From Alphaproteobacteria bacterium (GTDB lineage Bacteria; Pseudomonadota; Alphaproteobacteria; Rhodobacterales; Rhodobacteraceae), in assembly GCA_030425185.1 (NCBI GenBank), contig JAUIAU010000011.1, forward strand, positions 114 through 64,113: DNA of 64,000 bases. Direction: 5' to 3'. Every line of letters begins with the position of its first letter. Positions within the stretch are counted from its first letter, which is position 1. The position numbers were made by a program, and so were the translations under genes. The notes beneath the pieces are model-generated. The model did not search any database. It worked only from the letters and a program-made list of their open reading frames with translations, and was not told the origin of the DNA. Shown piece after piece: positions 1 through 64,000 of the stretch.

Positions 1-531
1 CCGCTGCTCGAAGCTGGGGCGGACGGCATGTTCATCCAGATGGTCGAGACGCCCGAGCAGGTCGAGGCGCTGATCGCCGCGATGAAGTTCCCGCCTGTCG
101 GACGCCGCAGCTATGGCGTGAACCGGGCCCATGGCTACGGCTTCGATTTCGACCGCTACATCACCGAGTGGAACGACAGCTCGACGCTGATCCTCCAGAT
201 CGAATCGATCACCGCGGTCGAGAACATCGACAAGCTTCTCGCCTATCCGGACGTCGATGGCGTGATGGTCGGACCCTATGACATCTCTGGCTCCCTCGGC
301 GTTCCGGGCCAGACGAACCACCCGAAGGTGCGCGAGGCCGGCCGCAAGGTCGTCGAGGCCGCCGCGCGGGCCGGCAAGTCCTGCTGCACGCAGATCGCGG
401 ACGTGACGCCGGAGCGCGTTCAGGACGCCTTTGACCAGGGCTTCACCTTCGTCATCCTGGGCAGCGACCTGTTCATCCTGTGGAAATGGGCGGAGACCAT
501 GCGCGGCGTGATCGCGGAGGCCAAGGCATGA
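1..531 (+). CDS. HpcH/HpaI aldolase family protein (5' partial; frame open from window start)
   Basis: Frame 1 is open from base 1 (PLLEAGADGMFIQMVET...). Motifs 'ILQIESITAVENIDKLLAYPDVDGVMVGPYDISGSLG' are typical of class II pyruvate aldolases. Stop overlaps the next ATG (ATGA 528-531). Confidence 0.88.
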   Translation, partial: PLLEAGADGMFIQMVETPEQVEALIAAMKFPPVGRRSYGVNRAHGYGFDFDRYITEWNDSSTLILQIESITAVENIDKLLAYPDVDGVMVGPYDISGSLGVPGQTNHPKVREAGRKVVEAAARAGKSCCTQIADVTPERVQDAFDQGFTFVILGSDLFILWKWAETMRGVIAEAKA

Positions 532-1304
532 GCTACGTCGACGACCTGTTCGGCATCGCCGGACGCGCCGCGATCCTGACCGGCGCGGGCGGCCATCTCT
601 GTGGCGAGATGGCCCGGGCGCTGGGGCGGGCGGGCTGCAAGGTTGCCGTGACGGACCTGCGTGTCGAGAAGGCCGAAGCCGTTGCGGCCCAGATCACGGA
701 TGCAGGCGGCGCGGCCATCGGCATCGCGCTCGACGCCACCAGCAAGGCCGATTTCCAGGCCGCGCTGGCGCAGGCAGTCGAGGCCTTCGGGCCGGTGTCG
801 ATCGCCGTCAACGGCGCCGGCATCAATGCACCGACGCCCTATCTCGACATCGAGCTCGACGACTGGAAACGGGTGCTCGACAGCCAGATCAACGCGACCT
901 TCCTCGGCTGCCAGGTGTTCGGGGCCCACATGCTCGAGCAGGGCAAGGGCAGCATCATCAACATCAGCTCGGCCAGTGCCGGTCCGCCCCTGTCGAAGGC
1001 CTTCGCCTATTCGGTGGCCAAGGCGGGGATCAAGAACCTGACCCAGAACCTCGGCCGCGAATGGGGCACGACCGGCGTGCGGGTGAACGCGATCCGTCCC
1101 GGCTTCTTCCCGACCGAATGGAACCGCAAGAACTTCATCACCCCCGAGCGCGAGGCCGCGATCCTCGGCCATACGGCGATGAAGCGCTATGGCGAGCCGG
1201 AGGAACTGACCGGAGCCCTGATCTGGCTGGCGTCCGATGCGTCGGGCTTCGTGACCGGGGCCGAAATTGCCGTCGACGGCGGCTTCTCTGCGATGACGAT
1301 CTGA
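528..1304 (+). CDS. SDR family oxidoreductase (gluconate 5-dehydrogenase/mannonate oxidoreductase-like)
   Basis: TGAGGHLC nucleotide-binding motif, NGAG, YSVAK catalytic YxxxK, VDGG C-terminus. Coupled to the aldolase by an ATGA overlap. Confidence 0.9.
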   Translation: MSYVDDLFGIAGRAAILTGAGGHLCGEMARALGRAGCKVAVTDLRVEKAEAVAAQITDAGGAAIGIALDATSKADFQAALAQAVEAFGPVSIAVNGAGINAPTPYLDIELDDWKRVLDSQINATFLGCQVFGAHMLEQGKGSIINISSASAGPPLSKAFAYSVAKAGIKNLTQNLGREWGTTGVRVNAIRPGFFPTEWNRKNFITPEREAAILGHTAMKRYGEPEELTGALIWLASDASGFVTGAEIAVDGGFSAMTI

Positions 1305-1340
1305 TCTTGCGGCGGGGTCGCTGTGCGGCCCTGCCCCTCG

Positions 1341-1859
1341 TCACCCCGCGGCGGACTGCGACACCAGGATCGCTTCGCACAGTTCCCGCACGGCACCGTT
1401 GCCACCACGCGCCCGCGTCTGGAAGCGGCAAACCTCCTTCACTTCCGGACGGCCATCGGGCACCGTGACCGGCATGCCCACGGCCCGCAGCAGGCTCAGG
1501 TCGTTGACATCGTCCGCGATGTGGGCGGCATCCGCGAACCCGAGGCCGAGGTCGTTCAGGATCGCCCCCAGGGTGACGGATTTGTCCTCGATCCCCGTGT
1601 GGCAGAAATCGACGCCCAGATCACGCGCGCGGATTTCGATGTAGCGTGTGCGGCTCTGGCTGATGAAGGCCAGCTTCACGCCCGCCGCCTGCACCCGCTT
1701 CAGACCCATCCCGTCCAGCACGTGAAACCGGGCAAACCGGGTGCCATCATCCGCGTAGTACAGACCCCCGTCCGTCAGCACGCCGTCGATGTCACAGCAC
1801 AGGAGCTTCACCCGCGCGAGGTCGGGACAGGGCGTGACGAACGGCGGCTCGTGACTCAT
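1341..1859 (-). CDS. KdsC-like HAD phosphatase (3-deoxy-octulosonate 8-phosphate phosphatase family)
   Basis: CDIDGVLTDG (DxDGV) motif, ADDVND acidic motif, and GGNGAVRELCE C-terminal motif typical of KdsC/YrbI. ATG at 1859. Confidence 0.85.
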   Translation of the reverse strand: MSHEPPFVTPCPDLARVKLLCCDIDGVLTDGGLYYADDGTRFARFHVLDGMGLKRVQAAGVKLAFISQSRTRYIEIRARDLGVDFCHTGIEDKSVTLGAILNDLGLGFADAAHIADDVNDLSLLRAVGMPVTVPDGRPEVKEVCRFQTRARGGNGAVRELCEAILVSQSAAG

Positions 1860-1863
1860 CGGC

Positions 1864-2640
1864 TCAGAGCCCGGCGGCCAATACACGGGACAGAAGGCCC
1901 GCCTGAACCGGGTCGGTCTCGATCCGTTCGAGGACGATGTCCGCCTCGTGCGGCTCGTTGACGGAGGGCAGCGACTCGCCCACCGGCACCGAGTAGAGAC
2001 GGCGCCCATGCTCGATCAGGCGCATCTGCTCGATCGACTCGGCCCGCTCGATGGGGGTCTGGGCGGCACCGGCAACCTCCAGCAGCACGTCGCGGCGGAA
2101 CGCGAACAAGCCGAGAATCTTGCGGACATAGCCCTGCTGCACGTCGAACGGCGCATGCGAGGGCGACCGACGGAAGCAGTAGAGGATACGATCATCCGGC
2201 GCGACGGCGCATTTCACGAAGGAATGCCGGTCGAGTTCCTCGGCCGCCTCGATCGGCCCGGTCACGTTCCACAGGTCGCCGTCAGGCTTCGCGGCCATGC
2301 CCGCCAGCAGCGCCTCGACATGCGCTGGCAGCAGAAGCGGCTCGTCGCCCTGCAACAGGATGACGTTGTCGCAGTCGATCCCCTTCACCGCCTCGGCGAT
2401 CCGGCTGGTGCCGTTGGTGTGGGTGTTCGCCGTGCGCACCACGTGACCGCCGTGGCGGGCGATCTCGGCCTCGATCTCGTCATCGCAGGTCGCGACGATC
2501 ACGTCGTCCAGCCCGTCGGCCATCAGGGCCCGACGGCGGACATGCTCGACCATCGGCAACCCGGCGAAGGGAAACAGGATCTTCCGGGGAAACCGGACGG
2601 AGGCGAGGTGGCAAGGGATGATGCCGACGGTTCGGGACAA
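1864..2640 (-). CDS. KdsB-like cytidylyltransferase (CMP-ulosonate synthetase family), TTG start
   Basis: IIPCHLASVRFPRKIL N-terminal motif, HTNGTSRIAE, LQGDEP, IEQMRLIEHG, SVNEPHE; a divergent KdsB-type pattern. Confidence 0.85.
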   Translation of the reverse strand: MSRTVGIIPCHLASVRFPRKILFPFAGLPMVEHVRRRALMADGLDDVIVATCDDEIEAEIARHGGHVVRTANTHTNGTSRIAEAVKGIDCDNVILLQGDEPLLLPAHVEALLAGMAAKPDGDLWNVTGPIEAAEELDRHSFVKCAVAPDDRILYCFRRSPSHAPFDVQQGYVRKILGLFAFRRDVLLEVAGAAQTPIERAESIEQMRLIEHGRRLYSVPVGESLPSVNEPHEADIVLERIETDPVQAGLLSRVLAAGL

Positions 2641-2652
2641 GATGGGCCGCCT

Positions 2653-3396
2653 TTACTGGGGGAACACGCCGCAATCGACGTTGACGCACTGGCCGGTCAT
2701 GGCGCTGGCCCGGTCCGAGGCCAGCCAGACCGCGTAGTTGCCGACCTCCTCGCCGGTGGGCAGGTGGTCCAGCGCGGCATTCGCCTTGCGGAAGTTTTCG
2801 AGGAAGGTCTCGGGATCGCCCTTGGCCGGGCTGTCCTCGCGCGACAAGGCTTCGATAAGGCCGTCGGTCCGCACCAGAACGGGGCAGATCGCGTTGACGC
2901 GGATCCCCTGCGGACCGAGCTCCTTGGCGAGGCTCTGGGTCAGCCCGTTCATCCCGAACTTGGTGGCACAGTAGACCGAGTTGTTGGCCGAGCCGCGCTT
3001 GGCCGCCATCGACGAGATGTTGATGATCGAACCGCCCTGGCCCAGCGCGGACGCCGCAGCCTTGCACCCCCAGAAGGCCCCCTTGAGGTTCGTGGCCATC
3101 ATGTCGTCGAAGAAGGCATCCGTGATCTCGCCGATGGGCGACCACGCGGAATAGCCCGCGTTGTTCACGTAGGCGTCCAGCGTGCCCATCTCGGCCGCGA
3201 CCTCGGTCAGACGGACGTGATCGGCCTCGTTACGGACATCTATCGGGACGAAGCGCACGCGTCCGGGGGCCAGGTCCTCGACCCCGTTCGGATTGCGCGA
3301 TCCAACGACCACCGAATAGCCGTCGCGCAGGAAGCACTCGGTCAGCGCCCGCCCGATGCCCCGGTTGCCCCCGGTGATGACCACGACCTTGTCCAT
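2653..3396 (-). CDS. SDR family oxidoreductase
   Basis: TGGNRGIG, NNAG, YCATK (YxxxK), NVDCG C-terminus. Confidence 0.9.
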   Translation of the reverse strand: MDKVVVITGGNRGIGRALTECFLRDGYSVVVGSRNPNGVEDLAPGRVRFVPIDVRNEADHVRLTEVAAEMGTLDAYVNNAGYSAWSPIGEITDAFFDDMMATNLKGAFWGCKAAASALGQGGSIINISSMAAKRGSANNSVYCATKFGMNGLTQSLAKELGPQGIRVNAICPVLVRTDGLIEALSREDSPAKGDPETFLENFRKANAALDHLPTGEEVGNYAVWLASDRASAMTGQCVNVDCGVFPQ

Positions 3397-3417
3397 GCTG
3401 CCCCCATTGCCCGCCGT

Positions 3418-5319
3418 TCAGGCGTCCGCTCCTTCGCGCCCGGCATCCAGCGCCGGTTCGGGCAGGTCTTGGCAGAATCCGTCCACGACTTCCAGAAAGA
3501 CTTCGCGCACGGCTCGGGCGTTGCCGGCCCGGACGGCCTGTTCGAGGTGCTTCACCGCCGAAGCGGTTTCGAACTCGGACAGATGCGCTTCATGGGCGCA
3601 CATGATCTTCGGATGCGGGGTTCCGGCAAGGTTCGAGCCGAGCAGAAGTTCCTCGTAGAGCTTCTCGCCCGGCCGCAATCCGGTGAAGCGGATCTCGATG
3701 TCGCCTTCGGTTCCACCCGGCTGCCGCTCCTGAAGCCCGCTCAGAGCAATCAGGTTACGGGCGACATCGACGATCTTCACCGACTCCCCCATGTCGAGCA
3801 CGAAGACGTCCCCGCCCTTCGCAAAGGTCCCGGCCAGCAGCACCAGTTGCACGGCCTCGGCGATGGTCATGAAGAAGCGTGTCACCTCGGGATGCGTGAC
3901 GGTCACGGGGCCGCCGCGTGCGATCTGCTCACGGAAAAGCGGGATCACCGATCCGGAGGAGTCGAGCACGTTCCCGAAACGCACCATCGCGAAGGTGGTT
4001 CCGCGGCTCCGCGTCTGCAGGTCCTGAATCACAAGTTCCGAGAAGCGCTTGGAGGCCCCCATCACGTTGGTCGGCCGGACCGCCTTGTCGGTCGAGACGA
4101 GGATGAACTGGCGCACCCCGGCCGCCTCGGCGGCGAGGGCGAGCGTGCGGGTCCCGAGGGCATTGTTCGCCGCCCCGGCGACCTCGTTCGATTCGATCAG
4201 CGGCACGTGCTTGTAGGCGGCCGCGTGCAGGATGATGCCCACCTCGTGGGTCAGGATGACCTGCTTCACGTGGGCCGCGTCGGCCACGGACCCCAGCACG
4301 GGGACCAGGCGCGCGGAAGACTGGAGCCCCTCGAGTTCGCGGTGGATCTGGTAGAGGGCCACCTCGCTGATGTCGAAGAGGACCAGCACCCGCGCCCCGG
4401 CCTTGACGATCTGCCGGCAGAGCTCGGACCCGATCGAGCCGCCGGCCCCGGTCACCATCACCACCTGCCCGGCGTAGGCGGCCTTGATCTCGGGAAGGTA
4501 GATCTTGCGGGTGCTGCGCCCGAGCAGGTCCTCCGCGGTGACCGCGCGCAACTGCGCCGACAGGGACCCGCTTCCGATGAAGTTCTCGAAATGCGGCAGG
4601 GTCAGGAGCTTGCGATTGTATCCCTGCAGGTGCCGGAGGATTTCGCGCCGACGCTCGCGCGGCAACGACGGGATCGCCAGGACGATCTTGTTCACCTCGT
4701 GACGACGCAGCAGCGCCTCGATCCGCTCGGGCGCGTGCACCTTCAGCGCTCCGTAGCGCATGTTCTGCTTCTTCGGGTCGTCGTCCACGAAGGCGACGGC
4801 AAGGGTATCGTCCGACCGGTCCAGGGCCCGTGCCAGCTGCTGCCCGGCCGCCCCGGCGCCGTAGATCAGAACGCGGTCCCGCGGGCGGCTGAGTTCCTCG
4901 GACTGGGTGAAGAGCCATCCCACCGCTATTCGCAGACCGGCCATCAAAACAAGCAGAAGCAATCCAAAGATGAACGGAACCGACCGAGGCGTCGGATCCT
5001 CGAAGGTCAGGTTCAGGATGAACCCGACGATGGACAGCGCGGCACTGAGCAGCGCGATCTTGAGGATGCTTCCCGGCGCAAGGCTCCGGATCGCGATCCA
5101 GGGCAGTTCCATCATGACCGACAGGAACCCGCCCGCGATCAGCCAGAACATGACCAGCAGACCGAGTCCCGGGATGTAGAGGTCCGCCCACGGGTCGCCC
5201 ATCCGCAGGTAGAGCGCGAGCCAGGCTGCGACGACGATGAGACCTGCGTCCGCGACCACCACCAACATGATCTTGCCCGAGCGATCCATGTCGGTTAACC
5301 TACGCAGCATCTGGTTCAT
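3418..5319 (-). CDS. Polysaccharide biosynthesis protein CapD/WbpM/PglF family (membrane-anchored UDP-HexNAc 4,6-dehydratase)
   Basis: N-terminal TM segments, YGAGAAG CoA-binding-like domain, TGAGGSIGSELCRQI, HAAAYKHVP, STDKAVRPTNVMGASKR, RFGNVLDSSGSVIP, GLRPGEKLYEEL. Confidence 0.93.
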   Translation of the reverse strand: MNQMLRRLTDMDRSGKIMLVVVADAGLIVVAAWLALYLRMGDPWADLYIPGLGLLVMFWLIAGGFLSVMMELPWIAIRSLAPGSILKIALLSAALSIVGFILNLTFEDPTPRSVPFIFGLLLLVLMAGLRIAVGWLFTQSEELSRPRDRVLIYGAGAAGQQLARALDRSDDTLAVAFVDDDPKKQNMRYGALKVHAPERIEALLRRHEVNKIVLAIPSLPRERRREILRHLQGYNRKLLTLPHFENFIGSGSLSAQLRAVTAEDLLGRSTRKIYLPEIKAAYAGQVVMVTGAGGSIGSELCRQIVKAGARVLVLFDISEVALYQIHRELEGLQSSARLVPVLGSVADAAHVKQVILTHEVGIILHAAAYKHVPLIESNEVAGAANNALGTRTLALAAEAAGVRQFILVSTDKAVRPTNVMGASKRFSELVIQDLQTRSRGTTFAMVRFGNVLDSSGSVIPLFREQIARGGPVTVTHPEVTRFFMTIAEAVQLVLLAGTFAKGGDVFVLDMGESVKIVDVARNLIALSGLQERQPGGTEGDIEIRFTGLRPGEKLYEELLLGSNLAGTPHPKIMCAHEAHLSEFETASAVKHLEQAVRAGNARAVREVFLEVVDGFCQDLPEPALDAGREGADA

Positions 5320-5731
5320 GTCGGTGTTCGTCCGTTTCAGAATCGCCCGTTCCGAGCTGGGTTGGCGTCAGCATCACCAAATTCGATGGTAATACTACGA
5401 AGCGTCCAGCCTCATTGTCGGTCAAGCCAAGTGTAGACTAGTCGTGGTGTATGCGGAAAGCGAGACCTTCTGGTAGGGCATTTGGCGCACGTTTGATGGT
5501 CTGTTGCAAGAGGCTCTTAGGGGACTCATCTCGTGAATCCAGCTTGCTACCCTTTAGACGTCGCCAAACAGATACCTCCGACCCACATACAAGACCTAGA
5601 ACTGGTAGGCCTGTAGTAATACTCTGAAGCACCGAGGCTCGCTGAAGATCAATTGGTCGGTACGCGATCGCCTGCAGTCACCGTAAGACTGGTTCAATGC
5701 CAACGTTAACTGTAAGCGCGACGGCGTGGCC

Positions 5732-7297
5732 CTATGCGGCGAGGCTTGGCGGCTGTGTCTGCCGCCAAGGCATGAGGTCTTCGATGCGGGATCGTGGGTG
5801 GCCGTTGAGGATGGCGCGCAGGGTAGCGGCGAGGTAGTCGACGGGGTTCACGCCTGACAGCTTGCAGGTTGCGACGAACGACGCGAGCATGGCCCAGTTC
5901 TCGGCGCCGATCTCGTTTCCGGCGAAGAGGGCGTTCTTCCGGGTCAGCGCGATCGGACGGATCTGGTTCTCGACCGGGTTGGTATCCAGCTCGAGGGTGC
6001 CATCCTCGAGGAAGCGGACCAGGCCGGACCAGTGCCCAAGGGTGTAGCGGATATCCTCGGCGAGTTGGGACTTCTGCGGGATGCGCGAGAGCTGGGTCTC
6101 CAGCCAGGGCTTGAGCGCGGAAATGATCGGGGCGGCGTGCTCACGTCGGGCGGCGAGGCGGACGGCAGGGGCGTGGCCGCGCACGGTCTTCTCGGTCTGA
6201 TAGAGCAACGCAATCTGGCGCAGCATCTCCTCGGCGATGGGCGAGCCGTCGCTCTCGACGCGTTTGACGAAGCGGCGACGGACATGGGTCCAGCAATAGA
6301 CCAGCTGCCACGGCCCCTCTTCGCGCGGGATCTCGGTCAGGGCGTTGTAGGACTGGTAGGCGTCGCATTGCAGGAACCGGCCGCGGTATCCCGCCAGGAA
6401 CTTCAGCGGATGCTCCCGTCCCCGACCGGGGGCGTAGTGGAACAGCACAATGGGCGGGCCGGCACCGCCATGTCCGCGATCGTCGGAGACGACGGCCCAG
6501 AAGTAGCCGCTCTTGGTGGCCTTCCGGCCCGGGTCCAGCACCGGCGCGCGGGTCTCGTCGACGAAGATCCTGTCGGCGGCGCGCAGATGGGCCTTCATGT
6601 GGTCGATCACGGGCATCAGGTGGAAGCAGGCGCGGCCGACCCAGTTGCCGAGCGTGCCGCGGTCGAGGCTGAGCCCCTGCCGCTCGAAGATCCCGGCCTG
6701 GCGGTAGAACGGCAGGTGGTCGCCGAACTTCGAGACGATGATCCACGCGATCAGCCGTTCGGTGGGCAGGCCGCCCGGCACGACATGCTCGGGGGCATGC
6801 GCCTGCACCACGGCCTGCGAACAGCGCCGACAGGCGTATCTCGGACGCCGCGTCACTAGAACCTGGAACTGCGCCGGGATCACGTCGAGCCGCTCGGAGA
6901 CATCCTCTCCGATCCGGGCCATCTCGCCACAGCCGCAGGGGCAAAGGGTGCTGGCGGGCTCGATCACGCGCTCGACCCGGGGCAGATGCGCCGGTAGATG
7001 CCCGCGGTTGCGCGCGGGCTTGCGCGGTTCATCCCCGCGCGCCCGTTGCAACGCTGCTTCCGCCTTCTCCTGGGCAGCCTCCAGCACGCCTTGGGCCAGT
7101 TCAGCGTCCTCGAGCGGCAGATTGAACTGGTCGGGCGACAACTTCTCGGAACTCTTGCCAAAGCGTTCGCGCTGCGCGGCGCGCAAGATCCCCTCCAGCC
7201 GGCGGTTGGCCTCCTGCACCTCCACGAGCGCCGCCTCGACCTCCGCGAGGCGGGCCTTCAGGTGAGCATTCTCGCGGCTGAGCGTGGCGGCATCCAT
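5732..7297 (-). CDS. tnpC: IS66 transposase TnpC
   Basis: Leucine-zipper N-terminus (FGKSSEKL), CPCGC zinc motif, SKFGDHLPFYRQ, ADRIFVDET, LQCDAY, CWTHVRRRF, TNPVENQIR. Confidence 0.95.
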   Translation of the reverse strand: MDAATLSRENAHLKARLAEVEAALVEVQEANRRLEGILRAAQRERFGKSSEKLSPDQFNLPLEDAELAQGVLEAAQEKAEAALQRARGDEPRKPARNRGHLPAHLPRVERVIEPASTLCPCGCGEMARIGEDVSERLDVIPAQFQVLVTRRPRYACRRCSQAVVQAHAPEHVVPGGLPTERLIAWIIVSKFGDHLPFYRQAGIFERQGLSLDRGTLGNWVGRACFHLMPVIDHMKAHLRAADRIFVDETRAPVLDPGRKATKSGYFWAVVSDDRGHGGAGPPIVLFHYAPGRGREHPLKFLAGYRGRFLQCDAYQSYNALTEIPREEGPWQLVYCWTHVRRRFVKRVESDGSPIAEEMLRQIALLYQTEKTVRGHAPAVRLAARREHAAPIISALKPWLETQLSRIPQKSQLAEDIRYTLGHWSGLVRFLEDGTLELDTNPVENQIRPIALTRKNALFAGNEIGAENWAMLASFVATCKLSGVNPVDYLAATLRAILNGHPRSRIEDLMPWRQTQPPSLAA

Positions 7298-7366
7298 GCC
7301 CCGGAGTGAATCACGCCGGTGCCGTTCCAGCCAGCAAAAACGGGGACTTCGCGTGCATCCATGCGA

Positions 7367-7723
7367 TCAGCCTGCGACCAGTGGCCGCCGCGCTCGTTCC
7401 GGTCGGACCAGCCGCCAGTCCAGTCCCTCGAACAGCGCCGCCAGCTGCGCCGAGGACATCCGCATCACCCCGTCCCGCACCTGCGGCCAGACAAATTTGC
7501 TGCCCTCGAGGCGCTTGTGAACCAGCACCATCCCGGTCTGGTCCCAGACCAGAAGCTTGATGCGGTCCGCACGCTTTGCCCGGAAGACGAAGACCGCCCC
7601 GCAGAACGGGTCCAGCCCGCACATCTCCTGCACCGCAAGCGCAAGGCCGTCGATCCCCTTGCGGAAGTCCACCGGGCGCGTCGCCACGTAGACCTTCACC
7701 GGCCCAGCTTGACCGAGCATCAT
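7367..7723 (-). CDS. tnpB: IS66 accessory protein TnpB
   Basis: PVDFRKGIDGL, FVFRAKRADRIKLLVWDQTG, KRLEGSKFVWP motifs. Confidence 0.93.
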   Translation of the reverse strand: MMLGQAGPVKVYVATRPVDFRKGIDGLALAVQEMCGLDPFCGAVFVFRAKRADRIKLLVWDQTGMVLVHKRLEGSKFVWPQVRDGVMRMSSAQLAALFEGLDWRLVRPERARRPLVAG

Positions 7724-8145
7724 GACGTCGAGGCCCGTGCCGCCCGGATCGCCCGCGTCAGCAGCCCCTCGTCGGCGTCGGTCCCGGCACGGATCACGAC
7801 ATCCCCGATGACGATCTCCACGCCGGTCACGGCCGAGGTCTCCGCCGGTATCTCTGCCCCGGCAGCGGCGCTCTCGACGACCAGCTCGGCAAACATCGGC
7901 AGCGCCGCCACGCTCTCGGGCACGACAAGCTGCCCCGTCCGCAGCTTCCTCCGCCAGTCATAGATCTGCCAGCGCGTCGTCCCGTGCCGTTGCGCAACAT
8001 CCGTCACCGACGCCCCGGGCACCAGGCTCTCCGCCGCAATCCGCGCCCGCTCCGCCTTCGTGCGCAGCCGGCGCCCGGACGGCCCCTCGATCACCTCAAG
8101 CCGAGAAACCCTGCCTTCCCTTGGGCTGTCCAAATGGACGCCCAC
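7720..8145 (-). CDS. tnpA: IS66 accessory protein TnpA (HTH); start uncertain (GTG 8145, alternatively 8184 or 8133)
   Basis: GRRLRTKAERARIAAESLVPGASVTDVAQRHGTTRWQIYDWRR helix-turn-helix. Stop overlaps the tnpB start. Confidence 0.88.
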   Translation of the reverse strand: MGVHLDSPREGRVSRLEVIEGPSGRRLRTKAERARIAAESLVPGASVTDVAQRHGTTRWQIYDWRRKLRTGQLVVPESVAALPMFAELVVESAAAGAEIPAETSAVTGVEIVIGDVVIRAGTDADEGLLTRAIRAARASTS

Positions 8146-8433
8146 TTTGCCGTCTCGTTCCAAGCCCAAACCTCCAACGCCCATGCGCGCGGAGATTGGC
8201 CCGTTCAGCTCACTAACGGCAGGAGGGGGGCGGCGTCGCGCTTACGGTTAACTGGGATTACATGCCGCGAGGCAGGCGTGGCCCCAAGCAGTCGCTGGCC
8301 ATGAGTACCAAGTAGGGCCGTTGAGTGAGACACGCAGGTTGCAAGACTTAAGCCATCCTGCACGGCCAAGCCACGCTCGACATGCCTGACACGGAGGCCT
8401 TGGGATAAGTCTTTCCAAGGTAGGGGCACTCTA

Positions 8434-8668
8434 GGTGTTTGATCCCATGGTCTGATGGTGCGATCCGTTCGCTTGAATTGAGGGACGCCTTATTGGACAG
8501 TTACTCTTCAGCTGCGCCACGAACACGCACGCCTTCAGAGCCGCAATACAGCGATCGCAAGCTTCGACCGCGGAGCTGCGCCGGGAGCTCGGCATCAATC
8601 CGAAGACGGTCGCAAAGTGGCGCACGCGGCAATCGGTCGAGGATCATAAGACGGGACCGAGCACCTAA
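8434..8668 (+). pseudogene. IS481-family remnant: left end plus truncated transposase N-terminus
   Basis: GGTGTTTGATCCCATGG end sequence at 8434. From 8492 the frame reads (I)GQLLFSCATNTHAFRAAIQRSQASTAELRRELGINPKTVAKWRTRQSVEDHKTGPST*, matching the IS481 transposase N-terminal HTH, with ATT where ATG is expected and an early TAA. Confidence 0.8.
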
Positions 8669-9213
8669 CGCCCCCCACGCGCGCGGACCCAGTCCCCAAG
8701 CCGTCTGCGCAGGCGGCTCGGACGCCGCAGCGCCCTGTCGCATCCCCAGCCCAGCAGGGCGCCGGCCACGACCTGCAGCAGGTCGTGCCAGCCGCTGGCA
8801 ATCCGGCTTGCCCCCGTTACGCCCGCTGCCAGCAGGACCACGCCCTGCGCCACCGGATGCCCCACAAGGCAGGTCTGGACCAGCGACGAGGCCCCGAAGA
8901 CCGCGGTGGCGGTATGCCCGGACGGGAACCCCTGGAGGCCGCCGTTCGGGCGCTCGTTGATCGGCGTGTCGCCCAGCGCCTGCTTGGTGCCGTGCAACGC
9001 CGTGAGCATGACAAGGTAGCGGACAAGGTACTCCGGCCCCGAGCCGTTCATCGCCTCGCACCCCCAGGCCAGCAGCGGCAGCGCGATCTGGAAGCGGGAG
9101 CCGATCTTCTCAGCCGCGGGCTCGTGCGGGCCGAGCGCGACGATCACCGCGAGGACCGCCAGGAGGGCCCGGACGCGCCAGATCATCGGAAGTCTCGGAA
9201 ACCGCACGCTCAC
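8665..9213 (-). CDS. PAP2-family membrane phosphatase (LpxE-like); start GTG 9213 or ATG 9186
   Basis: K..NERP, GFPSGHT and SRIASGWH motifs of the PAP2 catalytic triad; hydrophobic segments. Confidence 0.82.
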   Translation of the reverse strand: MSVRFPRLPMIWRVRALLAVLAVIVALGPHEPAAEKIGSRFQIALPLLAWGCEAMNGSGPEYLVRYLVMLTALHGTKQALGDTPINERPNGGLQGFPSGHTATAVFGASSLVQTCLVGHPVAQGVVLLAAGVTGASRIASGWHDLLQVVAGALLGWGCDRALRRPSRLRRRLGDWVRARGGR

Positions 9214-9280
9214 CTCGGCCCTCACATGCCCCACCGGTGCCGGAAGAAGACCGCGTCGTAGGGAATAATGCAAACAGGGT

Positions 9281-9295
9281 GCGGCATTAGTGCGC
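9281..9295 (+). promoter_or_regulatory. Possible RegA/PrrA binding site upstream of petABC
   Basis: GCGGCATTAGTGCGC matches the RegA consensus GYGSSRNNWWNNCRC with one mismatch; ~120 bp upstream of petA. Confidence 0.35.
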
Positions 9296-9413
9296 GTCTT
9301 TGTCGGCTGGACCCCTTTGGTCGTCCCTCTATAACGAAGCGCAAGCCGGAAAGGGGGAATCCCGCTCCGGTCCTCGTTGTTCCGTCAGCGCCCAAGATAG
9401 AGGAGACAGTCCC

Positions 9414-9974
9414 GTGTCCCACGCTGAAGACACTCAAGGCACCCGCCGTGACTTCCTGTACTACGCGACGGCCGGGGCGGGAGCCGTCACCGCCGGTGCC
9501 GCCGTCTGGCCGCTGGTCAATCAGATGAACCCCTCCGCCGACGTTCAGGCCGCCTCGACGCTTCGCGTCGACGTGTCCGCGGTCGAGCGTGGCACCCAGC
9601 TCACCGTCCTCTTCCTCGGCAAGCCGGTGTTCATCCGCCGCCGCACCGACGACGAGATCGCCGCAGGCCGGGCCGTCGAACTGTCCGAGCTGATCGACAC
9701 CAGCGCCCGCAACGCGAACCTGGAAGGCGCCGACGCGACCGACCAGAACCGCACGATGGACGAAGCCGGCGAATGGCTGCTGATGAGCGGCGTCTGCACC
9801 CACCTCGGCTGCGTCCCGCTCGGGGACGGTGCCGGTGACTTCGGCGGCTGGTTCTGCCCCTGCCACGGCTCGCACTACGACACCGCGGGCCGCATCCGGA
9901 AGGGACCGGCGCCGGAGAACCTGCACATTCCGACCGCGGAATTCGTCGACGAAACCACCATTCTGCTCGGCTAA
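9414..9974 (+). CDS. petA: Ubiquinol-cytochrome c reductase Rieske iron-sulfur subunit
   Basis: GTG start after AGAGGAGA SD. Tat motif RRDFL, CTHLGC and CPCHGS Rieske boxes. Confidence 0.97.
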
Positions 9975-9991
9975 CAGGGAGGCAACGACCC

Positions 9992-11335
9992 ATGTCCGGG
10001 ATTCCCCACGATCACTACGAGCCGAAGTCCGGCTTCGAAAAGTGGCTGCACGTCCGCCTTCCGGTCGTCGGCCTGCTGTACGACACCATCATGATCCCCA
10101 CGCCCAAGAACCTGAACTGGATGTGGATCTGGGGCATCATCCTGACCTTCTGCCTCGCGCTGCAGATCATCACCGGGGTCATCCTGGTCATGCACTACAC
10201 GCCGCATGTCGACATGGCCTTCGCCTCGGTCGAGCACATAATGCGCAACGTGAACGGCGGTTACATGATCCGCTACCTGCACGCGAACGGCGCATCGCTG
10301 TTCTTCGTGGCGGTCTACCTGCACATCTTCCGCGGCCTCTACTACGGGTCCTACAAGGCCCCGCGCGAGGTCACCTGGATCATCGGCATGCTGATCTTCG
10401 TGCTGATGATGGGCACCGCGTTCATGGGCTACGTCCTGCCCTGGGGCCAGATGTCCTTCTGGGGCGCGACCGTGATCACCGGCCTGTTCGGCGCGATCCC
10501 GTTCGTCGGTGAGGCGATCCAGACCTGGCTGCTCGGCGGCCCGGCGGTGGACAACGCCACGCTGAACCGCTTCCTGTCGCTGCACTACCTGCTGCCCTTC
10601 GTGATCGCCGCGCTGGTGATGGTCCACATCTGGGCCTTCCACACCACCGGCAACAACAACCCCACCGGGGTCGAAGTGCGCCGCACCTCGAAGGAAGAGG
10701 CCGAGCGCGACACCCTGCCGTTCTGGCCGTACTTCGTGATGAAGGACCTGTTCGCCCTCGGGCTCGTCATGGTCATCTTCTTCGCGATCGTCGGCTACAT
10801 GCCGAACTACCTGGGCCACCCCGACAACTACATCGAGGCCAACCCGCTGAAGACCCCCGCACACATCGTGCCCGAATGGTACTTCCTGCCGTTCTACGCG
10901 ATCCTGCGCGCCTTCACCGCGGACGTCTGGGTCGTTCAGCTGACCAGCTTCATCACCGGCGGCATCGTCGATGCGAAGTTCTTCGGCGTGATCGCGATGT
11001 TCGGCGCGATCGTCGTGATGGCGCTCGCCCCGTGGCTCGACACCTCGTCGGTCCGCTCGGGCCGCTACCGTCCGATGTTCAAGTGGTGGTTCGCCCTGCT
11101 GGTGGTCGACTTCATCGTCCTGATGTGGGTCGGCGCAATGCCCGCCGAAGGCATCTACCCCTACATCTCGCTCATCGGGTCGGCCTACTGGTTCGCCTAC
11201 TTCCTGATCATCCTGCCGTTGCTCGGCGTGATCGAGAAGCCGCTGCCGCAGCCGGCGACCATCGAGGACGACTTCAACGCTCACTACGGTTCGGCCAAGT
11301 CGGGGGCGACCCCGGTTGCCAACCCGGCCGAGTGA
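9992..11335 (+). CDS. petB: Cytochrome b
   Basis: Heme-ligand His motifs ([23 protein letters not shown]), PEWY motif. Confidence 0.98.
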
Positions 11336-11353
11336 GAGAGAGGATCTGATACA

Positions 11354-12154
11354 ATGTTCAAGAAGATCGCACTCATCGCCGCGACCACGCTGTCCCTTTC
11401 GGGCGGCGCGGCCCTCGCAGCGGGCGCGGAAGGGCATATCGAGGACTTCGCCTTCTCGTTCGAAGGCCCCTTCGGCAAGTACGACACGAACCAGCTGCAG
11501 CGCGGCCTTCAGGTCTACACCGAGGTCTGCGCCGCCTGCCACGGTCTGAAGTACGTGCCGCTGCGGACGCTGGCGGACCCCGGCGGCCCGGAAATCCCGG
11601 AGAACCAGGTCCGGGCCTTTGCCGCACAGTTCGACATCTACGACCCGGCGCTCGACGACTACCGGCCCCGCACCCCGAAGGATCACTTCCCGGAGTCGGG
11701 TCTCGAGAACGCGCCGGACCTGTCGCTGATGGCGAAGTCGCGCGCGGGCTTCCACGGCCCCTACGGCCTCGGGATCAACCAGCTCGTCAAGGGCATGGGC
11801 GGCGCCGAGTACATCGCCTCGATCCTCACCGGCTATACCGGGAACGACAAGGAAGAGTTCGGCACCGTGTTCTACGAGAACACCGCCTTCCCTGGCGGCT
11901 GGATCGCGATGCCGCAGCCGCTGTGGGGCGATGACGTCGTCTACGAGGATGGGCACTCGACCGAGCTCGAGCATGTCGCCGAGGACGTCTCCGCCTTCCT
12001 GATGTGGGCGGCGGAGCCGAAGCTCAACCAGCGCAAACAGGCCGGCTTCACTGCCGTGTTCTTCCTGACCGTGCTGACCGTGCTGCTCTACCTGACCAAC
12101 AAGCGCATCTGGGCGCCGGTCAAGGCCCGCGCCAAGGGCAAACCGGCCGAGTAA
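11354..12154 (+). CDS. petC: Cytochrome c1
   Basis: Signal peptide, CAACH heme motif, AMPQPL, C-terminal TM anchor. Confidence 0.97.
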
Positions 12155-12176
12155 GCTTCGACCGGACAAGACATCG

Positions 12177-12202
12177 AAACGCGCCCTTCGGGGCGCGTTT
12201 TT
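12177..12202 (+). terminator. Intrinsic terminator of petABC (likely bidirectional with thiQ)
   Basis: AAACGCGCCC-TTCG-GGGCGCGTTT hairpin followed by T residues. Confidence 0.85.
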
Positions 12203-12206
12203 CGTT

Positions 12207-12908
12207 TCAGCTCCGGGTTCCTAGATAGGCCGCGAGCCGGGGCGACGGGGCCGCGAAGACCTGCTCGGTCGGTCGGGGCGGGTCTGCAACCCCGTCGTCG
12301 ACGAACACCACCTGATCGGCCGCGTGCCTCGCATCCGCCGGATCATGCGTCACCATCAGCAGCGTCGCCCCGGTCTCGGCCACGATCTCGGCCACAAGGG
12401 ACAGCATCTCGGCCTTCAGGCCGGGGCCCAGCGCGGCGAACGGCTCGTCCAGCAACAGGAGCGGACGCTGCCGCAACAGCGCGCGGGCGAGCGCGGTCCG
12501 GCTGGCCTGCCCGCCCGACACCTGGGCCGGACGGCGCCCGCCCAGCCCGCCGAGGCCGACCCGCTCCAACGCCGCCTCGACCCGCTCCCGCGAGGTACGG
12601 TCCAGCCTCAGCGAGGGGGACAGGCCAAGCGCCACGTTCTGCGCCAGCGTCAGATGCGGAAAGAGGTTCTGGTCCTGGAACAGGATCGTCAGCGGCCGCT
12701 CCCCCGGGTCGAGTGCGCCGAGGTCCTGACCGGCCCAGCTGAGCCGACCGCCAGCCAGCGGAACGAACCCGGCAATCGCGTTGAGCAACGTCGACTTGCC
12801 CGCCCCGGAGGGTCCGATCACGGCCACCCGGCCCCCCGCCGGTATCTGCCACGCCGCGCGCAGCGTGAACGTATCCTGCCGGATCACGACGTCGTCACAG
12901 ACCAGCAC
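12207..12908 (-). CDS. thiQ: Thiamine ABC transporter ATP-binding protein
   Basis: GPSGAGKST Walker A, VSGGQ signature, LLLDEP Walker B; downstream of thiB-thiP. Confidence 0.92.
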   Translation of the reverse strand: MLVCDDVVIRQDTFTLRAAWQIPAGGRVAVIGPSGAGKSTLLNAIAGFVPLAGGRLSWAGQDLGALDPGERPLTILFQDQNLFPHLTLAQNVALGLSPSLRLDRTSRERVEAALERVGLGGLGGRRPAQVSGGQASRTALARALLRQRPLLLLDEPFAALGPGLKAEMLSLVAEIVAETGATLLMVTHDPADARHAADQVVFVDDGVADPPRPTEQVFAAPSPRLAAYLGTRS

Positions 12909-14454
12909 GGCCGCGCCCTCCCCTGTCGAAGATCCAGAACACCGCCAGGGTCAGGCCCAGCAACACCAGCGCGGCCCCGGCGGCCTCGGTCAGCCGATAG
13001 GCCCCCATCAGCCGGAACAGGGCCAGCGGCAAGGTCTCGCGCGCGCCGTCGGCGAACAGGGTAATCACCCCGAGATCGCCGATCGACAGCGCCGCCGCCA
13101 GTCCCGCACCGAAGCCCAGCGGCCCCCGCACGCGCGGCAGAACAACAAGGCGCAACCAATCCGCCCGCCCCATCCCGAGCGAGGCCGCGAGCCGTCCGTA
13201 CCCCGCGTTGACCTCTTGGATCGCGGGCACGAGCGCCCGCAGCACGAAGGGCAGCGACAGCAGCGCGTTGACAAGCGCCGTGACCGGCAGGGCCATCAGC
13301 CGGGGATCCACCAGCGGCAGCACGATCAGGAACAGCCCGAGACCCAGCACCAGCGGCGAGACGGCGATAGACAGGTTCGCCGCGACTTCGACCCACAGGG
13401 CGCGTGCCCCCGCCAGCCGGAAGGCCAGCGGCACGGCCAGCGCCAGCGTGACCGCGACGGACCCGAGGGCCACCGCCAGAGACCGCAGCGCCGCCGCCCA
13501 GACCGTATCCGGCAGAAGAACGAGACCGGGCAGACCATCCACGACCAGCATCGTCAGCGGCAACAGCAGGAACCCGAGGACCGATCCGATCACGACCGTG
13601 TCCTGCAAGCGCGCCAGCGTGCCGCGTGGCGGGCGCAGCACCGCGCACCGGTCGAGCCCGGTGCCCGCCCCCACGGGCAACGGAGCCAGCCTCAGCGCCA
13701 GCACAGCGGCCACGCAGAGCGCCACCTGCACCCCCGCCAGCATGGCCGCCCGTCCAAGATCGAAGTCGAAGCGGAATGCCTGGTAGATCGCCAGTTCCAC
13801 CGTGGTGGCGCGCGGTCCGCCACCGAGGGTCAGCGCCACCGCAAAGCTCGTCGTACATATCAGGAAGACGACCAACAGCGCCCCCGGCACGACCCGGGCC
13901 AGCATCGGCAGTTCCACATGGCGGAACATCTCGCGCGGGCCGAAGCCCAGCGACTCGGACAGTCGCAGCCGCTCGGCGGGAATGCCCTGCCAGCCCTGCA
14001 GCAACAGCCGGGTCACGAGCGGCAGGTTGAAGAACACGTGCCCCAGCACGACCCCGTGAAAGCCGTAGATCTGAAGCGGCGGAAGGCCCAGAAGCGCCAG
14101 GCCCTGCGAGACCAGCCCGTTGCGACCGAAGACCGCCAGCAACCCCATTACGGCCACCAGTGTCGGCAGAAGGAAGGGCGCCCCGAGCAGCGTGATCGCC
14201 AGACCGCGCCCCGGAAACCGCCGCCGCATCAGCGCCCGGGCGGCCGGAACCGCCAGCGCAACCGAAAGCACTGCCGACAGCGCCGCCTGCGTGACGGTGA
14301 ACCGGATCGCGGCCCAGTCGCCCGGACCCAGCCCGGCGCTGTCACCCGCCCGCAGGGCCACCGCCAGCAGCGGCCCGGCCATGAGCGCGAGGCACAGGGC
14401 GGCGGCAATCCCGCCGCCTCCGCCCCGGATCAGCGGCTCAGCGCGGCCAGCCAT
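12895..14454 (-). CDS. thiP: Thiamine ABC transporter permease
   Basis: Two-repeat permease; GHVFFNLPLVTRLL, GGGPRATTVELAIYQA, SIGDLGVI motifs. Confidence 0.92.
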   Translation of the reverse strand: MAGRAEPLIRGGGGGIAAALCLALMAGPLLAVALRAGDSAGLGPGDWAAIRFTVTQAALSAVLSVALAVPAARALMRRRFPGRGLAITLLGAPFLLPTLVAVMGLLAVFGRNGLVSQGLALLGLPPLQIYGFHGVVLGHVFFNLPLVTRLLLQGWQGIPAERLRLSESLGFGPREMFRHVELPMLARVVPGALLVVFLICTTSFAVALTLGGGPRATTVELAIYQAFRFDFDLGRAAMLAGVQVALCVAAVLALRLAPLPVGAGTGLDRCAVLRPPRGTLARLQDTVVIGSVLGFLLLPLTMLVVDGLPGLVLLPDTVWAAALRSLAVALGSVAVTLALAVPLAFRLAGARALWVEVAANLSIAVSPLVLGLGLFLIVLPLVDPRLMALPVTALVNALLSLPFVLRALVPAIQEVNAGYGRLAASLGMGRADWLRLVVLPRVRGPLGFGAGLAAALSIGDLGVITLFADGARETLPLALFRLMGAYRLTEAAGAALVLLGLTLAVFWIFDRGGRGRAGL

Positions 14455-15428
14455 TCGTTCAACGCCGGATCCCGCATCTTGGCCGCTTCGCCGGGCGCAT
14501 AGAGCAGCGCTGTCTCCGGCGCGATCAGGGTCTCGAACCCGTCCGGCAGACCGCCCTCCGGCGTGACGGCCGGATACATCCAGTTGGTCGTCGGGATCAC
14601 GGACTGGAACGCATCGGTCAGCATGAAGCGCAGGAAATCCTGCGCCAGGTCCAGTTGGTCGCTCGACGCGATGGCCCCGGCAACCTCGACCTGCAGATAG
14701 TGCCCTTCCTCGAACGCGGCAGCGGCATAACCGGCGTCCCCTTCGGCGATCAGGTGATAGGCGGGCGAGGTGGTGTAGCTGAGAACCATGTCAGCCTCGC
14801 CCTCGACGAACAGGCCGTAAGCCTCCGACCAGCCCTTCGTGACGGTCAGAATATGCGGCGCCAGTCCCTCCCAGATTTCCGGGGCCCGGTCGCCGTAGGC
14901 CGCCTTGACCCACAGCAGCAGGCCAAGACCGGGGGTGGACGAGCGCGGGTCCTGAATGACGATCTTCACGTCTTCCGGCAACGCGATCAGCTCTTCGAAA
15001 CTGCGCGGGACCTGCGCCATGTCCGCCCGGTGGACGAAGGCGAAGTAGCCCCAGTCGTAGGGCAGAAACATGTCGTCGTCCCATCCCACCGGCAGGTCGA
15101 GGGATGGCGCTTCCAGGTCGTGCCGGGCGAACAGGCCGGTCTTCGCGGCCGCATCGGTCAGGTTGGTGTCGAGGCCGAGCACCACGTCGGCCCCGGTGCG
15201 GGCGCCTTCCAGGCGCAGGCGGCCGAGCAGCGCCGCACCGTCGCCCGCCGCCACCCATTGCAGGTCGCAGCCGCATCGGGCTTCGAACGCGGTCTCGATC
15301 GCAGGGCCCGGGCCCCAGTCAGCGACGAAGCTGTCGTAGGTGTAGACGGTGAGAACGGGTGTGTCCGCCATGACCACGCCGGTGGTCAGGGTCAGGGCAA
15401 GTCCCGTAGCGATGAAGTGGGTCTTCAT
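14430..15428 (-). CDS. thiB: Thiamine ABC transporter substrate-binding protein
   Basis: Signal peptide, YTYDSF..DWGPGP, DPRSSTPGLG, GWSEAY, SYTTSPAYH; directly downstream of the TPP riboswitch. Confidence 0.94.
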   Translation of the reverse strand: MKTHFIATGLALTLTTGVVMADTPVLTVYTYDSFVADWGPGPAIETAFEARCGCDLQWVAAGDGAALLGRLRLEGARTGADVVLGLDTNLTDAAAKTGLFARHDLEAPSLDLPVGWDDDMFLPYDWGYFAFVHRADMAQVPRSFEELIALPEDVKIVIQDPRSSTPGLGLLLWVKAAYGDRAPEIWEGLAPHILTVTKGWSEAYGLFVEGEADMVLSYTTSPAYHLIAEGDAGYAAAAFEEGHYLQVEVAGAIASSDQLDLAQDFLRFMLTDAFQSVIPTTNWMYPAVTPEGGLPDGFETLIAPETALLYAPGEAAKMRDPALNEWLAALSR

Positions 15429-15473
15429 GACGATCCTCCATGGCGACGGGCGAAGCGAAGCCGAGGAGTTCTC

Positions 15474-15560
15474 GTACCTTCCCTCCGCCGGTCTTAACCG
15501 GTTCAGGTTCAACGGGTCCGCTTGCGCATCTCAGCCCCTGATGGGGCACCCCGAGGTGAA
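15474..15560 (-). ncRNA. TPP (THI-box) riboswitch
   Basis: Minus strand GGGGTGCCCC..GGGCTGAGA..GACCCGTTGAACCTGAACCGGTTAAGACCGGCGGAGGGAAG contains the conserved CTGAGA, ACCTGA and GGGAA elements; lies upstream of thiB. Confidence 0.95.
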
Positions 15561-15654
15561 GGCGACGCTAACCGGGGCTCCGGGGCGCTGCAAGGGGGAA
15601 ACCGCTTGAGGCGCGGCAGGCCCGCCGCTAGACCGCCTGCGAAGGAGACCGCCG

Positions 15655-16758
15655 ATGAGCCTGAACAGTTTCGGACACCTCTTCCGCGTCACGACCTGGG
15701 GCGAAAGCCACGGCCCGGCCCTCGGGGCGACGGTCGACGGCTGCCCTCCGGGTGTCCCGGTCGAGGCGTCGGCCCTCCAGCATTGGCTCGACCGGCGGAA
15801 GCCGGGCCAGAACAAGTACACCACCCAGCGGCGCGAGCCCGACGAGGTCGAGATCCTGTCGGGCGTCTTCGAGGGCGTGTCGACCGGCACCCCGATCCAG
15901 CTGATGATCCGCAACACCGATCAACGGTCCAAGGATTACGGCGAGATCGCCGAGAGCTTTCGCCCGGGCCATGCCGACATCACCTACTGGCAGAAGTACG
16001 GGATCCGCGACTATCGCGGCGGCGGGCGGTCGAGCGCGCGCGAAACCGCCGCGCGGGTTGCGGCCGGCGGGATCGCCCGCGCCGCGCTGGCGACACTGGT
16101 CCCGGAGCTGTCGATCACAGGCTACATGGTCCAGATGGGCCCGCGCAGCATAGACCGGTCCCGCCTCGACCTGGCCCAGGTCGAGCAGAACCCGTTCTGG
16201 TGCCCGGATGCCGACACCGCCGCGCTGTGGGCCGAGGACCTGGATGCCCTGCGCAAGTCCGGCAATTCGGTCGGCGCGGTGATCGAGGTTGTCGCCAAGG
16301 GGGCGCCGGCCGGCCTGGGCGCGCCGATCTATGGCAAGCTCGACACCGACCTCGCGGCCGCGATGATGTCGATCAACGCCGTGAAGGGGGTCGAGATCGG
16401 CGCCGGGATGGCCGCCGCGATGCTGACGGGGATAGAGAACGCCGACGAGATCACCATGGGGCCGGATGGCCCGGAATATTCGTCGAACCACGCCGGGGGG
16501 ATCCTCGGGGGGATCTCGACCGGGCAGGAGATCGTCGTGCGCTTCGCGGTGAAGCCCACGTCCTCGATCCTGACACCCCGGCGAACGATCCGAAAGGACG
16601 GCACGCCGGTCGACCTGGTCACCAAGGGCCGCCATGACCCCTGTGTCGGCATTCGCGCCGTGCCGGTGGGCGAGGCTATGATGGCATGCGTGCTGCTCGA
16701 CCACCTGCTGCTGCATCGCGGGCAGGTCGGAGAGGGCTTGCGCGGGCGCATCGGCTGA
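15655..16758 (+). CDS. aroC: Chorismate synthase
   Basis: [28 protein letters not shown] signatures. Confidence 0.97.
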
Positions 16759-16930
16759 CCCGGCGCAAGAACCGCAAGTTTCCGACAAAGTTTCGGCATT
16801 TTCGCGTGTTTGGCTGAGCCACGGGTAGACTGCGGGACCAGCCATGCCACGCCACGAGACCAGACAGACCTTTCCGGGACCCTTACCGGCCGAGCACGGA
16901 TCGTGCCCGACCGACGACAGGCCTGCCACA

Positions 16931-17686
16931 ATGGCCGGTCTCCGGCGGTTCATCCGGGCGGAAGACGGTGCGGTGACCATCGACTGGACGGTGCTGACCG
17001 CCAGCCTCGTCGGGCTCGGCCTCGCCGGGAGTGCTGCGGTCATCCTCGGGACCGGCGATCTTTCGGGCGACGTGGACGCCTTCCTGCGCGATCAGGAGGT
17101 CAGCGACGGCTTCCGCACAACGCTGTCGCGGCTCATCAGTTTCGACGACTTCGAGAACGGGCAGGCACCTGGTTGGAGCGTGCCGAACATCGACTCCACG
17201 GACCCGGACTTCACCGCGATCCTCGGGCGTTTCGGCGGCACCGGCGGGCAGCAGATGGTGCACAAGACCTTCGATCTCGACCCGGATGCGGGCTTCGCGG
17301 TGCTCGAATTCGACATGCATGCCATCGATACCTGGGACATGGAGAACATGTTCGTCTTCCTGAACGACGAGGTGGTGTCGCAGCGCAATTTCTCGACCCA
17401 CGGGCTCGATCCGGGTCGCCAGGTCGCGGTGAACACCGAAAACCCGGACGTCCAGGTGTCCTACGAGGTGACGCGCCCCGCCGGCGAATACGGCTTCTGG
17501 GAGCGCGGCAACACCTCCAGCTACGACGAGACCGTGACCGTGCGGATGGTGGTCGCCAACCCCGGCGACCAGGTCAAGCTTGGCTTCGGATCGTCGCTGA
17601 ACCAGCCCGTCTCGGACGAAAGCTGGGCGATCGACAACGTTCGCGTCACCTCGACCAACGATCCCGAAGGCGCGCCAAACAGCTGA
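16931..17686 (+). CDS. Flp/Tad pilin-like N-terminus fused to a beta-sandwich (lectin/CBM-like) domain; start 16931 or 16844
   Basis: RRFIRAEDG|AVTIDWTVLTASLVGLGLA prepilin-type motif, then an acidic beta-rich domain (FDDFENG...IDTWD...DESWAIDNVRV). Confidence 0.65.
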   Translation: MAGLRRFIRAEDGAVTIDWTVLTASLVGLGLAGSAAVILGTGDLSGDVDAFLRDQEVSDGFRTTLSRLISFDDFENGQAPGWSVPNIDSTDPDFTAILGRFGGTGGQQMVHKTFDLDPDAGFAVLEFDMHAIDTWDMENMFVFLNDEVVSQRNFSTHGLDPGRQVAVNTENPDVQVSYEVTRPAGEYGFWERGNTSSYDETVTVRMVVANPGDQVKLGFGSSLNQPVSDESWAIDNVRVTSTNDPEGAPNS

Positions 17687-17699
17687 CGCTGGCCTTGGG

Positions 17700-18575
17700 T
17701 CAGGCGGGTTTGGTCTGGCGCCGGGCCAGTTGCACCGCGAGGATGCCGAAGGTCACGATGCCCACGCCGACCACGTCGATCAGGCGCAGCTGTTCGCCCA
17801 GCAGCGCGGCCGCGACGGCCACGCCGAACACCGGGTTCAGGAAGTGAAAGGTCGCCGCGCGGGTTGCCCCGATCCGCCCGACCAGCGCGAACCAGATCCA
17901 TGTCGCCGCAAGGCCCGGCACGAGGGTGGTGTAGACGAACGCGCCTAGAAGCTGCCACGACGGCGTGAAGGTCAGCGGCTCGGTCGCCAGCCCGATCACC
18001 GCCAAAATCGCCGAGCCGACGAACATCTGGTAGCCGACGACGACCAGCAGGTTGCCCCCGGAGGAGGCCCCGCGCACCGTCAGCGTCGCAACCGCCAGCG
18101 CGATCACGCCCACGATGCAGAAGGCGACGCCCGTCAGGTCGACCCCCTGTTCCAGCCGTGAGCCCATGATCAGCACGGCTCCCAGCACGCCCGCCATCAG
18201 GCCGACGACCCCCAGCGGCGGCAGCTTCTCGCGGAAGACCAGCCAGCTTGCCAGCGCCACGATCAGCGGCATGGTCGACGCGATGATCGCCGCGAGGCTG
18301 GCCTCGATCCACTGCATCGCCACGAAGTTCAGGCCGAGATACAGCGCGTTCTGGCAGATCCCGAAGATCAGCGTGGCGCGGGCCTGTGCCCGGGTCAGCC
18401 GAAAGCTTTGCCCGAGGGCCCAGGCGATCAGCAGCGCCAGCAGCCCCGAAATCAGGAACCGCAGGCCCAGCGTCGTGATGGGGGGCGCATAGGCGACGAT
18501 GATCCGGGCCGAGGTGAAGGCCGACGACCACGCGAACGCGAACACCAGCCCCATCGCAATGGCGCGCAGATCCAT
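17700..18575 (-). CDS. DMT/EamA family transporter
   Basis: About 10 TM helices in two repeats; AWSSAFTSARI, FLNPVFGV motifs. Confidence 0.88.
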   Translation of the reverse strand: MDLRAIAMGLVFAFAWSSAFTSARIIVAYAPPITTLGLRFLISGLLALLIAWALGQSFRLTRAQARATLIFGICQNALYLGLNFVAMQWIEASLAAIIASTMPLIVALASWLVFREKLPPLGVVGLMAGVLGAVLIMGSRLEQGVDLTGVAFCIVGVIALAVATLTVRGASSGGNLLVVVGYQMFVGSAILAVIGLATEPLTFTPSWQLLGAFVYTTLVPGLAATWIWFALVGRIGATRAATFHFLNPVFGVAVAAALLGEQLRLIDVVGVGIVTFGILAVQLARRQTKPA

Positions 18576-18647
18576 GTTGTCGTCTCCCGTCCCGATCTCT
18601 CGCCGGGACAGTTCCGGAAAACCCGGCGCGCCGCAAGTCGTTGGCCC

Positions 18648-18682
18648 GGAAAAGACAAAGGGCCGCCAGAGGCGACCCTTTT
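18648..18682 (-). terminator. Intrinsic terminator downstream of HU gene
   Basis: Minus strand GGGTCGCC-TCT-GGCGGCCC hairpin followed by TTTGTCTTTT. Confidence 0.7.
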
Positions 18683-18704
18683 CGGCATCCGCTGGCGGCG
18701 GATC

Positions 18705-18995
18705 TCAGCTGTTGACGCTGTCCTTCAGCGCCTTGGCGACGGTCATCTTCACGACCTTGTCGGCTTCCTTCTTGATCTGCTCGCCGGTCGCCGGATTGCG
18801 GACCATGCGCTCGGGGCGCTCGCGGCAGTAGACCTTGCCGATGCCCGGCAGCGTCACGGACCCGCCGTTCGAGACCTGCTCGGTGATCACGGCGGTCAGC
18901 GCATCAAGGGCGGCGTTCGCGGATTTCTTGTCGATCCCGGCGTGGTCCGCCACGGAGGCGATGAGTTGCGTCTTGGTGAGCGGCTTCTGCGCCAT
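18705..18995 (-). CDS. HU family DNA-binding protein
   Basis: TKTQLIASVA..., VTLPGIGK, RPERMVRNPATGEQI, KALKD: IHF/HU fold. Confidence 0.93.
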   Translation of the reverse strand: MAQKPLTKTQLIASVADHAGIDKKSANAALDALTAVITEQVSNGGSVTLPGIGKVYCRERPERMVRNPATGEQIKKEADKVVKMTVAKALKDSVNS

Positions 18996-19124
18996 CTGTT
19001 ATCTCCCTGTCCGTCGGGCGCGGTGGCAGCCCGGTGTGTCATTTAGATAAACAGCGGATCACGCAATGCGGCAAGCGCAAAACCGCTGTTTCCCGTGGAA
19101 AACATGGGCTTTCGGCACGTTTTT

Positions 19125-20597
19125 CTACAGGAAGGCCGTCTCTTCGAAGCTGCGCAGTTTCCGGGAATGAATGCGTTCCAGCGGCATCTCGCGCAGTGTT
19201 TCCATCGCGCGGATACCGATCAGCAGGTGCCGGGCGACCTGCGTCTTGTAGAACTCGGTGGCCATTCCGGGCAGCTTCAGTTCGCCGTGCAACGGCTTGT
19301 CCGAGACGCACAGCAGCGTGCCGTAGGGCACCCGGAACCGGAATCCGTTGGCCGCGATCGTCGCGCTTTCCATGTCGAGGGCAATCGCCCGGCTCTGGCT
19401 CAGGCGCTGGACGGGGCCGGACTGGTCGCGCAACTCCCAGTTGCGATTGTCGATCGTGGCGACGGTGCCGGTGCGCATGATCTTCTTCAGGTCGTAGCCC
19501 TGAAGCTCGGTCACCGCCTCGACAGCCTCCTCGAGCGCGATCTGGATCTCCGCCAGCGCCGGGATCGGCACCCAGACCGGCAGGTCGTCATCCAGCACGT
19601 GATCCTCGCGAAGGTAGCCATGCGCCAGCACGTAGTCGCCGAGGCTCTGCGAATTCCGCAGGCCGGCGCAGTGCCCCAGCATCAGCCAGGCATGGGGGCG
19701 CAGCACGGCGATGTGGTCGGTCGCCGTCTTGGCGTTCGACGGTCCGACCCCGATGTTGACGAGAGTGATCCCGGCGGAACCCTCGCGCAGCAGGTGATAG
19801 GTCGGCATCTGGGGCAGCTTGGCCGGCGGCGGGATCTCGGCCCGGGGATCGGTGATGATGCCGGTCCCGGGACCGACGAAGCCGGTATAGCCGCTGTCCG
19901 GGGCGGCCAGCGCGGCGCGCGCGAAGGCGATGAACTCGTCGACGTAGAACTGGTAGTTGGTGAACAGGATGTGGTTCTGGAAATGCTCGGCCGCCGTCGC
20001 GGTATAGTGCTGCAGCCGCGCCAGCGAGTAGTCGATGCGCTGCGCGGTAAACGGCGCCAGCGGACCCGAGCCGTCCTCGTGCCGGTAGTCGAACCCGTTG
20101 ACGATCTCGTCATGGGTGGTGGTCAGGTCCGGCACGTCGAAGACATCGCGCAGCGGAAAGTCGAGAACGCCTTCCTGCGGCACCGTCACAGCCGCATCGG
20201 CCGTCATCGCGAAGTGCAGCGGGATCGGCGTGCGGCTCTGCCCGATCTCGACCTCGGTGCCGTGGTTCCGGGTCACGAGGCCGATCTGCTGGGTCAGGTA
20301 GTTCCGGAACAGGTCGGGCCGGGTGACGGTCGTCGAATAGGTGCCGGGCGTCGAGACATGGCCGAAGCTCAGGCGATTGTCGACCGCGGCGAAACTCGTC
20401 GTGGTCAGCCGGATCTCCGGGTAATAGGCCCGGTAGCGCACGTCCGGCCGGGTTCCGCGCGCGATCTCGGCGAAGCTGTCGCGCAGGAAATCCGTGGCCT
20501 CGGAGTAGAGGCGCTGCAACTCGGCCACCGCGGCCGCCGGATCGGAAAAACGTTTAGGTTCGCCAGCAGGGGGCGACTTCATGGCAAGAACGGTCAT
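19125..20597 (-). CDS. amn: AMP nucleosidase
   Basis: ILFTNYQFYVDEF, GVGPSNAKTATDH, GHCAGLR, ALDMESAT, LCVSDKPLHGE motifs. Confidence 0.95.
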   Translation of the reverse strand: MTVLAMKSPPAGEPKRFSDPAAAVAELQRLYSEATDFLRDSFAEIARGTRPDVRYRAYYPEIRLTTTSFAAVDNRLSFGHVSTPGTYSTTVTRPDLFRNYLTQQIGLVTRNHGTEVEIGQSRTPIPLHFAMTADAAVTVPQEGVLDFPLRDVFDVPDLTTTHDEIVNGFDYRHEDGSGPLAPFTAQRIDYSLARLQHYTATAAEHFQNHILFTNYQFYVDEFIAFARAALAAPDSGYTGFVGPGTGIITDPRAEIPPPAKLPQMPTYHLLREGSAGITLVNIGVGPSNAKTATDHIAVLRPHAWLMLGHCAGLRNSQSLGDYVLAHGYLREDHVLDDDLPVWVPIPALAEIQIALEEAVEAVTELQGYDLKKIMRTGTVATIDNRNWELRDQSGPVQRLSQSRAIALDMESATIAANGFRFRVPYGTLLCVSDKPLHGELKLPGMATEFYKTQVARHLLIGIRAMETLREMPLERIHSRKLRSFEETAFL

Positions 20598-20603
20598 GGA
20601 ACC

Positions 20604-22406
20604 TCAGGGTGTCTCGAAAAGATCGGTCAGGGCGAAACGGGTCACGTCCACCAGGCCCAGATCGGAAATGCGAAGCTCGGGGATCACCACGAGCGCGAGC
20701 AGCGAGTGCTGCATGTAGGCGTTGTTCAGCGTGCAGCCACAGGCCCGCATCGCCGCCATCATGGCATCGGCCTTGGCGGCCACCTCGGCGGCGGGACTGT
20801 CGGACATCAGCCCGGCGATCGGCAGTTCGACGAGGGCAATCTCGGCCCCGTCCTTCCAGATCGTGACGCCGCCCCCGACCTCGCCCAGCCGGTTGGCCGC
20901 CGCGGCCATCATCTCGCGGTCGGTGCCCACGACGATCATGTGGTGACTGTCATGCGCCACGGTCGAGGCCATCGCCATCCGGCCCTCGTACCCGAAGCCC
21001 GAGACGAAGCCGTTGACCACGCCACCGGTGCCGCGGTGCCGTTCCACAAGCGCGATCTGCGCGACGCCACCGGTGCCTTCGACGATCCCGTCGGTCACCG
21101 GCAGGTCCGCGGTCAGCGCCTTGGTCGGGGCCTGGTTCTCGACCACGCCGATCACGCGGGCGGTGACCGTGTTGGCCCCCTCCGGTGCGCGGATCTCGAA
21201 GTCGGGTGCCTCCAGCACCTTGCCGAGGTGCACCGTCGCCCGAACGTCCTCGGGCCAGTCGAGATGCGGACAGGGAACCAGTCCGACGCCGTCCCGCGCA
21301 ACGTCGATGCCGCGCGCGATCACCAGCTCGACCGGCAGCGACCGCAGGTCCGACGTCAGGATCATGTCGGCCCGCCGTCCCGGAGCGATCGAGCCAAGCT
21401 CGCGCTCCAGGCCGAAATGCGTTGCAGTGTTCACCGTGGCCATCTGCAGCGCGATCAGCGGATCGCAGCCGCAGTCGATCGCGTGCCGCACGACGCGGTT
21501 CATGTGACCGTCCCGGACCAGCGTGCCGGAATGGCAGTCGTCGGTGCACAGGACCATGTTGCGCGGATCGAGTCCCTTCTCGGTGATCGCGGTGATCTGG
21601 CTCTCCACGTCGTACCAGGCCGAGCCGAGGCGCAGCATCGCGCGCATCCCCTGCCGCACCCGGGCGATGGCGTCCGCCTCGCAGGTGCCCTCATGATCGT
21701 CGGCAGCCCCCCCCGCGACATAGGCATGAAAGGCCGGGCCGAGGTCGGGCGAGGCATAATGTCCGCCGACCGTCTTTCCCGCGCGCTGGGTCGCGGCGAT
21801 CTCGGCCAGCATCTTGGCATCTCCTGCCGCCACGCCGGGGAAGTTCATCATCTCGCCCAGCCCGATGATGCCGGGCCAGGTCATCGCCTCGGCCACGTCC
21901 TCGGGCGTGATCTCCCAGCCGGTGGTCTCCAGTCCCGGGGCGGAGGGCGCGCAGGACGGCATCTGGGTGAAGATGTTGACGGGCTGCAGCAGCGCCTCGT
22001 CATGCATCAGCCGCACACCGCGCAGCCCGAGGACATTGGCGATCTCGTGCGGGTCGGTGAACATCGTCGTGGTGCCGTGCGGCATGACGGCGGCGGCGAA
22101 TTCGGCCGGCGTCAGCATGCCCGACTCGATGTGCATGTGCCCGTCCACGAGACCCGGGATCAGATAGCGCCCGCCGGCGTCGAGCACCTCGGTACCCTCG
22201 CCGATGCAATGCGAGGCATCGGGGCCGACATAGGCGAAGCGGCCGACCTTGACGGCGACGTCCCAGCCATCGAGCACCTCGCGGCTGTGCACGTTGACCA
22301 GCCTGCCGCCCCGGATCACGCGGTCGGCGGGGGAACGCCCGGCGGCCACGGCAATCAGGTCCGCGGCGACATCAGGCCAGCTTGGAAAGGAAATATGGTT
22401 TGACAT
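20604..22406 (-). CDS. ade: Adenine deaminase
   Basis: DGHMHIESGM, DPHEIANV, GEMMNFPGV, DHEGT, CTDD, STVAHDSHH motifs. Confidence 0.95.
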   Translation of the reverse strand: MSNHISFPSWPDVAADLIAVAAGRSPADRVIRGGRLVNVHSREVLDGWDVAVKVGRFAYVGPDASHCIGEGTEVLDAGGRYLIPGLVDGHMHIESGMLTPAEFAAAVMPHGTTTMFTDPHEIANVLGLRGVRLMHDEALLQPVNIFTQMPSCAPSAPGLETTGWEITPEDVAEAMTWPGIIGLGEMMNFPGVAAGDAKMLAEIAATQRAGKTVGGHYASPDLGPAFHAYVAGGAADDHEGTCEADAIARVRQGMRAMLRLGSAWYDVESQITAITEKGLDPRNMVLCTDDCHSGTLVRDGHMNRVVRHAIDCGCDPLIALQMATVNTATHFGLERELGSIAPGRRADMILTSDLRSLPVELVIARGIDVARDGVGLVPCPHLDWPEDVRATVHLGKVLEAPDFEIRAPEGANTVTARVIGVVENQAPTKALTADLPVTDGIVEGTGGVAQIALVERHRGTGGVVNGFVSGFGYEGRMAMASTVAHDSHHMIVVGTDREMMAAAANRLGEVGGGVTIWKDGAEIALVELPIAGLMSDSPAAEVAAKADAMMAAMRACGCTLNNAYMQHSLLALVVIPELRISDLGLVDVTRFALTDLFETP

Positions 22407-22450
22407 AGCCAAGTTTGACACGAGGGTTCGGAAGCTTCAAGCAGGCTCCG

Positions 22451-22468
22451 GTGACAGCGGAGTGACAG
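22451..22468 (-). promoter_or_regulatory. Pho-box-like direct repeat upstream of ade-amn
   Basis: Minus strand CTGTCAC-TCCG-CTGTCAC: two CTGTCAY heptamers with 11-bp periodicity. Confidence 0.45.
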
Positions 22469-22470
22469 GC

Positions 22471-22950
22471 ATGGACTACGAAACCGTCCCGGCCGACGCG
22501 TTCGGGCGCAGCCTGCGGGGGCTGGGCCTCAATCTGCTGGTCCGGGACGTGGCCGAGGAAGTGGCCTTCCTGACCGGCGTTCTCGGCCTGACTGCGCACC
22601 GCGTCAGCCGCGACTTCGCGATCGTCACCGGCGGCGGCGCGCTGGTGCAGATCCACGCCGACGCGACCTACCACGCGAATCCGCTGCTTGGTCTGCTGCC
22701 CGAGACACCGCCGCGCGGCGCCGGGATCGAACTGCGTCTCTACGACATCGATCCCGATAGCGCCGCCGCCCGGGCCGAGGCACAGGGCGCCCCCATCCTG
22801 CAACCTCCATCCTGCAACCTCCGACCGACAAGCCGCACGGGCTGCGCGAGGCCTTCCTGCTGTCGCCCAACGGCTATTGCTGGGTGCCGTCACGGCCCTT
22901 GCCCTGACCGCTTGCGGTCGCGGGCGCGAGTGCCCATCCTGCGGCCATGA
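22471..22950 (+). pseudogene. VOC/glyoxalase-family gene frameshifted by a 14-bp tandem duplication (natural stop would be 22905-22907)
   Basis: N-terminus MDYETVPADAFGRSL...GIELRLYDIDPD is VOC-like. CCATCCTGCAACCT is duplicated at 22793-22820. Removing one copy restores ...ILQPPTDKPHGLREAFLLSPNGYCWVPSRPLP*, the typical VOC C-terminus. Confidence 0.8.
22793..22822 (+). repeat. 14-bp tandem duplication (CCATCCTGCAACCT x2 + CC)
   Basis: Read directly from the sequence. Confidence 0.95.
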
Positions 22951-23789
22951 CCCTGACGCTTCTCTCCTTCGGCCAAGGCTATACCGCCCGCGCGCTGGCG
23001 GCCGCGCTGCCGGACGGCTGGCAGGTGATCGGCACCACCCGCGATCCGGCCAAGGCCGCCGCCGACCCTGTCCTGCGAGTCTGGCCGGGCAGCGACCTCG
23101 CGCCCGAGATCGCCATGGCGACCCATGTGCTGCTGTCCATCGCCCCCGATGCCGCGGGCGATCCGGTGTTCCGGGCACTGGGTCCGGCGCTGGCCGCCGC
23201 GCCGCACCTCGTCTGGGTCGGGTATCTCTCGACAACCGGCGTCTACGGCGACCACGGCGGCGGCTGGGTCGACGAGGACACGCCCCTCTCCCCCGCGACC
23301 CGGCGCGGCGAGATGCGGGTGCTGGCCGAGCGGCAATGGCAGTCGCTCGACCTGCCGCTGCACATCTTCCGGCTGGCGGGCATCTACGGCCCCGGACGCG
23401 GCCCCTTCGCAAAGGTGCGCGCCGGCACCGCGCGACGCATCGTCAAGCCGGGGCAGGTGTTCAGCCGGACCCATGTCGAGGATATCGCGCAAGTGCTTGC
23501 GGCCTCCATCTCGCGCCCCGATCCCGGCGCCGTCTACAATGTCTGCGACGATGACCCGGCCCCCCCGCAGGACGTCATCGCCCATGCCGCCGGGCTGCTG
23601 GGCCTGCCGGTGCCGCCCGCGATCCCGTTCGACCAGGCGGACCTGTCGCCGATGGCCGCCAGCTTCTACGCGGAAAGCAAGCGCGTGCGGAACGACCGGA
23701 TCAAGTCCGACCTCGGCGTGCGCCTGCGCTACCCGACCTACCGCGAGGGCCTCGCTGCCCTCCTGACCGACGAGACGCCCGACACATGA
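22947..23789 (+). CDS. Atypical SDR / NAD-dependent epimerase (YeeZ-like)
   Basis: FGQGYTA, YLSTTGVYGDHGG, FRLAGIYGPGR, SRTHVEDI, YAESKRVRN motifs. Confidence 0.88.
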   Translation: MTLTLLSFGQGYTARALAAALPDGWQVIGTTRDPAKAAADPVLRVWPGSDLAPEIAMATHVLLSIAPDAAGDPVFRALGPALAAAPHLVWVGYLSTTGVYGDHGGGWVDEDTPLSPATRRGEMRVLAERQWQSLDLPLHIFRLAGIYGPGRGPFAKVRAGTARRIVKPGQVFSRTHVEDIAQVLAASISRPDPGAVYNVCDDDPAPPQDVIAHAAGLLGLPVPPAIPFDQADLSPMAASFYAESKRVRNDRIKSDLGVRLRYPTYREGLAALLTDETPDT

Positions 23790-24721
23790 CCTGCGCCCTC
23801 TTCACCCACCCCGCCAGCCTGCGCCACGTCACCCCCGACGGACACCCCGAGCGCATCGCCCGGATCGAGGCGATCGAACGTGCCCTTGCCGATCCGGCCT
23901 TTGCCGGGCTCGACCGGCGGACCTGTCCCGAGGCCGACGATGCCACGCTGCGGCTCTGCCATCCGCAGGCCTACATCGACCGGCTGACAGCCGCGCTGCC
24001 CGCCTCCGGCGCGGTCGCGCTCGACGCCGATACCTGGATGTCGCCGGACAGCCTGACCGCCGCGCGCGCCGCGGTCGGGGGCGCCTGCGCCGCCGTCGAT
24101 GCCGTGCTGTCCGGTGCGGCGCGCACCGCCTTCGTCGCCTGCCGCCCGCCCGGCCACCACGCCGAGACGCAGAAACCGATGGGCTTCTGCCTGTTCGGGA
24201 CCGCCGCCATCGCCGCGAAACACGCCCTTGACCGGCATGGCCTGTCGCGCGTCGCGGTGGTGGATTTCGACGTGCACCACGGCAACGGCACGCAGGACCT
24301 GCTGTGGGACGAGGCGCGCGTGCGCTTCGTGTCGTCGCACCAGATGCCGCTCTGGCCCGGCTCGGGCCATCCGTCCGAGCGCGGCGCCCATGATCAGGTC
24401 TTCAACCTGCCGCTCGATCCCGGCAGCGACGGCCGGATCTTCCGCGAAACCTACGAGGATGCCGTCTTTCCGATGCTGCACGACTTCGCGCCCGAGCTGA
24501 TCGTGATCTCGGCCGGGTTCGACGCCCATGCCGCCGACCCGCTGGCCAATCTCGCGCTCGTCGAGGAGGATTTCGCCTGGGTGACCGGGCGGCTGTGCGA
24601 CATTGCCGAGGGGACGGCGGAGGGTCGCGTGGTCTCGACACTCGAAGGCGGCTATGATCTTGAAGCCCTCGCGGCGTCCGTCGCCGCCCATGTCACCGTT
24701 CTCGAGGAGCGCAGCCGATGA
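23786..24721 (+). CDS. Histone deacetylase family (Zn-dependent deacylase)
   Basis: HPERIARI, RPPGHHA, GFC, DFDVHHGNGT, SAGFDAH, EGGY all intact. Confidence 0.94.
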   Translation: MTCALFTHPASLRHVTPDGHPERIARIEAIERALADPAFAGLDRRTCPEADDATLRLCHPQAYIDRLTAALPASGAVALDADTWMSPDSLTAARAAVGGACAAVDAVLSGAARTAFVACRPPGHHAETQKPMGFCLFGTAAIAAKHALDRHGLSRVAVVDFDVHHGNGTQDLLWDEARVRFVSSHQMPLWPGSGHPSERGAHDQVFNLPLDPGSDGRIFRETYEDAVFPMLHDFAPELIVISAGFDAHAADPLANLALVEEDFAWVTGRLCDIAEGTAEGRVVSTLEGGYDLEALAASVAAHVTVLEERSR

Positions 24722-24957
24722 CCGACACCCCCGTTGCCGAGCTCAGCTTCGAGGCTGCGATGGCCGAACTTGAAAAGGTCGTCGAGCAACTGGAGCGCGG
24801 CGACGTGCCCCTCGATCAGTCCATCGCGCTCTACGAGCGCGGCGCGAAACTCAAGGCGCGCTGCGAAGAGAAGCTGAAGGAAGCGCAGGAGAAGGTCGAA
24901 CAGATCACGCTGTCGTCGGACGGTCAGCCGACCGGAACCAAGCCGCTCGACGCCTGA
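24718..24957 (+). CDS. xseB: Exodeoxyribonuclease VII small subunit
   Basis: SFEAAMAELEKVVEQLERGDVPLDQSIALYERG; precedes ispA-dxs. Confidence 0.95.
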   Translation: MTDTPVAELSFEAAMAELEKVVEQLERGDVPLDQSIALYERGAKLKARCEEKLKEAQEKVEQITLSSDGQPTGTKPLDA

Positions 24958-24971
24958 CCCGGACGACACGG

Positions 24972-25844
24972 ATGGGGTTCGAGACGTCACTCGCCGCCGC
25001 GCAGCAGCAGATCGGCAGCGCCCTGACCAACGCGCTGGCGCGCTTCGGCGCCGAGCCGGTTGCCGAGGGAATGCGCTATTCCACGGGCGGCGGAAAGCGC
25101 CTGCGCGGATACCTTGTGATGGAAAGCGCGGCGCTGTTCGGCGTGCCGTCGGACCGCTCGGTGCAGGCCGCCTGCGCGATCGAGGCGTTGCACGCCTATT
25201 CCCTCGTCCATGACGACCTGCCCGCGATGGACGACGACGACCTCCGGCGCGGTCAGCCTACCGTGCACATCAAGTGGGACGAGGCGACCGCGATCCTTGT
25301 TGGCGACGCGCTGCAGACCTTCGCCTTCGAACTGCTGGCCGAACCCGCGACCCATCCCGATCCGGCCGTGCGCATCGCGCTGGTCGCCAGCCTCGCCCGG
25401 GCCTCCGGCGCGCAGGGCATGGTACTGGGCCAGGCGCTCGACATCGCCGCGGAAAGCGCCGCAACGCCGCTGACGCTGGACGAGATCACCCGCCTGCAGG
25501 CGGGCAAGACCGGCGCCCTGATCGAATGGTCCGCGACGGCAGGTGCGCTGCTCGGGCAGGCCGACCCGGCCCCGCTGGCCGCCTATGCCCGGGCCATCGG
25601 CCTCGCCTTCCAGATCGCCGACGACATCCTCGACGTGACCGGGGACGCCGCCACGGCCGGCAAGCGCCTGCAAAAGGATGCAGAGGCAGGCAAGGCGACC
25701 TTCGTCTCGCTGCTCGGCCTCGACGGGGCGCGCGCCCGTGCCGCGGACCTCGTGGCCGAGGCCGAGGCCGCCCTCGCGCCCTATGGCCGCAAGGGCGATG
25801 ACCTTGCCGCGCTGGCACACTATATCGTCGCCCGCGACGCGTAA
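24972..25844 (+). CDS. ispA: Farnesyl-diphosphate synthase (polyprenyl synthetase)
   Basis: GGKRLR, HDDLPAMDDDDLRRG (FARM), FQIADD (SARM). Confidence 0.95.
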   Translation: MGFETSLAAAQQQIGSALTNALARFGAEPVAEGMRYSTGGGKRLRGYLVMESAALFGVPSDRSVQAACAIEALHAYSLVHDDLPAMDDDDLRRGQPTVHIKWDEATAILVGDALQTFAFELLAEPATHPDPAVRIALVASLARASGAQGMVLGQALDIAAESAATPLTLDEITRLQAGKTGALIEWSATAGALLGQADPAPLAAYARAIGLAFQIADDILDVTGDAATAGKRLQKDAEAGKATFVSLLGLDGARARAADLVAEAEAALAPYGRKGDDLAALAHYIVARDA

Positions 25845-25856
25845 GAGGGTCCCGCC

Positions 25857-27776
25857 ATGTCCGACCGCCCTGCCACCCCCGTTCTGGACCGGGTGAACAC
25901 CCCCGCCGACATGAAGGCGCTCAGCGATGCCGAGCTCGGCCAGCTCGCCCGCGACCTGCGGGCCGAGACGATCAGCGCGGTGTCGGTCACCGGCGGGCAC
26001 CTCGGCGCGGGCCTCGGCGTGGTGGAACTGACCGTCGCGCTGCACGCGGTGTTCGACGCGCCGCGCGACAAGATCATCTGGGACGTGTCCCACCAGTGCT
26101 ACCCGCACAAGATCCTGACCGGGCGCCGCGATCGCATCCGCACCCTGCGCCAGAAGGACGGCCTGTCGGGCTTCACCAAGCGCAGCGAAAGCCCCTATGA
26201 CCCGTTCGGCGCGGCGCATTCCTCGACCTCGATCTCGGCCGCGCTCGGCTTCGCCGTCGCCCGCGACCTCGGCGGCGTCGTGCCGGAAGGGCTGGGCGAC
26301 GCCATCGCGGTGATCGGGGATGGCGCCTTATCCGCCGGGATGGCCTACGAGGCGCTCAACAATGCCGGTCACCTCGGCAAGCGCCTGATCGTCATCCTGA
26401 ACGACAACGAGATGTCGATTGCCCCGCCGGTGGGCGCGATGTCGTCCTACCTGTCGCGGCTCTATGCCGGGGCCCCGTTCCAGGACCTGAAGGCCGCCGC
26501 CAAGAGCGCGGTCAGCTTCCTGCCGCAGCCGTTCCAGGAGGGCGCGAAGCGGGCCAAGGAACTGCTGAAGACGATGACGGTCGGCGGAACGCTGTTCGAG
26601 GAACTGGGCTTTTCCTACGTCGGCCCGATCGACGGCCACGACATGGAGCAGTTGCTCGCGGTCCTGCGCACCGTGAAGGCCCGCGCCGACGGGCCGATCC
26701 TGATCCATGCGATCACCGTCAAGGGCAAGGGCTATGCCGAGCACCGCCCCGACAAGGGCCATGCCACCGGCACGTTCGACGTGGTCACCGGCGAGCAGAA
26801 GAAGACTCCGTCGAACGCCCCGAGCTATACCAAGGTCTTTGCCGAAAGCCTGATCGACGAAGCGGCACGCGACCCCCGCATCGTGGCGATCACCGCCGCC
26901 ATGCCCTCGGGGACCGGCCTCGACCTGTTCGCGAAACGCTTCGCCAGCCGGTGCTTCGATGTGGGGATCGCCGAGCAACATGGCGTGACCTTCGCCGCCG
27001 GTCTGGCTGCGGGCGGACTGCGCCCCTTCGTGGCGATGTACTCGACCTTCCTGCAGCGCGGCTACGACCAGGTCGTTCACGACGTCGCGCTTCAGAACCT
27101 GCCGGTGCGCTTTGCCATCGACCGCGCCGGGCTGGTCGGCTCGGACGGCGCGACCCATGCCGGGTCCTTCGACATCGGCTACATGGCCGCCCTGCCGAAC
27201 ATGGTCGTCATGGCCGCCGCAGACGAGGCCGAACTGAAGCACATGGTCGCCACGGCGGCGGCCCATGACAGCGGCCCCATCGCCTTCCGCTTCCCCCGCG
27301 GCGAAGGCGTCGGCGTCGAGCTGCCCGAGCACGGCACCCCGCTTGAGATCGGCAAGGGCCGGATGGTGCAGGAAGGGTCCGGCGTCGCGATCCTGTCCTT
27401 CGGAACCCGGCTGCAAGAGGTCATGCGGGCCTGCGAGGCGCTGGCCCAGCGCGGGATCACCCCGACCGTCGCAGATGCGCGCTTTGCCAAGCCGCTCGAC
27501 CGCGACCTGGTCCTCGACCTCGCGGCGCGGCACGACGCGCTGCTGACCATCGAGGAAGGCGCGGTCGGCGGGTTCGGCAGCCATGTCGCGCAGCTTCTGG
27601 CCGACGAGGGGGTCTTCGACCGCGGCCTGCGCTTCAGGATGATGACGTTGCCGGATCGCTACATCGATCACGCCAACCCGCGCGACATGTATGACATCGC
27701 GGGCCTGAACGCCGAGGACATCGAGGCCAAGGTGCTCTCCCTCATGGGCGTCGAGGTGCTCGGCAAGCGCGCCTGA
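25857..27776 (+). CDS. dxs: 1-deoxy-D-xylulose-5-phosphate synthase
   Basis: [54 protein letters not shown]. Confidence 0.97.
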
Positions 27777-27846
27777 GCCCGGCTCGCTAAAATCCGTCCT
27801 ATGCGCCGCAATCCTGCCGCTTGGACGTCCCCTGCCCAGCGCGGCC

Positions 27847-30297
27847 TTGGCCGATCCTGAGCCCCTCGCAGGGGTGTGGGAAGGGGATACGGCCGTGGGT
27901 GGTCTCATCAATGCTGGCGCCGTGTTCGGCGACGTGGTCGACTCCGGTCTGCCGCTCCGCGACCTCGGCGCGGCGCTGTCCGAGTCGAAGGTGCTCGCCG
28001 CCAGCGCCGATGGCAGCGGCTACGTCGTGGTCACTCTGGCCGAGGGCGGGACGCCCTCGGTGGCCGCGCTCGACACAGTGCCGCTGTCCGGTCTGCCGTC
28101 CGGTGTTCCCTCCCGGGTCACGATCGCGGGGACCGAGCATGTCGTCATCCCCGGCGCACCGGGCACTGGCTATCTGCTGTTGTCCCTGAGTGGCGACGAC
28201 GATCTGCGCATCGACTCCGGGGCCGCGCGGGCGGGGCAGAGTGCCGCGGTGGTCTCCAGTGGCGGCACATCGTTCGTCTATCTCGCGAGCGGGGACAGCG
28301 CAGGCCTGCGCCTGTTCCGGCTCGACGCCGGACAATCTGCGACCGAGATCCCGCTGGCCGGGATCGCGGCCGGCGCAACCCTGCCGCCCGGGGCCGTGCT
28401 GCTGCGGGCGGGACCGTCCGCTTCCCCCAGCCTGATCGCCGTCGATGCAGGGGCGGACACGATCCACAGCTTCCACCTCGGCCCTGACGGCATCCCGGAA
28501 CTGGCCAGCCGGATCGGCGCGGCGGACGGCCTCGGGATCAACGCCCCGCGGGCCGCGACGGCGGTCGAGGTTGCCGGAACCGCCTATCTAGTCGTCGCCT
28601 CGACCGAGAGCCACGCGCTCAGCGTGATCTCTGTCGCGGCAGACGGCCGGCTGAGCGCCACCGACCATGTGCTGTCCCAGACCGGGATCGATCTCGCCGA
28701 TGTGGGGGCGGTGACCTCCACCCTCGTGAACAGGCGCGCCGTGATCGCCGCGGCGGGGTCCGGCGGTGCGGTCTCGCTGTTCGAACTGGTGCCCGACGGC
28801 ACGCTCGTGCACCTGGCCACGCGGGCCCCCTCCCCCGACTGGCCCGCCGGCCATGTGAGCGACCTGGCGCTCAGCGTCGTCGGCAGCGAAGTGCAGCTTC
28901 TGGCCAGCTGCCCGGACCAGTCCGACAGCTACCTGCTGCGCATCCCGCTAGACACTATCGCGGCCCCGGTGACCGGGGGTGCCGGGTCAGACACCCTGAC
29001 CGGAGGGCCTGCACGCGACCTGCTCAGCGGCGGCGCCGGGAATGACACGCTGGCCGGTGGCTGGAACGACGATATCCTGATGGACGGCACAGGCAGCGAC
29101 ACGATGACCGGCGGGCTCGGGGCCGATCTGTTCGTGCTCGCCCGCGACGGGCAGAGCGACACCATCCTCGACTTCCAGCCGGGCATCGATCGGCTCGACC
29201 TGTCGCGGTGGTGGATGCTGTCGAACGCGACCCAGCTCACGATTACCCCGACGGCAGAAGGGGCCGACCTGACCTTCGGCGACGAAACGGTGCACGTCAT
29301 CAGCTACGGGCATGTCCCGCTCGGGGCGGCGGACTTTCCGACCGGCACGATCCTGAACCTGACCCGCCCGCCCCTGATGGTCGACCAGCCGGATGCCGCC
29401 CCGGCGGACTTTTCCGCGCGCGACGTCCTGATCGGCACGGCGGGACCCGACGTCCTGCGCGGCTACGGCGGGAACGACCGGCTCGAGGGTGGCGGCGGCA
29501 GCGACGAGCTGCGCGGCGGCGATAACGACGACGAGCTGATCGGCGGGGACGGCGACGACTTCGTGTTCGGGGACGGCGGCCAGGACAACATCGCGCTCGG
29601 CAACGGCGACGACGAGGGGCACGGCGGCGACGGGCACGACCAACTCGGCGGCGGCGCAGGGCGCGACATGCTGTTCGGCGATGACGGCAACGACACGCTC
29701 GGCGGCGGCCCGGATGACGACTGGATCGACGGCGGGCGTGGCAACGACGTGGCCAGCGGCGGCTACGGCGACGACATCGTGCGCGGTGGTGACGGGGACG
29801 ATACGCTGGCGGGCAGCTTTGGTGCCGATATCGTCGAGGGCGGCGCGGGCAACGACTCGCTCGGCGGCGGGGTCGGCATCGACATCCTGCGCGGCGGCGA
29901 CGGCAATGACGACGCGGGCGGCGGCGACGGCGACGACTGGCTTTACGGCGACGACGGAAACGACTTCCTCGCCGGGGGCAACGGGGACGACCGGCTGTTT
30001 GGTGGCGCGGGTGACGACAAACTGAACGGGGGTGCCGGAAACGACGTCCTGACCGGCGACGCGGGGGCCGACCAGTTCATCATCCCGGACTGGACGGCAG
30101 GCGAGACGGACCTGCTCGTCGATTTCACGAAAGGCGAGGACACCATCCGGGTCCCCTGGATCAGCGGGGCCTTCAACGCGCTCACGATCACCGATCCCGG
30201 CGACGGACAGCTGGCGATTACCCATGGCGGCCACACGATCCTGGTCGACGGCCTCGATGGCGACTGGCTCGACATCCACGACTTCCTCTTCGTCTGA
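27847..30297 (+). CDS. Large RTX (GGxGxD Ca-binding) protein with N-terminal beta-propeller-like region; start uncertain (TTG)
   Basis: Two blocks of nonapeptide repeats (about 28960-29130 and 29430-30080) with DTILDF/DLLVDF-type spacers; C-terminus typical of T1SS cargo; no Sec signal. Confidence 0.85.
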   Translation: MADPEPLAGVWEGDTAVGGLINAGAVFGDVVDSGLPLRDLGAALSESKVLAASADGSGYVVVTLAEGGTPSVAALDTVPLSGLPSGVPSRVTIAGTEHVVIPGAPGTGYLLLSLSGDDDLRIDSGAARAGQSAAVVSSGGTSFVYLASGDSAGLRLFRLDAGQSATEIPLAGIAAGATLPPGAVLLRAGPSASPSLIAVDAGADTIHSFHLGPDGIPELASRIGAADGLGINAPRAATAVEVAGTAYLVVASTESHALSVISVAADGRLSATDHVLSQTGIDLADVGAVTSTLVNRRAVIAAAGSGGAVSLFELVPDGTLVHLATRAPSPDWPAGHVSDLALSVVGSEVQLLASCPDQSDSYLLRIPLDTIAAPVTGGAGSDTLTGGPARDLLSGGAGNDTLAGGWNDDILMDGTGSDTMTGGLGADLFVLARDGQSDTILDFQPGIDRLDLSRWWMLSNATQLTITPTAEGADLTFGDETVHVISYGHVPLGAADFPTGTILNLTRPPLMVDQPDAAPADFSARDVLIGTAGPDVLRGYGGNDRLEGGGGSDELRGGDNDDELIGGDGDDFVFGDGGQDNIALGNGDDEGHGGDGHDQLGGGAGRDMLFGDDGNDTLGGGPDDDWIDGGRGNDVASGGYGDDIVRGGDGDDTLAGSFGADIVEGGAGNDSLGGGVGIDILRGGDGNDDAGGGDGDDWLYGDDGNDFLAGGNGDDRLFGGAGDDKLNGGAGNDVLTGDAGADQFIIPDWTAGETDLLVDFTKGEDTIRVPWISGAFNALTITDPGDGQLAITHGGHTILVDGLDGDWLDIHDFLFV

Positions 30298-30975
30298 AGC
30301 ACCGCGCGAGGGTGGCTCGGTAACCGCGGGCCGGAGGGTCGCGCCGTAGACCGGGGTTCGGTTGCGTGCTGCAGGACTGGCGTCAGGGGTTGGGCGCGGA
30401 GGAACGCGGCGAAGCGCCCAAAGGTTCAAGGCAGACACGCAACGAAGGACAGGCCGGACCCAGCGCTCGACCGGGGAGACGCCAGTCCGGGCTGACAGGT
30501 CTGAGCCGGGTACGGGGATCGCTGGGCGGCTACCTCAGCAGCGGCCGCCATCCCGCGGCGCATGCGGATTAGCCCATTCCCGACGGGCGTCTGGCCTACC
30601 TACCCCAATACCCTCCGGCGGCGTGGGCACCTCCGCGCTCCTCACTGCCGGGGGCGCACCGAGCGGCACCAACCGCGAGGCAAGAAGCCTCGGTGCCGAT
30701 CCGGCGCCTGTCCCGACCGTCGCGCAGCGCGTACCGGGACGGAACCGCCAGCCACCAGCCTCTTGAGACCGCTCATCAACGCTCCTCCTGATCTCCCCGA
30801 CCGCGCAGGCCGATCCTTGTGACATCACAACCGCCCCGCAGCGGGCGACGACCTCGCAAGCGGCCCAGGGAAACCCGATGCCATGCCCGACCCGGCCTCT
30901 CCCCCGGACCTGCGGGACGCCGGAGACCAGATCGCGCCCCACGACGCCCCACCCGAAGTGACACCCCAACCCGCA

Positions 30976-31713
30976 TCACGCCACGCGACGGACGAGCAGA
31001 TGGGGCGTCGCCATCCGGGTGCTGCATGACCCGGGCGGCGCAGGCTCCGGGATCGCGCCACCGCGCATGACCGCCTGGTGGTGCCGGATCGCGTCATCGA
31101 TATCGGTGTGATAGGTGGCGCGCCCACCTTCCAGCACGACGCCATGCCGACAGATCCGCTGCACGAGGCCCAGCGCATGGCTGACCACGATCGCGCCGGA
31201 GCTTTCCAGCCGCCGGGTCAGCAATGCCTCGCTGCGTTGCTTGAAAGCAAGGTCACCGACCGAAGCCACTTCGTCCACGAGGTAGGTCTCGAAGGGCAGG
31301 AACATCGACAGGCCAAAGGCCAGTCGGCCGCGCATGCCGGTCGAATAGGTGCGCACCGGCATCTCGAAATGGGGACCAAGCTCGGCGAAGGCCGCCACTC
31401 GCGCGACGAGGCGCGGCACGTCGACCCCGTAGAGCCGCCCGGCAAAGCGTACATTCTGCGCGCCCGTCAGGTCCGGATGGAAACTGCCCGCAAAGCCGAC
31501 GGGCCACGAGACACGCCCCCGGCGCAGGATGCGTCCCGCGTCCGGCCGCACGGTTCCCGCGATCATCTGCAACAGCGTCGACTTGCCCGTTCCGTTGCGC
31601 CCGAGCAGCGCGACCGGCACGCGGGATGGGAACCGCAGGCTGATCCGGTCGGCCACGCATTTCGAACCGTCCGCCGTCGCAAAGCGCTTGCTGACGTTGT
31701 CGAGGACGATCAT
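30976..31713 (-). CDS. kpsT: Capsular polysaccharide ABC transporter ATP-binding protein (KpsT-like)
   Basis: GRNGTGKST Walker A, YSTGMRGRL signature, YLVDE Walker B, VSH; ATG overlaps the kpsE stop. Confidence 0.88.
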   Translation of the reverse strand: MIVLDNVSKRFATADGSKCVADRISLRFPSRVPVALLGRNGTGKSTLLQMIAGTVRPDAGRILRRGRVSWPVGFAGSFHPDLTGAQNVRFAGRLYGVDVPRLVARVAAFAELGPHFEMPVRTYSTGMRGRLAFGLSMFLPFETYLVDEVASVGDLAFKQRSEALLTRRLESSGAIVVSHALGLVQRICRHGVVLEGGRATYHTDIDDAIRHHQAVMRGGAIPEPAPPGSCSTRMATPHLLVRRVA

Positions 31714-32885
31714 TGCCGGTCCCTCAGGCTGGCGTAGCCCAGCGACACCACGGCCCAGAGCAGGGCAAAGGCAGCAAAGGCGACCGCCGTCATCTCGGCC
31801 CGGCGCGGAAACTCCGGCGTCTCCGCGCGGGTCGGCCGGACATGGGCCGCGAGGAACCGTGTCTGCCGCCGCGCCTCGGCCAGCGCGGCATCGTGGGCCG
31901 CCATCGCCGCAACATAGGCGCGCTCGGCGAACTCGCGGTCGACCTCGAGGCGCTCGTACTCGCCCATCAGCGCGGCATAGCCCGGTGCGCCCGCGCCGCC
32001 CGAGTCCACCCCCAGCTTGCGCCGTTCCTCCGTGATCCGGGCCTCGATCACCGCGACCCGCCGATCCAGCCCGACAACCCGCTGATCCGTGGCACGGGTG
32101 GTCTCGAGCAGCAGGTCGCGTTCGAGGGTGGCATCGACGAGTTCCGCCTCGAGACTGGTCAGAACGCCCATCTGGCTGCGCAGGTCCTGCGTCGGATCGA
32201 CGATGCGGTGCCTGCCCCGGAACTCGGTGATCGCTGCCCGGGCGCGGCGAAGGCGGTCCATCGCCAGGTCGAGGTCGTCGGCCGTCTGGCGGGTCGCGGC
32301 AGCGCGGGCCTCGTCGCTGAGGGCATTGATGGTGGCGGCGCTGGCGCGGAACACCTCGCGGGCCAGGCGCTGGGCCGTATCGGGATCGAACGCGCTGACC
32401 GTCAGGTCGATGAGGCCCGTGCGCGCATCGTGATCGACCCGGATCATCCTGCGCCAATAGGCCGTCTTCGCCTCGATCGACGCGGCCTGCGGCAGGGTGA
32501 ACAGCGGGTCCCGTACGCCCTCCGGACGAAAGACGCGGTCGAGGTCGAGCACCGCGTCGAGGTCCGCCACCAGATCGGGACTGCGGATGAACGCGGCGAG
32601 GATCTCGCTGTCCGGCGTACTGCGTCCGGCAAGCTCCCCCAGCCCGCCCAGCATCAGGCTGGCCGGGCTGCCTTCGTCCGCGCGCACGCTGAACCCGACG
32701 CGGGACGCATAGCGATCGGCCGCCACGGCGTAGAGGTAGCCGGCCACGAGGACCGTGGGCAGGATGACCGCGGCAAGGAAGGTCAGCAGTCCGCGCCCCC
32801 GCGCCGACGGGGGCGGTCCGACGGGGCTCAGGTCGCCGAGGGCAAGGTCCGGACGACGGTCCGCCCGCATCATCGACTGGTCCAT
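31710..32885 (-). CDS. kpsE: Capsule export inner-membrane/co-polymerase protein (KpsE-like)
   Basis: VILPTVLVAGYLYAVAADRYAS N-terminal TM, coiled-coil middle, PEFPRR plus C-terminal TM. Confidence 0.88.
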   Translation of the reverse strand: MDQSMMRADRRPDLALGDLSPVGPPPSARGRGLLTFLAAVILPTVLVAGYLYAVAADRYASRVGFSVRADEGSPASLMLGGLGELAGRSTPDSEILAAFIRSPDLVADLDAVLDLDRVFRPEGVRDPLFTLPQAASIEAKTAYWRRMIRVDHDARTGLIDLTVSAFDPDTAQRLAREVFRASAATINALSDEARAAATRQTADDLDLAMDRLRRARAAITEFRGRHRIVDPTQDLRSQMGVLTSLEAELVDATLERDLLLETTRATDQRVVGLDRRVAVIEARITEERRKLGVDSGGAGAPGYAALMGEYERLEVDREFAERAYVAAMAAHDAALAEARRQTRFLAAHVRPTRAETPEFPRRAEMTAVAFAAFALLWAVVSLGYASLRDRQ

Positions 32886-32959
32886 CTCAGCACTCCTCTC
32901 GTGCGCCGGGTCCGGGCCCGGTCAGGAATTGGTAACCATTTCTCAGCAGGCTCCCGGGC

Positions 32960-33790
32960 ATGACCCGGACCGCACCCCCCAAGCCCCGCTCGTCCGAAGG
33001 TCCGCCCCCGGCGGCCTCCGTCCTGCCGCCGCCGTCGCTGGGGCGGGCCGTGCGGGCCATGATGCTGCGCGAGATCTCCGCGACCTACGGGCGGTCCCCG
33101 ATTGGCTATCTCTGGGCGGTGGCTGACCCCGTGGGTGGCATCCTGCTGATGACGCTGCTCTTCTCGATGCTGATGCAGCGCCCGCCGCTGGGGGAGAGCT
33201 TCGCGATCTTCTATGCCACCGGCATCCTGCCGTTCCTTCTGTTTGCCGATCTCAGCCAGAAACTCGGGGTGGCAATCCGGTATTCCAAACCGCTGTTTGC
33301 CTATCCGGCCCTCGGCCTGACGGAGGCCCTGCTGGCCCGCTTCCTGCTCAACCTGCTGACCCACGTGGTGATTGCCGGGGTTGCCCTGGGCGTGCTGGCG
33401 CTCGCGATCGGCCTGCCGGGCCGTCCGCAGCCCGGACCGCTGCTGGCGGGATATGCCCTGATCGCCCTCCTGGCCGGCGGGCTGGGAACCCTGAACTGCT
33501 ACCTGATCGCGGTCTCCCCGAACTGGGAGCGGATCTGGGCGATCGCGAACCGTCCGCTGTTCCTGATTTCGGGCGTCTTCTACACCTATGACGGGGTTCC
33601 GGCCGGCTTCGCGGACCTGCTCTGGTGGAACCCGCTTCTGCAGGGAATCGGCCTCGTCCGTGCCGGGCTCTATCCGCAGTATTCTGCGGAGTACGTCAGT
33701 CCGCTCTACGTGGCGGCCATCGGGATGGGGGCGCTTGTCGGCGGTCTTGTGCTGATGGCGCGGCGGGGGCGTGACCTCGTCAACGAGTAG
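32960..33790 (+). CDS. kpsM: Capsular polysaccharide ABC-2 permease (KpsM-like)
   Basis: MLREISATYGRSPIGYLWA, FLISGVFY, WNPLLQGI motifs. Confidence 0.88.
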   Translation: MTRTAPPKPRSSEGPPPAASVLPPPSLGRAVRAMMLREISATYGRSPIGYLWAVADPVGGILLMTLLFSMLMQRPPLGESFAIFYATGILPFLLFADLSQKLGVAIRYSKPLFAYPALGLTEALLARFLLNLLTHVVIAGVALGVLALAIGLPGRPQPGPLLAGYALIALLAGGLGTLNCYLIAVSPNWERIWAIANRPLFLISGVFYTYDGVPAGFADLLWWNPLLQGIGLVRAGLYPQYSAEYVSPLYVAAIGMGALVGGLVLMARRGRDLVNE

Positions 33791-34005
33791 CGACGGCCGG
33801 GCGACCGGGGCGGCCGCAGGTCCGGCCAGCGAGGGACGCGCAAGGGAACCCGAGGACCCTCGGACCCTCCGGCCCCCGGCGAGGCGCGGCGCGCTGGTGT
33901 CCCGGAACCCGTTGCCAAGTCCCGGTGGTGCCGCAAGGCGGTCAGTCCCTTTGAGGCACCGGCCCTCACGCGCGGCAATCCCGGCCCAAGACCTTGCCGA
34001 CACCG

Positions 34006-34848
34006 TCATGCGGCACGCCGGGCCGGTTCATCGACCGGGCGCAGATCGAGGTCGAGGCCGAACTCCTCGCGGATCTCGTCGCGCTGGCGTCCGAACAGGG
34101 CCTCGGCCCACGCGACGCGCTCGGCGGTTCGGCCGGGATCGGGAAGCGCCGTCTTGTCGAGAGCGAGGCGCAGCATCCCCCGGATCACCTCCGGCGGCAG
34201 CCCGGCCGTGACAGCGCGCGCGATCTCGTCGCAATCCCACATCCGCAGCGAGGGGTTGGCCTTGTGGATCGGCACGTTCCAGTCCAGCGCGACGCCGGGC
34301 AGAACCTGCGACACCACGGTCCGGATGTCTCCGTGCCTGGCCACCGTCAGCGTGGCCTCCGGCAGCACCCGGCGCCACGCGCGCAAGTACCCGGTGATCG
34401 TCAGGCTGCGCGCGCGGTCCGCCGCGAACCGTTCGAAACTGCGCCCGTCATGGCAGGCCCCCTCGGCGATGTAGCGGTCGAGGTTCTGCTTCAGGAACTG
34501 GGAATAATCCCCGAAAAGGAAGCCGCTGAAGGGGCGCAGGAAGACAAGGACATGAAGGCGCGTCCCGGTGCCCGATACGGCGTCCGCCAGGCGCACGGCT
34601 TGCTGGGCCTGCCCGAAATAGTCCTCGTGCGACAGGACCAGCGTGGACTGCGTCCCGAAGAGGCGGTCCAGCCTGTCCTGGTCCAGCCCGCCCAGGGTCA
34701 CGGGCGTGCCGGGATGCCCGCCACCGCCGGGATGCGGATAGGTCACGCCGGACGCGTTCAGGGCGGCGCGGTTGCCCAGCAGCACACGTTGCAGATAGGT
34801 CGAGCCGCATTTCGGCGAGCCGACATGAAGGATGAGCGTCCGGGTCAT
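34006..34848 (-). CDS. Sulfotransferase-like P-loop protein
   Basis: LILHVGSPKCGSTYLQ resembles the PAPS-binding loop; VLSHE and VFLRP strand motifs; ATGA overlap with the upstream glycosyltransferase. Confidence 0.65.
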   Translation of the reverse strand: MTRTLILHVGSPKCGSTYLQRVLLGNRAALNASGVTYPHPGGGGHPGTPVTLGGLDQDRLDRLFGTQSTLVLSHEDYFGQAQQAVRLADAVSGTGTRLHVLVFLRPFSGFLFGDYSQFLKQNLDRYIAEGACHDGRSFERFAADRARSLTITGYLRAWRRVLPEATLTVARHGDIRTVVSQVLPGVALDWNVPIHKANPSLRMWDCDEIARAVTAGLPPEVIRGMLRLALDKTALPDPGRTAERVAWAEALFGRQRDEIREEFGLDLDLRPVDEPARRAA

Positions 34849-37205
34849 TCGATGGCTCCACGCTGGGGCTGTGCGGCGCGTCGGTCGCGGGGCAGCCCCC
34901 CGCCGCCGCGCACGGGAACGGGCGAGGCTGCGGCCCACTCAGCTTTCAGGGTCTCGGCGATCCGCGTTGCGATGTCGGCAAGCGGCACCCCGAGCTGGTC
35001 GAGGTCCAACCTGCGGTCGGCGGCGGTCGCCGGGGGGGCGTGCCAGGCGCGGCAAAGGGCCCCCGCAACGGCGTCGGCCGTGGGCGGCACGCTCAGCAAC
35101 AGCGGGCTCAGCCGGGACAGATCCTTGGGACCGAACCCGTTGGTCACCACGCGGGCCCCGGCCGCCGCCATCTCGAGCGGCGGGTGGCTGGGGTGCGGCG
35201 ACAGCATCAGCGAAAGGCCGACATCCACGCCCGACAGGAACACCGGGTAGGCACTGTAGGGCAGCTTGCCGAGCGAACGCAGCATCACCCCGTTGGGCAG
35301 CGCCACCGGCGCATGGGGCAGGCCGACGCTGACCGGCTCGATGTCGCGCGGACCGAGTCCCTCGGCCGTGATGAACCCGGCCAGTGCCGCGACGGCGGTC
35401 GGGAACAGGTTGCGCGGCACTTCGGGGCGTCCGTAGAGGGCCAGTTTCCGCGGTCCCGCCCCGCGACTGCGCGGGAGGCCGGCATAGGTGCCGAGGTCAA
35501 GCGCGGGCCGGAACGTCATGGCCGCGTTCGCCCAGGCGTATCCGAGCGCCGCGAAATGGTCCTGCAGGAGCGTCGTGTTGAAGATCGGCAGAACCGGCCC
35601 GGCATAGCTGGCCTCGGCCCCGGCGAACTCAGCCCCCCAGGGGTAGAATCCCGGCTCGTAGTCCTGGATCAGGTAGAGCAGCGTGGTGCTCTCCAGTCGC
35701 GCCTCCCGCATCAGGCTGCGCGCCACGTGCGCGGTCCACCAGGCGGTCGCCATCAGCCGGTCCTGCGGATGCAGGTCCAGGTCGCGCGCCGTGACGCCGC
35801 ACAGGACCTCGACCCGGCGCATGGTCGCGACGAGGTTGGCCTCCGGCGGGCAGCGGCCGGCCAGAAAGGCACGTGTCGCCTCGCGCGCCGCGATCGGCAG
35901 GTCGGTCGCGACCAGCCGCACGGGGATTCCGCGCGCGGCCAGCAGTAGGGCGAGGTCGAGCGCCGTGGCAATCCCGGCGAAGATCTCGGCCGGGTTCAGG
36001 GTTGGCACCAACACCGTCAGGCAGGGCGGGCCGCCGCGCCGGGTCAGTCGCCACGGTTGAACGGTCCGCCGATCGACGAAGCCCTGCCAGTCGGACACGC
36101 GGGGACGGGCTTCGGCCGTGGGGGGATCGTTTCGGTCCGCCACCGGCAGCACACCCGGCGACAGCGTCCAGCCCTTCGCGTCGAGGTCCCGCAGGGCATC
36201 TGTCAGGCCGGGTCCCGCCGCCCGCCGCAGACCCAGCGCCAGCCGTCCGGCCGCCATGACGGCATGGCGCGCGGCAATCCGGGCGTCGCGGGGATGCCCG
36301 GTCAGCCCGAGGCGCAGCGCATCTGCCAGCAGCGCGGCACCCGTTGCACGATGGTGCAGGAAGGGCCGCAAGGGGGCCAGCCGGGCGGGATCGAAGCGCA
36401 GGGCGGGCAGCGCCTCGGCCTCGGTCACCCGGCGGCTCAGCGCCTTGGCCAGGTACCGGGCCCGCGCGTACTCGGCAAAGCCCTGCCGCGCCCCGGCCCT
36501 TGTCCAAAGTGCCGCACGCGCACCGCGCCCGCATCGGGGCAGGGCGCCGACCGCGTTTCCGTCGTGCTGGCGATAATCGACGAGGGCTTCGTCGAGGCCA
36601 ACAAGGCCACCGGCCGCCTCGGCCAGCAAGGCCAGCCACAGGTCATGGTAGAAATGGACGCCCGCCTGTTCGGGGAACGGCACCGCCACCTCGGCCAGGC
36701 GCCGGGTAAAGAGGGCGGTCATCCCGGTCACCGTATTCCGGAAGAGAAGACCCCGGAGGCCGGGCCGCCGCAGACGGGCCTCCCGCCGCCAGAGGGACGG
36801 CGCCACCACCTGTCCGGCCTGGTCGATCAGCCGTGCGTCGCTGTGGACAAGGTCCGCGCCGGTCTTTTCCAGAACCGTGCGCCCGCGCGACAGGCGTTCC
36901 GGGTGCCAGACATCGTCCTGATCCGCGAAGGCAAACAGGCCCGCCTCCGGATCGAGCGCCAGCACCTGCGCCAGTCCGAACCCGAACGCACCGACCGCAT
37001 CCAGCGACGTCCCCGGCATCAGCGTCCGGACCTCCAGCCCGTGGCGCCGATAGGCGGCGGTCACCTCGGCCTCGGACGTGCGGTCGGCGATCACGGCCCA
37101 GTGCCGCACCCCCCGGTCGGTCTGCCGCGCGAGGCTGGCGACCTGCGCGTCGAGGAACCCCGGATCGGGCCGGTAGGCGGCGAGGAGGACATGGATGCTC
37201 TTCAT
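34845..37205 (-). CDS. Two-domain glycosyltransferase (N-terminal GT2 plus C-terminal WsaF-like rhamnosyltransferase domain)
   Basis: FADQDDVWHPERL and YRQHDGN (GT2). ATAWWTA, YLIQDYEPGFY, YGRPEVPRN, SPHPSHPPLEMAAAG (WsaF-like). Confidence 0.85.
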   Translation of the reverse strand: MKSIHVLLAAYRPDPGFLDAQVASLARQTDRGVRHWAVIADRTSEAEVTAAYRRHGLEVRTLMPGTSLDAVGAFGFGLAQVLALDPEAGLFAFADQDDVWHPERLSRGRTVLEKTGADLVHSDARLIDQAGQVVAPSLWRREARLRRPGLRGLLFRNTVTGMTALFTRRLAEVAVPFPEQAGVHFYHDLWLALLAEAAGGLVGLDEALVDYRQHDGNAVGALPRCGRGARAALWTRAGARQGFAEYARARYLAKALSRRVTEAEALPALRFDPARLAPLRPFLHHRATGAALLADALRLGLTGHPRDARIAARHAVMAAGRLALGLRRAAGPGLTDALRDLDAKGWTLSPGVLPVADRNDPPTAEARPRVSDWQGFVDRRTVQPWRLTRRGGPPCLTVLVPTLNPAEIFAGIATALDLALLLAARGIPVRLVATDLPIAAREATRAFLAGRCPPEANLVATMRRVEVLCGVTARDLDLHPQDRLMATAWWTAHVARSLMREARLESTTLLYLIQDYEPGFYPWGAEFAGAEASYAGPVLPIFNTTLLQDHFAALGYAWANAAMTFRPALDLGTYAGLPRSRGAGPRKLALYGRPEVPRNLFPTAVAALAGFITAEGLGPRDIEPVSVGLPHAPVALPNGVMLRSLGKLPYSAYPVFLSGVDVGLSLMLSPHPSHPPLEMAAAGARVVTNGFGPKDLSRLSPLLLSVPPTADAVAGALCRAWHAPPATAADRRLDLDQLGVPLADIATRIAETLKAEWAAASPVPVRGGGGLPRDRRAAQPQRGAIE

Positions 37206-37271
37206 GCTTCGTTAGACTTTGCTGGCTGATATCGGGGCAGGTCCGATGCCTCCGTCTTGGGCCGAGAAGCT

Positions 37272-37286
37272 GAACATTTGCTGAAC
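37272..37286. promoter_or_regulatory. Candidate alphaproteobacterial LexA (SOS) box in divergent glycosyltransferase promoter
   Basis: GAAC-ATTTGCT-GAAC fits GAAC-N7-GAAC exactly; both halves are GAACA. Confidence 0.45.
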
Positions 37287-37297
37287 AGAGGTGACAC

Positions 37298-38290
37298 ATG
37301 CTGCCCGCCGCCGCCCTTGCACCGCTGCCACCGCCGGACCCGCTGACCGGCCCTGCCCCCGTCCCGGTCACGATCCTGATGGCGCTCTGCGACGGGGCCC
37401 CGTTCGTGGAAGACCAGATCGCCAGCCTCGCCGATCTCGCCGGGGTCACCGCGCTGCTGCACGTCCGCGACGATGCGTCCGAGGATGGCAGCCTTGGCCG
37501 GGTTGCCCGGGCCTGCCGCACGCACGGGCTGCCGCACCGAACCGCCCGCAATGCAACCCGGCAGGGCTTCGCGGCGACCTTCCTGACCCTGCTGCGGGAT
37601 CTGCCGGGCGCGCCCGGCCTCGTTGCGCTCTGCGATCAGGACGACGTCTGGCACCGGACCAAGCTGCGTCGGGCAGCGCGCATCCTGTCACGGGTTCCCC
37701 CCGGACAGGCCGCGATGGTGTGTGGGCGTGTCCGGGTCTGCGACGCGCGGCTGACGCTCGACGGGCAGGTGCTGCCGGTTGCCGCCCCGCGCGTGTCCTT
37801 CGCCAATGCGCTGGTCGAGAATGTCTGTCGCGGCAACACGATCGTCCTGAACGCGGCCGCTGCACGGCTGGCGCGCGACTGTGCCGCGGCCGCTCTCGAG
37901 GCCGGGGTCTATGCGCATGACTGGTGGCTCTACCTGCTCCTGACCGGAACCGGGGGGCAGGTGCTCTTCGATCCGGTGCCGGGGCTGCTCTATCGCCAGC
38001 ACGGGCGCAATGCCATCGGGGCCCCGCCGCCGCGCAAGGTGACCCTGCGGCGGGTGCGCGGGCTGCTCGATGGCAGTTTCGCCGGGCGGGTCACGCGCAA
38101 CCTCGCCGCGCTGCAGGCGATTTCCCCGCGCCTCACGCCGGAGGCGCGCGCCGCGGTGGCCCACCTGCATCTGGCGCGCGACGCGGGTCCCGTGGCGCGG
38201 CTGCGGTCCCTCGGGACCCTGCGCCTGCACCGCCAGTCACGCACCGGAACTGCCGGCCTCTGGGGCGCGGCCCTGCTTGGACGCCTCTAG
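37298..38290 (+). CDS. GT2-family glycosyltransferase (rhamnosyltransferase-like)
   Basis: VRDDASEDG, LCDQDDVW, GNTIVLN, AHDWW, YRQHGRN. Confidence 0.88.
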   Translation: MLPAAALAPLPPPDPLTGPAPVPVTILMALCDGAPFVEDQIASLADLAGVTALLHVRDDASEDGSLGRVARACRTHGLPHRTARNATRQGFAATFLTLLRDLPGAPGLVALCDQDDVWHRTKLRRAARILSRVPPGQAAMVCGRVRVCDARLTLDGQVLPVAAPRVSFANALVENVCRGNTIVLNAAAARLARDCAAAALEAGVYAHDWWLYLLLTGTGGQVLFDPVPGLLYRQHGRNAIGAPPPRKVTLRRVRGLLDGSFAGRVTRNLAALQAISPRLTPEARAAVAHLHLARDAGPVARLRSLGTLRLHRQSRTGTAGLWGAALLGRL

Positions 38291-38323
38291 GGGGGTCGGT
38301 CGCGGCCCGGGTCGCGGACGCCG

Positions 38324-39028
38324 TCAGTCGACCGCCAGCATGTAGCCCGCGCCGCGCACGGTCTGCAGGTAGCGAGGCTGCTTCGGATCGGTTTCGATCT
38401 TCCGGCGCAGGCGGGCGATCTGCACATCGACGGCGCGCTCCTGGCTCGGGTCGCCGTCCCGGTTCAGCGTCTCGACAAGCTGCGACCTGCTTAGCGCTGC
38501 GCCCGGCGACGCCGCGAAGATCCGCATCAGCGCCGTCTCGGTGGCGGTCAGGCGGATCTGCTCGCCGTCCCGCCACAGCTCGCCCTTCTCGATATCGTAG
38601 CGCACGGCGCCCAGCGTCAGTACCTTCGGGCCCAGCGCAACAGGCTCTTCGCGCGGCACGCGCCGGAGGATCGCGTTGATCCGCAGCAGCAGTTCTTTCG
38701 GCTCGAACGGCTTGCCGAGGTAATCGTCCGCCCCGGCCTCGAGACCGGCGATCCGGTCGGCGGTATCGCTGCGTGCGGTCAGCAGCAGGATCGGCGTCGT
38801 GATCTCCTGCCGGAGGCTCCGCGTCAGCGAGACACCGTCTTCCCCCGGCATCATCACGTCGAGCACGATCAGGTCGAACTCGAGACCGGCCAGCAGCCGC
38901 CGCGCCTGCGCCGCATCGCGGGCGACCGTCGCGAGGAACCCGTGCCGCATCAGGAACTTCTGCAACAGGCCCCGGATCCGCTCGTCATCGTCGACAAGCA
39001 GCAGGTGCGCCGCCGGTTCGTCGATCAC
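38324..39028 (-). CDS. petR: OmpR-family response regulator PetR
   Basis: LVDDD, LDVMMPGEDG, DDYLGKPF, VDVQIARLRRKIE, TVRGAGY. GTG start overlaps the petP stop. Confidence 0.88.
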   Translation of the reverse strand: MIDEPAAHLLLVDDDERIRGLLQKFLMRHGFLATVARDAAQARRLLAGLEFDLIVLDVMMPGEDGVSLTRSLRQEITTPILLLTARSDTADRIAGLEAGADDYLGKPFEPKELLLRINAILRRVPREEPVALGPKVLTLGAVRYDIEKGELWRDGEQIRLTATETALMRIFAASPGAALSRSQLVETLNRDGDPSQERAVDVQIARLRRKIETDPKQPRYLQTVRGAGYMLAVD

Positions 39029-39537
39029 GACGGGCCCCCGTCGCTGAGCGCGTTGAACTGGCGGCGGCATTCCGGGTCCATCATCTGTTCGAGCACGGTG
39101 CGGAACCCTGCCACGGCCTCGGGCCCGGCGGCCCGGAACGCCGCCCGCATCCGGCCCCGTTGCGCCTCGGACAGCGCGCGCTCCAGCGTCTCGCCGGCCT
39201 CGGTCAGGCGCAGGTGCCGCTCGCGCTTGTCCTTGTTGCCGACCTTCGCTTCCACCAGCCCGTCCTCGACCAGGGTCCGAAGCACGCGGTTCAGCGACTG
39301 CTTGGTGACACCGAGAATGGTCAGCAAATTGTTCACCGTCGTGCCCGGGGCACGGTTGATGAAATGCAACGCCCTGTGATGGGCGCGCCCGTAGCCCTTC
39401 TCGGCCAGGATGCGGTCCGGATCGGCGGTGAACCCGCGATAGGCGAAGAACATCGCCTCGATCCCCTTGCGCAACTGATCGTCGGTCAGAAACAGAAGGC
39501 TCTCGCCCCGCGTCACGACCTGCGCCGTCTCTGCCAT
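39025..39537 (-). CDS. petP: MarR-family transcriptional regulator PetP
   Basis: LFLTDDQLRKGIEAMFFAYRGF, GRAHHRA, TKQSLNRVL winged helix; divergent from ilvE. Confidence 0.88.
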   Translation of the reverse strand: MAETAQVVTRGESLLFLTDDQLRKGIEAMFFAYRGFTADPDRILAEKGYGRAHHRALHFINRAPGTTVNNLLTILGVTKQSLNRVLRTLVEDGLVEAKVGNKDKRERHLRLTEAGETLERALSEAQRGRMRAAFRAAGPEAVAGFRTVLEQMMDPECRRQFNALSDGGPS

Positions 39538-39577
39538 GCGCCCGGCCCCCTGCCCTTCGTACTCCACCTTTCGGTAG

Positions 39578-39600
39578 TTTATGTCAGCCTTGTTGACTTT
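39578..39600. promoter_or_regulatory. Palindromic operator GTCAG-N5-TTGAC between petP and ilvE
   Basis: TTTATGTCAGCCTTGTTGACTTT. The right half doubles as a -35 (TTGACT), with TATCGA 17 bp downstream toward ilvE. The same motif recurs at 52342, 53946 and 54020. Confidence 0.6.
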
Positions 39601-39702
39601 CCAAGACCTGATTGGTATCGAATCGCGGCTTGCACGAAAGATTGTGTCCGATGTGGACCTAGATCGCGCAACAAACGTAAAACGGCTGGAAGGGACCGAG
39701 AC

Positions 39703-40572
39703 ATGGCTGGCAGCTACGCAGACCGCGACGGCACGATCTGGATGGACGGCAAACTGGTGCCGTGGCGCGACGCGAACGTGCACATCCTGACCCACGCCAT
39801 GCACTACGCCTCGTCGGTGTTCGAGGGCGAGCGCGCCTACAACGGCAAGATCTTCGAAAGCCGCCGCCACTCCGAGCGCCTGCTCGCCTCCGGCCGGATG
39901 CTCGACATGGAGATCCCGTGGACCGTGGACGAGATCGAGACCGCGAAATACGAGGTCATGAAGGCCAACAACCTGACCGACGCCTATGTCCGGGCCGTGG
40001 CCTGGCGCGGCGCGGGCGAGGACATGGGCGTCTCGTCCGCCCGCAACCCTGTTCGCCTCGCAGTCGCGACCTGGGGCTGGGGCAACTACTACGGCGACGC
40101 CAAGATGAAGGGCGCGAAGCTCGACATCTCGAAGTGGAAGCGCCCCTCGCCCGAGACCATCCCGGTCCACGCCAAGGCCGCCGGTCTCTACATGATCTGC
40201 ACCATGTCCAAGCACACGGCCGAAGCGAAGGGATGCTCGGACGCGCTGTTCATGGATTACCGCGGCTACGTGGCCGAGGCGACCGGTGCCAACATCTTCT
40301 TCGTCAGGGACGGCGACGTGCACACGCCGATGGCGGACTGCTTCCTGAACGGGATTACCCGCCAGACCGTGATCGGGATGCTGAAGGAGCGCCAGATCAC
40401 CGTCCACGAGCGCCACATCGAACCGGCCGAGATGGAGAGCTTCCAGCAGTGCTGGCTCACCGGCACCGCCGCCGAGGTCACGCCGGTCGGCCAGATCGGC
40501 GACTACACCTTCGAGGTGGGCGCGCTGACCCGCGATGTCTCGGAAAGCTACGAGAAGCTCGTCAGGAGCTGA
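39703..40572 (+). CDS. ilvE: Branched-chain amino acid aminotransferase
   Basis: HAMHYASSVFEGERAY, HAKAAGLY (PLP Lys), EATGANIF, LNGITRQT, TGTAAEVTP. Confidence 0.95.
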   Translation: MAGSYADRDGTIWMDGKLVPWRDANVHILTHAMHYASSVFEGERAYNGKIFESRRHSERLLASGRMLDMEIPWTVDEIETAKYEVMKANNLTDAYVRAVAWRGAGEDMGVSSARNPVRLAVATWGWGNYYGDAKMKGAKLDISKWKRPSPETIPVHAKAAGLYMICTMSKHTAEAKGCSDALFMDYRGYVAEATGANIFFVRDGDVHTPMADCFLNGITRQTVIGMLKERQITVHERHIEPAEMESFQQCWLTGTAAEVTPVGQIGDYTFEVGALTRDVSESYEKLVRS

Positions 40573-41249
40573 CCCAGAACGGGGACGATCCACGACGTGT
40601 GGATCGTCTCCAGTATCGGGAAATGCCCTGCAATTCCGTCCATGATGAATTCGAACGCGATGGCGGCGATGATCAGCCCCATCAGCTTGTTGAACACCGA
40701 GGCGACCGCGGGCGTGAAGAACCGCGTCAGGGCACCGGCAACCAGCAGCGTCACCAGAACCGTGGCCGCCACGAGCAGCACGACCAGCGACACCAGGACC
40801 TGGTGACCGGGGGCGTCATGGTCGGTGGCGAACAGGACGACCGCACTCATCGCCCCCGGCCCGGCGAGGATCGGAATGCCGAGCGGCACGATCGCCAGCC
40901 CGGTGATCGACGCTTTTGCTGCCGTCTCTTCCTTCCCGACCGGCCTGTCATCGGGCGGGCTTGCGCGCAGCATGTCCACGGCCATCAGCAGCAGCAGGAA
41001 CCCGCCCGCCAGTCGGAAGGCCGCCAGCGAAACGCCGAACAGCGCCAGAAGCGCCCCGCCGAAGTAGATGAAGACCACAAGGACGATGACGAAGGTCAGC
41101 GACGAGACCAGCGCCGCCCGCGTCTGCTCGCTGCGACTGCGGCCGACCGTCAGCCCGAGAAACAGCGGAATGATCTGGGGCGCGGGGACCATCGCATAAA
41201 GGCCGGCAAAGACCCGCATGTACTCGTGCCAGTTGACCAGTTCGTCCAT
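40548..41249 (-). CDS. MarC family integral membrane protein
   Basis: AFRLAGGFLLL, IVPLGIPILAGPGAMS, KLMGLIIAAIA motifs. Confidence 0.88.
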   Translation of the reverse strand: MDELVNWHEYMRVFAGLYAMVPAPQIIPLFLGLTVGRSRSEQTRAALVSSLTFVIVLVVFIYFGGALLALFGVSLAAFRLAGGFLLLLMAVDMLRASPPDDRPVGKEETAAKASITGLAIVPLGIPILAGPGAMSAVVLFATDHDAPGHQVLVSLVVLLVAATVLVTLLVAGALTRFFTPAVASVFNKLMGLIIAAIAFEFIMDGIAGHFPILETIHTSWIVPVLGQLLTSFS

Positions 41250-41320
41250 GGCCAGGGTCCCCCGTCTCCGCGTCCAGGGGATCAGATTGGCCAGTGACGG
41301 GCAGCCTGTCCAGCCGGAGA

Positions 41321-41926
41321 TCAGAAATCGACGCCGCGCTGCGCCTTGATCCCGGCCTGGAACGGGTGCTTCACCTCGCGCATCTCGCTGACGAGGTCGG
41401 CATAGGCGCAGAGTTCCGGCTTCGCATCGCGGCCGGTCAGGATCACGCTTGTGCGGTCGGACCGGGCCTGCAGCGCCGCCAGCACCGCGTCCGTGCCGAG
41501 ATAGTCGTAGCGCAGCGCGATGTTGATTTCGTCGAGAACGAGCAGGTCGTAATCCCCGGACGCCATCATGTCGGCCGCACGCGCCAGCGCCGCGGTCGCC
41601 GCGGCCACGTCCCGGTCGAAATCCTGCGTGTCCCAGGTGAAGCCTTCGCCCATCGTGTGCCAGTCCACGGCGCCCAGCCGGTCGAAGAACTGCTTTTCCC
41701 CGGTGATCCAGGTGCCCTTGATGAACTGAACGACCCCGACGCGATGCCCCCAGCCCAGCGCCCGCACGATCACCCCGAAGGCGCTCGAACTCTTGCCCTT
41801 GCCGTCGCCGGTATGCACCAGCACGAGACCCCGCCCCGGATTACCACTCTCGGCGATCTTCGCCCGGTGCTCGGCCTGGGCCTCCTGCATCGCGGCCTTG
41901 TGCGCCGCCTTGTCCGTCCCGCTCAT
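41321..41926 (-). CDS. cobO: Cob(I)yrinic acid a,c-diamide adenosyltransferase
   Basis: HTGDGKGKSSSAFG, QFIKG, GEGFTW, LDEINIAL, LTGR, KHPFQAGIKAQRGVDF. Confidence 0.95.
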   Translation of the reverse strand: MSGTDKAAHKAAMQEAQAEHRAKIAESGNPGRGLVLVHTGDGKGKSSSAFGVIVRALGWGHRVGVVQFIKGTWITGEKQFFDRLGAVDWHTMGEGFTWDTQDFDRDVAAATAALARAADMMASGDYDLLVLDEINIALRYDYLGTDAVLAALQARSDRTSVILTGRDAKPELCAYADLVSEMREVKHPFQAGIKAQRGVDF

Positions 41927-43074
41927 GCCAGCACCCGTTCGATGGCCCACCACAATCCCATGATCCCGATCGCCGCAGAGATCGGCACCGAGACCCGTGC
42001 CCGGTACCAGTCCTGGCGTCCGAAGGGAACGCCCACCAGCAGGAAGGCCAGCGTCAGCACCGCCAGTTGCCCGAACTCCACCCCGATGTTGAAGCCGATC
42101 AGCCCGCTCAGGAAGGCGGCAGGCGACAGGCCGATCTCGCCCAGCACACTGGCGAACCCGATGCCGTGCAGCAGACCGAAGCCGAAGACCACCGCGACGC
42201 GCCGCACCCCGACCCGGGCCTCGGGTCCGCCGAACAGGATGTTCTCGACCGCGACATAAGCGATCGAAAGCGCGATCAGCGGCTCGACGACAAACCCGGG
42301 CAGGCTGACGATCCCCAGGGTCGCCAGCGCCAGAGTCACGGTATGCGCGACGGTGAAGGCGGTGACCTGCATCAGCAACGGCCGGGCCTTCAGGCTGAAG
42401 AAGAACAGCCCCAGCACGAACAGGATATGGTCGAGGCCCTTCGGCACGATATGGGTGAAGCCCAGTCCGACGTAGTTGACAAAAGCCGCGCCCAGCGACT
42501 GCTGCGCCACCGCGTCGCGCGGCAGCGGCAGGCTGATCTCGCCGCCCTGCAGGTAGCCGGAATACCCGGTCTCGGCGTCGCCCTGCCGCAGCACCAGCGA
42601 CCCGAAGCGGGCCTCCCACCCCACCGTCACCGGGGCGGTGCCGGGCGGCAGGTCGCCCCGGATCACGAGACGCGAGTCGCGGGCCACGCCGACATCGCCG
42701 ACCTCGGGAACCTCGACCGTCTCCAGCGTCAGCGGCACGTCCTGCCCGTCCGAGACGACCTTGAATCCCTCCGCGATCCTCGGCCAGGCCGCGCGCAGCC
42801 GCGCTTCCATCTCGGCGGGCGGCAGCGCGCGCAGGGCGTCGTGCTCGTCCGCGCGCTCCGACTCCGCGGTGTCCAGCACCGCGCTCAGGTCGATCCCCGC
42901 CACGAAAGGCTCGATCGGCGCGACCAGTTCCATCGTGATGGTCGCGGCGCCGACCGTCGCGTCCATGATCGCGGGCCGGATCTCGTGCGCGACCGCCAGT
43001 CCCGCCGCCAGCCAGATCACAAGCCCGGCAAGCGTGCTTGACAGCGCGCCGCGTGCAGCCACCCTGCGCGCCAT
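41923..43074 (-). CDS. HupE/UreJ-family membrane protein with periplasmic N-domain; start uncertain (43092/43074/43062)
   Basis: Signal ...AVA|HE; GFTHIVPKGLDHILF, FTVAHTVTL, FGLLHGIGFA, FNIGVEFGQ. Confidence 0.85.
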   Translation of the reverse strand: MARRVAARGALSSTLAGLVIWLAAGLAVAHEIRPAIMDATVGAATITMELVAPIEPFVAGIDLSAVLDTAESERADEHDALRALPPAEMEARLRAAWPRIAEGFKVVSDGQDVPLTLETVEVPEVGDVGVARDSRLVIRGDLPPGTAPVTVGWEARFGSLVLRQGDAETGYSGYLQGGEISLPLPRDAVAQQSLGAAFVNYVGLGFTHIVPKGLDHILFVLGLFFFSLKARPLLMQVTAFTVAHTVTLALATLGIVSLPGFVVEPLIALSIAYVAVENILFGGPEARVGVRRVAVVFGFGLLHGIGFASVLGEIGLSPAAFLSGLIGFNIGVEFGQLAVLTLAFLLVGVPFGRQDWYRARVSVPISAAIGIMGLWWAIERVLA

Positions 43075-43882
43075 GAACCGCCTCATTCGCATCCTTGCCC
43101 CGCTCCTCGTCCTTGTCGCAGCCCAGGCCCGGGCGCATGAATTCTGGATCGAGCCTCTCGCCTACCAGATCGCCCCCGGCGAGACCATCCAGGGCCAGAT
43201 CAAGATCGGCCAGTCCTTCGGCGGCTCGATCTATTCCTATCTGCCCAGCAGCTTCGTCCGGTTCGACGTGGTGACCGGCGGCGAGACGCATCCAGTGACC
43301 GGCCGCATCGGCGACCGCCCCGCGCTCAGTTATCCCGATGCACCCGAGGGTCTCGCGATCGTCGTTCACGAAACCGTCGACAACCGCCTGACCTATACCG
43401 AGCGGCAGAAGTTCGTGGACTTCGTGAACCACAAGGATGCCGCCTGGGTTCTGGACGAGCACGCCCGGCGCGGCCTGCCCGACACCGGCTTCACCGAGAC
43501 CTACCGCCGCTACGCGAAGACCCTCGTCGCGGTCGGTGCGGGGACGGGCGCGGATGCCCCGCAGGGCCTGCTCTGGGAACTTGTGGCGCTGGAAAACCCC
43601 TATACCGGCGACCTGTCGGACGGCCTCGACGTGCAGCTTCTGCACGAGGGGGCGCCGGTGCCCGAAGCCCAGATCGAGCTCTTCGCCAAGTCGGCCGACG
43701 ACAGTGTCGAGACCACCTACCACCGCACGGGCGCCGACGGCGTCGTGACGCTGCCGGTGGTCGCGGGCACGGCCTATCTCGTGGACTCGGTCCGGCTGGA
43801 ACCGCGCGAGCCTTCCGAGGCGACGCAGGGCGCGGTCTGGCACTCGCTGTGGGCCAGCCTCGTGTTCCGGACACCGGACTGA
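43073..43882 (+). CDS. DUF4198-like periplasmic protein (Ni/Co uptake-associated)
   Basis: Signal peptide ...QARA|HEFWIEP; RYAKTLV, ELVALENPY, TGADG, WASLVF. Confidence 0.75.
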   Translation: MNRLIRILAPLLVLVAAQARAHEFWIEPLAYQIAPGETIQGQIKIGQSFGGSIYSYLPSSFVRFDVVTGGETHPVTGRIGDRPALSYPDAPEGLAIVVHETVDNRLTYTERQKFVDFVNHKDAAWVLDEHARRGLPDTGFTETYRRYAKTLVAVGAGTGADAPQGLLWELVALENPYTGDLSDGLDVQLLHEGAPVPEAQIELFAKSADDSVETTYHRTGADGVVTLPVVAGTAYLVDSVRLEPREPSEATQGAVWHSLWASLVFRTPD

Positions 43883-43886
43883 CCGG

Positions 43887-44840
43887 TTACAGACCCTTCT
43901 GCTGCGCGGCGGCCCGCTGCCGCGCGCGCTCCAGCCCGAGCTGCCGTTCGCGCCAGATGATCAGCAGACCGGCCAGCACGACCAGCGCCGCCCCGGCAAG
44001 GACGGTGCCGGTCGGCACCTCGTCGAAGATCACGTAGCCGATCAGGATGGCGAACAGGATCGAGGCATAGTCGAACGGGGCGACCAGCCCGGCATCGGCG
44101 AAACGATAGGCGCTGGTCAGCAGGATCTGCCCGACCCCGCCCATCAGCCCGGCGAGGATCAGCATCCCCAGCACCAGCGGATCGGGCCAGACCCAGCCGA
44201 AGGGCAGCGTCAACAGGGCCATGCCGCTGGCGGTGACCGAGAACCAGAACACGATGGCCGCGGTTCCCTCGGTCGCCACCATCTTGCGCACGAAGACCTG
44301 CGCCAGCGCCGCACAGGCCGCGCCGGACAGCACGATCACGGCCCCCAGCTTCTCGGCATCCGAGGTTTCGCCCCCGAGCGCGGTCAGTCGGGGCGACAGG
44401 ACGACGAGGACCCCGACGAGGCCCAGCGCCACCGTGCTCAGCCGGAACGCGCGCACCTGTTCCCCGAGAAACATCGCGGCGAAGATCACCACCAGCAGCG
44501 GCGCGGCATAGCCGATTGCGGTGACCTCGGGCAGGGGCAGCAGGCCGAGCCCGGTGAAGGTGCAGAGCATCGCCAGCGTGCCCATCAGCCCGCGCCAGAC
44601 ATGACCCATCGGGTTCCGGGTGCGCCAGCCGCGGGCAAGGTCACCCTGCAGCGCCAGCCAGCCAAGGATCACCGGCAGGGCGAAGGCCGACCGGAAGAAC
44701 ACCGCCTGCCCCGGCGGCACGGTGTCGGACACGGCCTTGATCAGGGCCGACATGGCCACGAAGACGCTGACCGAACCGATCTTGCAGAGAATGCCCAGCC
44801 CGGGCGATGGCGCGGGCCGGGGCAACATGTGCCTGTCCAT
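43887..44840 (-). CDS. DMT/EamA family transporter (start 44840 or 44828)
   Basis: Two EamA repeats; QAVFFRSAF, LVAPFDYASILFA. Confidence 0.88.
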   Translation of the reverse strand: MDRHMLPRPAPSPGLGILCKIGSVSVFVAMSALIKAVSDTVPPGQAVFFRSAFALPVILGWLALQGDLARGWRTRNPMGHVWRGLMGTLAMLCTFTGLGLLPLPEVTAIGYAAPLLVVIFAAMFLGEQVRAFRLSTVALGLVGVLVVLSPRLTALGGETSDAEKLGAVIVLSGAACAALAQVFVRKMVATEGTAAIVFWFSVTASGMALLTLPFGWVWPDPLVLGMLILAGLMGGVGQILLTSAYRFADAGLVAPFDYASILFAILIGYVIFDEVPTGTVLAGAALVVLAGLLIIWRERQLGLERARQRAAAQQKGL

Positions 44841-44915
44841 GTGCCAGTGCTAGCGCCCCGGCGCGGCGCGGGAAAGCGCCATTGCAACCGGGACGCGGCG
44901 CACCGGCGCGGACCC

Positions 44916-45101
44916 TCAGGCGGTGTGGCCGCGCTCGATCCGCAGGAACGCCTTCAGGCGCGCGGCGGTCACGCCAGGATCCCGCGGACGGGCATGCAGG
45001 GCGCCGGTGTTGGGGTTCGCCTGCTCGGCATGGGCCGCCTTGACGTGCCGCACCTTGCGGCTCCCGGTGCGGGTCCGGTCGGTATCTGCAACGTGTCGCA
45101 T
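44916..45101 (-). CDS. Small basic hypothetical protein (61 aa)
   Basis: ATG preceded by a strong SD (AAGGAGG); fills the gap between queG and the DMT gene on the same strand. Confidence 0.6.
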   Translation of the reverse strand: MRHVADTDRTRTGSRKVRHVKAAHAEQANPNTGALHARPRDPGVTAARLKAFLRIERGHTA

Positions 45102-45170
45102 GAAACCCTCCTTTTCCATTGGATGGAGGGCGACCCTACCACAGTCCGGGCCGCCTGTCGCCCCGGGGGC

Positions 45171-46202
45171 TCAGGACAGGCGCTTCAGCGCCCACGCCGC
45201 GGCCTCCGCCACCGTCGCGTCCGGATCGTCGAGATGGGGCCGCGCGGCCTCGGCCAGTCCCGGATCGCCGGAATTCCCGATGGCGTAGAGCACGTTGCGC
45301 AGGAATCGGTCGCGACCGATCCGCTTGATCGGACTGCCCGAGAACCGCGCCCGGAACGCCGCATCGTCCAGCGCCGCCAGCTCGGCCAGCGGCGGGGCCC
45401 CGATCGCGTCGGAGGCGGCATAGCGCGACTCGCGGGCCGTGACCGCGAACTTGTTCCAGGGGCACACCGCGAGGCAGTCGTCACACCCGTAGATCCGGTT
45501 ACCCAGCAGCGGGCGCAGCGCCGGGTCCACGGGTCCCTTGTGCTCGATGGTCAGGTAGCTGATGCAGCGCCGCGCATCGAGGCGGTAGGGCGCCGGGAAC
45601 GCCGCCGTCGGACAGATGTCGAGACAGGCCCGGCACGAGCCGCAATGATCGGCCTCGGGCGCATCGCGCGGCAGATCGACCGTGGTGAAGATCGCCCCGA
45701 GGAACACCCAGTTCCCCATCTCCCGGCTCACGAGGTTGGTGTGCTTGCCCTGCCAGCCGAGGCCCGCCGCCTGCGCCAGCGGCTTCTCCATCACCGGGGC
45801 CGTGTCGACGAAGACCTTCACCTCGGCCCCCGGCACCTCCGCCACCAGCCAGCGCGCGACCCGCTTCAGCCGCTTCTTGACGAGGTCATGATAATCCCGC
45901 CCCTGCGCATAGACCGAGATCGCCCCCCGGTCGCGCTGCCCGAGCACCTCCAGCGGATCGTGCTCGGGCGTATAGCTTTCCGCCAGCATCACGACCGAGC
46001 GCGCCTCGGGCCACAGCGCGCGCGGATCGCCGCGCCACGCGGTGCGCTCCGCCATCCACGCCATCTGCCCGTGATACCCGGCGTCCAGAAAGGCGCGCAG
46101 CCGATCCGCGGCCTGCGGGATGTCGCCGGGCCCGCAGACCCGCGCCGCGACGAACCCCTCCGCCAGCGCGGTCCGGATCAGCCGCGCCTTCAGATCCGTC
46201 AA
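45171..46202 (-). CDS. queG: Epoxyqueuosine reductase
   Basis: [54 protein letters not shown] start overlaps the upstream stop. Confidence 0.94.
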
Positions 46203-46864
46203 AAGTCGAGGTCCGCGTAATGCGGCGGTTGCGGCAGCCCCGGCAGCACGTCCGCGAGGATCGAGCGGAACGCGGGCCGCGACTTGATCTTGGCGTACCA
46301 GTCCTTGACCGTCGCCGAGCGGTTCCAGTCCACGTCGCGGATGTAGTCGAGGCACGAGAAATGCGCCGCCGCCGCGAAATCGGCCAGCGTCATCACGTCG
46401 CCCGCCAGCCAGCGCCGCCGCTCGAGCAGCGACTCCATGTAATCGATGTGGAACTTGATGTTCTGCGCCCCGGCCTTGACCGCCCGGCTGTCGGGATAGC
46501 CCTTGCCGGTCAGGCGCGTATTGACCCGTTCGTACACGAGGTTCGCGGTGACCTCGTGGTGGAACTTGTCGTCGAACCAGCCGACCAGCCGCCGCACCTC
46601 GTAGGCGGCCTCCGGGTCCGACGGGATCAACTGCGGCTCCGGCACGATCGCGTCGAGGTATTCGCAGATCGCGCCGCTCTCGGTCAGGAACCGCCCGTCA
46701 TAGCGCAGAACCGGCACCTGTCCGGCCGGGTTGCGGCGGAGGAATTCCGTCTGCTTTTCCCAGTACCGCTCCTCCTGCAGTTCCACCTCGATCCGCTTCT
46801 CGGCCAGGACCAGCCGCACCTTGCGGCAGAACGGGGAGAGGGCGACATGGTAGAGACGGTTCAT
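46199..46864 (-). CDS. Glutathione S-transferase family protein (FzlA-like)
   Basis: [46 protein letters not shown]; gene context as for fzlA. Confidence 0.85.
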
Positions 46865-46927
46865 CGTGCGATCCTGCGCGGGGTCCCTCGTTCTTGCCGC
46901 GTCCGGCTGCCGCGTGCAACGGGGCAA

Positions 46928-47739
46928 TCAGCCTTCGACGCAGGCCGCGCGGCCCTCTGCCTGAAGTGTACGCGCCCCGTCCGCCACGGCGGCAGCGCGC
47001 TGCTGCAGAAAGGCGGTCGGCGCAGTGATCCGGCGCTCCTTCGGGTTCGGCAGCACGACCGCCATCGCGGCGGCCCGCCACAACACGAGGTCCGCCGCCG
47101 ACCGGCCCCAGGCCGCCTGCGCGGCCGCCTCCGCCCCGAAGACACCTTCACCGAACTCGGCGACGTTCAGGTAGACCTCGAGGATCCGCCGCTTGGGCCA
47201 GAGAACCTCGACGAGAACCGTCAGGCCAGCCTCGATCCCCTTCCGCACCCAGCTGCGGTCCTGCCAGAGGAAGACGTTCTTCACCACCTGCTGGCTGAGG
47301 GTCGAGGCGCCCCGGCTCGCGCCGCTGTCCAGCACCGCCCGGATCGCGGCCAGGTCGAAGCCCCAGTGGTCGCAGAACTTGGCGTCCTCCGCGGCCAGCA
47401 CCGCCCGGCGCAGATCCTCGCTGATCTCCTCCAGCGGCACCCAGACCTGCGCGACCTCGCCGAGGCGCGCGCGCTCGGCCGCGACATAGGGGGTCCACGG
47501 CGGGTTCACCCAGCGCAGAACGAGGACCGTCAGCACCATCAGCGCAACCGCCCCGAGCATGGCCTGCCCGGTCCGGCGCAACACGACCCGCGTCCCCGGC
47601 CAGCGCAGGCGCGGACCGAGCCGGTCGTGCAGCCGGTCGAGTAATGCGCGGAACCGCTCCACCTGCCCCTCACCCCCGGAAACGAGAACGGGCGGCGTTG
47701 TCGTGCCGCCCGTCTCATGGTTCGCAACAGCGCCCGGCG

Positions 47740-47743
<4 letters not shown>
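46928..47743 (-). CDS. mtgA: Monofunctional peptidoglycan transglycosylase
   Basis: AAEDAKFCDHWGFD, GASTLSQQVVKN, RKGIE, ILEVYLNVAEFG GT51 motifs; start uncertain. Confidence 0.92.
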
Positions 47744-52278
<4,535 letters not shown>

Positions 52279-52340
52279 GTCTCTCTCCTTCCCGAAGAGT
52301 CCCCGGTGTCCGGGGCACTTGTCCCTTCCGCCGCGATCCG

Positions 52341-52357
52341 GGTCAGCGGGGCTGACC
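52341..52357. promoter_or_regulatory. Palindromic operator GGTCAG-N5-CTGACC upstream of gltB
   Basis: GGTCAGCGGGGCTGACC, perfect 6-bp arms, ~63 bp upstream of the gltB ATG. Confidence 0.5.
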
Positions 52358-52405
52358 AATGGGGGACGCGGCGGTGTCGCTGCCCGGCAATTTGCTGCGG
52401 TGCAG

Positions 52406-52446
52406 TACCGACGTGATACCGACGTGATACCGACGTCCTGCCGACG
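52406..52446 (+). repeat. 11-bp tandem repeat TACCGACGTGA x2.8 plus degenerate CCGACG
   Basis: Units at 52406-52416, 52417-52427, 52428-52436; extra CCGACG at 52441. Confidence 0.9.
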
Positions 52447-52457
52447 CCGGTTTCACC

Positions 52458-53891
52458 TTATTCTGCGGCCACGACCGCGTTTTTCTGCAGCGCAGCGAGG
52501 ATGGCCTCGGCCGCCTCGCGCCCGTCGCGGATCGCCCAGACCACAAGGCTCGCGCCGCGCACGATATCCCCGGCCGCGTAGACCCCCGGCAGGTTCGTCT
52601 CGTGGGTGCGGAAATTGGCCTTGATGGTGCCCCAGCGGGTCACTTCCAGCTCGGGCACGCCCCAGAGGCTCGGCAGCGGCTCGGGCTCGAAGCCCAGCGC
52701 CTTGATCACCAGGTCGGCGGGCTCGACGTAGTCGGCACCGGGGATTTCCTCCGGCATCTGCCGCCCGGTCGCGTCCGGTTCGCCCAGCTTCATGCGCTGG
52801 ACATGGACGCCGTCGACCGGATCGCCCGAAAAGCCCTTTGGCGCCGAAAGCCAGACGAATTCCACGCCCTCTTCCTCGGCGTTCTGCACCTCGCGCTGGC
52901 TGCCCGGCATGTTGGCCCGGTCCCGGCGATACAGGCATTTGACGCTGGTCGCGCCCTGCCGGATCGCGGTGCGCACGCAGTCCATCGCGGTGTCGCCGCC
53001 GCCGATGACGACGACGCGCTTGCCCTCGGCGTTCAGTTCCCCGGAGGTGAATTCCGGCACATCGTCGCCGAAGCCGACCCGGTTCGAGGCGGTCAGGTAG
53101 TCGATCGCCCGCACGATGCCGGCCGCCCCCGCGCCCGGCCCGCCGAGGTCGCGCGACTTGTAGACCCCGGTCGCGATGACCACGAAGTCATGCTTGGCGC
53201 GCAGGTCGGCGAACGAGATATCCTCGCCCACGCTGCAGTTCAGCTGCATCGCGACGCCGCCCGCTTCCAGCTGCGCCATGCGGGCCATCACCACGTCCTT
53301 CTCCAGCTTGAAGCCGGGGATGCCGTAGGTCAGCAGGCCGCCGCCACGGTCATAGCGGTCGTAGACGGTGACCTGCAGACCGGCGCGGCGCAGCATGTCG
53401 GCCGCCGCCAGCCCGCCCGGACCGGCGCCGATGATGCCGACGCTCTCGGGCCGCTCGACCGACGGGGTGATCGGCTTGACCCAGCCCTCCTCCCAGGCGG
53501 TGTCGGTGATGTATTTCTCGACCGAGCCGATGGTGACCGTGCCGTGGCCAGACTGCTCGATCACGCAGTTGCCCTCGCACAGCCGGTCCTGCGGGCAGAT
53601 GCGGCCGCAGATCTCGGGGAAGGTGTTGGTGGCCTGGCTGATCTCGTAGGCTTCCTGCAGCCGCCCCTCGGCGGTCAGCTTCAGCCAGTCCGGGATGTTG
53701 TTGTGCAGCGGGCAGTGCGACTGGCAGTAGGGCACGCCACACTGGCTGCACCGCCCGGCCTGCTCGGCCGCCTTCTCGCGGGCATACTCCGCGTAGATTT
53801 CCTGGAAGTCCTTTGAGCGCGCCTCGGCCGCCCGCTTCTCGGGCATCTCCTTGGCCACCGTCACGAACCTGAGCATCTTCTGCGTCGCCAT
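52458..53891 (-). CDS. gltD: Glutamate synthase small subunit
   Basis: CSQCGVPYCQSHCP, GRICPQDRLCEGNC, IGAGPGG, IGGGDTAMDC, AGDIVRGASLVV. Confidence 0.97.
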   Translation of the reverse strand: MATQKMLRFVTVAKEMPEKRAAEARSKDFQEIYAEYAREKAAEQAGRCSQCGVPYCQSHCPLHNNIPDWLKLTAEGRLQEAYEISQATNTFPEICGRICPQDRLCEGNCVIEQSGHGTVTIGSVEKYITDTAWEEGWVKPITPSVERPESVGIIGAGPGGLAAADMLRRAGLQVTVYDRYDRGGGLLTYGIPGFKLEKDVVMARMAQLEAGGVAMQLNCSVGEDISFADLRAKHDFVVIATGVYKSRDLGGPGAGAAGIVRAIDYLTASNRVGFGDDVPEFTSGELNAEGKRVVVIGGGDTAMDCVRTAIRQGATSVKCLYRRDRANMPGSQREVQNAEEEGVEFVWLSAPKGFSGDPVDGVHVQRMKLGEPDATGRQMPEEIPGADYVEPADLVIKALGFEPEPLPSLWGVPELEVTRWGTIKANFRTHETNLPGVYAAGDIVRGASLVVWAIRDGREAAEAILAALQKNAVVAAE

Positions 53892-53940
53892 AGCCGCTCC
53901 CAATTTCTGTCGCGTCCATTTACAGTCAGACCAGGTCAAA

Positions 53941-54039
53941 GAAAAGTCAGGCACACTGACCTAAATCAAGTATTCCTCGCGCTCCACCGACCGGCCGCCG
54001 CCGAAATTGTGGATTTTATGTCAATCATACTGACCTTAT
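53941..54039. promoter_or_regulatory. Two GTCA(G/A)-N5-CTGAC palindromes in the gltD/uppP divergent region
   Basis: AAAAGTCAGGCACACTGACCTAAA (core 53946-53960) and TTTTATGTCAATCATACTGACCTT (core 54020-54034). The latter contains TTGACA on the gltD strand. Confidence 0.6.
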
Positions 54040-54104
54040 TGGCGCATTTCCTTTTCACGACGCGGCATTAGGGTCGGCTCAGCGAATCATCAGGCCCCCT
54101 CAGA

Positions 54105-54908
54105 ATGACCCTCTTCCATCTCCTCATGCTGGCCGTGATCCAGGGGATCACGGAATTCCTGCCCATCTCCTCGTCCGGGCACCTTATCCTCTACCCGCTG
54201 CTCACCGGCGCTCCCGACCAGGGGCTCGCCATAGACGTGGCCGTGCATGTCGGCACCCTGGGGGCAGTGATCTTCTACTTCTGGTCCGACGTGTCCCGGG
54301 CCCTGGCCGGACTGCCGAAGCTGTTGCGCTGGCAGATCGACGACCAGGGCGCATGGCTGGCGCTGTGCCTCGTCGTGGCAACGATCCCGGTGGTCTTGGC
54401 CGGTCTCCTTCTCAAGCTGAGCGGGCTCGACGTCATGATGCGTTCGGTCGCGGTGATCGGCTGGACCATGCTGATCTTCGGCATCGTGCTTTGGTGGGCA
54501 GACCAGCAGTTCGACCATGTGCGGACCGCCGAGCAGTGGACGCTGAAGCACGCGATCATCCTCGGCCTCTGGCAGGTCATCGCGCTGATTCCGGGCACCT
54601 CGCGCTCGGGCATCACGATCACCGGCGCGCGGGTTCTGGGTTACAAGCGCGAGGACGCGGCGCGGCTGTCGATGCTGATGTCGATCCCGACCATTCTCGC
54701 GTCCGGGGTCCTGCTCGGGGCCGATGTCGTCGGACAGGCCGATGTCGCGATGCTGCGCGATGGCGTGATCGGGGCGGCCTTCGCCTTTGTCGCGGCCTAT
54801 GTCGCGCTGTCGCTGATGATGCGGTTCCTCAAGGTCTACAGCTACACGCCCTACGTGATCTACCGCGTAATCCTCGGCGCCGTGCTGCTGGTCATCGCCT
54901 ATACCTGA
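54105..54908 (+). CDS. uppP: Undecaprenyl-diphosphate phosphatase
   Basis: QGITEFLPISSSGH, HVGTLGAV, PGTSRSGITI motifs. Confidence 0.96.
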   Translation: MTLFHLLMLAVIQGITEFLPISSSGHLILYPLLTGAPDQGLAIDVAVHVGTLGAVIFYFWSDVSRALAGLPKLLRWQIDDQGAWLALCLVVATIPVVLAGLLLKLSGLDVMMRSVAVIGWTMLIFGIVLWWADQQFDHVRTAEQWTLKHAIILGLWQVIALIPGTSRSGITITGARVLGYKREDAARLSMLMSIPTILASGVLLGADVVGQADVAMLRDGVIGAAFAFVAAYVALSLMMRFLKVYSYTPYVIYRVILGAVLLVIAYT

Positions 54909-54975
54909 ACGGACAAGGACCCGGAGCGCGATGTCGCGCCCCGGGCCCCGTTGGTCTGTCGGCTGGCCGAGCCCC

Positions 54976-55959
54976 TCAGGCGCGCAGGTTCTTGGCCGAG
55001 TCGGTGATGTCGTCGTATTGCCCGGTCGGACGGAACCGCCAGAGGTAGGACGACAGGACCGAGTCGAGGGCGGTGGGCTCGATCCCGAGATCGGCGAAGG
55101 TCCGGGTCGTTCCCGTCACCACGTTGTCCCGCTTGAGGTTGCGCACCTGGTCACGGGTCAGGATGCCGTTGTGGAACAGGCCGAGGGTGACCGCCTGGGC
55201 CATGTCGAGCACGAAGCCCATCAGGCCCGCGATCGGGAACGGCACGCCGAGGATCAGCCGGCGGCGGCGGATCACGGCCAGCATCTGCTGCATCAGCGCG
55301 CGGAAGCTCTTCACCTCCGGCCCGCCCAGCTCGTAGATGCCCGGCGCGGCCTCGCCCAGCACACCCTTCACGGCGGCGGCGGCGACGTCTTCGACGTAGA
55401 CCGGCTGGAACTTCGTCGCGCCACCGACGACCGGCAGGATCGGCCCGAAGCGCGCCATGCTGGCGAACCGGTTGAAGAAGCCGTCCTCCGCACCGAACAC
55501 GATGGAGGGCCGCAGGATCACGGCATCCGGCATGTGACGCAGAACCTCGGCCTCGCCCAGCGCCTTGGTCCGGGCATAGTCGCTGGCCGACGCGGCATCC
55601 GCGCCGATCGCCGAGACATGGACCATCCGGGCGATGCCTTTCTCGGCGGCGATGCGGGCAATACGGGCGGCACCCTGAAGCTGCACCGGCTCGAAGGTGT
55701 TCTTGCCCTCGGGCGCGAGGATGCCGACGCAGTTGACCACGGCATCGGCCCCGTCCATCGCGGCCGCCACCGAGCCATCGTCCCGGATGTTGCAGAGAAC
55801 CGGCTCGACCTGCCCCACCACACCATAGGGACGGACGAACAGGGCTTCGTTCGGGCGACGCACGGCAACCCGGACACGCCACCCGGCCTGGGCCATCCGA
55901 CGTGCGATATAGCGGCCGACAAAGCCCGATCCGCCGTAGATCGTGACGAGGTTCGACAT
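54976..55959 (-). CDS. Complex I NDUFA9 subunit family / NAD-dependent epimerase
   Basis: [42 protein letters not shown]. Confidence 0.9.
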
Positions 55960-56065
55960 GGCTGGCTCCTCCGTCTGGGGTCTTGCCGGGGATACCGGCA
56001 CGGCCCTCGCCGGGCAAGGCGCAAACACGTCGCGGGCAGGCGGAAAGAAAGCCGATTTATTGCCG

Positions 56066-56094
56066 TTGACACCCCCCGCAGCCCCGATTAAACC
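56066..56094 (+). promoter_or_regulatory. Sigma70-type promoter for tRNA-Leu
   Basis: TTGACA (56066-56071), 17-bp spacer, TAAACC (56089-56094), 17 bp before the tRNA. Confidence 0.65.
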
Positions 56095-56111
56095 CCGCGC
56101 TCACGACACCG

Positions 56112-56198
56112 GCCCAGGTGGCGGAATTGGTAGACGCGCTGGTTTCAGGTACCAGTGGCCGAAAGGTCGTGGAGGTTCGAGTCCTCTCCTGGGCACCA
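56112..56198 (+). tRNA. tRNA-Leu (anticodon CAG)
   Basis: Acceptor GCCCAGG/CCTGGGC-ACCA, D-loop GGAATTGGTAGAC, anticodon stem CTGGT/ACCAG with loop TTCAGGT, long variable arm, GGTTCGAGTCC T-arm. Confidence 0.98.
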
Positions 56199-56240
56199 TT
56201 CCCGAGCCACCCCCGGAGGGATCGAGACTTGGGAGGTTCC

Positions 56241-56852
56241 GTGACCCACACCCTGCACCATCGCGACCTTCCGGACGGGCTCGACCTCGGCCCGGTCGTT
56301 GCCATCGACACCGAAACCATGGGGCTGAACCCGCACCGCGACCGGCTGTGCGTGGTGCAGCTGTCGTCCGGCGACGGAACCGCCCATCTCGTCCAGATCG
56401 AGAAGGGGCAGACCGAGGCCCCGAACCTGTGTCGCATGCTGACCGATCCGGCGGTCCTCAAGCTGTTCCACTACGGGCGCTTCGACATCGCGGTGCTTCT
56501 CAAGGCCTTCGGCGTGCTGACCGCGCCGGTCTACTGCACCAAGATCGCCTCGAAACTGGTCCGGACCTACACCGACCGCCACGGGCTGAAGGTGCTTCTG
56601 CAGGAGGTGCTCGACGTAGACATCTCGAAGCAGCAGCAGTCCAGTGACTGGGGCGCGGCCAAGCTGACCCCGGCGCAGGTGGAGTATGCAGCCTCCGACG
56701 TGCTGTACCTGCACCGGCTGCGCGAAGCACTCGACGGCATGCTGGCGCGCGAGGACCGGACCGCCGTGGCCGCGTCGTGCTTCGCGTTCCTGCCGACGCG
56801 GGCCAAGCTGGACCTGATGGGCTGGCCCGACCTCGACATCTTCTCGCATTGA
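56241..56852 (+). CDS. Ribonuclease D-like 3'-5' exonuclease (DEDDy)
   Basis: AIDTETMGL, FHYGRFD, CTKIASKL, YAASDVLYL; GTG start after GGGAGG SD. Confidence 0.9.
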   Translation: MTHTLHHRDLPDGLDLGPVVAIDTETMGLNPHRDRLCVVQLSSGDGTAHLVQIEKGQTEAPNLCRMLTDPAVLKLFHYGRFDIAVLLKAFGVLTAPVYCTKIASKLVRTYTDRHGLKVLLQEVLDVDISKQQQSSDWGAAKLTPAQVEYAASDVLYLHRLREALDGMLAREDRTAVAASCFAFLPTRAKLDLMGWPDLDIFSH

Positions 56853-56866
56853 CGGGTCACCCGGAC

Positions 56867-57832
56867 ATGGTCGATCCCGCCAGCCTTCTGTCCACTGCGC
56901 GCCGGGTGATCGGCACCGAGGCGGCCGCGCTGGGTCAGCTGGCGGCGGCGCTGGACGACAGCTTCGTTCGGACGGTCGAGGCGATTCTTGCCTCGAAGGG
57001 TCGCGTCATCGTTTCGGGCATGGGAAAGTCGGGACATATCGCGCGCAAGATGGCGGCAACGCTGTCCTCGACCGGAACGCCTGCGCATTTCGTGCACCCG
57101 GCCGAGGCCAGCCACGGCGACCTCGGCATGATGCGTCCCGGCGATGTCGTGGTCGTTCTGTCGAACTCCGGCGAGACGCCGGAACTGGCCGATGTCATCG
57201 CCTACACGCGTCGGTTCAAGATCACCCTGATCGGCGTCGCCAGCCGGCCCGACAGCACGCTGCTGCGGCAGGCGGATGTGGCGCTGGTCCTTCCGAACGC
57301 CGAGGAAGCCTGCGGCGAGGGAATCGTGCCGACCACGTCGACCACGATGACGCTGGCCCTCGGGGATGCGCTGGCCATCGCCCTGATGGAGCACCGCCGG
57401 TTCAGCCCGGACGATTTCCGCGACTTCCACCCGGGCGGCAAGCTCGGCGCGCGACTCAGCAAGGTCGGGGACCTGATGCATGGCGGCGACGAGGTGCCGC
57501 TGATCCCGGTGAGCACTCCGATGACCGAGGCGCTCCTGGTGATCTCGAAGAAGGGCTTCGGCGTCGTCGGCGTGACCGAGGACGGCAAGCTGGTGGGCAT
57601 CATCACCGACGGCGACTTGCGCCGGCACATGGACGGCCTGCTCGGCCGGACGGCGGGCGCGGTGATGACGCGCGGCCCCAAGACGATCCGTCCCGAGGCG
57701 CTGGCCGCCGAGGCGCTGGCCATCATGAACGAGCGGAAGATCACCTCGCTCTTCGTGCAGGATCCCGGCCCCGAGGCGCGGCCGCTCGGCATCCTGCACA
57801 TTCACGACTGCCTGCGCGCCGGGGTCGCCTGA
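56867..57832 (+). CDS. kdsD: Arabinose 5-phosphate isomerase (KpsF/GutQ family, SIS plus CBS domains)
   Basis: GMGKSGHIARK, HPAEASHGDLG, SNSGETPE, PTTSTT, FHPGGKLG, ITDGDLRR. Confidence 0.93.
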   Translation: MVDPASLLSTARRVIGTEAAALGQLAAALDDSFVRTVEAILASKGRVIVSGMGKSGHIARKMAATLSSTGTPAHFVHPAEASHGDLGMMRPGDVVVVLSNSGETPELADVIAYTRRFKITLIGVASRPDSTLLRQADVALVLPNAEEACGEGIVPTTSTTMTLALGDALAIALMEHRRFSPDDFRDFHPGGKLGARLSKVGDLMHGGDEVPLIPVSTPMTEALLVISKKGFGVVGVTEDGKLVGIITDGDLRRHMDGLLGRTAGAVMTRGPKTIRPEALAAEALAIMNERKITSLFVQDPGPEARPLGILHIHDCLRAGVA

Positions 57833-57835
57833 GCC

Positions 57836-58450
57836 GTGGCGGACAGGTCAGGCCGCTACACGACCTTCGTGACCACGGCAAAGATCGTGCTGCCTCTGGT
57901 GGCGCTCGGCCTGCTGGCGAGCCTGTTCCTGTTCTCGGGCGTGCAGCGCGACATTCGGGAGCTGCCCTATTCCGAAAGCGAAATCGCCGAGATCATCACC
58001 GGCCAACGGCTGAGTGCGCCACAGTACCGCGGAACGCTGGAGAGCGGCGACGTGATCGCGGTGACGGCCGACAGCGCCGCGCCGTCCCCGGAAGACCGGC
58101 AGACGATTCTTGCCGAGACCGTCTCTGCCCGGGTCGATCGCAGCGACGGCGAGACCATCGAGATGACCGCGCCGCGGGGCGGACTGGACCAGACCGCCCG
58201 GACCGCCTTCGCGGAGGGCGGCATCGTGCTGACGACATCCGAAGGCTACGAATTGCGCGCCCCGCGCGGGACCGCCGCCATCGATGGTCTCGATGTCAGC
58301 GCGGAGGGCCTGGTCGTCGTGCTCGGACCGGGGCTGAGGCTGGAAGCCGGCGCGATGCATCTGAGCGGATCCGGACCGGGAACCGAGCAAGTGGTTTTCA
58401 CGGGCGGGATAAAACTGCTATATCGCCCGCGGGATGCCGACCGGCCCTGA
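57836..58450 (+). CDS. lptC: LPS export protein LptC-like
   Basis: N-terminal TM (KIVLPLVALGLLASLFL) followed by a beta-jellyroll pattern; lies between kdsD and lptA. Confidence 0.75.
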   Translation: MADRSGRYTTFVTTAKIVLPLVALGLLASLFLFSGVQRDIRELPYSESEIAEIITGQRLSAPQYRGTLESGDVIAVTADSAAPSPEDRQTILAETVSARVDRSDGETIEMTAPRGGLDQTARTAFAEGGIVLTTSEGYELRAPRGTAAIDGLDVSAEGLVVVLGPGLRLEAGAMHLSGSGPGTEQVVFTGGIKLLYRPRDADRP

Positions 58451-58484
58451 GGGACGCGGCCAGCCGAGAGAGAGACCTGCGCCG

Positions 58485-58994
58485 ATGCCTTTGCGTTCCC
58501 TGACTGCCCTGTGTCTGGTTCTCTGGTCGGGAGCAGCGCTTGCCCAAGGCACGGCGATCGAACTCGGCACGACCCCGGTCAACCCCGATGCCCCGATCGA
58601 GATCACGGCGGACAGCCTGTCTGTGGACCGGGAAGCCGGGTTCGCGATCTTCACCGGGAACGTGCGCGTCGTGCAGGAGCAGATGACCCTGTCCGCCGAC
58701 GTGATCGAGGTTCGCTATACCGAGGCCGACAAGGCGCAGCCCGGCGAGGAAGGCAGCGTCGACCAGGTCGACGCGAAGGGCAACGTCATCTTCATCAACG
58801 GCGAGGACGTGGCCGAGTCGGACAATGCGGTGCTGACCCCCCGCGACGACCGCGTGGTGATGACCGGGAACGTCCTGCTGACCCAGGGCCCGACCGTGAT
58901 CGCGGGCGAGCGCATGGTCTTCAACCTCGCCACCGGGGAGGGGCGCATGGAAGGACGGGTCCGCGCGGTCTTCCGGCCGGGCGGCTCGGAATGA
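58485..58994 (+). CDS. lptA: LPS transport periplasmic protein LptA
   Basis: Signal peptide; PIEITADSLSVD, FTGNVRVVQ, MTGNVLLTQG. Confidence 0.85.
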   Translation: MPLRSLTALCLVLWSGAALAQGTAIELGTTPVNPDAPIEITADSLSVDREAGFAIFTGNVRVVQEQMTLSADVIEVRYTEADKAQPGEEGSVDQVDAKGNVIFINGEDVAESDNAVLTPRDDRVVMTGNVLLTQGPTVIAGERMVFNLATGEGRMEGRVRAVFRPGGSE

Positions 58995-59749
58995 GCGGTC
59001 CGCAGCTCAGCCTCGCCGAGACCAAGACAGGGCTGGTCGTCCGAAACCTGCGCAAGAGCTACAAGCGGCGCCCGGTCATCCGCGACGTCTCCATGTACCT
59101 CGCACGCGGCGAGGTGGTCGCGCTGCTGGGGCCGAACGGCTCGGGCAAGACCACCTGCTTCTACTCGATTGCCGGCCTGGTGACCCCCGAAGGCGGCGTA
59201 GTCGAGATCGACGGACGCGACGCCACGCAACTGCCGATGTACCGCCGGGCCCGGCTCGGGATCGGCTATCTCCCGCAGGAGATGTCGATCTTCCGCGGCC
59301 TGTCGGTCGAGGACAACATCGCCGCGATCCTCGAGATCGCCGTGTCCGATCGCAGCGTGCGGCGCGACCGGCTGGAAACCCTTCTGTCGGAATTCTCGAT
59401 CGAGCACTTGCGCCGGGCGCCGGCACTGGCCCTGTCAGGGGGCGAGCGTCGCCGGGTCGAGATTGCCCGCTGCCTCGCGGCCGATCCGAAGTACCTGCTG
59501 CTCGACGAACCGTTCGCGGGCGTCGACCCGATCGCGGTCGGTGAGATTCGCGGGCTGGTCTCGGACCTGAAGACGCGCGGCATCGGCGTTCTGATCACCG
59601 ACCACAACGTCCGCGAGACGCTCGACATCGTGGACCGCGCCTATATCCTGCACGACGGCAAGGTTCTGATGAGCGGCACCACCGACGAGGTGGTGCGCGA
59701 CGAGAACGTGCGGCGGGTCTACCTGGGACAGAACTTCCGGGTATCCTGA
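58991..59749 (+). CDS. lptB: LPS export ABC transporter ATP-binding protein
   Basis: GPNGSGKTT, GYLPQE, LSGGERRR, LLDEPFAGVDP, ITDHNVRET. Confidence 0.96.
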   Translation: MSGPQLSLAETKTGLVVRNLRKSYKRRPVIRDVSMYLARGEVVALLGPNGSGKTTCFYSIAGLVTPEGGVVEIDGRDATQLPMYRRARLGIGYLPQEMSIFRGLSVEDNIAAILEIAVSDRSVRRDRLETLLSEFSIEHLRRAPALALSGGERRRVEIARCLAADPKYLLLDEPFAGVDPIAVGEIRGLVSDLKTRGIGVLITDHNVRETLDIVDRAYILHDGKVLMSGTTDEVVRDENVRRVYLGQNFRVS

Positions 59750-59767
59750 CGCGCGGGGAGGCACGGC

Positions 59768-61042
59768 ATGGCGGCAGCCACCGGTCTGCACCTCAAGGCG
59801 CGCGGCAACCAGCGCCTGTCCCGGGAGATGATGCAGGGCATGGCGATCCTCGCCCGTCCCGCCGCGACACTCCGCGCCGAACTCGAAGCCGCGATGCTGG
59901 AGAACCCCGCCCTCGACCTGGCCGAGCCGATGTCGCAGGGCTTCGGCGACGGCGCGACCGACAAGATCAAGGCCGACCCCGACCTGGGCAGCCTTCTGCG
60001 CGATCAGCTGCGGCTGGAGCGCTTGTCCCCCGCCGTCCTGCGCGCCGCGCGGACAATCACCTGGGCGCTCGACGACAGGGGCTGGCTGGACATGGATCTG
60101 GCCGAGATCGCGACGCTGGCCGCCACCAGCCCGGAGGAGGCCGCCGCCGGTCTGGCCGCCGTGCAGGCCTGTCAGCCCGCCGGTGTCGCCGCCCGGGACC
60201 TGCCCGAATGCCTGGCGCTGCAACTCGTCGCCGGGGGCGAGGACCCGACCGTGGCCCGGGCCGCGGCGGCCTGCCTGCCGGACCTTGTCGCCGGGCACTG
60301 GAAGCGGGCGTCCGATACCAGCGGACTGGACACCGCTACCCTGAAACGCCTTGCGGCGCTCCTGCCCGCGCTGACCGCCGCGCCGGGCGCAGGCTTCGGA
60401 GCGGCCGCGCGGGCCCTGCTGCCGGATCTGGTCGTGCGGGTCGAGGCGGACGGCACACTGACCGTCGGCCTGAAGCGCGGTGTCCTGCCCAACCTGCGCC
60501 TGCACCCCGGCCTGCCGGACGACGGGAGGCTGGCCGAGGCGCGGCGCGAAGCCGAGGGTCTGATTCGGGCACTCAGCTTCCGCCGCAGCACGCTTCTGCG
60601 GGTGGGCGCGGCGGTGGTCGAGCACCAGCGTGCCTGGCTGACCGGCGCTTCCGACGCCTTGGTTCCGCTGGAACGACAGACTGTCGCCGCCGAGCTTGGC
60701 CTGCACCCGTCGACAGTCGGACGGGCCGTGCAGGACAAGGCGATTGACACGCCGCACGGCGTCATGCCCCTGTCGGCCCTGTTCCCCGGAACCCTTGACC
60801 GCACCGGGGACGGGCCGAGCGTGCACGCTGTCCAGCAGCGCATCGCCCGGCTGATCGCCGCCGAGACCGGCGGCCGGGTCCTGTCGGATTCCGAGATCGC
60901 GGCCCGTCTGTCCGAGGAGGGCGTTGACATCGCGCGGCGAACTGTCGCCAAATATCGGGGATGTCTGAGCATCCCGCCCTCGCATGTCCGCAAACGCCGG
61001 AAGGCCTTGCGGAGCCTTGGCGGCGAACCCGTGGGTGTCTGA
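59768..61042 (+). CDS. rpoN: RNA polymerase sigma-54 factor
   Basis: LENPAL, VAARDLPECL, HTH VAAELGLHPSTVGRAV, RpoN box ARRTVAKYR; canonical lptB-rpoN-hpf-ptsN position. Confidence 0.9.
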   Translation: MAAATGLHLKARGNQRLSREMMQGMAILARPAATLRAELEAAMLENPALDLAEPMSQGFGDGATDKIKADPDLGSLLRDQLRLERLSPAVLRAARTITWALDDRGWLDMDLAEIATLAATSPEEAAAGLAAVQACQPAGVAARDLPECLALQLVAGGEDPTVARAAAACLPDLVAGHWKRASDTSGLDTATLKRLAALLPALTAAPGAGFGAAARALLPDLVVRVEADGTLTVGLKRGVLPNLRLHPGLPDDGRLAEARREAEGLIRALSFRRSTLLRVGAAVVEHQRAWLTGASDALVPLERQTVAAELGLHPSTVGRAVQDKAIDTPHGVMPLSALFPGTLDRTGDGPSVHAVQQRIARLIAAETGGRVLSDSEIAARLSEEGVDIARRTVAKYRGCLSIPPSHVRKRRKALRSLGGEPVGV

Positions 61043-61116
61043 CCGTTTCCCCCCTGTTTACAGAGTGTTAGCGCAGGCACCCAGAGGTTCAGGATAGGCG
61101 TCCAAAGGAGGCACAA

Positions 61117-61692
61117 GTGCGCTATCAAATCACCGGAAAACAGATCGACATCGGCGAAGCCCTGCAGACGCATGTGAAGCAGGAAATGGATGAGGTCGTG
61201 GCGAAATACGCCGAACGTCCCACCGACGCCAATGTGGTCTTCTCGCGGACCGCCCACGAGCATGTCTGCGAAGCCACTGTCCATCTCTCGACCGGGCTGA
61301 CGGCACAGGCGACCGGGAATGCCCCGGATATCTACGCCGCCTTCGAGAAGTGCAACGAGCGGCTCGAGAAGCAATTGCGCCGCTACAAGCGCCGCCTCAA
61401 GAACCACCATCGCGAGCGCGCGGAGCCCGTTGCGCTCTTCGGGGCATCCTCGTATATCCTCGCCTCTGGCGGCGACGAAGAGGCATCGGAACCGGAGTCG
61501 CTGCAACCGATGATCATTGCCGAGATGGAGAGCCGGATTCCGGAAATCTCGGTCGGCGAAGCGGTCATGCAAATGGAATTGGCGGGGTCACAGTTGCTGG
61601 TCTTCCGAAACGAGCGACACGGCGGGATCAACGTGGTCCACCGGCGTGACGACGGCAACATCGGCTGGATTGATCCCCGGCTGAACAGCTGA
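61117..61692 (+). CDS. hpf: Ribosome hibernation promoting factor (long HPF/RaiA)
   Basis: GKQIDIGEALQ, EKQLRRYKRRLK, C-terminal GGINVVHRRDDGNIGWID; GTG start after AGGAGG. Confidence 0.93.
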   Translation: MRYQITGKQIDIGEALQTHVKQEMDEVVAKYAERPTDANVVFSRTAHEHVCEATVHLSTGLTAQATGNAPDIYAAFEKCNERLEKQLRRYKRRLKNHHRERAEPVALFGASSYILASGGDEEASEPESLQPMIIAEMESRIPEISVGEAVMQMELAGSQLLVFRNERHGGINVVHRRDDGNIGWIDPRLNS

Positions 61693-61717
61693 CAGCCGCG
61701 ACAACGGGACTGGCAAC

Positions 61718-62182
61718 ATGCATCTCTCGGATATCCTGAAACCCCGCGCCGTGCGGGTGGTCGGCCACTTCACGAGCAAGAAGCGGCTGATGCAGGAACT
61801 CGCCGATATCGGGGCGGGGGTCTACGGACTGTCGGCCAGCGATGCGATGGACGCCCTTCTCGAACGCGAGACGCTTGGTGCGACCGGCGTGGGGCATGGC
61901 GTTGCCCTGCCCCATGCCCGCCTCGAGGGAATCGACCAGATCGTCGGTGCCTTCATCCGGCTCGAGAAGCCGATCGATTTCGACTCGGTCGACCGCCAGC
62001 CGGTCGACCTGGTGTTCTGCCTGTTCGCGCCGCAGGATGGCGGGGTCGATCACCTCAAGGCGCTGGCGCTGGTCTCGCGCACGCTGCGCGACGCCGCGAC
62101 CTGCGCCAAGCTGCGCGCGAACGAGGATCCGGCGACCCTGCACGCGATCCTTTCCGAAGTGCAGAATACCAAGGCCGCCTGA
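61718..62182 (+). CDS. ptsN: PTS EIIA(Ntr) nitrogen-regulatory protein
   Basis: RETLGATGVGHGVALPHAR (phospho-His), FDSVDRQPVDL, DHLKALA. Confidence 0.94.
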   Translation: MHLSDILKPRAVRVVGHFTSKKRLMQELADIGAGVYGLSASDAMDALLERETLGATGVGHGVALPHARLEGIDQIVGAFIRLEKPIDFDSVDRQPVDLVFCLFAPQDGGVDHLKALALVSRTLRDAATCAKLRANEDPATLHAILSEVQNTKAA

Positions 62183-62191
62183 GCTGTCCCC

Positions 62192-63610
62192 TCAGCCGCG
62201 CCAGTCGCCGAACCCGAAAACCAGGTAGTCCCTCGGATAGGCCGCACGAGCTGCGGCCTCGACGCGTTCGTCGTAGACGCTGTCGAGAAGCCCGGCCAAG
62301 GGCAGCGGATCGACCAGCGAACCGGACGGGCCCGGCAGCCCGTTCCGCGCGGCCAGCCCGGCGACAGTGGCATCCAGCTCGTCTTCCCGCAGGACATGGT
62401 CAGGCGGGCGAACCGTGGCAAAGCCCTGCACGATGGCCAGTTGCGAGGCCCAGGCCGGCTCGATTCGCAGCGCGGTCTGGCCGGCGAGGTTGGCCTTGAG
62501 GAACCTGAGGAAGGCGAGGAAGGCAACGCGGGCACGATCGGCGTCGAAGGCGGGATCGGGCCACTCGGCGGGCAGCGGGACGCCATACGTCTGGACGAGC
62601 GCCCCCCGCGTGTCGGCAAAGGCCTTGCGGTCGGTCGGCAGCACCTTGCCCGCAAAGACGGCCCAGGCCCGGGCCACCGGGTGACGCAGGACGGTCAGGG
62701 CCGTCGCCCCGGGCGCGTCCTTCGACCACGCGCGAAAGTCCTTCTGGGTCATGTCGGTCCGCACGCCGCCGAGCCCCGACAGCCAGGCGCCGAGGCCGGT
62801 CTCGGACGAGGACCGGACCGGCTGGACCAGAACCGGAGCCACCTCGGACGCCAGCCATGTCGGCACCGCCGCCCCGCGCGAGGGCTCGAAACTGGGCAGC
62901 GCGTTCAGTCCGAAGGCATCGAACTCGGACAGGGCGACGACCATCTCGTCATAGTTCTCGACCTTGTCCCGCATCGTGCCGGGGTTCTGCTTCTTCAGCG
63001 AGGTGTCGAGCGCGGCGATCGTCCCGGACGAGCCGAGGAACCGCGCCACGCCGGACAGCACCTCGGGCCGGAGCGTGTCTTCGTAGGTCAGTTCGAACGC
63101 GGTCTGCCCGGTTTCCTGAAGCCCGCGACGCAGCGCGCCGAAGAAGGCGGTGTTGTCCTCGAGTTGTTCGCGGAACTGCGTCTTGTCGAAGACGACCTTG
63201 GCTTCGCGTCGGCTGTCGGCGTCGGTCAGCACCCATTGATCAAGATAGCGCGCCAGCTTCCACGAGATGTAGCTGTCCAGCGGATTGCGCGTCAGCAGGA
63301 TCTTGGCGCAGCGCGGATCGGCCAGCGCGGCCTCGCGCACCCGGGGCGCATGGTCGTGAAACAACCGGAACCCGGGCAGGCCGTCGCGGAATTCCTCGCG
63401 GATGCTGGCCACCAGTCGCATGGGGTCCGCTTCGCGCTCCTCCAGCGTGACGCCGAGATACTCGGTCATCTTCTCGTGGGCGATGAAGTAGGGATTGTAG
63501 AGTTCCCCGAAGCACCGCACGTCCGGCAGCGTGTTGAGATTGCGCTCCAGCAGGTTCGACCCGGTGCGCATGCCGCCGAAGATCACGAAATAGTCGAAGC
63601 GCTCGGGCAT
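62192..63610 (-). CDS. Tandem sulfotransferase-like protein (Stf0/NodH-like N-domain plus second P-loop domain)
   Basis: GGMRTGSNLL PAPS loop, GELYNP, LTRNPLDSYIS, LTYED; second domain VLRHPVARAW...WASQ. Confidence 0.7.
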   Translation of the reverse strand: MPERFDYFVIFGGMRTGSNLLERNLNTLPDVRCFGELYNPYFIAHEKMTEYLGVTLEEREADPMRLVASIREEFRDGLPGFRLFHDHAPRVREAALADPRCAKILLTRNPLDSYISWKLARYLDQWVLTDADSRREAKVVFDKTQFREQLEDNTAFFGALRRGLQETGQTAFELTYEDTLRPEVLSGVARFLGSSGTIAALDTSLKKQNPGTMRDKVENYDEMVVALSEFDAFGLNALPSFEPSRGAAVPTWLASEVAPVLVQPVRSSSETGLGAWLSGLGGVRTDMTQKDFRAWSKDAPGATALTVLRHPVARAWAVFAGKVLPTDRKAFADTRGALVQTYGVPLPAEWPDPAFDADRARVAFLAFLRFLKANLAGQTALRIEPAWASQLAIVQGFATVRPPDHVLREDELDATVAGLAARNGLPGPSGSLVDPLPLAGLLDSVYDERVEAAARAAYPRDYLVFGFGDWRG

Positions 63611-63617
63611 GGCGGTC

Positions 63618-64000
63618 CTAGGTCACGAGTTTGGGGCGTTGGCCGCCCGGCAGCATGTCGGCCGGTGCGGCATCGACCGGGAAGTCGCCGGTCAGGTAGG
63701 GCTTCATGCCCGCGTTCTTCAGATTCTGCAGGAAGGCCCCGAAGCCCGTCAGGTCGGCCATGCGCGGTACCTCGGCCAGCCGTCGGGGCGCGCTCGGCTC
63801 GATCTCGTCCAGGATGGCCTGCAGATGCTCCATCGGATCGTCGAGGAAGTCCGCGAGCGCCCAGATCCGGATGCGGGCCGGAAGGCCGCGCTGGCGGATC
63901 TGGCCAAGGAAATGATCCTCGACCCGCTGCATCCACGCCGCCTCCCGCCGCTTCGCCTCGAAGTCCATGTCGGACTGGAACAGCCGGATCGCCCAGGCGC
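63618..64000 (-). CDS. C-terminus of a protein running off the window, probably a core-2/I-branching-type glycosyltransferase-associated protein
   Basis: Open frame to the window end (AWAIRLFQSDMDFEAKRREAAWMQRVE...GMKPYLTGDFP). Family guess rests on recalled Rhodobacteraceae gene order only. Confidence 0.55.
   Translation of the reverse strand, partial: AWAIRLFQSDMDFEAKRREAAWMQRVEDHFLGQIRQRGLPARIRIWALADFLDDPMEHLQAILDEIEPSAPRRLAEVPRMADLTGFGAFLQNLKNAGMKPYLTGDFPVDAAPADMLPGGQRPKLVT

What the first reader, a model, noticed from the sequence alone, without database searches (positions are those of the whole stretch)
1..3396. Possible aldolase-based pathway for an unusual CMP-activated ulosonic acid
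Seen: two convergent units meet at 1304/1341: aldolase + SDR on plus, and CapD-SDR-KdsB-like-KdsC-like on minus. No PEP-dependent KdsA/NeuB synthase is in the window. Established: HpcH/HpaI class II aldolases condense pyruvate with aldehydes to give 2-keto-3-deoxy acids; KdsB-type enzymes CMP-activate 2-keto-3-deoxy acids; KdsC dephosphorylates their phosphates. Inference: the cluster may make a non-Kdo, non-sialic ulosonate for a surface glycan, with the two SDRs setting oxidation state or stereochemistry.
Basis: partly seen in the sequence, partly recalled or inferred. Interest (0 to 1): 0.7.

Follow-up and report, generated by a model that had tools for sequence, protein, structure and literature searches.

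The report
Widespread cassette for an unknown CMP-ulosonic acid
The genes are real and belong to a widely conserved, uncharacterised gene set that most likely makes a CMP-activated Kdo-like acidic sugar for a cell-surface glycan, but a PEP-dependent synthase of the KdsA family sits just outside the window, so the aldolase does not replace it.

Summary
**Observation.** Confirmed. The window holds HpcH aldolase (cut by the window start) and an SDR on the plus strand. These converge on CapD, SDR, KdsB-like and KdsC-like on the minus strand.

**The "no KdsA" premise.** It holds only inside the window. An identical public contig extends 4.7 kb to the left. It shows a KdsA-family synthase and a small CBS protein in the same operon, directly upstream of the aldolase.

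**Not ordinary Kdo supply either.**
- The order KdsA*-CBS-aldolase-SDR-SDR-KdsB* recurs in at least 14 phylum-level groups, including Leptospira interrogans, Prochlorococcus, SAR11, Actinomycetota and a CPR bacterium.
- KdsA* carries KDCRS where true Kdo-8-P synthases have KANRS (42 of 42 copies).
- KdsB* fails all five curated NCBIfam KdsB cut-offs. It has Asn where KpsU has the metal ligand Asp225 (67 of 67).
- In most other copies a GT-B-fold protein of unknown family follows KdsB*.

**Variants elsewhere.** One lacks the aldolase and SDRs. Another lacks KdsA* and has FSA/transaldolase-like, SIS and HAD phosphatase genes around the aldolase.

**Best model.** KdsA* builds a non-Kdo ulosonate phosphate, KdsC-like removes the phosphate, the aldolase and two SDRs rework it, and KdsB* activates it. 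The sugar and the aldolase's exact role are unresolved. No functional study was found.

The parts
1..531 (+). ALD: class II HpcH/HpaI pyruvate aldolase, residues 89-264 only. The first 88 residues, a CBS-pair gene and the KdsA-like synthase gene lie left of base 1.
   Evidence: Pfam PF03328, E 4e-22. The full 264-aa gene is at L001 5211-6005. The metal ligands Glu156 and Asp182 lie inside the window. The catalytic Arg78 and His53 lie in the off-window part. All four are invariant in 12 orthologues.
528..1304 (+). SDR-A: classical short-chain dehydrogenase, translationally coupled to ALD.
   Evidence: adh_short_C2, E 5e-53. The best NCBIfam match is D-mannonate oxidoreductase at 246 bits, below its cut-off of 281. 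The nearest solved structures are gluconate 5-dehydrogenases. It lies directly downstream of ALD, or after an intervening HAD or methyltransferase gene, in nearly all related loci.
1305..1340 (.). Convergent intergenic gap with a G+C-rich hairpin (stem about 1311-1335). It is a possible two-way terminator.
   Evidence: Fold energy -24.7 kcal/mol, z = -2.2 against shuffles. The consensus terminator scan found nothing because there is no T run.
1341..1859 (-). KdsC-like HAD-IIIA phosphatase (172 aa).
   Evidence: TIGR01670 YrbI family: 129 bits, above the cut-off of 107. It is below the KdsC equivalog (130 against 208) and the Kdn-9-P phosphatase equivalog (122 against 180).
1864..2640 (-). KdsB*: KpsU/KdsB-like cytidylyltransferase (258 aa).
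   Evidence: CTP_transf_3, E 2e-28. It is below all five NCBIfam KdsB cut-offs. The nearest solved structure is E. coli KpsU, 1GQ9. Asp225 is replaced by Asn, Arg10 by His, and the His of the KH(V/I)G motif by Ile.
2653..3396 (-). SDR-B: classical short-chain dehydrogenase directly upstream of KdsB*.
   Evidence: adh_short_C2, E 3e-53. The nearest solved structures are acetoin and 2,3-butanediol dehydrogenases. The SDR-B then KdsB* adjacency is conserved in most loci.
3418..5319 (-). CapD/WbpM/PglF-like membrane-anchored nucleotide-sugar 4,6-dehydratase (633 aa). It is the first gene of the minus-strand unit and is not part of the conserved cassette.
   Evidence: Polysacc_synt_2, E 3e-113. Homologues of 41-54% identity lie near the cassette in only a few alphaproteobacterial loci.

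Best explanation
The locus is one copy of a widely transferred, uncharacterised cassette. It most likely makes a CMP-activated 3-deoxy-2-ulosonic acid that is related to Kdo but is not ordinary Kdo, for a surface glycan.

**Shown by sequence and synteny**
- The operon that the window cuts reads KdsA*, CBS, ALD, SDR-A.
- It converges on CapD, SDR-B, KdsB*, KdsC-like.

**Inferred pathway**
1. KdsA* is a metal-type Kdo-8-P synthase paralogue. It keeps the catalytic and PEP-binding residues but has a remodelled aldose pocket. It condenses PEP with an aldose phosphate, probably not arabinose 5-phosphate bound in the canonical way. Its CBS partner is the likely regulator.
2. The KdsC-like phosphatase removes the terminal phosphate.
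3. ALD is a class II pyruvate aldolase. It can only make or break the C3-C4 bond of a 4-hydroxy-2-keto acid, so it acts on the same ulosonate skeleton.
4. The two SDRs act on hydroxy-ketone or diol positions. Together with ALD they re-set stereochemistry or oxidation state. My preferred reading is C4 equilibration by retro-aldol and aldol, plus oxidation and re-reduction of a side-chain carbinol.
5. KdsB* couples the product to CMP.

In most other copies a GT-B-fold protein (U500) and a GT2 follow KdsB* and presumably transfer the sugar. This copy has neither nearby.

The identity of the sugar and the exact role of ALD are not determined.
For: **Flank.** L001 is identical to window 1-5741 and carries KdsA* (NF003543, 321 bits, above the cut-off of 242) and CBS directly upstream of ALD.

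**Synteny seeded on ALD.** Of 70 non-redundant genome loci, 67 have SDRs, 63 KdsB*, 48 U500 and 42 KdsA*. The gene order is fixed across at least 14 phylum-level groups.

**Synteny seeded independently on KdsA\*.** Of 50 metagenome loci with enough downstream DNA, 43 have ALD.

**KdsA\* is a dedicated paralogue.**
- It is 59-90% identical across phyla, mostly 63-73%, but only 45% identical to a canonical KdsA.
- KANRS is replaced by KDCRS in 42 of 42 copies.
- TDIH is replaced by SDFS, and the loop GG by TS.
- The Cys, His, Glu and Asp ligands are kept.

**KdsB\* differs from canonical KdsB.** It is below all five NCBIfam cut-offs. Asp225 is Asn in 67 of 67 type-1 copies.

**KdsA\* alone can feed KdsB\*.** Loci reading KdsA*, CBS, KdsB*, U500 exist without ALD or SDRs. 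Their KdsB* forms one clade nested inside the ALD-containing type.

**ALD is not redundant.** It is kept in every other KdsA*-containing lineage. There is only one cytidylyltransferase and one U500 per cassette.

**Other support.**
- ALD has intact catalytic residues.
- U500 has a GT-B fold: pLDDT 86, Foldseek E 2e-9 to MshA.
- There is a precedent for side-chain epimerisation of ulosonic acids by oxidoreductase pairs (PMC12053666).
Against: - No enzyme was assayed and no glycan structure is linked to the cassette.
- The order of steps is inferred from gene order and family chemistry only.
- Variants without KdsA* within 10 kb have FSA/transaldolase-like, SIS and HAD phosphatase genes flanking ALD. 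Some of these also lack the SDRs. There ALD looks like the primary synthase.
- ALD keeps nearly the same invariant residues in both types. It may therefore be a synthase here too.
- A retro-aldol C4 epimerase role has no precedent in this family that I could find.
- The functional meaning of KANRS to KDCRS rests on my own knowledge of Kdo-8-P synthase structures, not on a test.
- This copy has no transferase gene nearby, so the fate of the sugar in this organism is unknown.
Confidence: 0.5

Rival explanations
1. Aldolase-first route. ALD is the enzyme that builds the activated ulosonate, from pyruvate plus an aldose phosphate. KdsC-like removes the phosphate, the SDRs tailor the product and KdsB* activates it. 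KdsA* is an auxiliary or parallel PEP-driven source of the same or a related compound.
For: - Cassettes exist with ALD, a HAD phosphatase and KdsB but no KdsA-type gene within 10 kb. They often have FSA/transaldolase-like and SIS isomerase genes just upstream of ALD. They occur in Planctomycetes, Omnitrophota and Elusimicrobia.
- Roseicyclus-type loci read ALD, SDR, SDR, KdsB*, U500, KdsC without KdsA*.
- ALD's invariant residues are nearly the same in both types.
Against: - In this locus a KdsA-family synthase is co-transcribed with ALD.
- KdsA*, CBS, KdsB*, U500 cassettes work without ALD.
- All KdsA*-less cassettes seen are in bacteria that should have a housekeeping KdsA. The three monoderm or CPR copies all carry KdsA*. 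This sample is small.
- Pyruvate aldolases are reversible and are rarely used for net synthesis.
Confidence: 0.25
2. Two sugars. KdsA* with KdsC-like makes one ulosonic acid, and ALD with the SDRs makes a different 2-keto-3-deoxy acid. Both go into the same glycan, and one promiscuous KdsB* or a housekeeping KdsB activates them.
For: KdsA* and ALD modules each occur alone with KdsB*. Each is therefore sufficient to supply a substrate.
Against: There is one cytidylyltransferase and one U500 per cassette. The gene order is tight, with ALD and the SDRs placed between the synthase and the activating enzyme.
Confidence: 0.12
3. Ordinary extra Kdo supply, like kpsF and kpsU in E. coli capsule loci, next to an unrelated sugar-acid catabolic pair of aldolase and dehydrogenase.
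For: KdsA* passes one NCBIfam KdsA equivalog cut-off. KdsC-like passes the YrbI family cut-off. The aldolase and SDR-A resemble catabolic enzymes such as RhmA, GarL and gluconate 5-dehydrogenase.
Against: - ALD and the SDRs are linked to KdsB* in 63-67 of 70 loci across many phyla. These include bacteria without LPS.
- No dehydratase, kinase or transporter of a catabolic pathway is present.
- KdsA* and KdsB* carry invariant changes at canonical substrate or metal positions.
Confidence: 0.06

Closest known systems
Kdo pathway (KdsD, KdsA, KdsC, KdsB) and its capsule paralogues KpsF and KpsU of E. coli group 2 capsule loci
   Same: The same three enzyme families are present: a DAHP_synth_1 synthase, a YrbI-type phosphatase and a CTP_transf_3 cytidylyltransferase. 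KpsU (1GQ9) is the nearest solved structure to KdsB*. The CBS protein matches the C-terminal half of KpsF (TIGR00393, positions 162-268).
   Different: - There is no SIS isomerase domain.
- The synthase has KDCRS instead of KANRS.
- The cytidylyltransferase fails all five NCBIfam KdsB cut-offs and has Asn at Asp225.
- An aldolase and two SDRs are inserted between synthase and activation.
- The cassette also occurs in Actinomycetota and a CPR bacterium, which have no LPS.
Kdn pathway of Bacteroides thetaiotaomicron (Kdn-9-P synthase, Kdn-9-P phosphatase, CMP-Kdn synthetase)
   Same: The logic is the same: a PEP-dependent ulosonate-phosphate synthase, then a YrbI-family phosphatase, then CMP activation. 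The KdsC-like protein scores 122 bits against the Kdn-9-P phosphatase model.
   Different: The Kdn-9-P synthase belongs to the NeuB family (my own knowledge), not the KdsA family. The phosphatase score is below that model's cut-off of 180. The Kdn pathway has no aldolase or SDRs.
Side-chain epimerisation of nonulosonic acids by oxidoreductase pairs (EpaA/EpaB and AciE in Acinetobacter baumannii)
   Same: Two NAD(P)-dependent oxidoreductases are encoded next to a CTP_transf_3 cytidylyltransferase function. They convert one ulosonic acid into its epimer (PMC12053666). This is the model for SDR-A and SDR-B here.
   Different: Those enzymes act on 5,7-diamino nonulosonic acids made by NeuB-type synthases. 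One partner is an aldo-keto reductase fused to the cytidylyltransferase. No aldolase is involved.
Catabolic class II pyruvate aldolases of the HpcH/HpaI family (YfaU/RhmA, GarL, HpaI)
   Same: The fold and the catalytic Arg, His, Glu and Asp are shared. YfaU (2VWS) is the nearest solved structure, E 3e-36.
   Different: - ALD scores 136-144 bits against equivalog cut-offs of 369-441.
- It forms a tight orthologous group, 48-99% identical across phyla, with its own invariant residues: CLPRPxSH, DG, GPYDIS.
- It is always found in glycan biosynthesis loci, never with dehydratases of sugar-acid catabolism.

Membership tests
Kdo-8-phosphate synthase (KdsA) | DAHP_synth_1 TIM-barrel fold with the PEP and metal site residues: Cys in GPCxIES, His in DxxHS, Glu in ETH, Asp in SD | tested here: met
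   PF00793, E 1.5e-60. The residues align with Aquifex aeolicus 1FWN and Brucella 3FS2. The gene lies off the window at L001 6408-7301.
Kdo-8-phosphate synthase (KdsA) | KANRS motif that binds arabinose 5-phosphate (its role is from my own knowledge of the enzyme family) | tested here: not met
   KDCRS in 42 of 42 cassette copies. KANR(S/T) is present in three solved KdsA structures and in the canonical KdsA of L015.
Kdo-8-phosphate synthase (KdsA) | Curated NCBIfam equivalog scores | tested here: inconclusive
   NF003543: 320.7 bits, above 242. TIGR01362: 308.9, below 314. NF009109: 255, below 457.
CMP-Kdo synthetase (KdsB/KpsU) | CTP_transf_3 fold with the Arg15, Lys19 and QGDEP (Asp98) nucleotide and metal site | tested here: met
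   PF02348, E 2e-28. R15, K19 and D98 are invariant in the cassette family.
CMP-Kdo synthetase (KdsB/KpsU) | Second metal ligand Asp225 and the His of the KH(V/I)G(I/L)Y motif | tested here: not met
   Position 225 is Asn in 67 of 67 type-1 and 7 of 7 type-0 copies. The His position is Ile or Val.
CMP-Kdo synthetase (KdsB/KpsU) | Curated NCBIfam KdsB cut-offs | tested here: not met
   Scores against cut-offs: 191.7/255, 180.4/193, 156.4/234, 117.9/281, 107.9/155.
CMP-Kdo synthetase (KdsB/KpsU) | Activity with Kdo and CTP | not testable with these tools
   Needs an enzyme assay.
KdsC / YrbI-type ulosonate-phosphate phosphatase | HAD-IIIA fold with the DxDGV motif, and the family score | tested here: met
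   TIGR01670: 129.2 bits, above 107. The motif reads CCDIDGVLTDGG. The KdsC equivalog (130 against 208) and the Kdn-9-P phosphatase equivalog (122 against 180) are not met, so the substrate is open.
HpcH/HpaI class II pyruvate aldolase | Fold plus the catalytic Arg, the His and the Glu/Asp metal ligands | tested here: met
   PF03328, E 8.5e-29 for the full protein. H53, R78, E156 and D182 are invariant in the 12 orthologues aligned. R, E and D are also conserved in both cassette types among the 70 copies. They align with YfaU.
HpcH/HpaI class II pyruvate aldolase | Membership of a characterised subfamily (HpaI, GarL, RhmA) | tested here: not met
   Scores of 144, 139, 138 and 136 bits against cut-offs of 369, 407, 393 and 441.
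Nonulosonic acid (NeuB-type) pathway | NeuB-family synthase in the locus | tested here: not met
   No NeuB homologue in the window or in the L001 flank.

The most novel reading that the evidence does not exclude
The cassette makes a so far undescribed CMP-activated ulosonic acid, either a Kdo stereoisomer or a sugar with a different chain length. In this pathway a class II pyruvate aldolase is a biosynthetic enzyme. It would act either as a PEP-independent ulosonate-phosphate synthase or as a retro-aldol C4 epimerase working behind a specialised KdsA paralogue. The sugar would decorate surfaces of many abundant aquatic bacteria and of pathogenic Leptospira.
Probability: 0.45. Interest if true: 0.75.

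Novelty: new variant of a known kind. Interest (0 to 1): 0.6.

Why it matters
- **Chemistry.** CMP-activated ulosonic acids (Kdo, sialic, legionaminic and pseudaminic acids) are key surface and immune-recognition sugars. Their known routes all start from a PEP-dependent synthase alone. A route that also needs a pyruvate aldolase and two dehydrogenases would add new chemistry and probably a new sugar.
- **Abundance.** The cassette is found in SAR11, Prochlorococcus, Nanopelagicaceae, Flavobacteriia and Planctomycetes. It also lies in a glycan gene cluster of Leptospira interrogans. [quoted passage not shown]
- **Annotation.** Genome pipelines will call KdsA* and KdsB* plain Kdo enzymes. The KDCRS motif and Asn225 give simple markers to tell them apart.

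Tried and rejected
- **Literature.** Six full-text searches were run: HpcH with cytidylyltransferase or ulosonic, kdsA/kdsB/CBS, Kdo aldolase, KANRS, heptulosaric/hexulosonic, and Leptospira rfb. A seventh was rejected for syntax. None gave a functional study of the cassette.
  - The SugarBase preprint reports new CMP-sugars but no aldolase.
  - A cyanophage paper lists kdsA and kdsB only.
  - Leptospira papers only list the annotations.
- **Plasmids and phages.** tblastn of ALD against plasmids gave only ordinary HpaI-type genes below 40% identity. KdsA* against phages gave only distant hits of 28-43%.
- **Cluster member look-up.** It gave no organism names.
- **U500 and other unknown genes.** Pfam gave nothing for U500, c20, c24, c28 or the protein precomputed as PFTS_polysacc. 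The local Pfam copy lacks PF27878 and PF27889.
- **Gene fusions.** The apparent aldolase-HAD long ORF in L059 is an out-of-frame artefact of high G+C.
- **Promoter and terminator scan.** No consensus sites were found.
- **Rearrangement by IS66.** I considered that IS66 had removed a transferase gene. I rejected this because the element has terminal inverted repeats and a 7-of-8-base target duplication, so it is a simple insertion.
- **Product identity.** I considered Dha, Kdn, Ko, 4-epi-Kdo and a C10 or C11 sugar. None can be chosen from sequence.

Full report
**1. What is in the window**

ORF listing and family scans confirm the six genes.

| Gene | Coordinates | Strand | Key evidence |
|---|---|---|---|
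| HpcH/HpaI aldolase (ALD), last 176 residues | 1-531 | + | Gene runs off the window start |
| SDR-A | 528-1304 | + | ATG overlaps the ALD stop |
| KdsC-like HAD phosphatase | 1341-1859 | - | TIGR01670, 129 bits (cut-off 107) |
| KdsB-like cytidylyltransferase (KdsB*) | 1864-2640 | - | CTP_transf_3 |
| SDR-B | 2653-3396 | - | adh_short_C2 |
| CapD/WbpM-like dehydratase with membrane N-terminus | 3418-5319 | - | Polysacc_synt_2 |

- The two units converge on a 36-base gap with a G+C-rich hairpin.
- Codon-position G+C marks all six as real genes, and the region is not compositionally odd.
- No KdsA or NeuB homologue lies anywhere in the 64 kb.

**2. The missing flank**

The exact KdsB* protein is on four public contigs. 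One of them, L001 (10.5 kb), is 100% identical to window 1-5741 and continues 4.7 kb to the left. Reading leftward from the window it carries:
- the full 264-aa aldolase;
- a 141-aa CBS-pair protein that matches the C-terminal half of KpsF (TIGR00393);
- a 297-aa DAHP_synth_1 protein that scores 321 bits on the KdsA equivalog NF003543 (cut-off 242).

The four genes KdsA*, CBS, ALD and SDR-A overlap or abut, so they form one operon. Beyond them lie a divergent LpxL-like lipid A acyltransferase, an EamA transporter and leuB.

**3. The right-hand border**

An IS66 element (5712-8245) lies 393 bases from the 5' end of capD.
- It carries three transposase genes and 29-base terminal inverted repeats.
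- The flanking 8 bases match at 7 of 8 positions, so it is a simple insertion.
- Next come a PAP2 phosphatase, petABC and housekeeping genes.

The island is thus eight genes long. It has no glycosyltransferase next to it. Queries of the U500, GT2 and other recurrent cassette families found no homologue in the window beyond a weak GT2-like hit near 36.6-36.9 kb.

**4. A conserved cassette**

The aldolase has 1483 relatives with E of 1e-10 or better. The best 120 are 66-90% identical although they come from distant taxa.

A scan of one genome per species gave 133 relatives, of which 80 loci were kept. After removing duplicates, I clustered the ORFs of 70 loci.

| Family | Loci (of 70) |
|---|---|
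| SDRs | 67 |
| KdsB* | 63 |
| Unknown ~500-aa protein (U500) | 48 |
| KdsA* | 42 |
| CBS | 36 |

Four cassette layouts recur.

| Type | Gene order | Where seen |
|---|---|---|
| 1 (the window's type) | KdsA*, CBS, (NanM-like O-methyltransferase), ALD, SDR-A, SDR-B, KdsB*, U500, GT2, (KdsC) | Alpha- and Gammaproteobacteria, Desulfobacterota, Nitrospirota, Bacteroidota, Leptospira, Prochlorococcus, SAR11, Calditrichota, Nanopelagicaceae, another actinomycete, a CPR Uhrbacterium |
| 1b | ALD, SDR, SDR, KdsB*, U500, KdsC; no KdsA* within 10 kb | Roseicyclus, Tabrizicola, Devosia |
| 2 | (GFO oxidoreductase, methyltransferase, SIS, FSA/transaldolase-like), ALD, HAD phosphatase, (SDR, SDR), KdsB, 2-hydroxyacid dehydrogenase | Planctomycetes, Omnitrophota, Elusimicrobia; some copies lack the SDRs |
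| 0 | KdsA*, CBS, KdsB*, U500; no ALD or SDRs | Metagenome contigs (see below) |

An independent scan was seeded on KdsA*.
- It matched more than 600 metagenome stretches.
- Of 50 loci with enough downstream DNA, 43 have ALD.
- Seven lack it. Five of these read KdsA*, CBS, KdsB*, U500 (type 0). The other two have a more distant cytidylyltransferase of about 30% identity.
- The type-0 KdsB* proteins form one clade nested inside type 1.

The full type-1 cassette is also in Leptospira interrogans CP092166. Published work on Leptospira lists such annotations upstream of the rfb locus but gives no function.

**5. Not ordinary Kdo enzymes**

*KdsA\**
- It is about 50% identical to solved Kdo-8-P synthases and keeps the Cys, His, Glu and Asp site.
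- All 42 cassette copies read KxCYDKDCRS where three solved enzymes and a canonical KdsA in locus L015 read KSSFDKANRS.
- TDIH becomes SDFS, and the loop GG becomes TS.
- From my own knowledge of the family, KANRS holds arabinose 5-phosphate. This suggests a different aldose phosphate or binding mode. That is inference.

*KdsB\**
- It is closest to E. coli KpsU but falls below all five NCBIfam KdsB cut-offs.
- Position 225, which is Asp in KpsU, is Asn in 67 of 67 type-1 copies.
- It has lost the His of the KH(V/I)G motif.

*ALD*
- It keeps the catalytic Arg and the Glu/Asp ligands of YfaU.
- It shares almost all family-specific invariant residues between types 1 and 2. It therefore probably catalyses the same reaction in both.

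*SDRs and U500*
- SDR-A resembles gluconate 5-dehydrogenase, KduD and UxuB-type enzymes. SDR-B resembles acetoin reductases. Both groups act on hydroxy-ketone and diol pairs.
- U500 models confidently (pLDDT 86) as a GT-B fold with an N-terminal helical extension. It is a probable transferase.

**6. How it most likely works**

*Shown*
- The gene content and the operon structure.
- The conserved order.
- The sequence signatures.

*Inferred*
1. KdsA*, regulated by CBS, makes an ulosonate phosphate from PEP.
2. KdsC-like removes the phosphate.
3. ALD and the SDR pair rework the sugar.
4. KdsB* activates it.

*Reasons for putting KdsA\* first*
- Type-0 cassettes show that KdsA* alone can feed KdsB*.
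- ALD is nevertheless kept in every other KdsA* lineage, so it is not redundant.
- One cytidylyltransferase and one U500 per cassette fit one product.

ALD chemistry is limited to the C3-C4 bond of a 4-hydroxy-2-keto acid. Its role is therefore either C4 equilibration of the KdsA* product or pyruvate-dependent synthesis of the same skeleton. Type 2 favours the second reading, because there a phosphatase follows ALD directly and no KdsA* is near. I cannot decide between the two readings. I give the sequential model 0.5 and the aldolase-first model 0.25.

The sugar's chain length and configuration are unknown.

**7. Comparison and novelty**

The system works like the Kdo and Kdn pathways, joined to the oxidoreductase-pair epimerisation known for nonulosonic acids. 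It fails defining features of KdsA (KANRS) and of KdsB (Asp225 and the curated cut-offs). It also adds an aldolase that no described CMP-ulosonate pathway has.

I found no functional description in the searchable literature. I rate it a new variant of a known kind.

The window's organism is an uncultured marine alphaproteobacterium. It is 99% identical to a MAG and 91% to a Dinoroseobacter MAG at the aldolase.

Noticed in passing
window 5712-8245: Complete IS66-family element. It carries three transposase genes (7720-8184, 7367-7723 and 5732-7297, all on the minus strand) and 29-base terminal inverted repeats. The flanking 8 bases (CGTTAACT and GGTTAACT) match at 7 of 8 positions. It is a simple insertion between capD and a PAP2 gene. 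The public contig L001 breaks exactly here.
   Followed up: yes
window 8665-9273 (-) and L001 7487-8356: The island is flanked by a PAP2-family phosphatase on the right and an LpxL-like lipid A late acyltransferase on the left. This hints that the sugar may go into LPS core or lipid A rather than a capsule. In Roseicyclus the cassette sits beside waaL-like, lptFG and msbA-like genes.
   Followed up: partly
L005-L088, e.g. L038 15107-16699; L174 10001-11587: A conserved protein of about 500 aa without Pfam domains (U500) follows KdsB* in 48 of 70 loci. It models as a GT-B fold with an N-terminal helical extension. It has a weak NCBIfam hit to TIGR04326, a surface carbohydrate biosynthesis protein family. 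It is absent from this window.
   Followed up: partly
L112, L113, L142, L147, L153, L173: Short cassette reading KdsA*, CBS, KdsB*, U500 without the aldolase or the SDRs. Its KdsB* proteins form one clade nested within the aldolase-containing type.
   Followed up: partly
L056, L060-L064, L066-L068, L071-L075, L078-L088: Second cassette type in Planctomycetes, Omnitrophota and Elusimicrobia. Its order is GFO oxidoreductase, methyltransferase, a divergent GmhA-like SIS protein, an FSA/transaldolase-like protein, ALD, HAD phosphatase, (SDRs), KdsB, 2-hydroxyacid dehydrogenase. No KdsA-type gene lies within 10 kb.
   Followed up: partly
L174 (Leptospira interrogans CP092166, 1866829-1888415); L038 (L. 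noguchii sv. Panama): Pathogenic Leptospira carry the full cassette together with FkbM and other methyltransferases and a PhyH-like dioxygenase. Published comparisons list the aldolase and cytidylyltransferase annotations in a serovar-linked region upstream of rfb, without a function.
   Followed up: partly
L015 5589-6425 / L091 5646-6479: In one Dinoroseobacter lineage a canonical KANRS-type KdsA without a CBS partner lies inside the locus, between the SDR-B, KdsB*, KdsC unit and the ALD, SDR-A unit. Whether it is the housekeeping copy is not known.
   Followed up: no
window 27847-30297 (+) and 34845-37205 (-): An RTX calcium-binding repeat protein (816 aa) and a 786-aa protein with WsaF-type rhamnosyltransferase domains lie about 25-32 kb from the cassette. 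This may be a second glycan or secreted-protein locus.
   Followed up: no
L007, L089, L174 and many type-1 loci, upstream of KdsA*: A protein of about 545 aa, precomputed as Pfam PF27878 (PFTS_polysacc), often precedes KdsA*, frequently with hexapeptide acyltransferases and methyltransferases. This Pfam family is missing from the local Pfam copy, so its description could not be read.
   Followed up: no

What the first reader, a model, noticed from the sequence alone, without database searches (positions are those of the whole stretch)
39578..39600. Shared palindrome defines a candidate PetP (MarR) regulon: ilvE, petPR, gltD, gltB
Seen: GTCA(G/A)-N5-(C/T)TGAC occurs four times in intergenic DNA. 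The sites are 39583-39597 (TTTAT GTCAG CCTTG TTGAC TTT), 52342-52356, 53946-53960 (reverse TTTAG GTCAG TGTGC CTGAC TTT) and 54020-54034 (TTTAT GTCAA TCATA CTGAC CTT). Three also share TTTA/TT flanks. A rough uniform-base expectation is about 0.25 hits per 64 kb; coding regions were not scanned exhaustively. Here the site overlaps the ilvE -35. Established: MarR proteins bind palindromes in their own divergent promoters, and IlvE uses glutamate made by GltBD as amino donor. Inference: PetP coordinates glutamate synthesis with branched-chain transamination, a regulon I do not recognise as described.
Basis: partly seen in the sequence, partly recalled or inferred. Interest (0 to 1): 0.78.

Follow-up and report, generated by a model that had tools for sequence, protein, structure and literature searches.

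The report
PetP operator shared by ilvE and gltD
A short DNA palindrome is a conserved operator that travels with the MarR-type regulator gene petP across several orders of Alphaproteobacteria, and in the Rhodobacterales it also sits in front of the glutamate synthase operon, so one little-studied regulator probably links branched-chain amino acid transamination to glutamate supply.

Summary
GTCAR-N5-YTGAC occurs 5 times in the window against 0.15 expected. Four copies are intergenic, at the stated coordinates. The fifth (28986) lies inside an RTX-repeat gene.

The petP/ilvE copy is identical in core in 15 of 15 Rhodobacterales loci. It fills the 17-bp spacer of a predicted petP promoter and overlaps the predicted ilvE -35.

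The gltD-proximal copy is within one mismatch of the core in 48 of 55 genera and shows no RNA covariation.

Nine contexts (eight sequenced) of 48-51% identical PetP-like genes, from Sphingomonadales-like and Rhodospirillales-like bacteria, all pair the MarR gene with a divergent ilvE. None has petR. Seven of the eight carry the same palindrome within one mismatch, the eighth with two, always straddling the MarR start codon.

This makes PetP the likely binder, with autoregulation plus ilvE control as the ancestral role and gltD(B) as a Rhodobacterales addition.

New here is a companion palindrome, GTCCG-N3-CGGAC. It sits exactly 62-63 bp from the operator at ilvE and 73-74 bp from it at gltD, which is 6 and 7 helical turns.

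The gltD-gltB spacer copy may instead be an RNA hairpin. Binding, ligand and the sign of regulation are untested. No paper found describes this regulon.

The parts
39583..39597 (.). Operator A1: GTCAGCCTTGTTGAC, between petP and ilvE
   Evidence: Exact match. The core is identical in 15/15 aligned Rhodobacterales petP-ilvE spacers. It is retained upstream of petP in L072, where ilvE is not the neighbour. The same palindrome lies at the 5' end of PetP-like genes of other orders.
39593..39621 (+). Predicted ilvE promoter: -35 TTGACT (39593-39598), 17-nt spacer, -10 TATCGA (39616-39621)
   Evidence: TTGAC and the G.TA of the -10 are conserved columns. This is a prediction by consensus only; the strict sigma-70 scan found nothing.
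39576..39604 (-). Predicted petP promoter: -35 TTGGAA (39604-39599), 17-nt spacer that contains the whole palindrome, -10 TAAACT (39581-39576)
   Evidence: The conserved flanks TTCCAAG and A..TTA of the alignment read as these hexamers on the minus strand. This is inference.
39646..39658 (.). Companion palindrome B (degenerate here): GTCCGATGTGGAC, in the predicted ilvE leader, centre 62 bp from A1
   Evidence: GTCCG-N3-CGGAC(CTA) is conserved in 15 loci at 62-63 bp from A1. There is no RNA covariation.
39025..39537 (-). petP, a MarR-family regulator (170 aa)
   Evidence: Pfam MarR_2 scores 49.5 bits against a cut-off of 27. Relatives 78-82% identical are named 'HTH-type transcriptional regulator PetP' by their sources. 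PDB matches are all MarR family.
38324..39070 (-). petR, an OmpR-family response regulator; the ORF overlaps the petP 3' end and its true start is uncertain
   Evidence: Response_reg plus Trans_reg_C; NCBIfam OmpR-like. petP-petR adjacency is seen in 12 related loci and in L090.
39703..40572 (+). ilvE, branched-chain amino acid aminotransferase
   Evidence: NCBIfam equivalog NF005726 scores 511 bits against a cut-off of 396. The same equivalog matched the two neighbours of distant PetP-like genes that were scanned.
53946..53960 (.). Operator A2: GTCAGGCACACTGAC (reverse TTTAGGTCAGTGTGCCTGACTTTT), gltD-proximal
   Evidence: Consensus aAtaTAGGTCAGtA.t..TGACTTTTcTTt in 55 genera. The core is within one mismatch in 48/55. 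Substitutions are uncompensated, with no covariation.
53917..53945 (-). Predicted gltD promoter: -35 TTTTCT (53945-53940), 17-nt spacer, -10 TAAATG (53922-53917); the operator abuts the -35, with its centre about -43
   Evidence: A conserved TA lies 27 nt after TGAC in the alignment. This is inference; no TSS data are available.
54020..54034 (.). Operator A3: GTCAATCATACTGAC, 74 bp from A2; it occupies the place that holds palindrome B in most genera
   Evidence: The distance between the gltD-proximal operator and the upstream B-type site is 73-75 bp in 30 loci, and the window's own A3-A2 distance is 74 bp. The element persists where uppP is not the divergent neighbour (L023, L045).
52342..52356 (.). 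Copy A4: GTCAGCGGGGCTGAC in the gltD-gltB spacer, 64 nt before the gltB ATG; operator or RNA hairpin
   Evidence: An exact copy lies 60-120 nt after the gltD stop in 17/78 loci. It folds as a strong hairpin (-18.6 kcal/mol, z -2.6). Compensated variants occur in L034 and L008.
47740..53891 (-). gltD (52458-53891) and gltB (47740-52278), glutamate synthase small and large subunits
   Evidence: NCBIfam TIGR01318 scores 527 bits and NF008730 scores 1682 bits.
54105..54908 (+). uppP (undecaprenyl-diphosphate phosphatase), divergent neighbour of gltD; a possible but unproven additional target
   Evidence: NF001393 scores 340 bits. The divergent arrangement holds in most of the 80 loci.
28986..29000 (.). 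Fifth exact match, inside an RTX-repeat gene; not part of the system

Best explanation
GTCAR-N5-YTGAC, with A/T-rich flanks (roughly ATAyGTCAr-N5-yTGACrTAT), is the operator of the PetP family of MarR-type winged-helix regulators.

A PetP dimer bound at 39583-39597 would sit inside the 17-bp spacer of the petP(-petR) promoter and on the -35 of the divergent ilvE promoter. It would therefore repress its own operon and the branched-chain aminotransferase gene until an unknown ligand releases it.

This petP-ilvE divergent pair with its operator is ancestral in Alphaproteobacteria.

In Rhodobacterales the same operator was additionally recruited next to the weak -35 of the gltD(B) promoter (53946-53960). 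There it always works together with a second palindromic site 73-74 bp upstream. That second site is type B (GTCCG-N3-CGGAC) in most genera and a second A-type copy (54020-54034) in this genome. At ilvE the partner lies 62-63 bp away. Both distances are whole numbers of helical turns, so the two sites face the same side of the DNA and probably act cooperatively.

The effect is to couple glutamate synthesis (GOGAT) to the main glutamate-consuming transamination of branched-chain amino acid synthesis.

Shown: the sequences, their conservation, their positions, and the linkage to petP.

Inferred: that PetP binds, the promoter hexamers, repression versus activation, cooperativity, and the ligand.
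For: (1) Enrichment: 5 matches against 0.15 expected in the window. Across 1.79 Mb of relatives there are 65 against about 5.8, with 54 in the same orthologous places. A PWM built from the gltD sites scores highly only at gltD upstream, petP/ilvE, the spacer after gltD and the uppP-proximal place.

(2) Conservation while the surroundings diverge: 15/15 at petP/ilvE, and 48/55 within one mismatch at gltD.

(3) The sites act as DNA, not RNA. As a hairpin, the gltD site shows no covariation (475 of 500 shuffles are as good, and 12 to 24 sequences break pairs uncompensated). Predicted folds are weak (z -0.6 to -1.4).

(4) Linkage to PetP:
- The site lies in petP's own predicted promoter spacer.
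- It stays with petP in L072, where ilvE is replaced by another gene.
- In all 9 contexts (8 with DNA) of 48-51% identical PetP-like genes from Sphingomonas, Pedomonas and marine Rhodospirillaceae-like bacteria, the MarR gene is divergent from an Aminotran_4 gene. Two of these neighbours were scanned and fall in the same NF005726 ilvE equivalog. None of the 9 has petR.
- In 7 of the 8 sequenced loci a GTCAA-N5-CTGAC palindrome within one mismatch straddles the MarR start codon; the eighth, L084, has two mismatches. In the six loci with an exact or one-mismatch CTGCC copy it is the only relaxed-pattern match in the 8-20 kb fetched.

(5) Protein-level footprint of that overlap: 116 of 120 proteins of the P0146 group start M-x-D or contain VNMxD.

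(6) PetP is a MarR-family protein. From memory, MexR binds GTTGA-N5-TCAAC, which has the same 5-N5-5 geometry.

(7) The spacing between the paired sites is fixed: 73-75 bp in 30 loci at gltD and 62-63 bp in 15 loci at ilvE, with non-conserved sequence between them at gltD.
Against: - There is no binding, expression or transcription-start data. RNA runs for this organism do not exist, and metatranscriptome contigs laid on a relative were uninformative.
- The promoter hexamers are weak consensus matches, and the strict scan found none.
- All gltD evidence comes from a single order, in which every genome examined also has PetP. Co-occurrence therefore cannot discriminate PetP from a paralogue or from an unlinked factor with the same specificity.
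- The companion palindrome B has a different inner base (GTCC rather than GTCA) and a spacing 2 bp shorter. A rigid MarR dimer would not be expected to accept this, so a second protein may be involved.
- The gltD-gltB copy behaves more like an RNA hairpin.
Confidence: 0.6

Rival explanations
1. An unlinked global regulator binds the palindrome at ilvE and gltD, and its position next to petP is incidental. Candidates would be an Lrp/AsnC-type or other nitrogen or amino-acid regulator, or a PetP paralogue.
For: In E. coli (textbook knowledge) Lrp controls both gltBD and ilv genes, so a shared amino-acid regulator is a natural expectation. No binding data tie PetP to the site. The gltD sites are known only from Rhodobacterales.
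Against: The palindrome follows PetP-like genes into other orders and shifts position with the gene, overlapping its start codon, while nothing else in the spacer is conserved. It also stays with petP when ilvE is absent. The motif does not resemble the A/T-rich Lrp consensus. No AsnC/Lrp gene was found among the window genes that were scanned.
Confidence: 0.15
2. PetR, the OmpR-family response regulator co-transcribed with petP in Rhodobacterales, binds one or both palindromes. In particular it could bind type B, which was seen only in Rhodobacterales. PetP and PetR would then co-regulate ilvE and gltD from phased sites.
For: The petP-petR operon fusion and the type B palindrome are both seen only in the Rhodobacterales loci (against 52-67). 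The fixed 6- and 7-turn spacing suggests two proteins touching. From memory, some OmpR-family proteins such as CusR and HprR bind inverted repeats.
Against: - Type A clearly does not need petR, since it is present where petR is absent.
- Type B is missing upstream of petP-petR in L072, where ilvE is not adjacent, so B goes with the metabolic targets rather than with petR.
- At the gltD-upstream place, N7, N8 and N9 variants replace each other between genera, which argues for one protein.
- OmpR-family sites are usually direct repeats; for example, CenR binds TGA-N8-TGA (PMC9275681).
Confidence: 0.15
3. The palindromes are RNA hairpins (attenuators, terminators, or processing or stability elements) rather than protein operators.
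For: The consensus scan flags 53944-53962 as terminator-like. The 52342 copy folds strongly (-18.6 kcal/mol, z -2.6) and lies 15-30 nt before the next ribosome-binding site. It shows doubly compensated variants: L034 has GTCGC-N5-GCGAC and L008 has GTCAC-N5-GTGAC.
Against: For the promoter copies there is no covariation and the folds are weak or absent. The 54020 copy does not fold as the palindrome. A1 lies upstream of the predicted ilvE start. Rfam finds nothing there. The idea stays open only for the gltD-gltB spacer copy, where I put it at roughly 40%.
Confidence: 0.1

Closest known systems
MarR-family autoregulated repressors with palindromic operators in divergent promoters (MarR/marO, OhrR, and especially MexR, whose sites contain GTTGA-N5-TCAAC; recalled from memory)
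   Same: The protein is a winged-helix MarR-family member. The site is an inverted repeat of two pentamers separated by 5 bp. It lies in the regulator's own promoter and overlaps the promoter of a divergent gene.
   Different: The targets are central nitrogen and amino-acid metabolism genes (ilvE, gltDB), not efflux, oxidative-stress or aromatic catabolism genes. The operator is paired with a second palindrome at a fixed whole number of helical turns. No ligand is known.
PetP of Rhodobacter capsulatus (Tokito and Daldal 1992, cited in PMC1233412 and PMC9603854)
   Same: The window protein is 78-82% identical to proteins whose sources name them PetP, and it is followed by petR.
   Different: PetP and PetR were named for their position upstream of the cytochrome bc1 genes. 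Here no bc1 genes are adjacent. The conserved partner across orders is ilvE, not petR or petABC. No operator or regulon was found in the literature searched.
Lrp regulon of Escherichia coli (gltBD, ilvIH and others; textbook knowledge)
   Same: The physiological logic is the same: one regulator ties glutamate synthase to branched-chain amino acid metabolism.
   Different: The protein family differs (AsnC/Lrp against MarR), as does the DNA motif. Lrp acts far upstream of gltBD through multiple A/T-rich sites.
CenR of Rhodobacter sphaeroides (PMC9275681)
   Same: It is an essential OmpR-family regulator of Rhodobacterales with a ChIP-defined motif containing TGAC-like half-sites.
   Different: The CenR motif is a direct repeat, TGA-N8-TGA. 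gltD, ilvE and uppP are not in its published regulon. PetR is the orthologue of Caulobacter CC2931, not of CenR (CC3743).

Membership tests
MarR-family regulator with autoregulatory palindromic operator | The protein has a MarR-type winged helix-turn-helix domain | tested here: met
   Pfam MarR_2 scores 49.5 bits (cut-off 27) and MarR 27.6 bits (cut-off 24.6). All 13 PDB sequence matches are MarR or SlyA family.
MarR-family regulator with autoregulatory palindromic operator | An inverted-repeat site lies in the regulator's own 5' region and is conserved among orthologues | tested here: met
   15/15 Rhodobacterales loci and L072. Of 8 sequenced loci from other orders, 7 carry it within one mismatch and 1 carries it with two.
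MarR-family regulator with autoregulatory palindromic operator | The site overlaps the -35/-10 or transcription start of its own gene and/or a divergent gene | tested here: inconclusive
   The conserved flanks read as -35/-10 hexamers on both strands, but the strict sigma-70 scan finds no promoter and no TSS data could be obtained.
MarR-family regulator with autoregulatory palindromic operator | The dimer binds the site directly and a ligand or oxidation releases it | not testable with these tools
   This needs EMSA or footprinting and ligand screening.
PetP/PetR locus of Rhodobacter capsulatus | A PetP orthologue is followed by the response regulator gene petR | tested here: met
PetP/PetR locus of Rhodobacter capsulatus | The locus lies directly upstream of the cytochrome bc1 operon (petABC/fbcFBC) | tested here: not met
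   The genes beyond petR in the window are an unassigned 330-aa ORF and a WsaF-like glycosyltransferase. This is a feature of the original locus, not of the protein family.
Lrp/AsnC-type control of gltBD and ilv genes | An A/T-rich 15-bp Lrp-type consensus and a linked AsnC-family protein | tested here: not met
   The motif core is GTCAG/CTGAC. No AsnC-family gene was found among the window proteins that were scanned. A genome-wide check was not possible.
CenR (OmpR-family) regulon | A direct repeat TGA-N8-TGA upstream of the -35 | tested here: not met
   The conserved sites are inverted repeats. CenR's Table 1 lacks gltD, ilvE and uppP. PetR is not CenR.
Intrinsic terminator or structured RNA leader | A stem maintained by compensatory changes (for a terminator, followed by a U-run) | tested here: not met
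   For A2 and B, covariation is no better than in shuffles, and there is no Rfam match. For the 52342 copy the result is inconclusive: a strong fold with no U-run and a few compensated variants.

The most novel reading that the evidence does not exclude
PetP is not a bc1-related factor. It is the conserved alphaproteobacterial regulator of ilvE, and in Rhodobacterales it has become a regulator of amino-group flow.

It would work through bipartite operators: an A site plus a second A- or B-type palindrome exactly 6 or 7 helical turns away. These would be bridged into a small DNA loop, either by PetP oligomers that tolerate 7-9 bp between GTC and GAC, or by PetP together with a second protein such as PetR.

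If PetR is the partner, this would wire an essential two-component regulator into glutamate and branched-chain amino acid metabolism.
Probability: 0.3. Interest if true: 0.72.

Novelty: new member of a known kind. Interest (0 to 1): 0.6.

Why it matters
PetP has carried a name since 1992 without a function, an operator or a target. The data here give all three as testable predictions: a defined operator, a conserved primary target (ilvE) across at least three alphaproteobacterial lineages, and a lineage-specific extension to glutamate synthase.

Glutamate synthase is the main entry point of nitrogen in the abundant marine Roseobacter group, and its transcriptional control there is, as far as I could find, undescribed.

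The strictly phased pair of palindromes offers a compact system for studying cooperative or looping control by a MarR-family protein.

In other orders the operator overlaps the start codon. This explains a conserved M-x-D N-terminus, and it explains why gene callers produce 'YVNMADI'-type false N-terminal extensions.

Tried and rejected
- **CenR.** I suspected PetR was CenR and that the TGAC repeats upstream of gltD were CenR sites. Rejected: the CenR motif is a direct repeat and its regulon lacks these genes, and Skerker et al. separate the PetR orthologue (CC2931) from CenR (CC3743).
- **Iron regulators.** Irr box (TTTRGAAYNRTTCYAAA), Iron-Rhodo-box, RirA box (TGA-N9-TCA) and IscR. The motifs differ, and gltBD and ilvE are not mentioned in that paper.
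- **Sigma-54 promoter.** By eye, the GG-N10-GC spacing does not fit.
- **CRP/FNR-type site.** The half-site spacing is off by one.
- **Rfam.** Only a TPP riboswitch and a tRNA, both elsewhere in the window.
- **Terminator reading of 53946.** Flagged by the scan but rejected on covariation and energy.
- **Transcription-start mapping from public RNA.** The window's organism is known only from metagenomes. There were no RNA runs for L002. Metatranscriptome contigs laid on L006 gave no usable 5' ends. A locus obtained by protein look-up could not be sent to the run search.
- **More regulon members.** The PWM and regular-expression scans of 1.86 Mb found none beyond single unconfirmed cases (L052 22244, L067 3198).
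- **Metagenome pattern scan.** Not used, because a pattern of 14-16 specified bases would return hundreds to thousands of chance matches.

Full report
**Observation.** The pattern GTCARNNNNNYTGAC matches five times in the 64-kb window: at 28986, 39583, 52342, 53946 and 54020. Dinucleotide-preserving shuffles give 0.15 on average, and none of 100 reached five.
- 39583-39597 lies between petP (MarR family, 39025-39537, minus strand, followed by the OmpR-type gene petR) and ilvE (39703-40572; NCBIfam equivalog NF005726, 511 bits).
- 52342-52356 lies between gltD and gltB.
- 53946-53960 and 54020-54034 lie between gltD (52458-53891, minus strand) and uppP (54105-54908).

With two mismatches allowed the count is at chance (31 against 34), so only near-perfect copies carry signal.

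**Conservation at gltD.** A scan of one genome per species with GltB returned 80 loci from many Rhodobacterales genera, 80-85% identical in GltB, with 10 kb on either side. The window's own organism is known only from metagenomes.

In 55 aligned uppP-gltD spacers almost nothing is alignable except two islands. The gltD-proximal island is aAtaTAGGTCAGtA.t..TGACTTTTcTTt. The core is exact in 18 spacers and within one mismatch in 48 of 55.

A conserved TA lies 27 nt after TGAC. Read as a -10 hexamer (TAAATG, 53922-53917, in the window), it implies a weak -35 (TTTTCT) directly abutting the palindrome, whose centre would be near -43. These promoter assignments are inference; the strict consensus scan finds none.

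**Conservation at petP/ilvE.** In 15 spacers the consensus is A..TTAyGTCAGCcTTGTTGACwTTCCAAGA....A..G.TAg.
- On the plus strand this reads as TTGACw, 17 nt, TAnC.
- On the minus strand the conserved flanks read as TTGGAA, 17 nt, TAAnnT. This is a petP promoter whose entire spacer is the palindrome.

That geometry is the classic one for an autoregulated repressor.

**DNA site or RNA hairpin.** The terminator scan flags the gltD-proximal copy. However, counted as a 7-pair stem over 54 distinct sequences, pairing and covariation are no better than in column shuffles (475 of 500 shuffles pair as well). Between 12 and 24 sequences break individual pairs without compensation. The predicted folds of the promoter copies are weak (z -0.6 to -1.4), and the 54020 copy does not fold as the palindrome at all. 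Rfam has no match there. These copies therefore behave as protein-binding DNA.

**Who binds.** The first idea, that PetR equals CenR, failed.
- The CenR motif in R. sphaeroides is a direct repeat, TGA-N8-TGA, and its regulon lacks gltD, ilvE and uppP (PMC9275681).
- Skerker et al. identify the PetR orthologue as CC2931, distinct from CenR, which is CC3743 (PMC1233412).
- Iron-related boxes do not fit either (PMC1698941).

The decisive evidence came from distant relatives of PetP. A search of 50%-identity representatives showed a large family with the signature ELLFFAYRDFT...GFGRAHHR. Two members, 48-51% identical to the window protein, led to Sphingomonas and Pedomonas proteins and to marine Rhodospirillaceae-like proteins.

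In all nine genomic contexts fetched (eight with DNA), the MarR gene is divergent from a class IV aminotransferase gene. Two of these neighbours were scanned, and both fall in the same ilvE equivalog as the window's gene. None of the nine has petR.

In every sequenced case a palindrome of the same kind straddles the MarR start codon:

| Locus | Palindrome at the start codon | Core fit |
|---|---|---|
| L082, L083 | GTCAACATGGCTGAC | exact |
| L085 | GTCAACATGACTGAC | exact |
| L086 | GTCAACATGTCTGAC | exact |
| L087 | GTCAATATGACTGAC | exact |
| L088 | GTCAATATGGCTGAC | exact |
| L089 | GTCAACATGACTGAC | exact |
| L081 | GTCAACATGCCTGCC | one mismatch |
| L084 | GTCAATATGACTGTC | two mismatches |

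In the six loci with an exact or CTGCC copy, this is the only relaxed-pattern match in the 8-20 kb fetched. L087 has one further relaxed match and L084 matched no pattern used. For comparison, the Rhodobacterales operator read in the petP direction is GTCAACAAGGCTGAC.

The overlap is visible even at protein level. Of 120 proteins in the second group, 116 begin M-x-D or contain VNMxD.

Within Rhodobacterales, Rubellimicrobium (L072) has petP-petR next to an acetyltransferase gene instead of ilvE, and it still carries GTCAGCCCTGTTGAC upstream of petP.

So the palindrome follows the PetP family across orders, and across a change of position relative to the gene, while the rest of the spacer is unrelated. 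By the usual logic of comparative regulon reconstruction this assigns the motif to PetP. It also makes ilvE, not petR or the bc1 genes, the ancestral partner.

PetP is a bona fide MarR-family protein. The 5-N5-5 inverted repeat has a precedent in MexR sites, which I recall from memory.

**A second element.** It is GTCCG-N3-CGGAC flanked by TA...CTAAA, which I call type B. The same element lies in the predicted ilvE leader; in the window it is degenerate, GTCCGATGTGGAC at 39646-39658.
- Its outer half-site (TTTAGGTCCG) resembles that of the operator (TTTAGGTCAG).
- The arms are 2 bp closer together.
- In some genera the same position holds N8 or N9 versions. The window's 54020 copy is the N9 version.
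- As an RNA stem it shows no covariation.

Its distance to the operator is fixed: 73-75 bp in 30 gltD loci and 62-63 bp in 15 ilvE loci. These are seven and six helical turns. At gltD the intervening sequence is not conserved. The pair also persists where uppP is not the divergent neighbour (L023 and L045).

I read this as a bipartite operator whose two parts lie on the same face of the DNA. Whether PetP itself, PetR or another protein binds type B cannot be decided here.
- The interchange of N7, N8 and N9 versions favours one protein.
- The different inner base, the shorter spacing and the restriction to Rhodobacterales favour a second protein.
- Type B is absent upstream of petP in L072, so it goes with the metabolic targets rather than with petP-petR.

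**The gltD-gltB copy.** An exact copy lies 60-120 nt after the gltD stop in 17 of 78 loci, 15-30 nt before the ribosome-binding site of the next gene. That gene is gltB or an inserted small gene.
- The flanks are G+C-rich, and the PWM built with A/T flanks scores this copy low.
- In the window it forms a 7-bp G+C-rich hairpin (-18.6 kcal/mol, z -2.6).
- Two genera have doubly compensated versions, L034 (GTCGC-N5-GCGAC) and L008 (GTCAC-N5-GTGAC). Others keep only the CTGACC arm.

It may be a weak third operator or an mRNA hairpin. I leave it open at roughly even odds.

**Scope of the regulon.** In 1.86 Mb (the window plus the 80 loci), high-scoring sites occur only at the places above. The eleven other exact matches in the loci are at background density. 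Four of them are a single conserved site downstream of mtgA that was assumed, not checked, to be coding. Whole genomes could not be scanned, so the full regulon is unknown. Likewise unknown is whether gltD carries the site outside Rhodobacterales.

**Mechanism proposed.** PetP dimers occupy the operator. They repress petP(-petR) and ilvE by sitting in the promoter spacer and on the -35. At gltD they bind next to a weak -35 together with the phased upstream site. Either repression or class II-type activation is possible there. A metabolite would modulate binding; plausible candidates are a branched-chain amino or oxo acid, glutamate, glutamine or 2-oxoglutarate. That would match glutamate production by GOGAT to its use by IlvE.

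The steps shown are the sequences, their conservation, the phasing and the linkage to petP. Binding, the sign of regulation, the ligand and looping are inferred.

**Comparison and novelty.** This is an ordinary kind of system: a MarR-family regulator with a palindromic operator in a divergent promoter. What is new is the content.
- PetP receives an operator, a target and a role.
- The Rhodobacterales extension to glutamate synthase is functionally analogous to Lrp control in E. coli but uses an unrelated protein.
- The strictly phased second palindrome is unusual for the family.

Literature searches for PetP, for MarR with ilvE, and for gltD and ilvE regulons in Rhodobacter found nothing describing it. 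That is not proof of absence, because many subscription papers are not in the library searched.

Noticed in passing
window 52406-52436 (array), within the gltD-gltB spacer 52279-52457: A tandem array with an 11-nt period (TACCGACGTGA x2.8, 100% matches) lies just after the gltD stop. Other Rhodobacterales have 3-4 copies of an 11-nt unit at the same place, but the unit is lineage-specific (GTCGGTA, GTGCAC/GTACAC, TGTACAA, GTATGG). Strong self-similarity appears in 8 of 76 loci, always at lag 11-12, and in none of the shuffled controls. Its function is unknown. One helical turn per unit suggests phased protein binding.
   Followed up: partly
window 39646-39658; L001-L080 upstream of gltD and in ilvE leaders: A second conserved palindrome, GTCCG-N3-CGGAC(CTA), lies at a fixed 62-63 bp (ilvE) or 73-74 bp (gltD) from the main operator. 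Its core CCG-N3-CGG is nearly invariant, and it shows no RNA covariation. The protein that binds it is unknown.
   Followed up: yes
window 39630-39680; alignment: In the ilvE leader of related genera, the type B palindrome is flanked by conserved TTTTTGCGCAAC and GCGCAACAA..G.AAA blocks (TTGCGCAA is itself a palindrome). In the window these blocks are partly degenerate (GCTTGCACGAAAG and TCGCGCAACAAACG).
   Followed up: no
L081-L089, start codons of PetP-like genes: Outside Rhodobacterales the operator straddles the regulator's ATG (TATGTCAAyATGnCTGACATA). This fixes codons 2-3 as x-Asp: 116 of 120 proteins in one group start M-x-D or contain VNMxD. It also yields 'YVNMADI' pseudo-extensions when gene callers start upstream. 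A -10-like TATAAG or TATATG box immediately precedes the operator, which suggests leaderless or near-leaderless mRNAs.
   Followed up: partly
window 15463-15563 (-) and 56112-56195 (+): A TPP riboswitch (72.9 bits) and a tRNA gene are the only Rfam gathering-level matches in the window.
   Followed up: no
window 27847-30297: An 816-aa protein with RTX calcium-binding nonapeptide repeats. The GSDTLTGG repeat coding sequence produces the fifth exact match to the palindrome.
   Followed up: yes
window 56777-62182: A cluster of a SIS/CBS-domain gene (kdsD-like), an LptA/LptD_N-domain gene (lptA-like), rpoN, hpf and ptsN (EIIA-Ntr). The nitrogen-PTS and sigma-54 genes thus lie 6-8 kb from the gltDB operon.
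   Followed up: no
L052 22244; L067 3198: Isolated exact palindromes. One (GTCAACCAATCTGAC) lies upstream of a gene assigned to the histone-deacetylase family by eye, 2 kb beyond petR in a Rhodobacter species. The other is a perfect GTCAACCCTGTTGAC in Roseovarius albus. Both are single cases and are not conserved in the sample.
   Followed up: partly
L086 192-8987: In one non-Rhodobacterales locus, the ilvE/PetP-like pair lies next to a second MarR gene with a histidine kinase and a receiver gene, and to a 1551-aa NAD-specific glutamate dehydrogenase gene. No palindrome was found near them.
   Followed up: no
window 39025-39070: The longest petR ORF overlaps the 3' end of petP by 46 nt. In a Dinoroseobacter relative, petR (237 aa) starts at the petP stop codon. 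The true window start is therefore probably near 39037, which implies translational coupling.
   Followed up: no

What the first reader, a model, noticed from the sequence alone, without database searches (positions are those of the whole stretch)
53941..54039. Tandem operators in the gltD/uppP divergent promoter
Seen: two copies of the palindrome 74 bp apart (about 7 helical turns). The distal one contains a perfect TTGACA on the gltD strand. A further GTCAG-N5-GTCAA direct arrangement sits at 53925-53939. Inference: cooperative or looping control of glutamate synthase, possibly extending to undecaprenyl-PP recycling (uppP).
Basis: partly seen in the sequence, partly recalled or inferred. Interest (0 to 1): 0.62.

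Follow-up and report, generated by a model that had tools for sequence, protein, structure and literature searches.

The report
Paired operators upstream of glutamate synthase
Two short DNA palindromes in front of the glutamate synthase gene gltD are conserved across the Rhodobacterales at a fixed distance of 74 bases. They are most likely a two-site docking platform for one little-studied regulator (probably the MarR-type protein PetP) that controls nitrogen assimilation, and not the neighbouring cell-wall gene uppP.

Summary
Site A (53943-53963, centre 53953) and site B (54017-54037, centre 54027) lie 74 bp apart in the 213-bp gltD/uppP spacer. Across about 90 Rhodobacterales genomes site A is almost invariant. 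A second palindrome is centred 73-76 bp from it (exactly 74.0 in most), although the spacer sequence is only about 30% identical.

Site A shows no compensatory changes, so it is a protein site and not a hairpin. A conserved -10-like TA lies 31-32 bp downstream, which puts site A near -43 of the gltD promoter (inferred; no usable -35).

In 20 genomes the neighbouring uppP-type gene lies on the same strand as gltD and ends next to site B, yet the pair keeps its 74-bp spacing. The pair therefore serves gltD, not a divergent uppP promoter.

A matrix built only from gltD sites also finds the conserved petP/ilvE operator and a site in the promoter of a 2-oxoacid:ferredoxin oxidoreductase gene. The petP/ilvE palindrome is absent where petP is absent. 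PetP is the best candidate binder, but binding is untested.

Verdict: a new, unusually geometry-locked member of a known kind.

The parts
52458..53891 (-). gltD (glutamate synthase small subunit), first gene of gltD-gltB
   Evidence: Pfam Fer4_20 4.9e-40 and Pyr_redox_2 1.4e-29. High GC3 ORF.
53917..53922 (-). Inferred -10 element of the gltD promoter (gltD sense TAAATG). The TA at 53921-53922 is the conserved part.
   Evidence: TA at offsets -32/-31 from the site A centre is the only strongly conserved column pair outside the two sites in 74 genomes. No TSS data were available, so this is an inference.
53925..53939 (+).
   Evidence: Present in the window. Lost in the 94%-identical G004 and not conserved in other relatives. 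Judged to be chance.
53943..53963 (.). Site A (O_A): AAAGTCAGGCACACTGACCTA, centre 53953, 62 bp from the gltD ATG, about -43 of the inferred promoter
   Evidence: Consensus (G/T)AAAAGTCAG-N5-CTGACCTAT in 74 + 20 Rhodobacterales genomes. Mean pairwise identity is 0.76 against 0.30 for the spacer. There are no compensatory changes.
53964..54016 (.). Spacer between the sites. The sequence is free and the length is fixed.
   Evidence: Pairwise identity 0.30. No indels in most genomes.
54017..54037 (.). Site B (O_B): TATGTCAATCATACTGACCTT, centre 54027, 74 bp from the site A centre, 78 bp from the uppP ATG
   Evidence: A palindrome TAGGT-N9..11-ACCTA is centred at +73 to +76 in 58 of 60 scorable genomes. 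It is retained when uppP is not divergent.
54105..54908 (+). uppP/bacA (undecaprenyl-diphosphatase), the divergent neighbour; probably not the reason site B is conserved
   Evidence: PF02673 BacA 2.3e-73. Co-directional BacA paralogue in 20 other genomes.
39578..39600 (.). Related operator in the petP/ilvE divergent spacer (TTTATGTCAGCCTTGTTGACTTTCC core)
   Evidence: Fourth-best genome-wide hit of a matrix trained only on gltD sites. Conserved in all 30 petP loci and in other alphaproteobacterial families.
39025..39537 (-). petP-like MarR-family regulator gene, followed by an OmpR-family response regulator gene (38324-39070)
   Evidence: PF12802 MarR_2 4.7e-13. Response regulator identified. 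The name PetP is by analogy with R. capsulatus, from memory.
52342..52356 (.). Third copy, GTCAGCGGGGCTGAC, in the gltD-gltB spacer
   Evidence: An exact GTCA-N7-TGAC occurs in this spacer in 18 of 71 other Rhodobacterales, against about 0.6 expected from the window rate. Its position was not analysed.

Best explanation
The two palindromes are a paired operator for one dimeric winged-helix regulator, most probably the MarR-family protein PetP encoded 14 kb away. The pair acts on the gltD-gltB (glutamate synthase) promoter.

Site A is centred about 43 bp upstream of the inferred transcription start. It covers the place where a -35 element should be, and none is present at a workable spacing. 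Site B lies 74 bp further upstream, at about -117.

The two bound dimers must be held in a fixed mutual geometry, through a short DNA loop or a bent nucleoprotein complex, because evolution has kept the distance while randomising the sequence between them.

Shown here:
- The sites exist.
- They are conserved as sequence, not as a hairpin.
- Their spacing is fixed.
- They belong to gltD rather than to uppP.
- The same motif marks petP's own promoter and the promoter of a 2-oxoacid:ferredoxin oxidoreductase gene.

Inferred:
- PetP is the binder (about 0.6, given that these are operators).
- The position of the transcription start.
- The cooperativity between the sites.
- The sign of regulation. 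I favour activation at gltD, of class-II type, at about 55:45 over repression. The reasons are that the distance from site A to the -10 is invariant and a -35 is missing. At ilvE and at the oxidoreductase gene the same site overlaps good core promoter elements and should repress.

The regulon (gltDB, ilvE, a branched-chain/aromatic 2-oxoacid oxidoreductase) suggests a regulator that balances amino-group flow between glutamate and branched-chain amino acids.

The stated confidence is for the joint claim that these are paired operators acting on gltD and that PetP binds them. It does not cover the sign of regulation.
For: Sequence and statistics in the window.

Conservation:
- The gltD/uppP synteny and both sites are present in genus and family relatives, 74 bp apart in 13 genomes.
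- In 74 genomes, 58 of 60 scorable second sites are centred at 73-76 bp and 36 at exactly 74.0. Spacer identity is 0.30 against 0.76 for site A.

Protein site, not structure: variation at -8/+8, -6/+6, -5/+5 and -3/+3 breaks pairing, with only one double change in 73 distinct sequences, and the A/C asymmetry at -8/+8 is conserved.

Promoter: a conserved TA lies 31-32 bp from the site A centre, and no -35/-10 consensus pair is found.

The pair belongs to gltD: in 20 genomes with a co-directional BacA gene, the distance is 74.0 bp in 14 and 73.5 bp in 2 of 18 scorable cases.

Link to PetP:
- A matrix trained only on gltD sites ranks the ior/lysR site second and the petP/ilvE site fourth in the 3.66-Mb genome.
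- The petP-side palindrome is present in 30 of 30 petP loci and in 4 of 5 more distant petP genomes.
- In some genus members petP carries a second site, TAGGTCAGCA..CTGCC, of the gltD type.
- Four genomes without petP have no such palindrome upstream of ilvE, although the response regulator gene is still adjacent.

PetP is MarR family.
Against: The gltD sites (AGGTCAG-N5-CTGACCT) and the petP site (ATGTCAG-N5-TTGACAT) are similar but not identical, so two related factors remain possible.

Site B is heterogeneous. The distance between the outer TAGGT/ACCTA blocks is 11 bp in 27 genomes, 10 in 12 and 9 in 21. That is awkward for one rigid dimer.

MarR proteins are usually repressors and are rarely class-II activators (from memory).

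The same palindrome forms the arms of a multi-copy composite repeat that often lies between convergent genes. A purely regulatory reading does not explain this.

74 bp is 7.0 turns at 10.5 bp per turn, but only about 6.7 turns at the roughly 11.1 bp per turn reported for loops in vivo in E. coli (from memory). 'Same face' is therefore model-dependent.
Confidence: 0.5

Rival explanations
1. The architecture is as described, but the binder is not PetP. It would be another, unidentified transcription factor. One candidate is the LysR-type regulator encoded divergently from the oxidoreductase gene on contig C8. Another is an Lrp/AsnC-type protein for the GTCCG-WWW-CGGAC variants of site B. PetP would then bind only its own petP/ilvE site.
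For: - The best-matching site outside gltD lies next to a LysR gene, and it is conserved only where that LysR is adjacent.
- The motif contains T-N11-A.
- The site B variants fit the 5-WWW-5 pattern typical of Lrp/AsnC sites (the pattern is recalled from memory).
- The petP-type and gltD-type half-sites differ at one or two positions.
Against: - The LysR orthologue is absent (no hit at E <= 1e-40) from six same-order genomes. The two of these whose gltD/uppP spacer was read still carry a weaker gltD site pair 75-76 bp apart, and all six carry the petP site or a close variant of it.
- The oxidoreductase site sits between -35-like and -10-like hexamers 47 bp from the ATG. That is a repressor position, not the -65 position usual for LysR regulators.
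- In most genomes the type-2 variant is unique to the gltD locus, so it does not define a separate regulon.
- No Lrp gene is linked to any site.
Confidence: 0.25
2. The sites are two independent operators, one for each divergent promoter: site A for gltD and site B for uppP. There would be no interaction between them.
For: Site B lies at a fairly constant 77 +/- 8 bp from the uppP ATG in genomes with the divergent arrangement. A weakly conserved T-rich/TA position lies about 41 bp downstream of site B.
Against: - Independent promoters would not keep an exact 74-bp distance while the spacer sequence drifts to 30% identity.
- In 20 genomes the BacA-family gene is co-directional and ends next to site B, so site B cannot be its promoter element, yet the pair persists at 74 bp.
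Confidence: 0.07
3. The palindromes act as nucleic-acid structures: hairpins in a leader RNA, a weak terminator or attenuator, or REP-like repeats. They would not be protein operators.
For: - Site A is scored as terminator-like on the gltD strand, with a 7-pair stem followed by a T-rich tail.
- The same palindrome forms the arms of a repeated three-palindrome element that is often found between convergent genes.
- Type-1 and type-2 arms differ by an A-T to C-G exchange that preserves pairing.
Against: - At site A, every variable position breaks pairing without compensation, and an A/C mismatch at -8/+8 is conserved in 67 of 73 sequences.
- Genus-level site B keeps a non-pairing right arm, TTACCTA.
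- The stem has only 2-3 G-C pairs.
- A conserved -10 lies downstream of site A.
- There is no Rfam match.
- The sites are conserved in genomes that lack the composite repeat.
Confidence: 0.04

Closest known systems
MarR-family repressors with paired palindromic operators (MarR at marO sites I/II; MexR at two GTTGA-N5-TCAAC repeats)
   Same: The candidate binder is a winged-helix MarR-family protein. The half-site layout is 5-N5-5. There is a site in the regulator's own promoter and there are two sites in a target promoter. The marO and mexR details are recalled from memory.
   Different: In those systems the two sites are adjacent (tens of bp apart) and overlap -35/-10. Here the sites are 74 bp apart at a rigidly conserved distance. 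The proximal one sits at about -43 of a promoter without a -35. The target is central nitrogen assimilation, not efflux or stress.
Auxiliary-operator looping systems (lac O1-O3 at 92 bp, gal OE-OI at 113 bp, HpaR OPR1/OPR2 of the E. coli W hpa cluster)
   Same: Two operators for one protein act on a single promoter, and the spacing matters. HpaR is itself MarR family and was reported to use two operators cooperatively. All of this is recalled from memory and was not tested here.
   Different: No evidence yet that PetP forms tetramers or loops. The 74-bp distance is at the short end of known loops. Site B tolerates a 9-11 bp inner spacing.
Lrp control of gltBD in E. coli
   Same: The target operon is the same (glutamate synthase). 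Multiple phased upstream sites are involved. The link to branched-chain amino acid metabolism is also shared, here through ilvE and a 2-oxoacid oxidoreductase in the same putative regulon. The E. coli facts are from memory.
   Different: The protein family is different (Lrp/AsnC octamers against a MarR dimer). The motif is different (AT-rich 15-mer). The E. coli sites lie at -140 to -260 and need IHF.
TnrA/GlnR boxes (TGTNA-N7-TNACA) at B. subtilis gltAB and other nitrogen genes
   Same: The petP/ilvE operator of relatives (ATGTCAGCCTTGTTGACAT) fits TGTNA-N7-TNACA, and glutamate synthase is a target in both cases. This resemblance is recalled from memory and is only a lead.
   Different: TnrA and GlnR are MerR-family proteins of Firmicutes, and none is implicated here. 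The gltD sites read AGGTCA rather than TGTNA.

Membership tests
MarR-family (PetP) operator | Pseudo-palindromic site of about 15-21 bp with two half-sites about one helical turn apart | tested here: met
   GTCAG-N5-CTGAC with conserved AT-rich flanks at both sites.
MarR-family (PetP) operator | The same motif is present in the regulator's own promoter (autoregulation) | tested here: met
   Present 30-70 bp upstream of petP in 29 of 30 loci and at 179 bp in one. Present in 4 of 5 more distant genomes. A matrix trained only on gltD sites finds it as the fourth-best hit in the genome.
MarR-family (PetP) operator | The motif co-occurs with the regulator gene across genomes | tested here: met
   Four alphaproteobacterial genomes without petP have ilvE next to the response regulator gene but no GTCA-N7-TGAC upstream. 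The sample is small, and all Rhodobacterales examined have petP, so the gltD sites themselves could not be tested this way.
MarR-family (PetP) operator | Direct, ligand-sensitive binding of the protein to the site | not testable with these tools
   Needs EMSA, footprinting or ChIP. No paper on PetP DNA binding was found.
Dual-operator / DNA-looping control | Two sites for the same protein acting on one promoter | tested here: inconclusive
   Both sites match one matrix in the window and the genus. Across the order, site B varies in inner spacing (9-11 bp). The pair goes with gltD irrespective of uppP orientation.
Dual-operator / DNA-looping control | Inter-operator distance is constrained (helical phasing) | tested here: met
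   73-76 bp in 58 of 60 genomes, and 74.0 bp in 14 (73.5 bp in 2 more) of 18 further genomes, with 30% spacer identity.
Dual-operator / DNA-looping control | The protein bridges both sites (oligomerisation, loop) | not testable with these tools
   Needs biochemistry or phasing mutants.
LysR-type regulator binding site (T-N11-A, divergent regulator gene) | The LysR gene is linked to the site and co-occurs with it | tested here: not met
   No LysR gene lies at gltD. The LysR next to the oxidoreductase gene is missing from six same-order genomes. Two of these, the ones whose gltD/uppP spacer was read, keep a weaker gltD site pair, and all six keep the petP site or a close variant of it.
CenR/PetR (OmpR-family) box TGA-N8-TGA | A conserved direct repeat upstream of the regulated gene | tested here: not met
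   The window has TGA-N8-TGA on the gltD strand (53925-53950), and the motif is as published for R. sphaeroides CenR (PMC9275681). The repeat is lost in G004 and absent from other relatives.
Intrinsic terminator / structured RNA or REP hairpin | The stem is maintained by compensatory changes | tested here: not met
   One double change in 73 distinct site A sequences; pairing is broken at four positions. No Rfam family matches.
Class II activator site (about -41.5) | Site centred about 41-43 bp upstream of the TSS of a promoter lacking a -35 | tested here: inconclusive
   A conserved TA 31-32 bp from the centre gives about -43 if TA is -12/-11. No -35 lies at 16-19 bp. The TSS has not been mapped.

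The most novel reading that the evidence does not exclude
The factor that binds this palindrome is more than a gene regulator: it builds a fixed two-dimer nucleoprotein architecture. The same pair of arms recurs at 41 bp, which is three helical turns of about 11 bp less than 74 bp. There the arms flank a parS-like 18-mer (TGTTTCGCGCGCGAAACA) in a multi-copy element that lies mostly outside promoters. PetP, or an unknown partner, would then have a second, architectural or chromosome-organising role. The gltD control region would be one domesticated copy of that module.
Probability: 0.12. Interest if true: 0.7.

Novelty: new member of a known kind. Interest (0 to 1): 0.5.

Why it matters
How glutamate synthase, the main entry point of ammonium-derived nitrogen, is controlled in Rhodobacterales (roseobacters, Paracoccus, Rhodobacter) is poorly known. 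This analysis gives a concrete cis-element that can be tested directly. It consists of two sites, 74 bp apart, present in essentially every genome examined in the order.

It also gives a candidate regulator (PetP) that has been without a function since it was named. The small coherent regulon (gltDB, ilvE, a 2-oxoacid:ferredoxin oxidoreductase) points to a link between glutamate supply and branched-chain amino acid transamination.

The invariant spacing over a freely drifting spacer is an unusually clean natural case of geometry-constrained promoter architecture. It predicts phase-dependent effects that a handful of reporter constructs could confirm.

Tried and rejected
1. TTGACA in site B as the gltD -35: no -10 lies at 16-19 bp, one search found no promoter-like site, and the hexamer is absent outside G000/G004.

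2. GTCAG-N5-GTCAA as a third site or a CenR box: it fits the published TGA-N8-TGA (PMC9275681) but is not conserved, even in the 94%-identical relative.

3. The LysR regulator next to the oxidoreductase gene as the factor: its orthologue is absent from six same-order genomes, while gltD and petP sites are found where those genomes were read.

4. Iron regulon (both glutamate synthase and the oxidoreductase are Fe-S enzymes): the Iron-Rhodo-box/RirA-type motif is TGA-N9-TCA-like, and gltB/gltD are not mentioned in PMC1698941.

5. RNA structure or terminator: no covariation and no Rfam hit.

6. A separate regulon for the type-2 variant of site B: in 6 of 8 genomes the only close match is the gltD site itself.

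7. The 18-mer of the composite repeat as chromosomal parS: three canonical parS sites cluster on another contig.

8. Literature on PetP or MarR control of gltD or ilvE: nothing found.

9. Names for PetP from the protein collection: none. Solved structures: only distant MarR homologues.

An over-permissive genome scan for type-2 palindromes was uninformative in this 69.5% G+C genome.

Full report
**What is in the window.**
The finding lies in the 213-bp spacer between gltD and uppP/bacA.
- gltD is at 52458-53891 on the minus strand (Pfam Fer4_20 and Pyr_redox_2). It is followed on the same strand by gltB.
- uppP/bacA is at 54105-54908 on the plus strand (PF02673).
- The two copies are as described: GTCAGGCACACTGACCT at 53946-53962 and GTCAATCATACTGACCT at 54020-54036, 74 bp apart.

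Read as 21-mers they are:
- Site A: AAAGTCAGGCACACTGACCTA (53943-53963, centre 53953).
- Site B: TATGTCAATCATACTGACCTT (54017-54037, centre 54027).

GTCA-N7-TGAC occurs five times in the 64-kb window against 0.69 expected, and no shuffle out of 100 reaches five. The other three copies are:
- in the petP/ilvE spacer (39583);
- in the gltD-gltB spacer (52342);
- at 28986, G+C-rich and inside the long high-GC3 open frame 27709-30297, so presumably coding.

**Conservation.**
A DNA search of 40 relatives shows that the divergent gltD/uppP arrangement is common in the family. In the intergenic regions, both sites are the only conserved blocks apart from a -10-like TA. The centre-to-centre distance is exactly 74 bp in 13 genomes and 75 bp in two more. 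Two same-order genomes of another family have weaker matches 75-76 bp apart.

A scan of GTDB species genomes with the GltD N-terminus returned 80 named Rhodobacterales loci, including Roseicyclus, Nioella, Roseovarius, Sulfitobacter, Yoonia, Thalassovita and Paracoccus.

In 74 genomes with a strong site A:
- The site A consensus is (G/T)AAAAGTCAG-N5-CTGACCTAT.
- Mean pairwise identity is 0.76 for site A and 0.30 for the 49 bp between the sites.
- Of the 60 genomes in which the second palindrome scores at least 8 of 10 on its outer TAGGT/ACCTA blocks, 58 have it centred 73-76 bp from site A, and 36 at exactly 74.0.

Distances to the two start codons vary more: site A to the gltD ATG is 70 +/- 10 bp, and site B to the uppP ATG is 77 +/- 8 bp.

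Between the window and its 94%-identical relative, 19 of the 213 spacer bases differ and none lies in the 32 arm positions (P = 0.039).

**Protein site or structure?**
Site A is scored as a weak terminator-like hairpin on the gltD strand, so I tested for covariation in 73 distinct site A sequences.
- The arm positions vary without compensation: -6/+6 is paired in 56, -5/+5 in 64 with a single double change, and -3/+3 in 34.
- Position -8/+8 is a conserved A/C mismatch in 67.
- In the genus, the right arm of site B is a conserved non-pairing TTACCTA.
- There is no Rfam match.

The sites are therefore conserved as double-stranded sequence, which fits a protein-binding site.

**Which promoter do they serve?**
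The only other strongly conserved columns are a TA 31-32 bp from the site A centre on the gltD side (about 1.6-1.8 bits in 74 genomes). On the gltD strand these read as TA(T/A)(A/G)NN, a -10 element.
- If TA is -12/-11, site A is centred near -43, the start is near 53910, and the leader is about 19 nt.
- No -35-like hexamer lies at 16-19 bp. That region is the T-rich flank of site A.

A natural experiment settles the role of uppP. In 20 of the 80 loci, no uppP like the window's lies divergent from gltD. Instead a different BacA-family gene (about 30% identical; PF02673, E = 4e-78) lies upstream on the same strand as gltD. Its stop codon is 5-15 bp from site B. Of the 18 scorable cases, the pair is at 74.0 bp in 14 and at 73.5 bp in two.

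Site B therefore cannot owe its conservation to a divergent uppP promoter, and the pair belongs to gltD. Co-regulation of uppP in the divergent genomes is not excluded, but nothing requires it.

**Who binds?**
A position matrix built only from gltD/uppP sites of relatives was used to scan the 3.66-Mb genome. The top hits were:
1. and 3. the two gltD sites;
2. a site on contig C8 between a LysR gene and a 1134-aa indolepyruvate/2-oxoacid:ferredoxin oxidoreductase-type gene;
4. the petP/ilvE site.

The C8 site (TAGGTCA-N7-TGACCTA) lies 47 bp from the oxidoreductase ATG, between -35-like and -10-like hexamers. It is conserved throughout the family, always with the LysR gene adjacent.

The petP/ilvE site (GTCAGCCTTGTTGAC, whose right arm forms a TTGAC(A/T) -35 for ilvE) shows the following pattern:
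- It is present in all 30 petP loci fetched.
- It is present in 4 of 5 petP loci from other alphaproteobacterial families.
- Four genus members add a second site, TAGGTCAGCA...CTGCC, 22-24 bp away, which is of the gltD type.
- In one genome (G009) the gltD site A and the petP site share GTCAGCA(C/T)TGTTGAC.

PetP is a MarR-family protein and is followed by an OmpR-family response regulator gene.

Two comparisons discriminate between the candidates.
- The LysR orthologue is missing from six same-order genomes. The two of these whose gltD/uppP spacer was read keep a weaker site pair 75-76 bp apart, and all six keep the petP site or a close variant of it.
- Four alphaproteobacteria without petP have the response regulator gene directly divergent from ilvE and no such palindrome.

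The motif thus follows petP and not ilvE, petR or the LysR gene. This agrees with the earlier agent's note e1-5198478, which I re-tested only in part.

The published CenR motif (TGA-N8-TGA, PMC9275681) does not describe the palindromes. I found no literature on PetP targets, no source names for the protein and only distant solved MarR homologues.

**Complications.**
Site B is not uniform. The gap between its outer TAGGT and ACCTA blocks varies:
- 11 bp in 27 genomes (as in site A);
- 10 bp in 12 genomes;
- 9 bp in 21 genomes (TTAGGTCCGA-T-TCGGACCTAA).

The centre stays at about +74 in all three. In six of eight genomes tested, the 9-bp form is unique to this locus, so it does not mark a second regulon. 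One rigid dimer would not be expected to accept all three spacings.

The palindrome, in both forms, also makes up the arms of a roughly 60-bp composite repeat: arm, then n4, then TGTTTCGCGCGCGAAACA, then n4, then arm.
- The arm centres are 41 bp apart, or 39 bp for the shorter arm form.
- There are nine copies in this genome. Four lie between convergent genes, where no operator is expected.
- Its copy number is patchy among relatives, and it also occurs in a Marivita genome.
- The 18-mer is not the chromosomal parS, which is present three times on another contig.
- The gltD sites are conserved in genomes that lack the repeat, so they are not copies of it. The shared arms remain unexplained.

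**Mechanism I commit to.**
One dimeric winged-helix regulator, most probably PetP, occupies site A at about -43 and site B at about -117 of the gltD promoter. The two dimers are held in a fixed geometry by looping or by a bent complex, which explains the invariant distance over a drifting spacer.

The sign is uncertain. The invariant distance from site A to the -10 and the missing -35 favour class-II-type activation at gltD. At ilvE (site over a consensus -35) and at the oxidoreductase gene (site between -35 and -10), the same protein should repress.

My estimates are:
- real operators acting on gltD: about 0.85;
- PetP as the binder, given that: about 0.6;
- cooperative or looped pair: about 0.55;
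- activation against repression at gltD: about 55:45;
- uppP regulated through site B: about 0.3.

**Comparison with known systems, and novelty.**
It works like paired-operator control by MarR-type regulators (marO, mexR, and especially the two-operator HpaR case) and like auxiliary-operator loops (lac, gal). In biological role it resembles Lrp control of gltBD in E. coli. These comparisons are from memory.

It is a new member of a known kind:
- an uncharacterised regulator;
- a previously undescribed regulon;
- a strikingly rigid two-site geometry.

Its extension to uppP and its two sequence details (TTGACA and the direct repeat) do not.

Noticed in passing
G000 contigs C1:782, C1:4657, C17:147153, C29:1611, C59:4917, C71:51434, C86:3492, C88:2662, C113:34413 (not in the window): A roughly 60-bp composite repeat: arm palindrome, then n4, then TGTTTCGCGCGCGAAACA, then n4, then arm palindrome. 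The arms have the same consensus as the gltD sites (AGGTCAG-N5-CTGACCT or AGGTCCG-N3-CGGACCT), with centres 41 bp apart (39 bp for the shorter arm form). Four copies lie between convergent genes. Copy number is patchy among relatives: many in G004, G007 and a Marivita MAG, none in G012-G014. The 18-mer looks like parS half-sites with 2 extra central bases, but canonical parS occurs three times on C60. There is no Rfam hit. TTAA-N7-TTAA-like boxes often lie beside it (seen by eye only).
   Followed up: partly
Loci L118, L129, L132, L133, L140, L142, L143, L145-L147, L152, L157, L161, L163, L168, L181-L183, L186, L187: In these Rhodobacterales (including Paracoccus, Rhodobacter, Gemmobacter and Pseudorhodobacter), a second-type BacA/UppP gene (about 30% identical to the window's uppP) lies upstream of gltD on the same strand, preceded by an NAD-dependent epimerase-like gene. 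A BacA-family gene therefore neighbours gltD in either orientation.
   Followed up: partly
window 54083-54089: CGAATCA, which contains the CcrM methylation word GANTC, is conserved 15-22 bp upstream of the uppP ATG in genus and family relatives with the divergent arrangement.
   Followed up: no
window 52342-52356: The GTCAGCGGGGCTGAC palindrome in the gltD-gltB spacer has counterparts elsewhere. An exact GTCA-N7-TGAC occurs between gltD and gltB in 18 of 71 other Rhodobacterales, against about 0.6 expected. That spacer is often long (median about 780 bp including the first gltB codons), which suggests an inserted gene or a separate gltB promoter in many species.
   Followed up: partly
G000 contig C8:20385-20409 (not in the window): The best-matching copy of the motif (TGTAGGTCAGGAATTGTGACCTAAC) lies between a LysR-family gene and a 1134-aa indolepyruvate/2-oxoacid:ferredoxin oxidoreductase-type gene. 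It sits 47 bp from the oxidoreductase ATG, between -35-like and -10-like hexamers. It is conserved across the family.
   Followed up: yes
G002 C1:3456860 and G012 C3:376103 (orthologous to window about 20600-22470): Two genus members carry a good motif copy (TATGTCA-N7-TGAC(C/A)TA). In G002 it lies between the orthologues of the window's 490-aa gene (19125-20597) and the VOC/glyoxalase gene. The G012 copy sits at the same distance from petP but its flanks were not checked. The window has no copy at that place.
   Followed up: partly
window 53925-53950, minus strand: On the gltD strand the sequence reads TGA-N8-TGA-N7-TGA. This matches the published CenR (PetR-type response regulator) direct-repeat motif, but it is specific to this genome.
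   Followed up: yes
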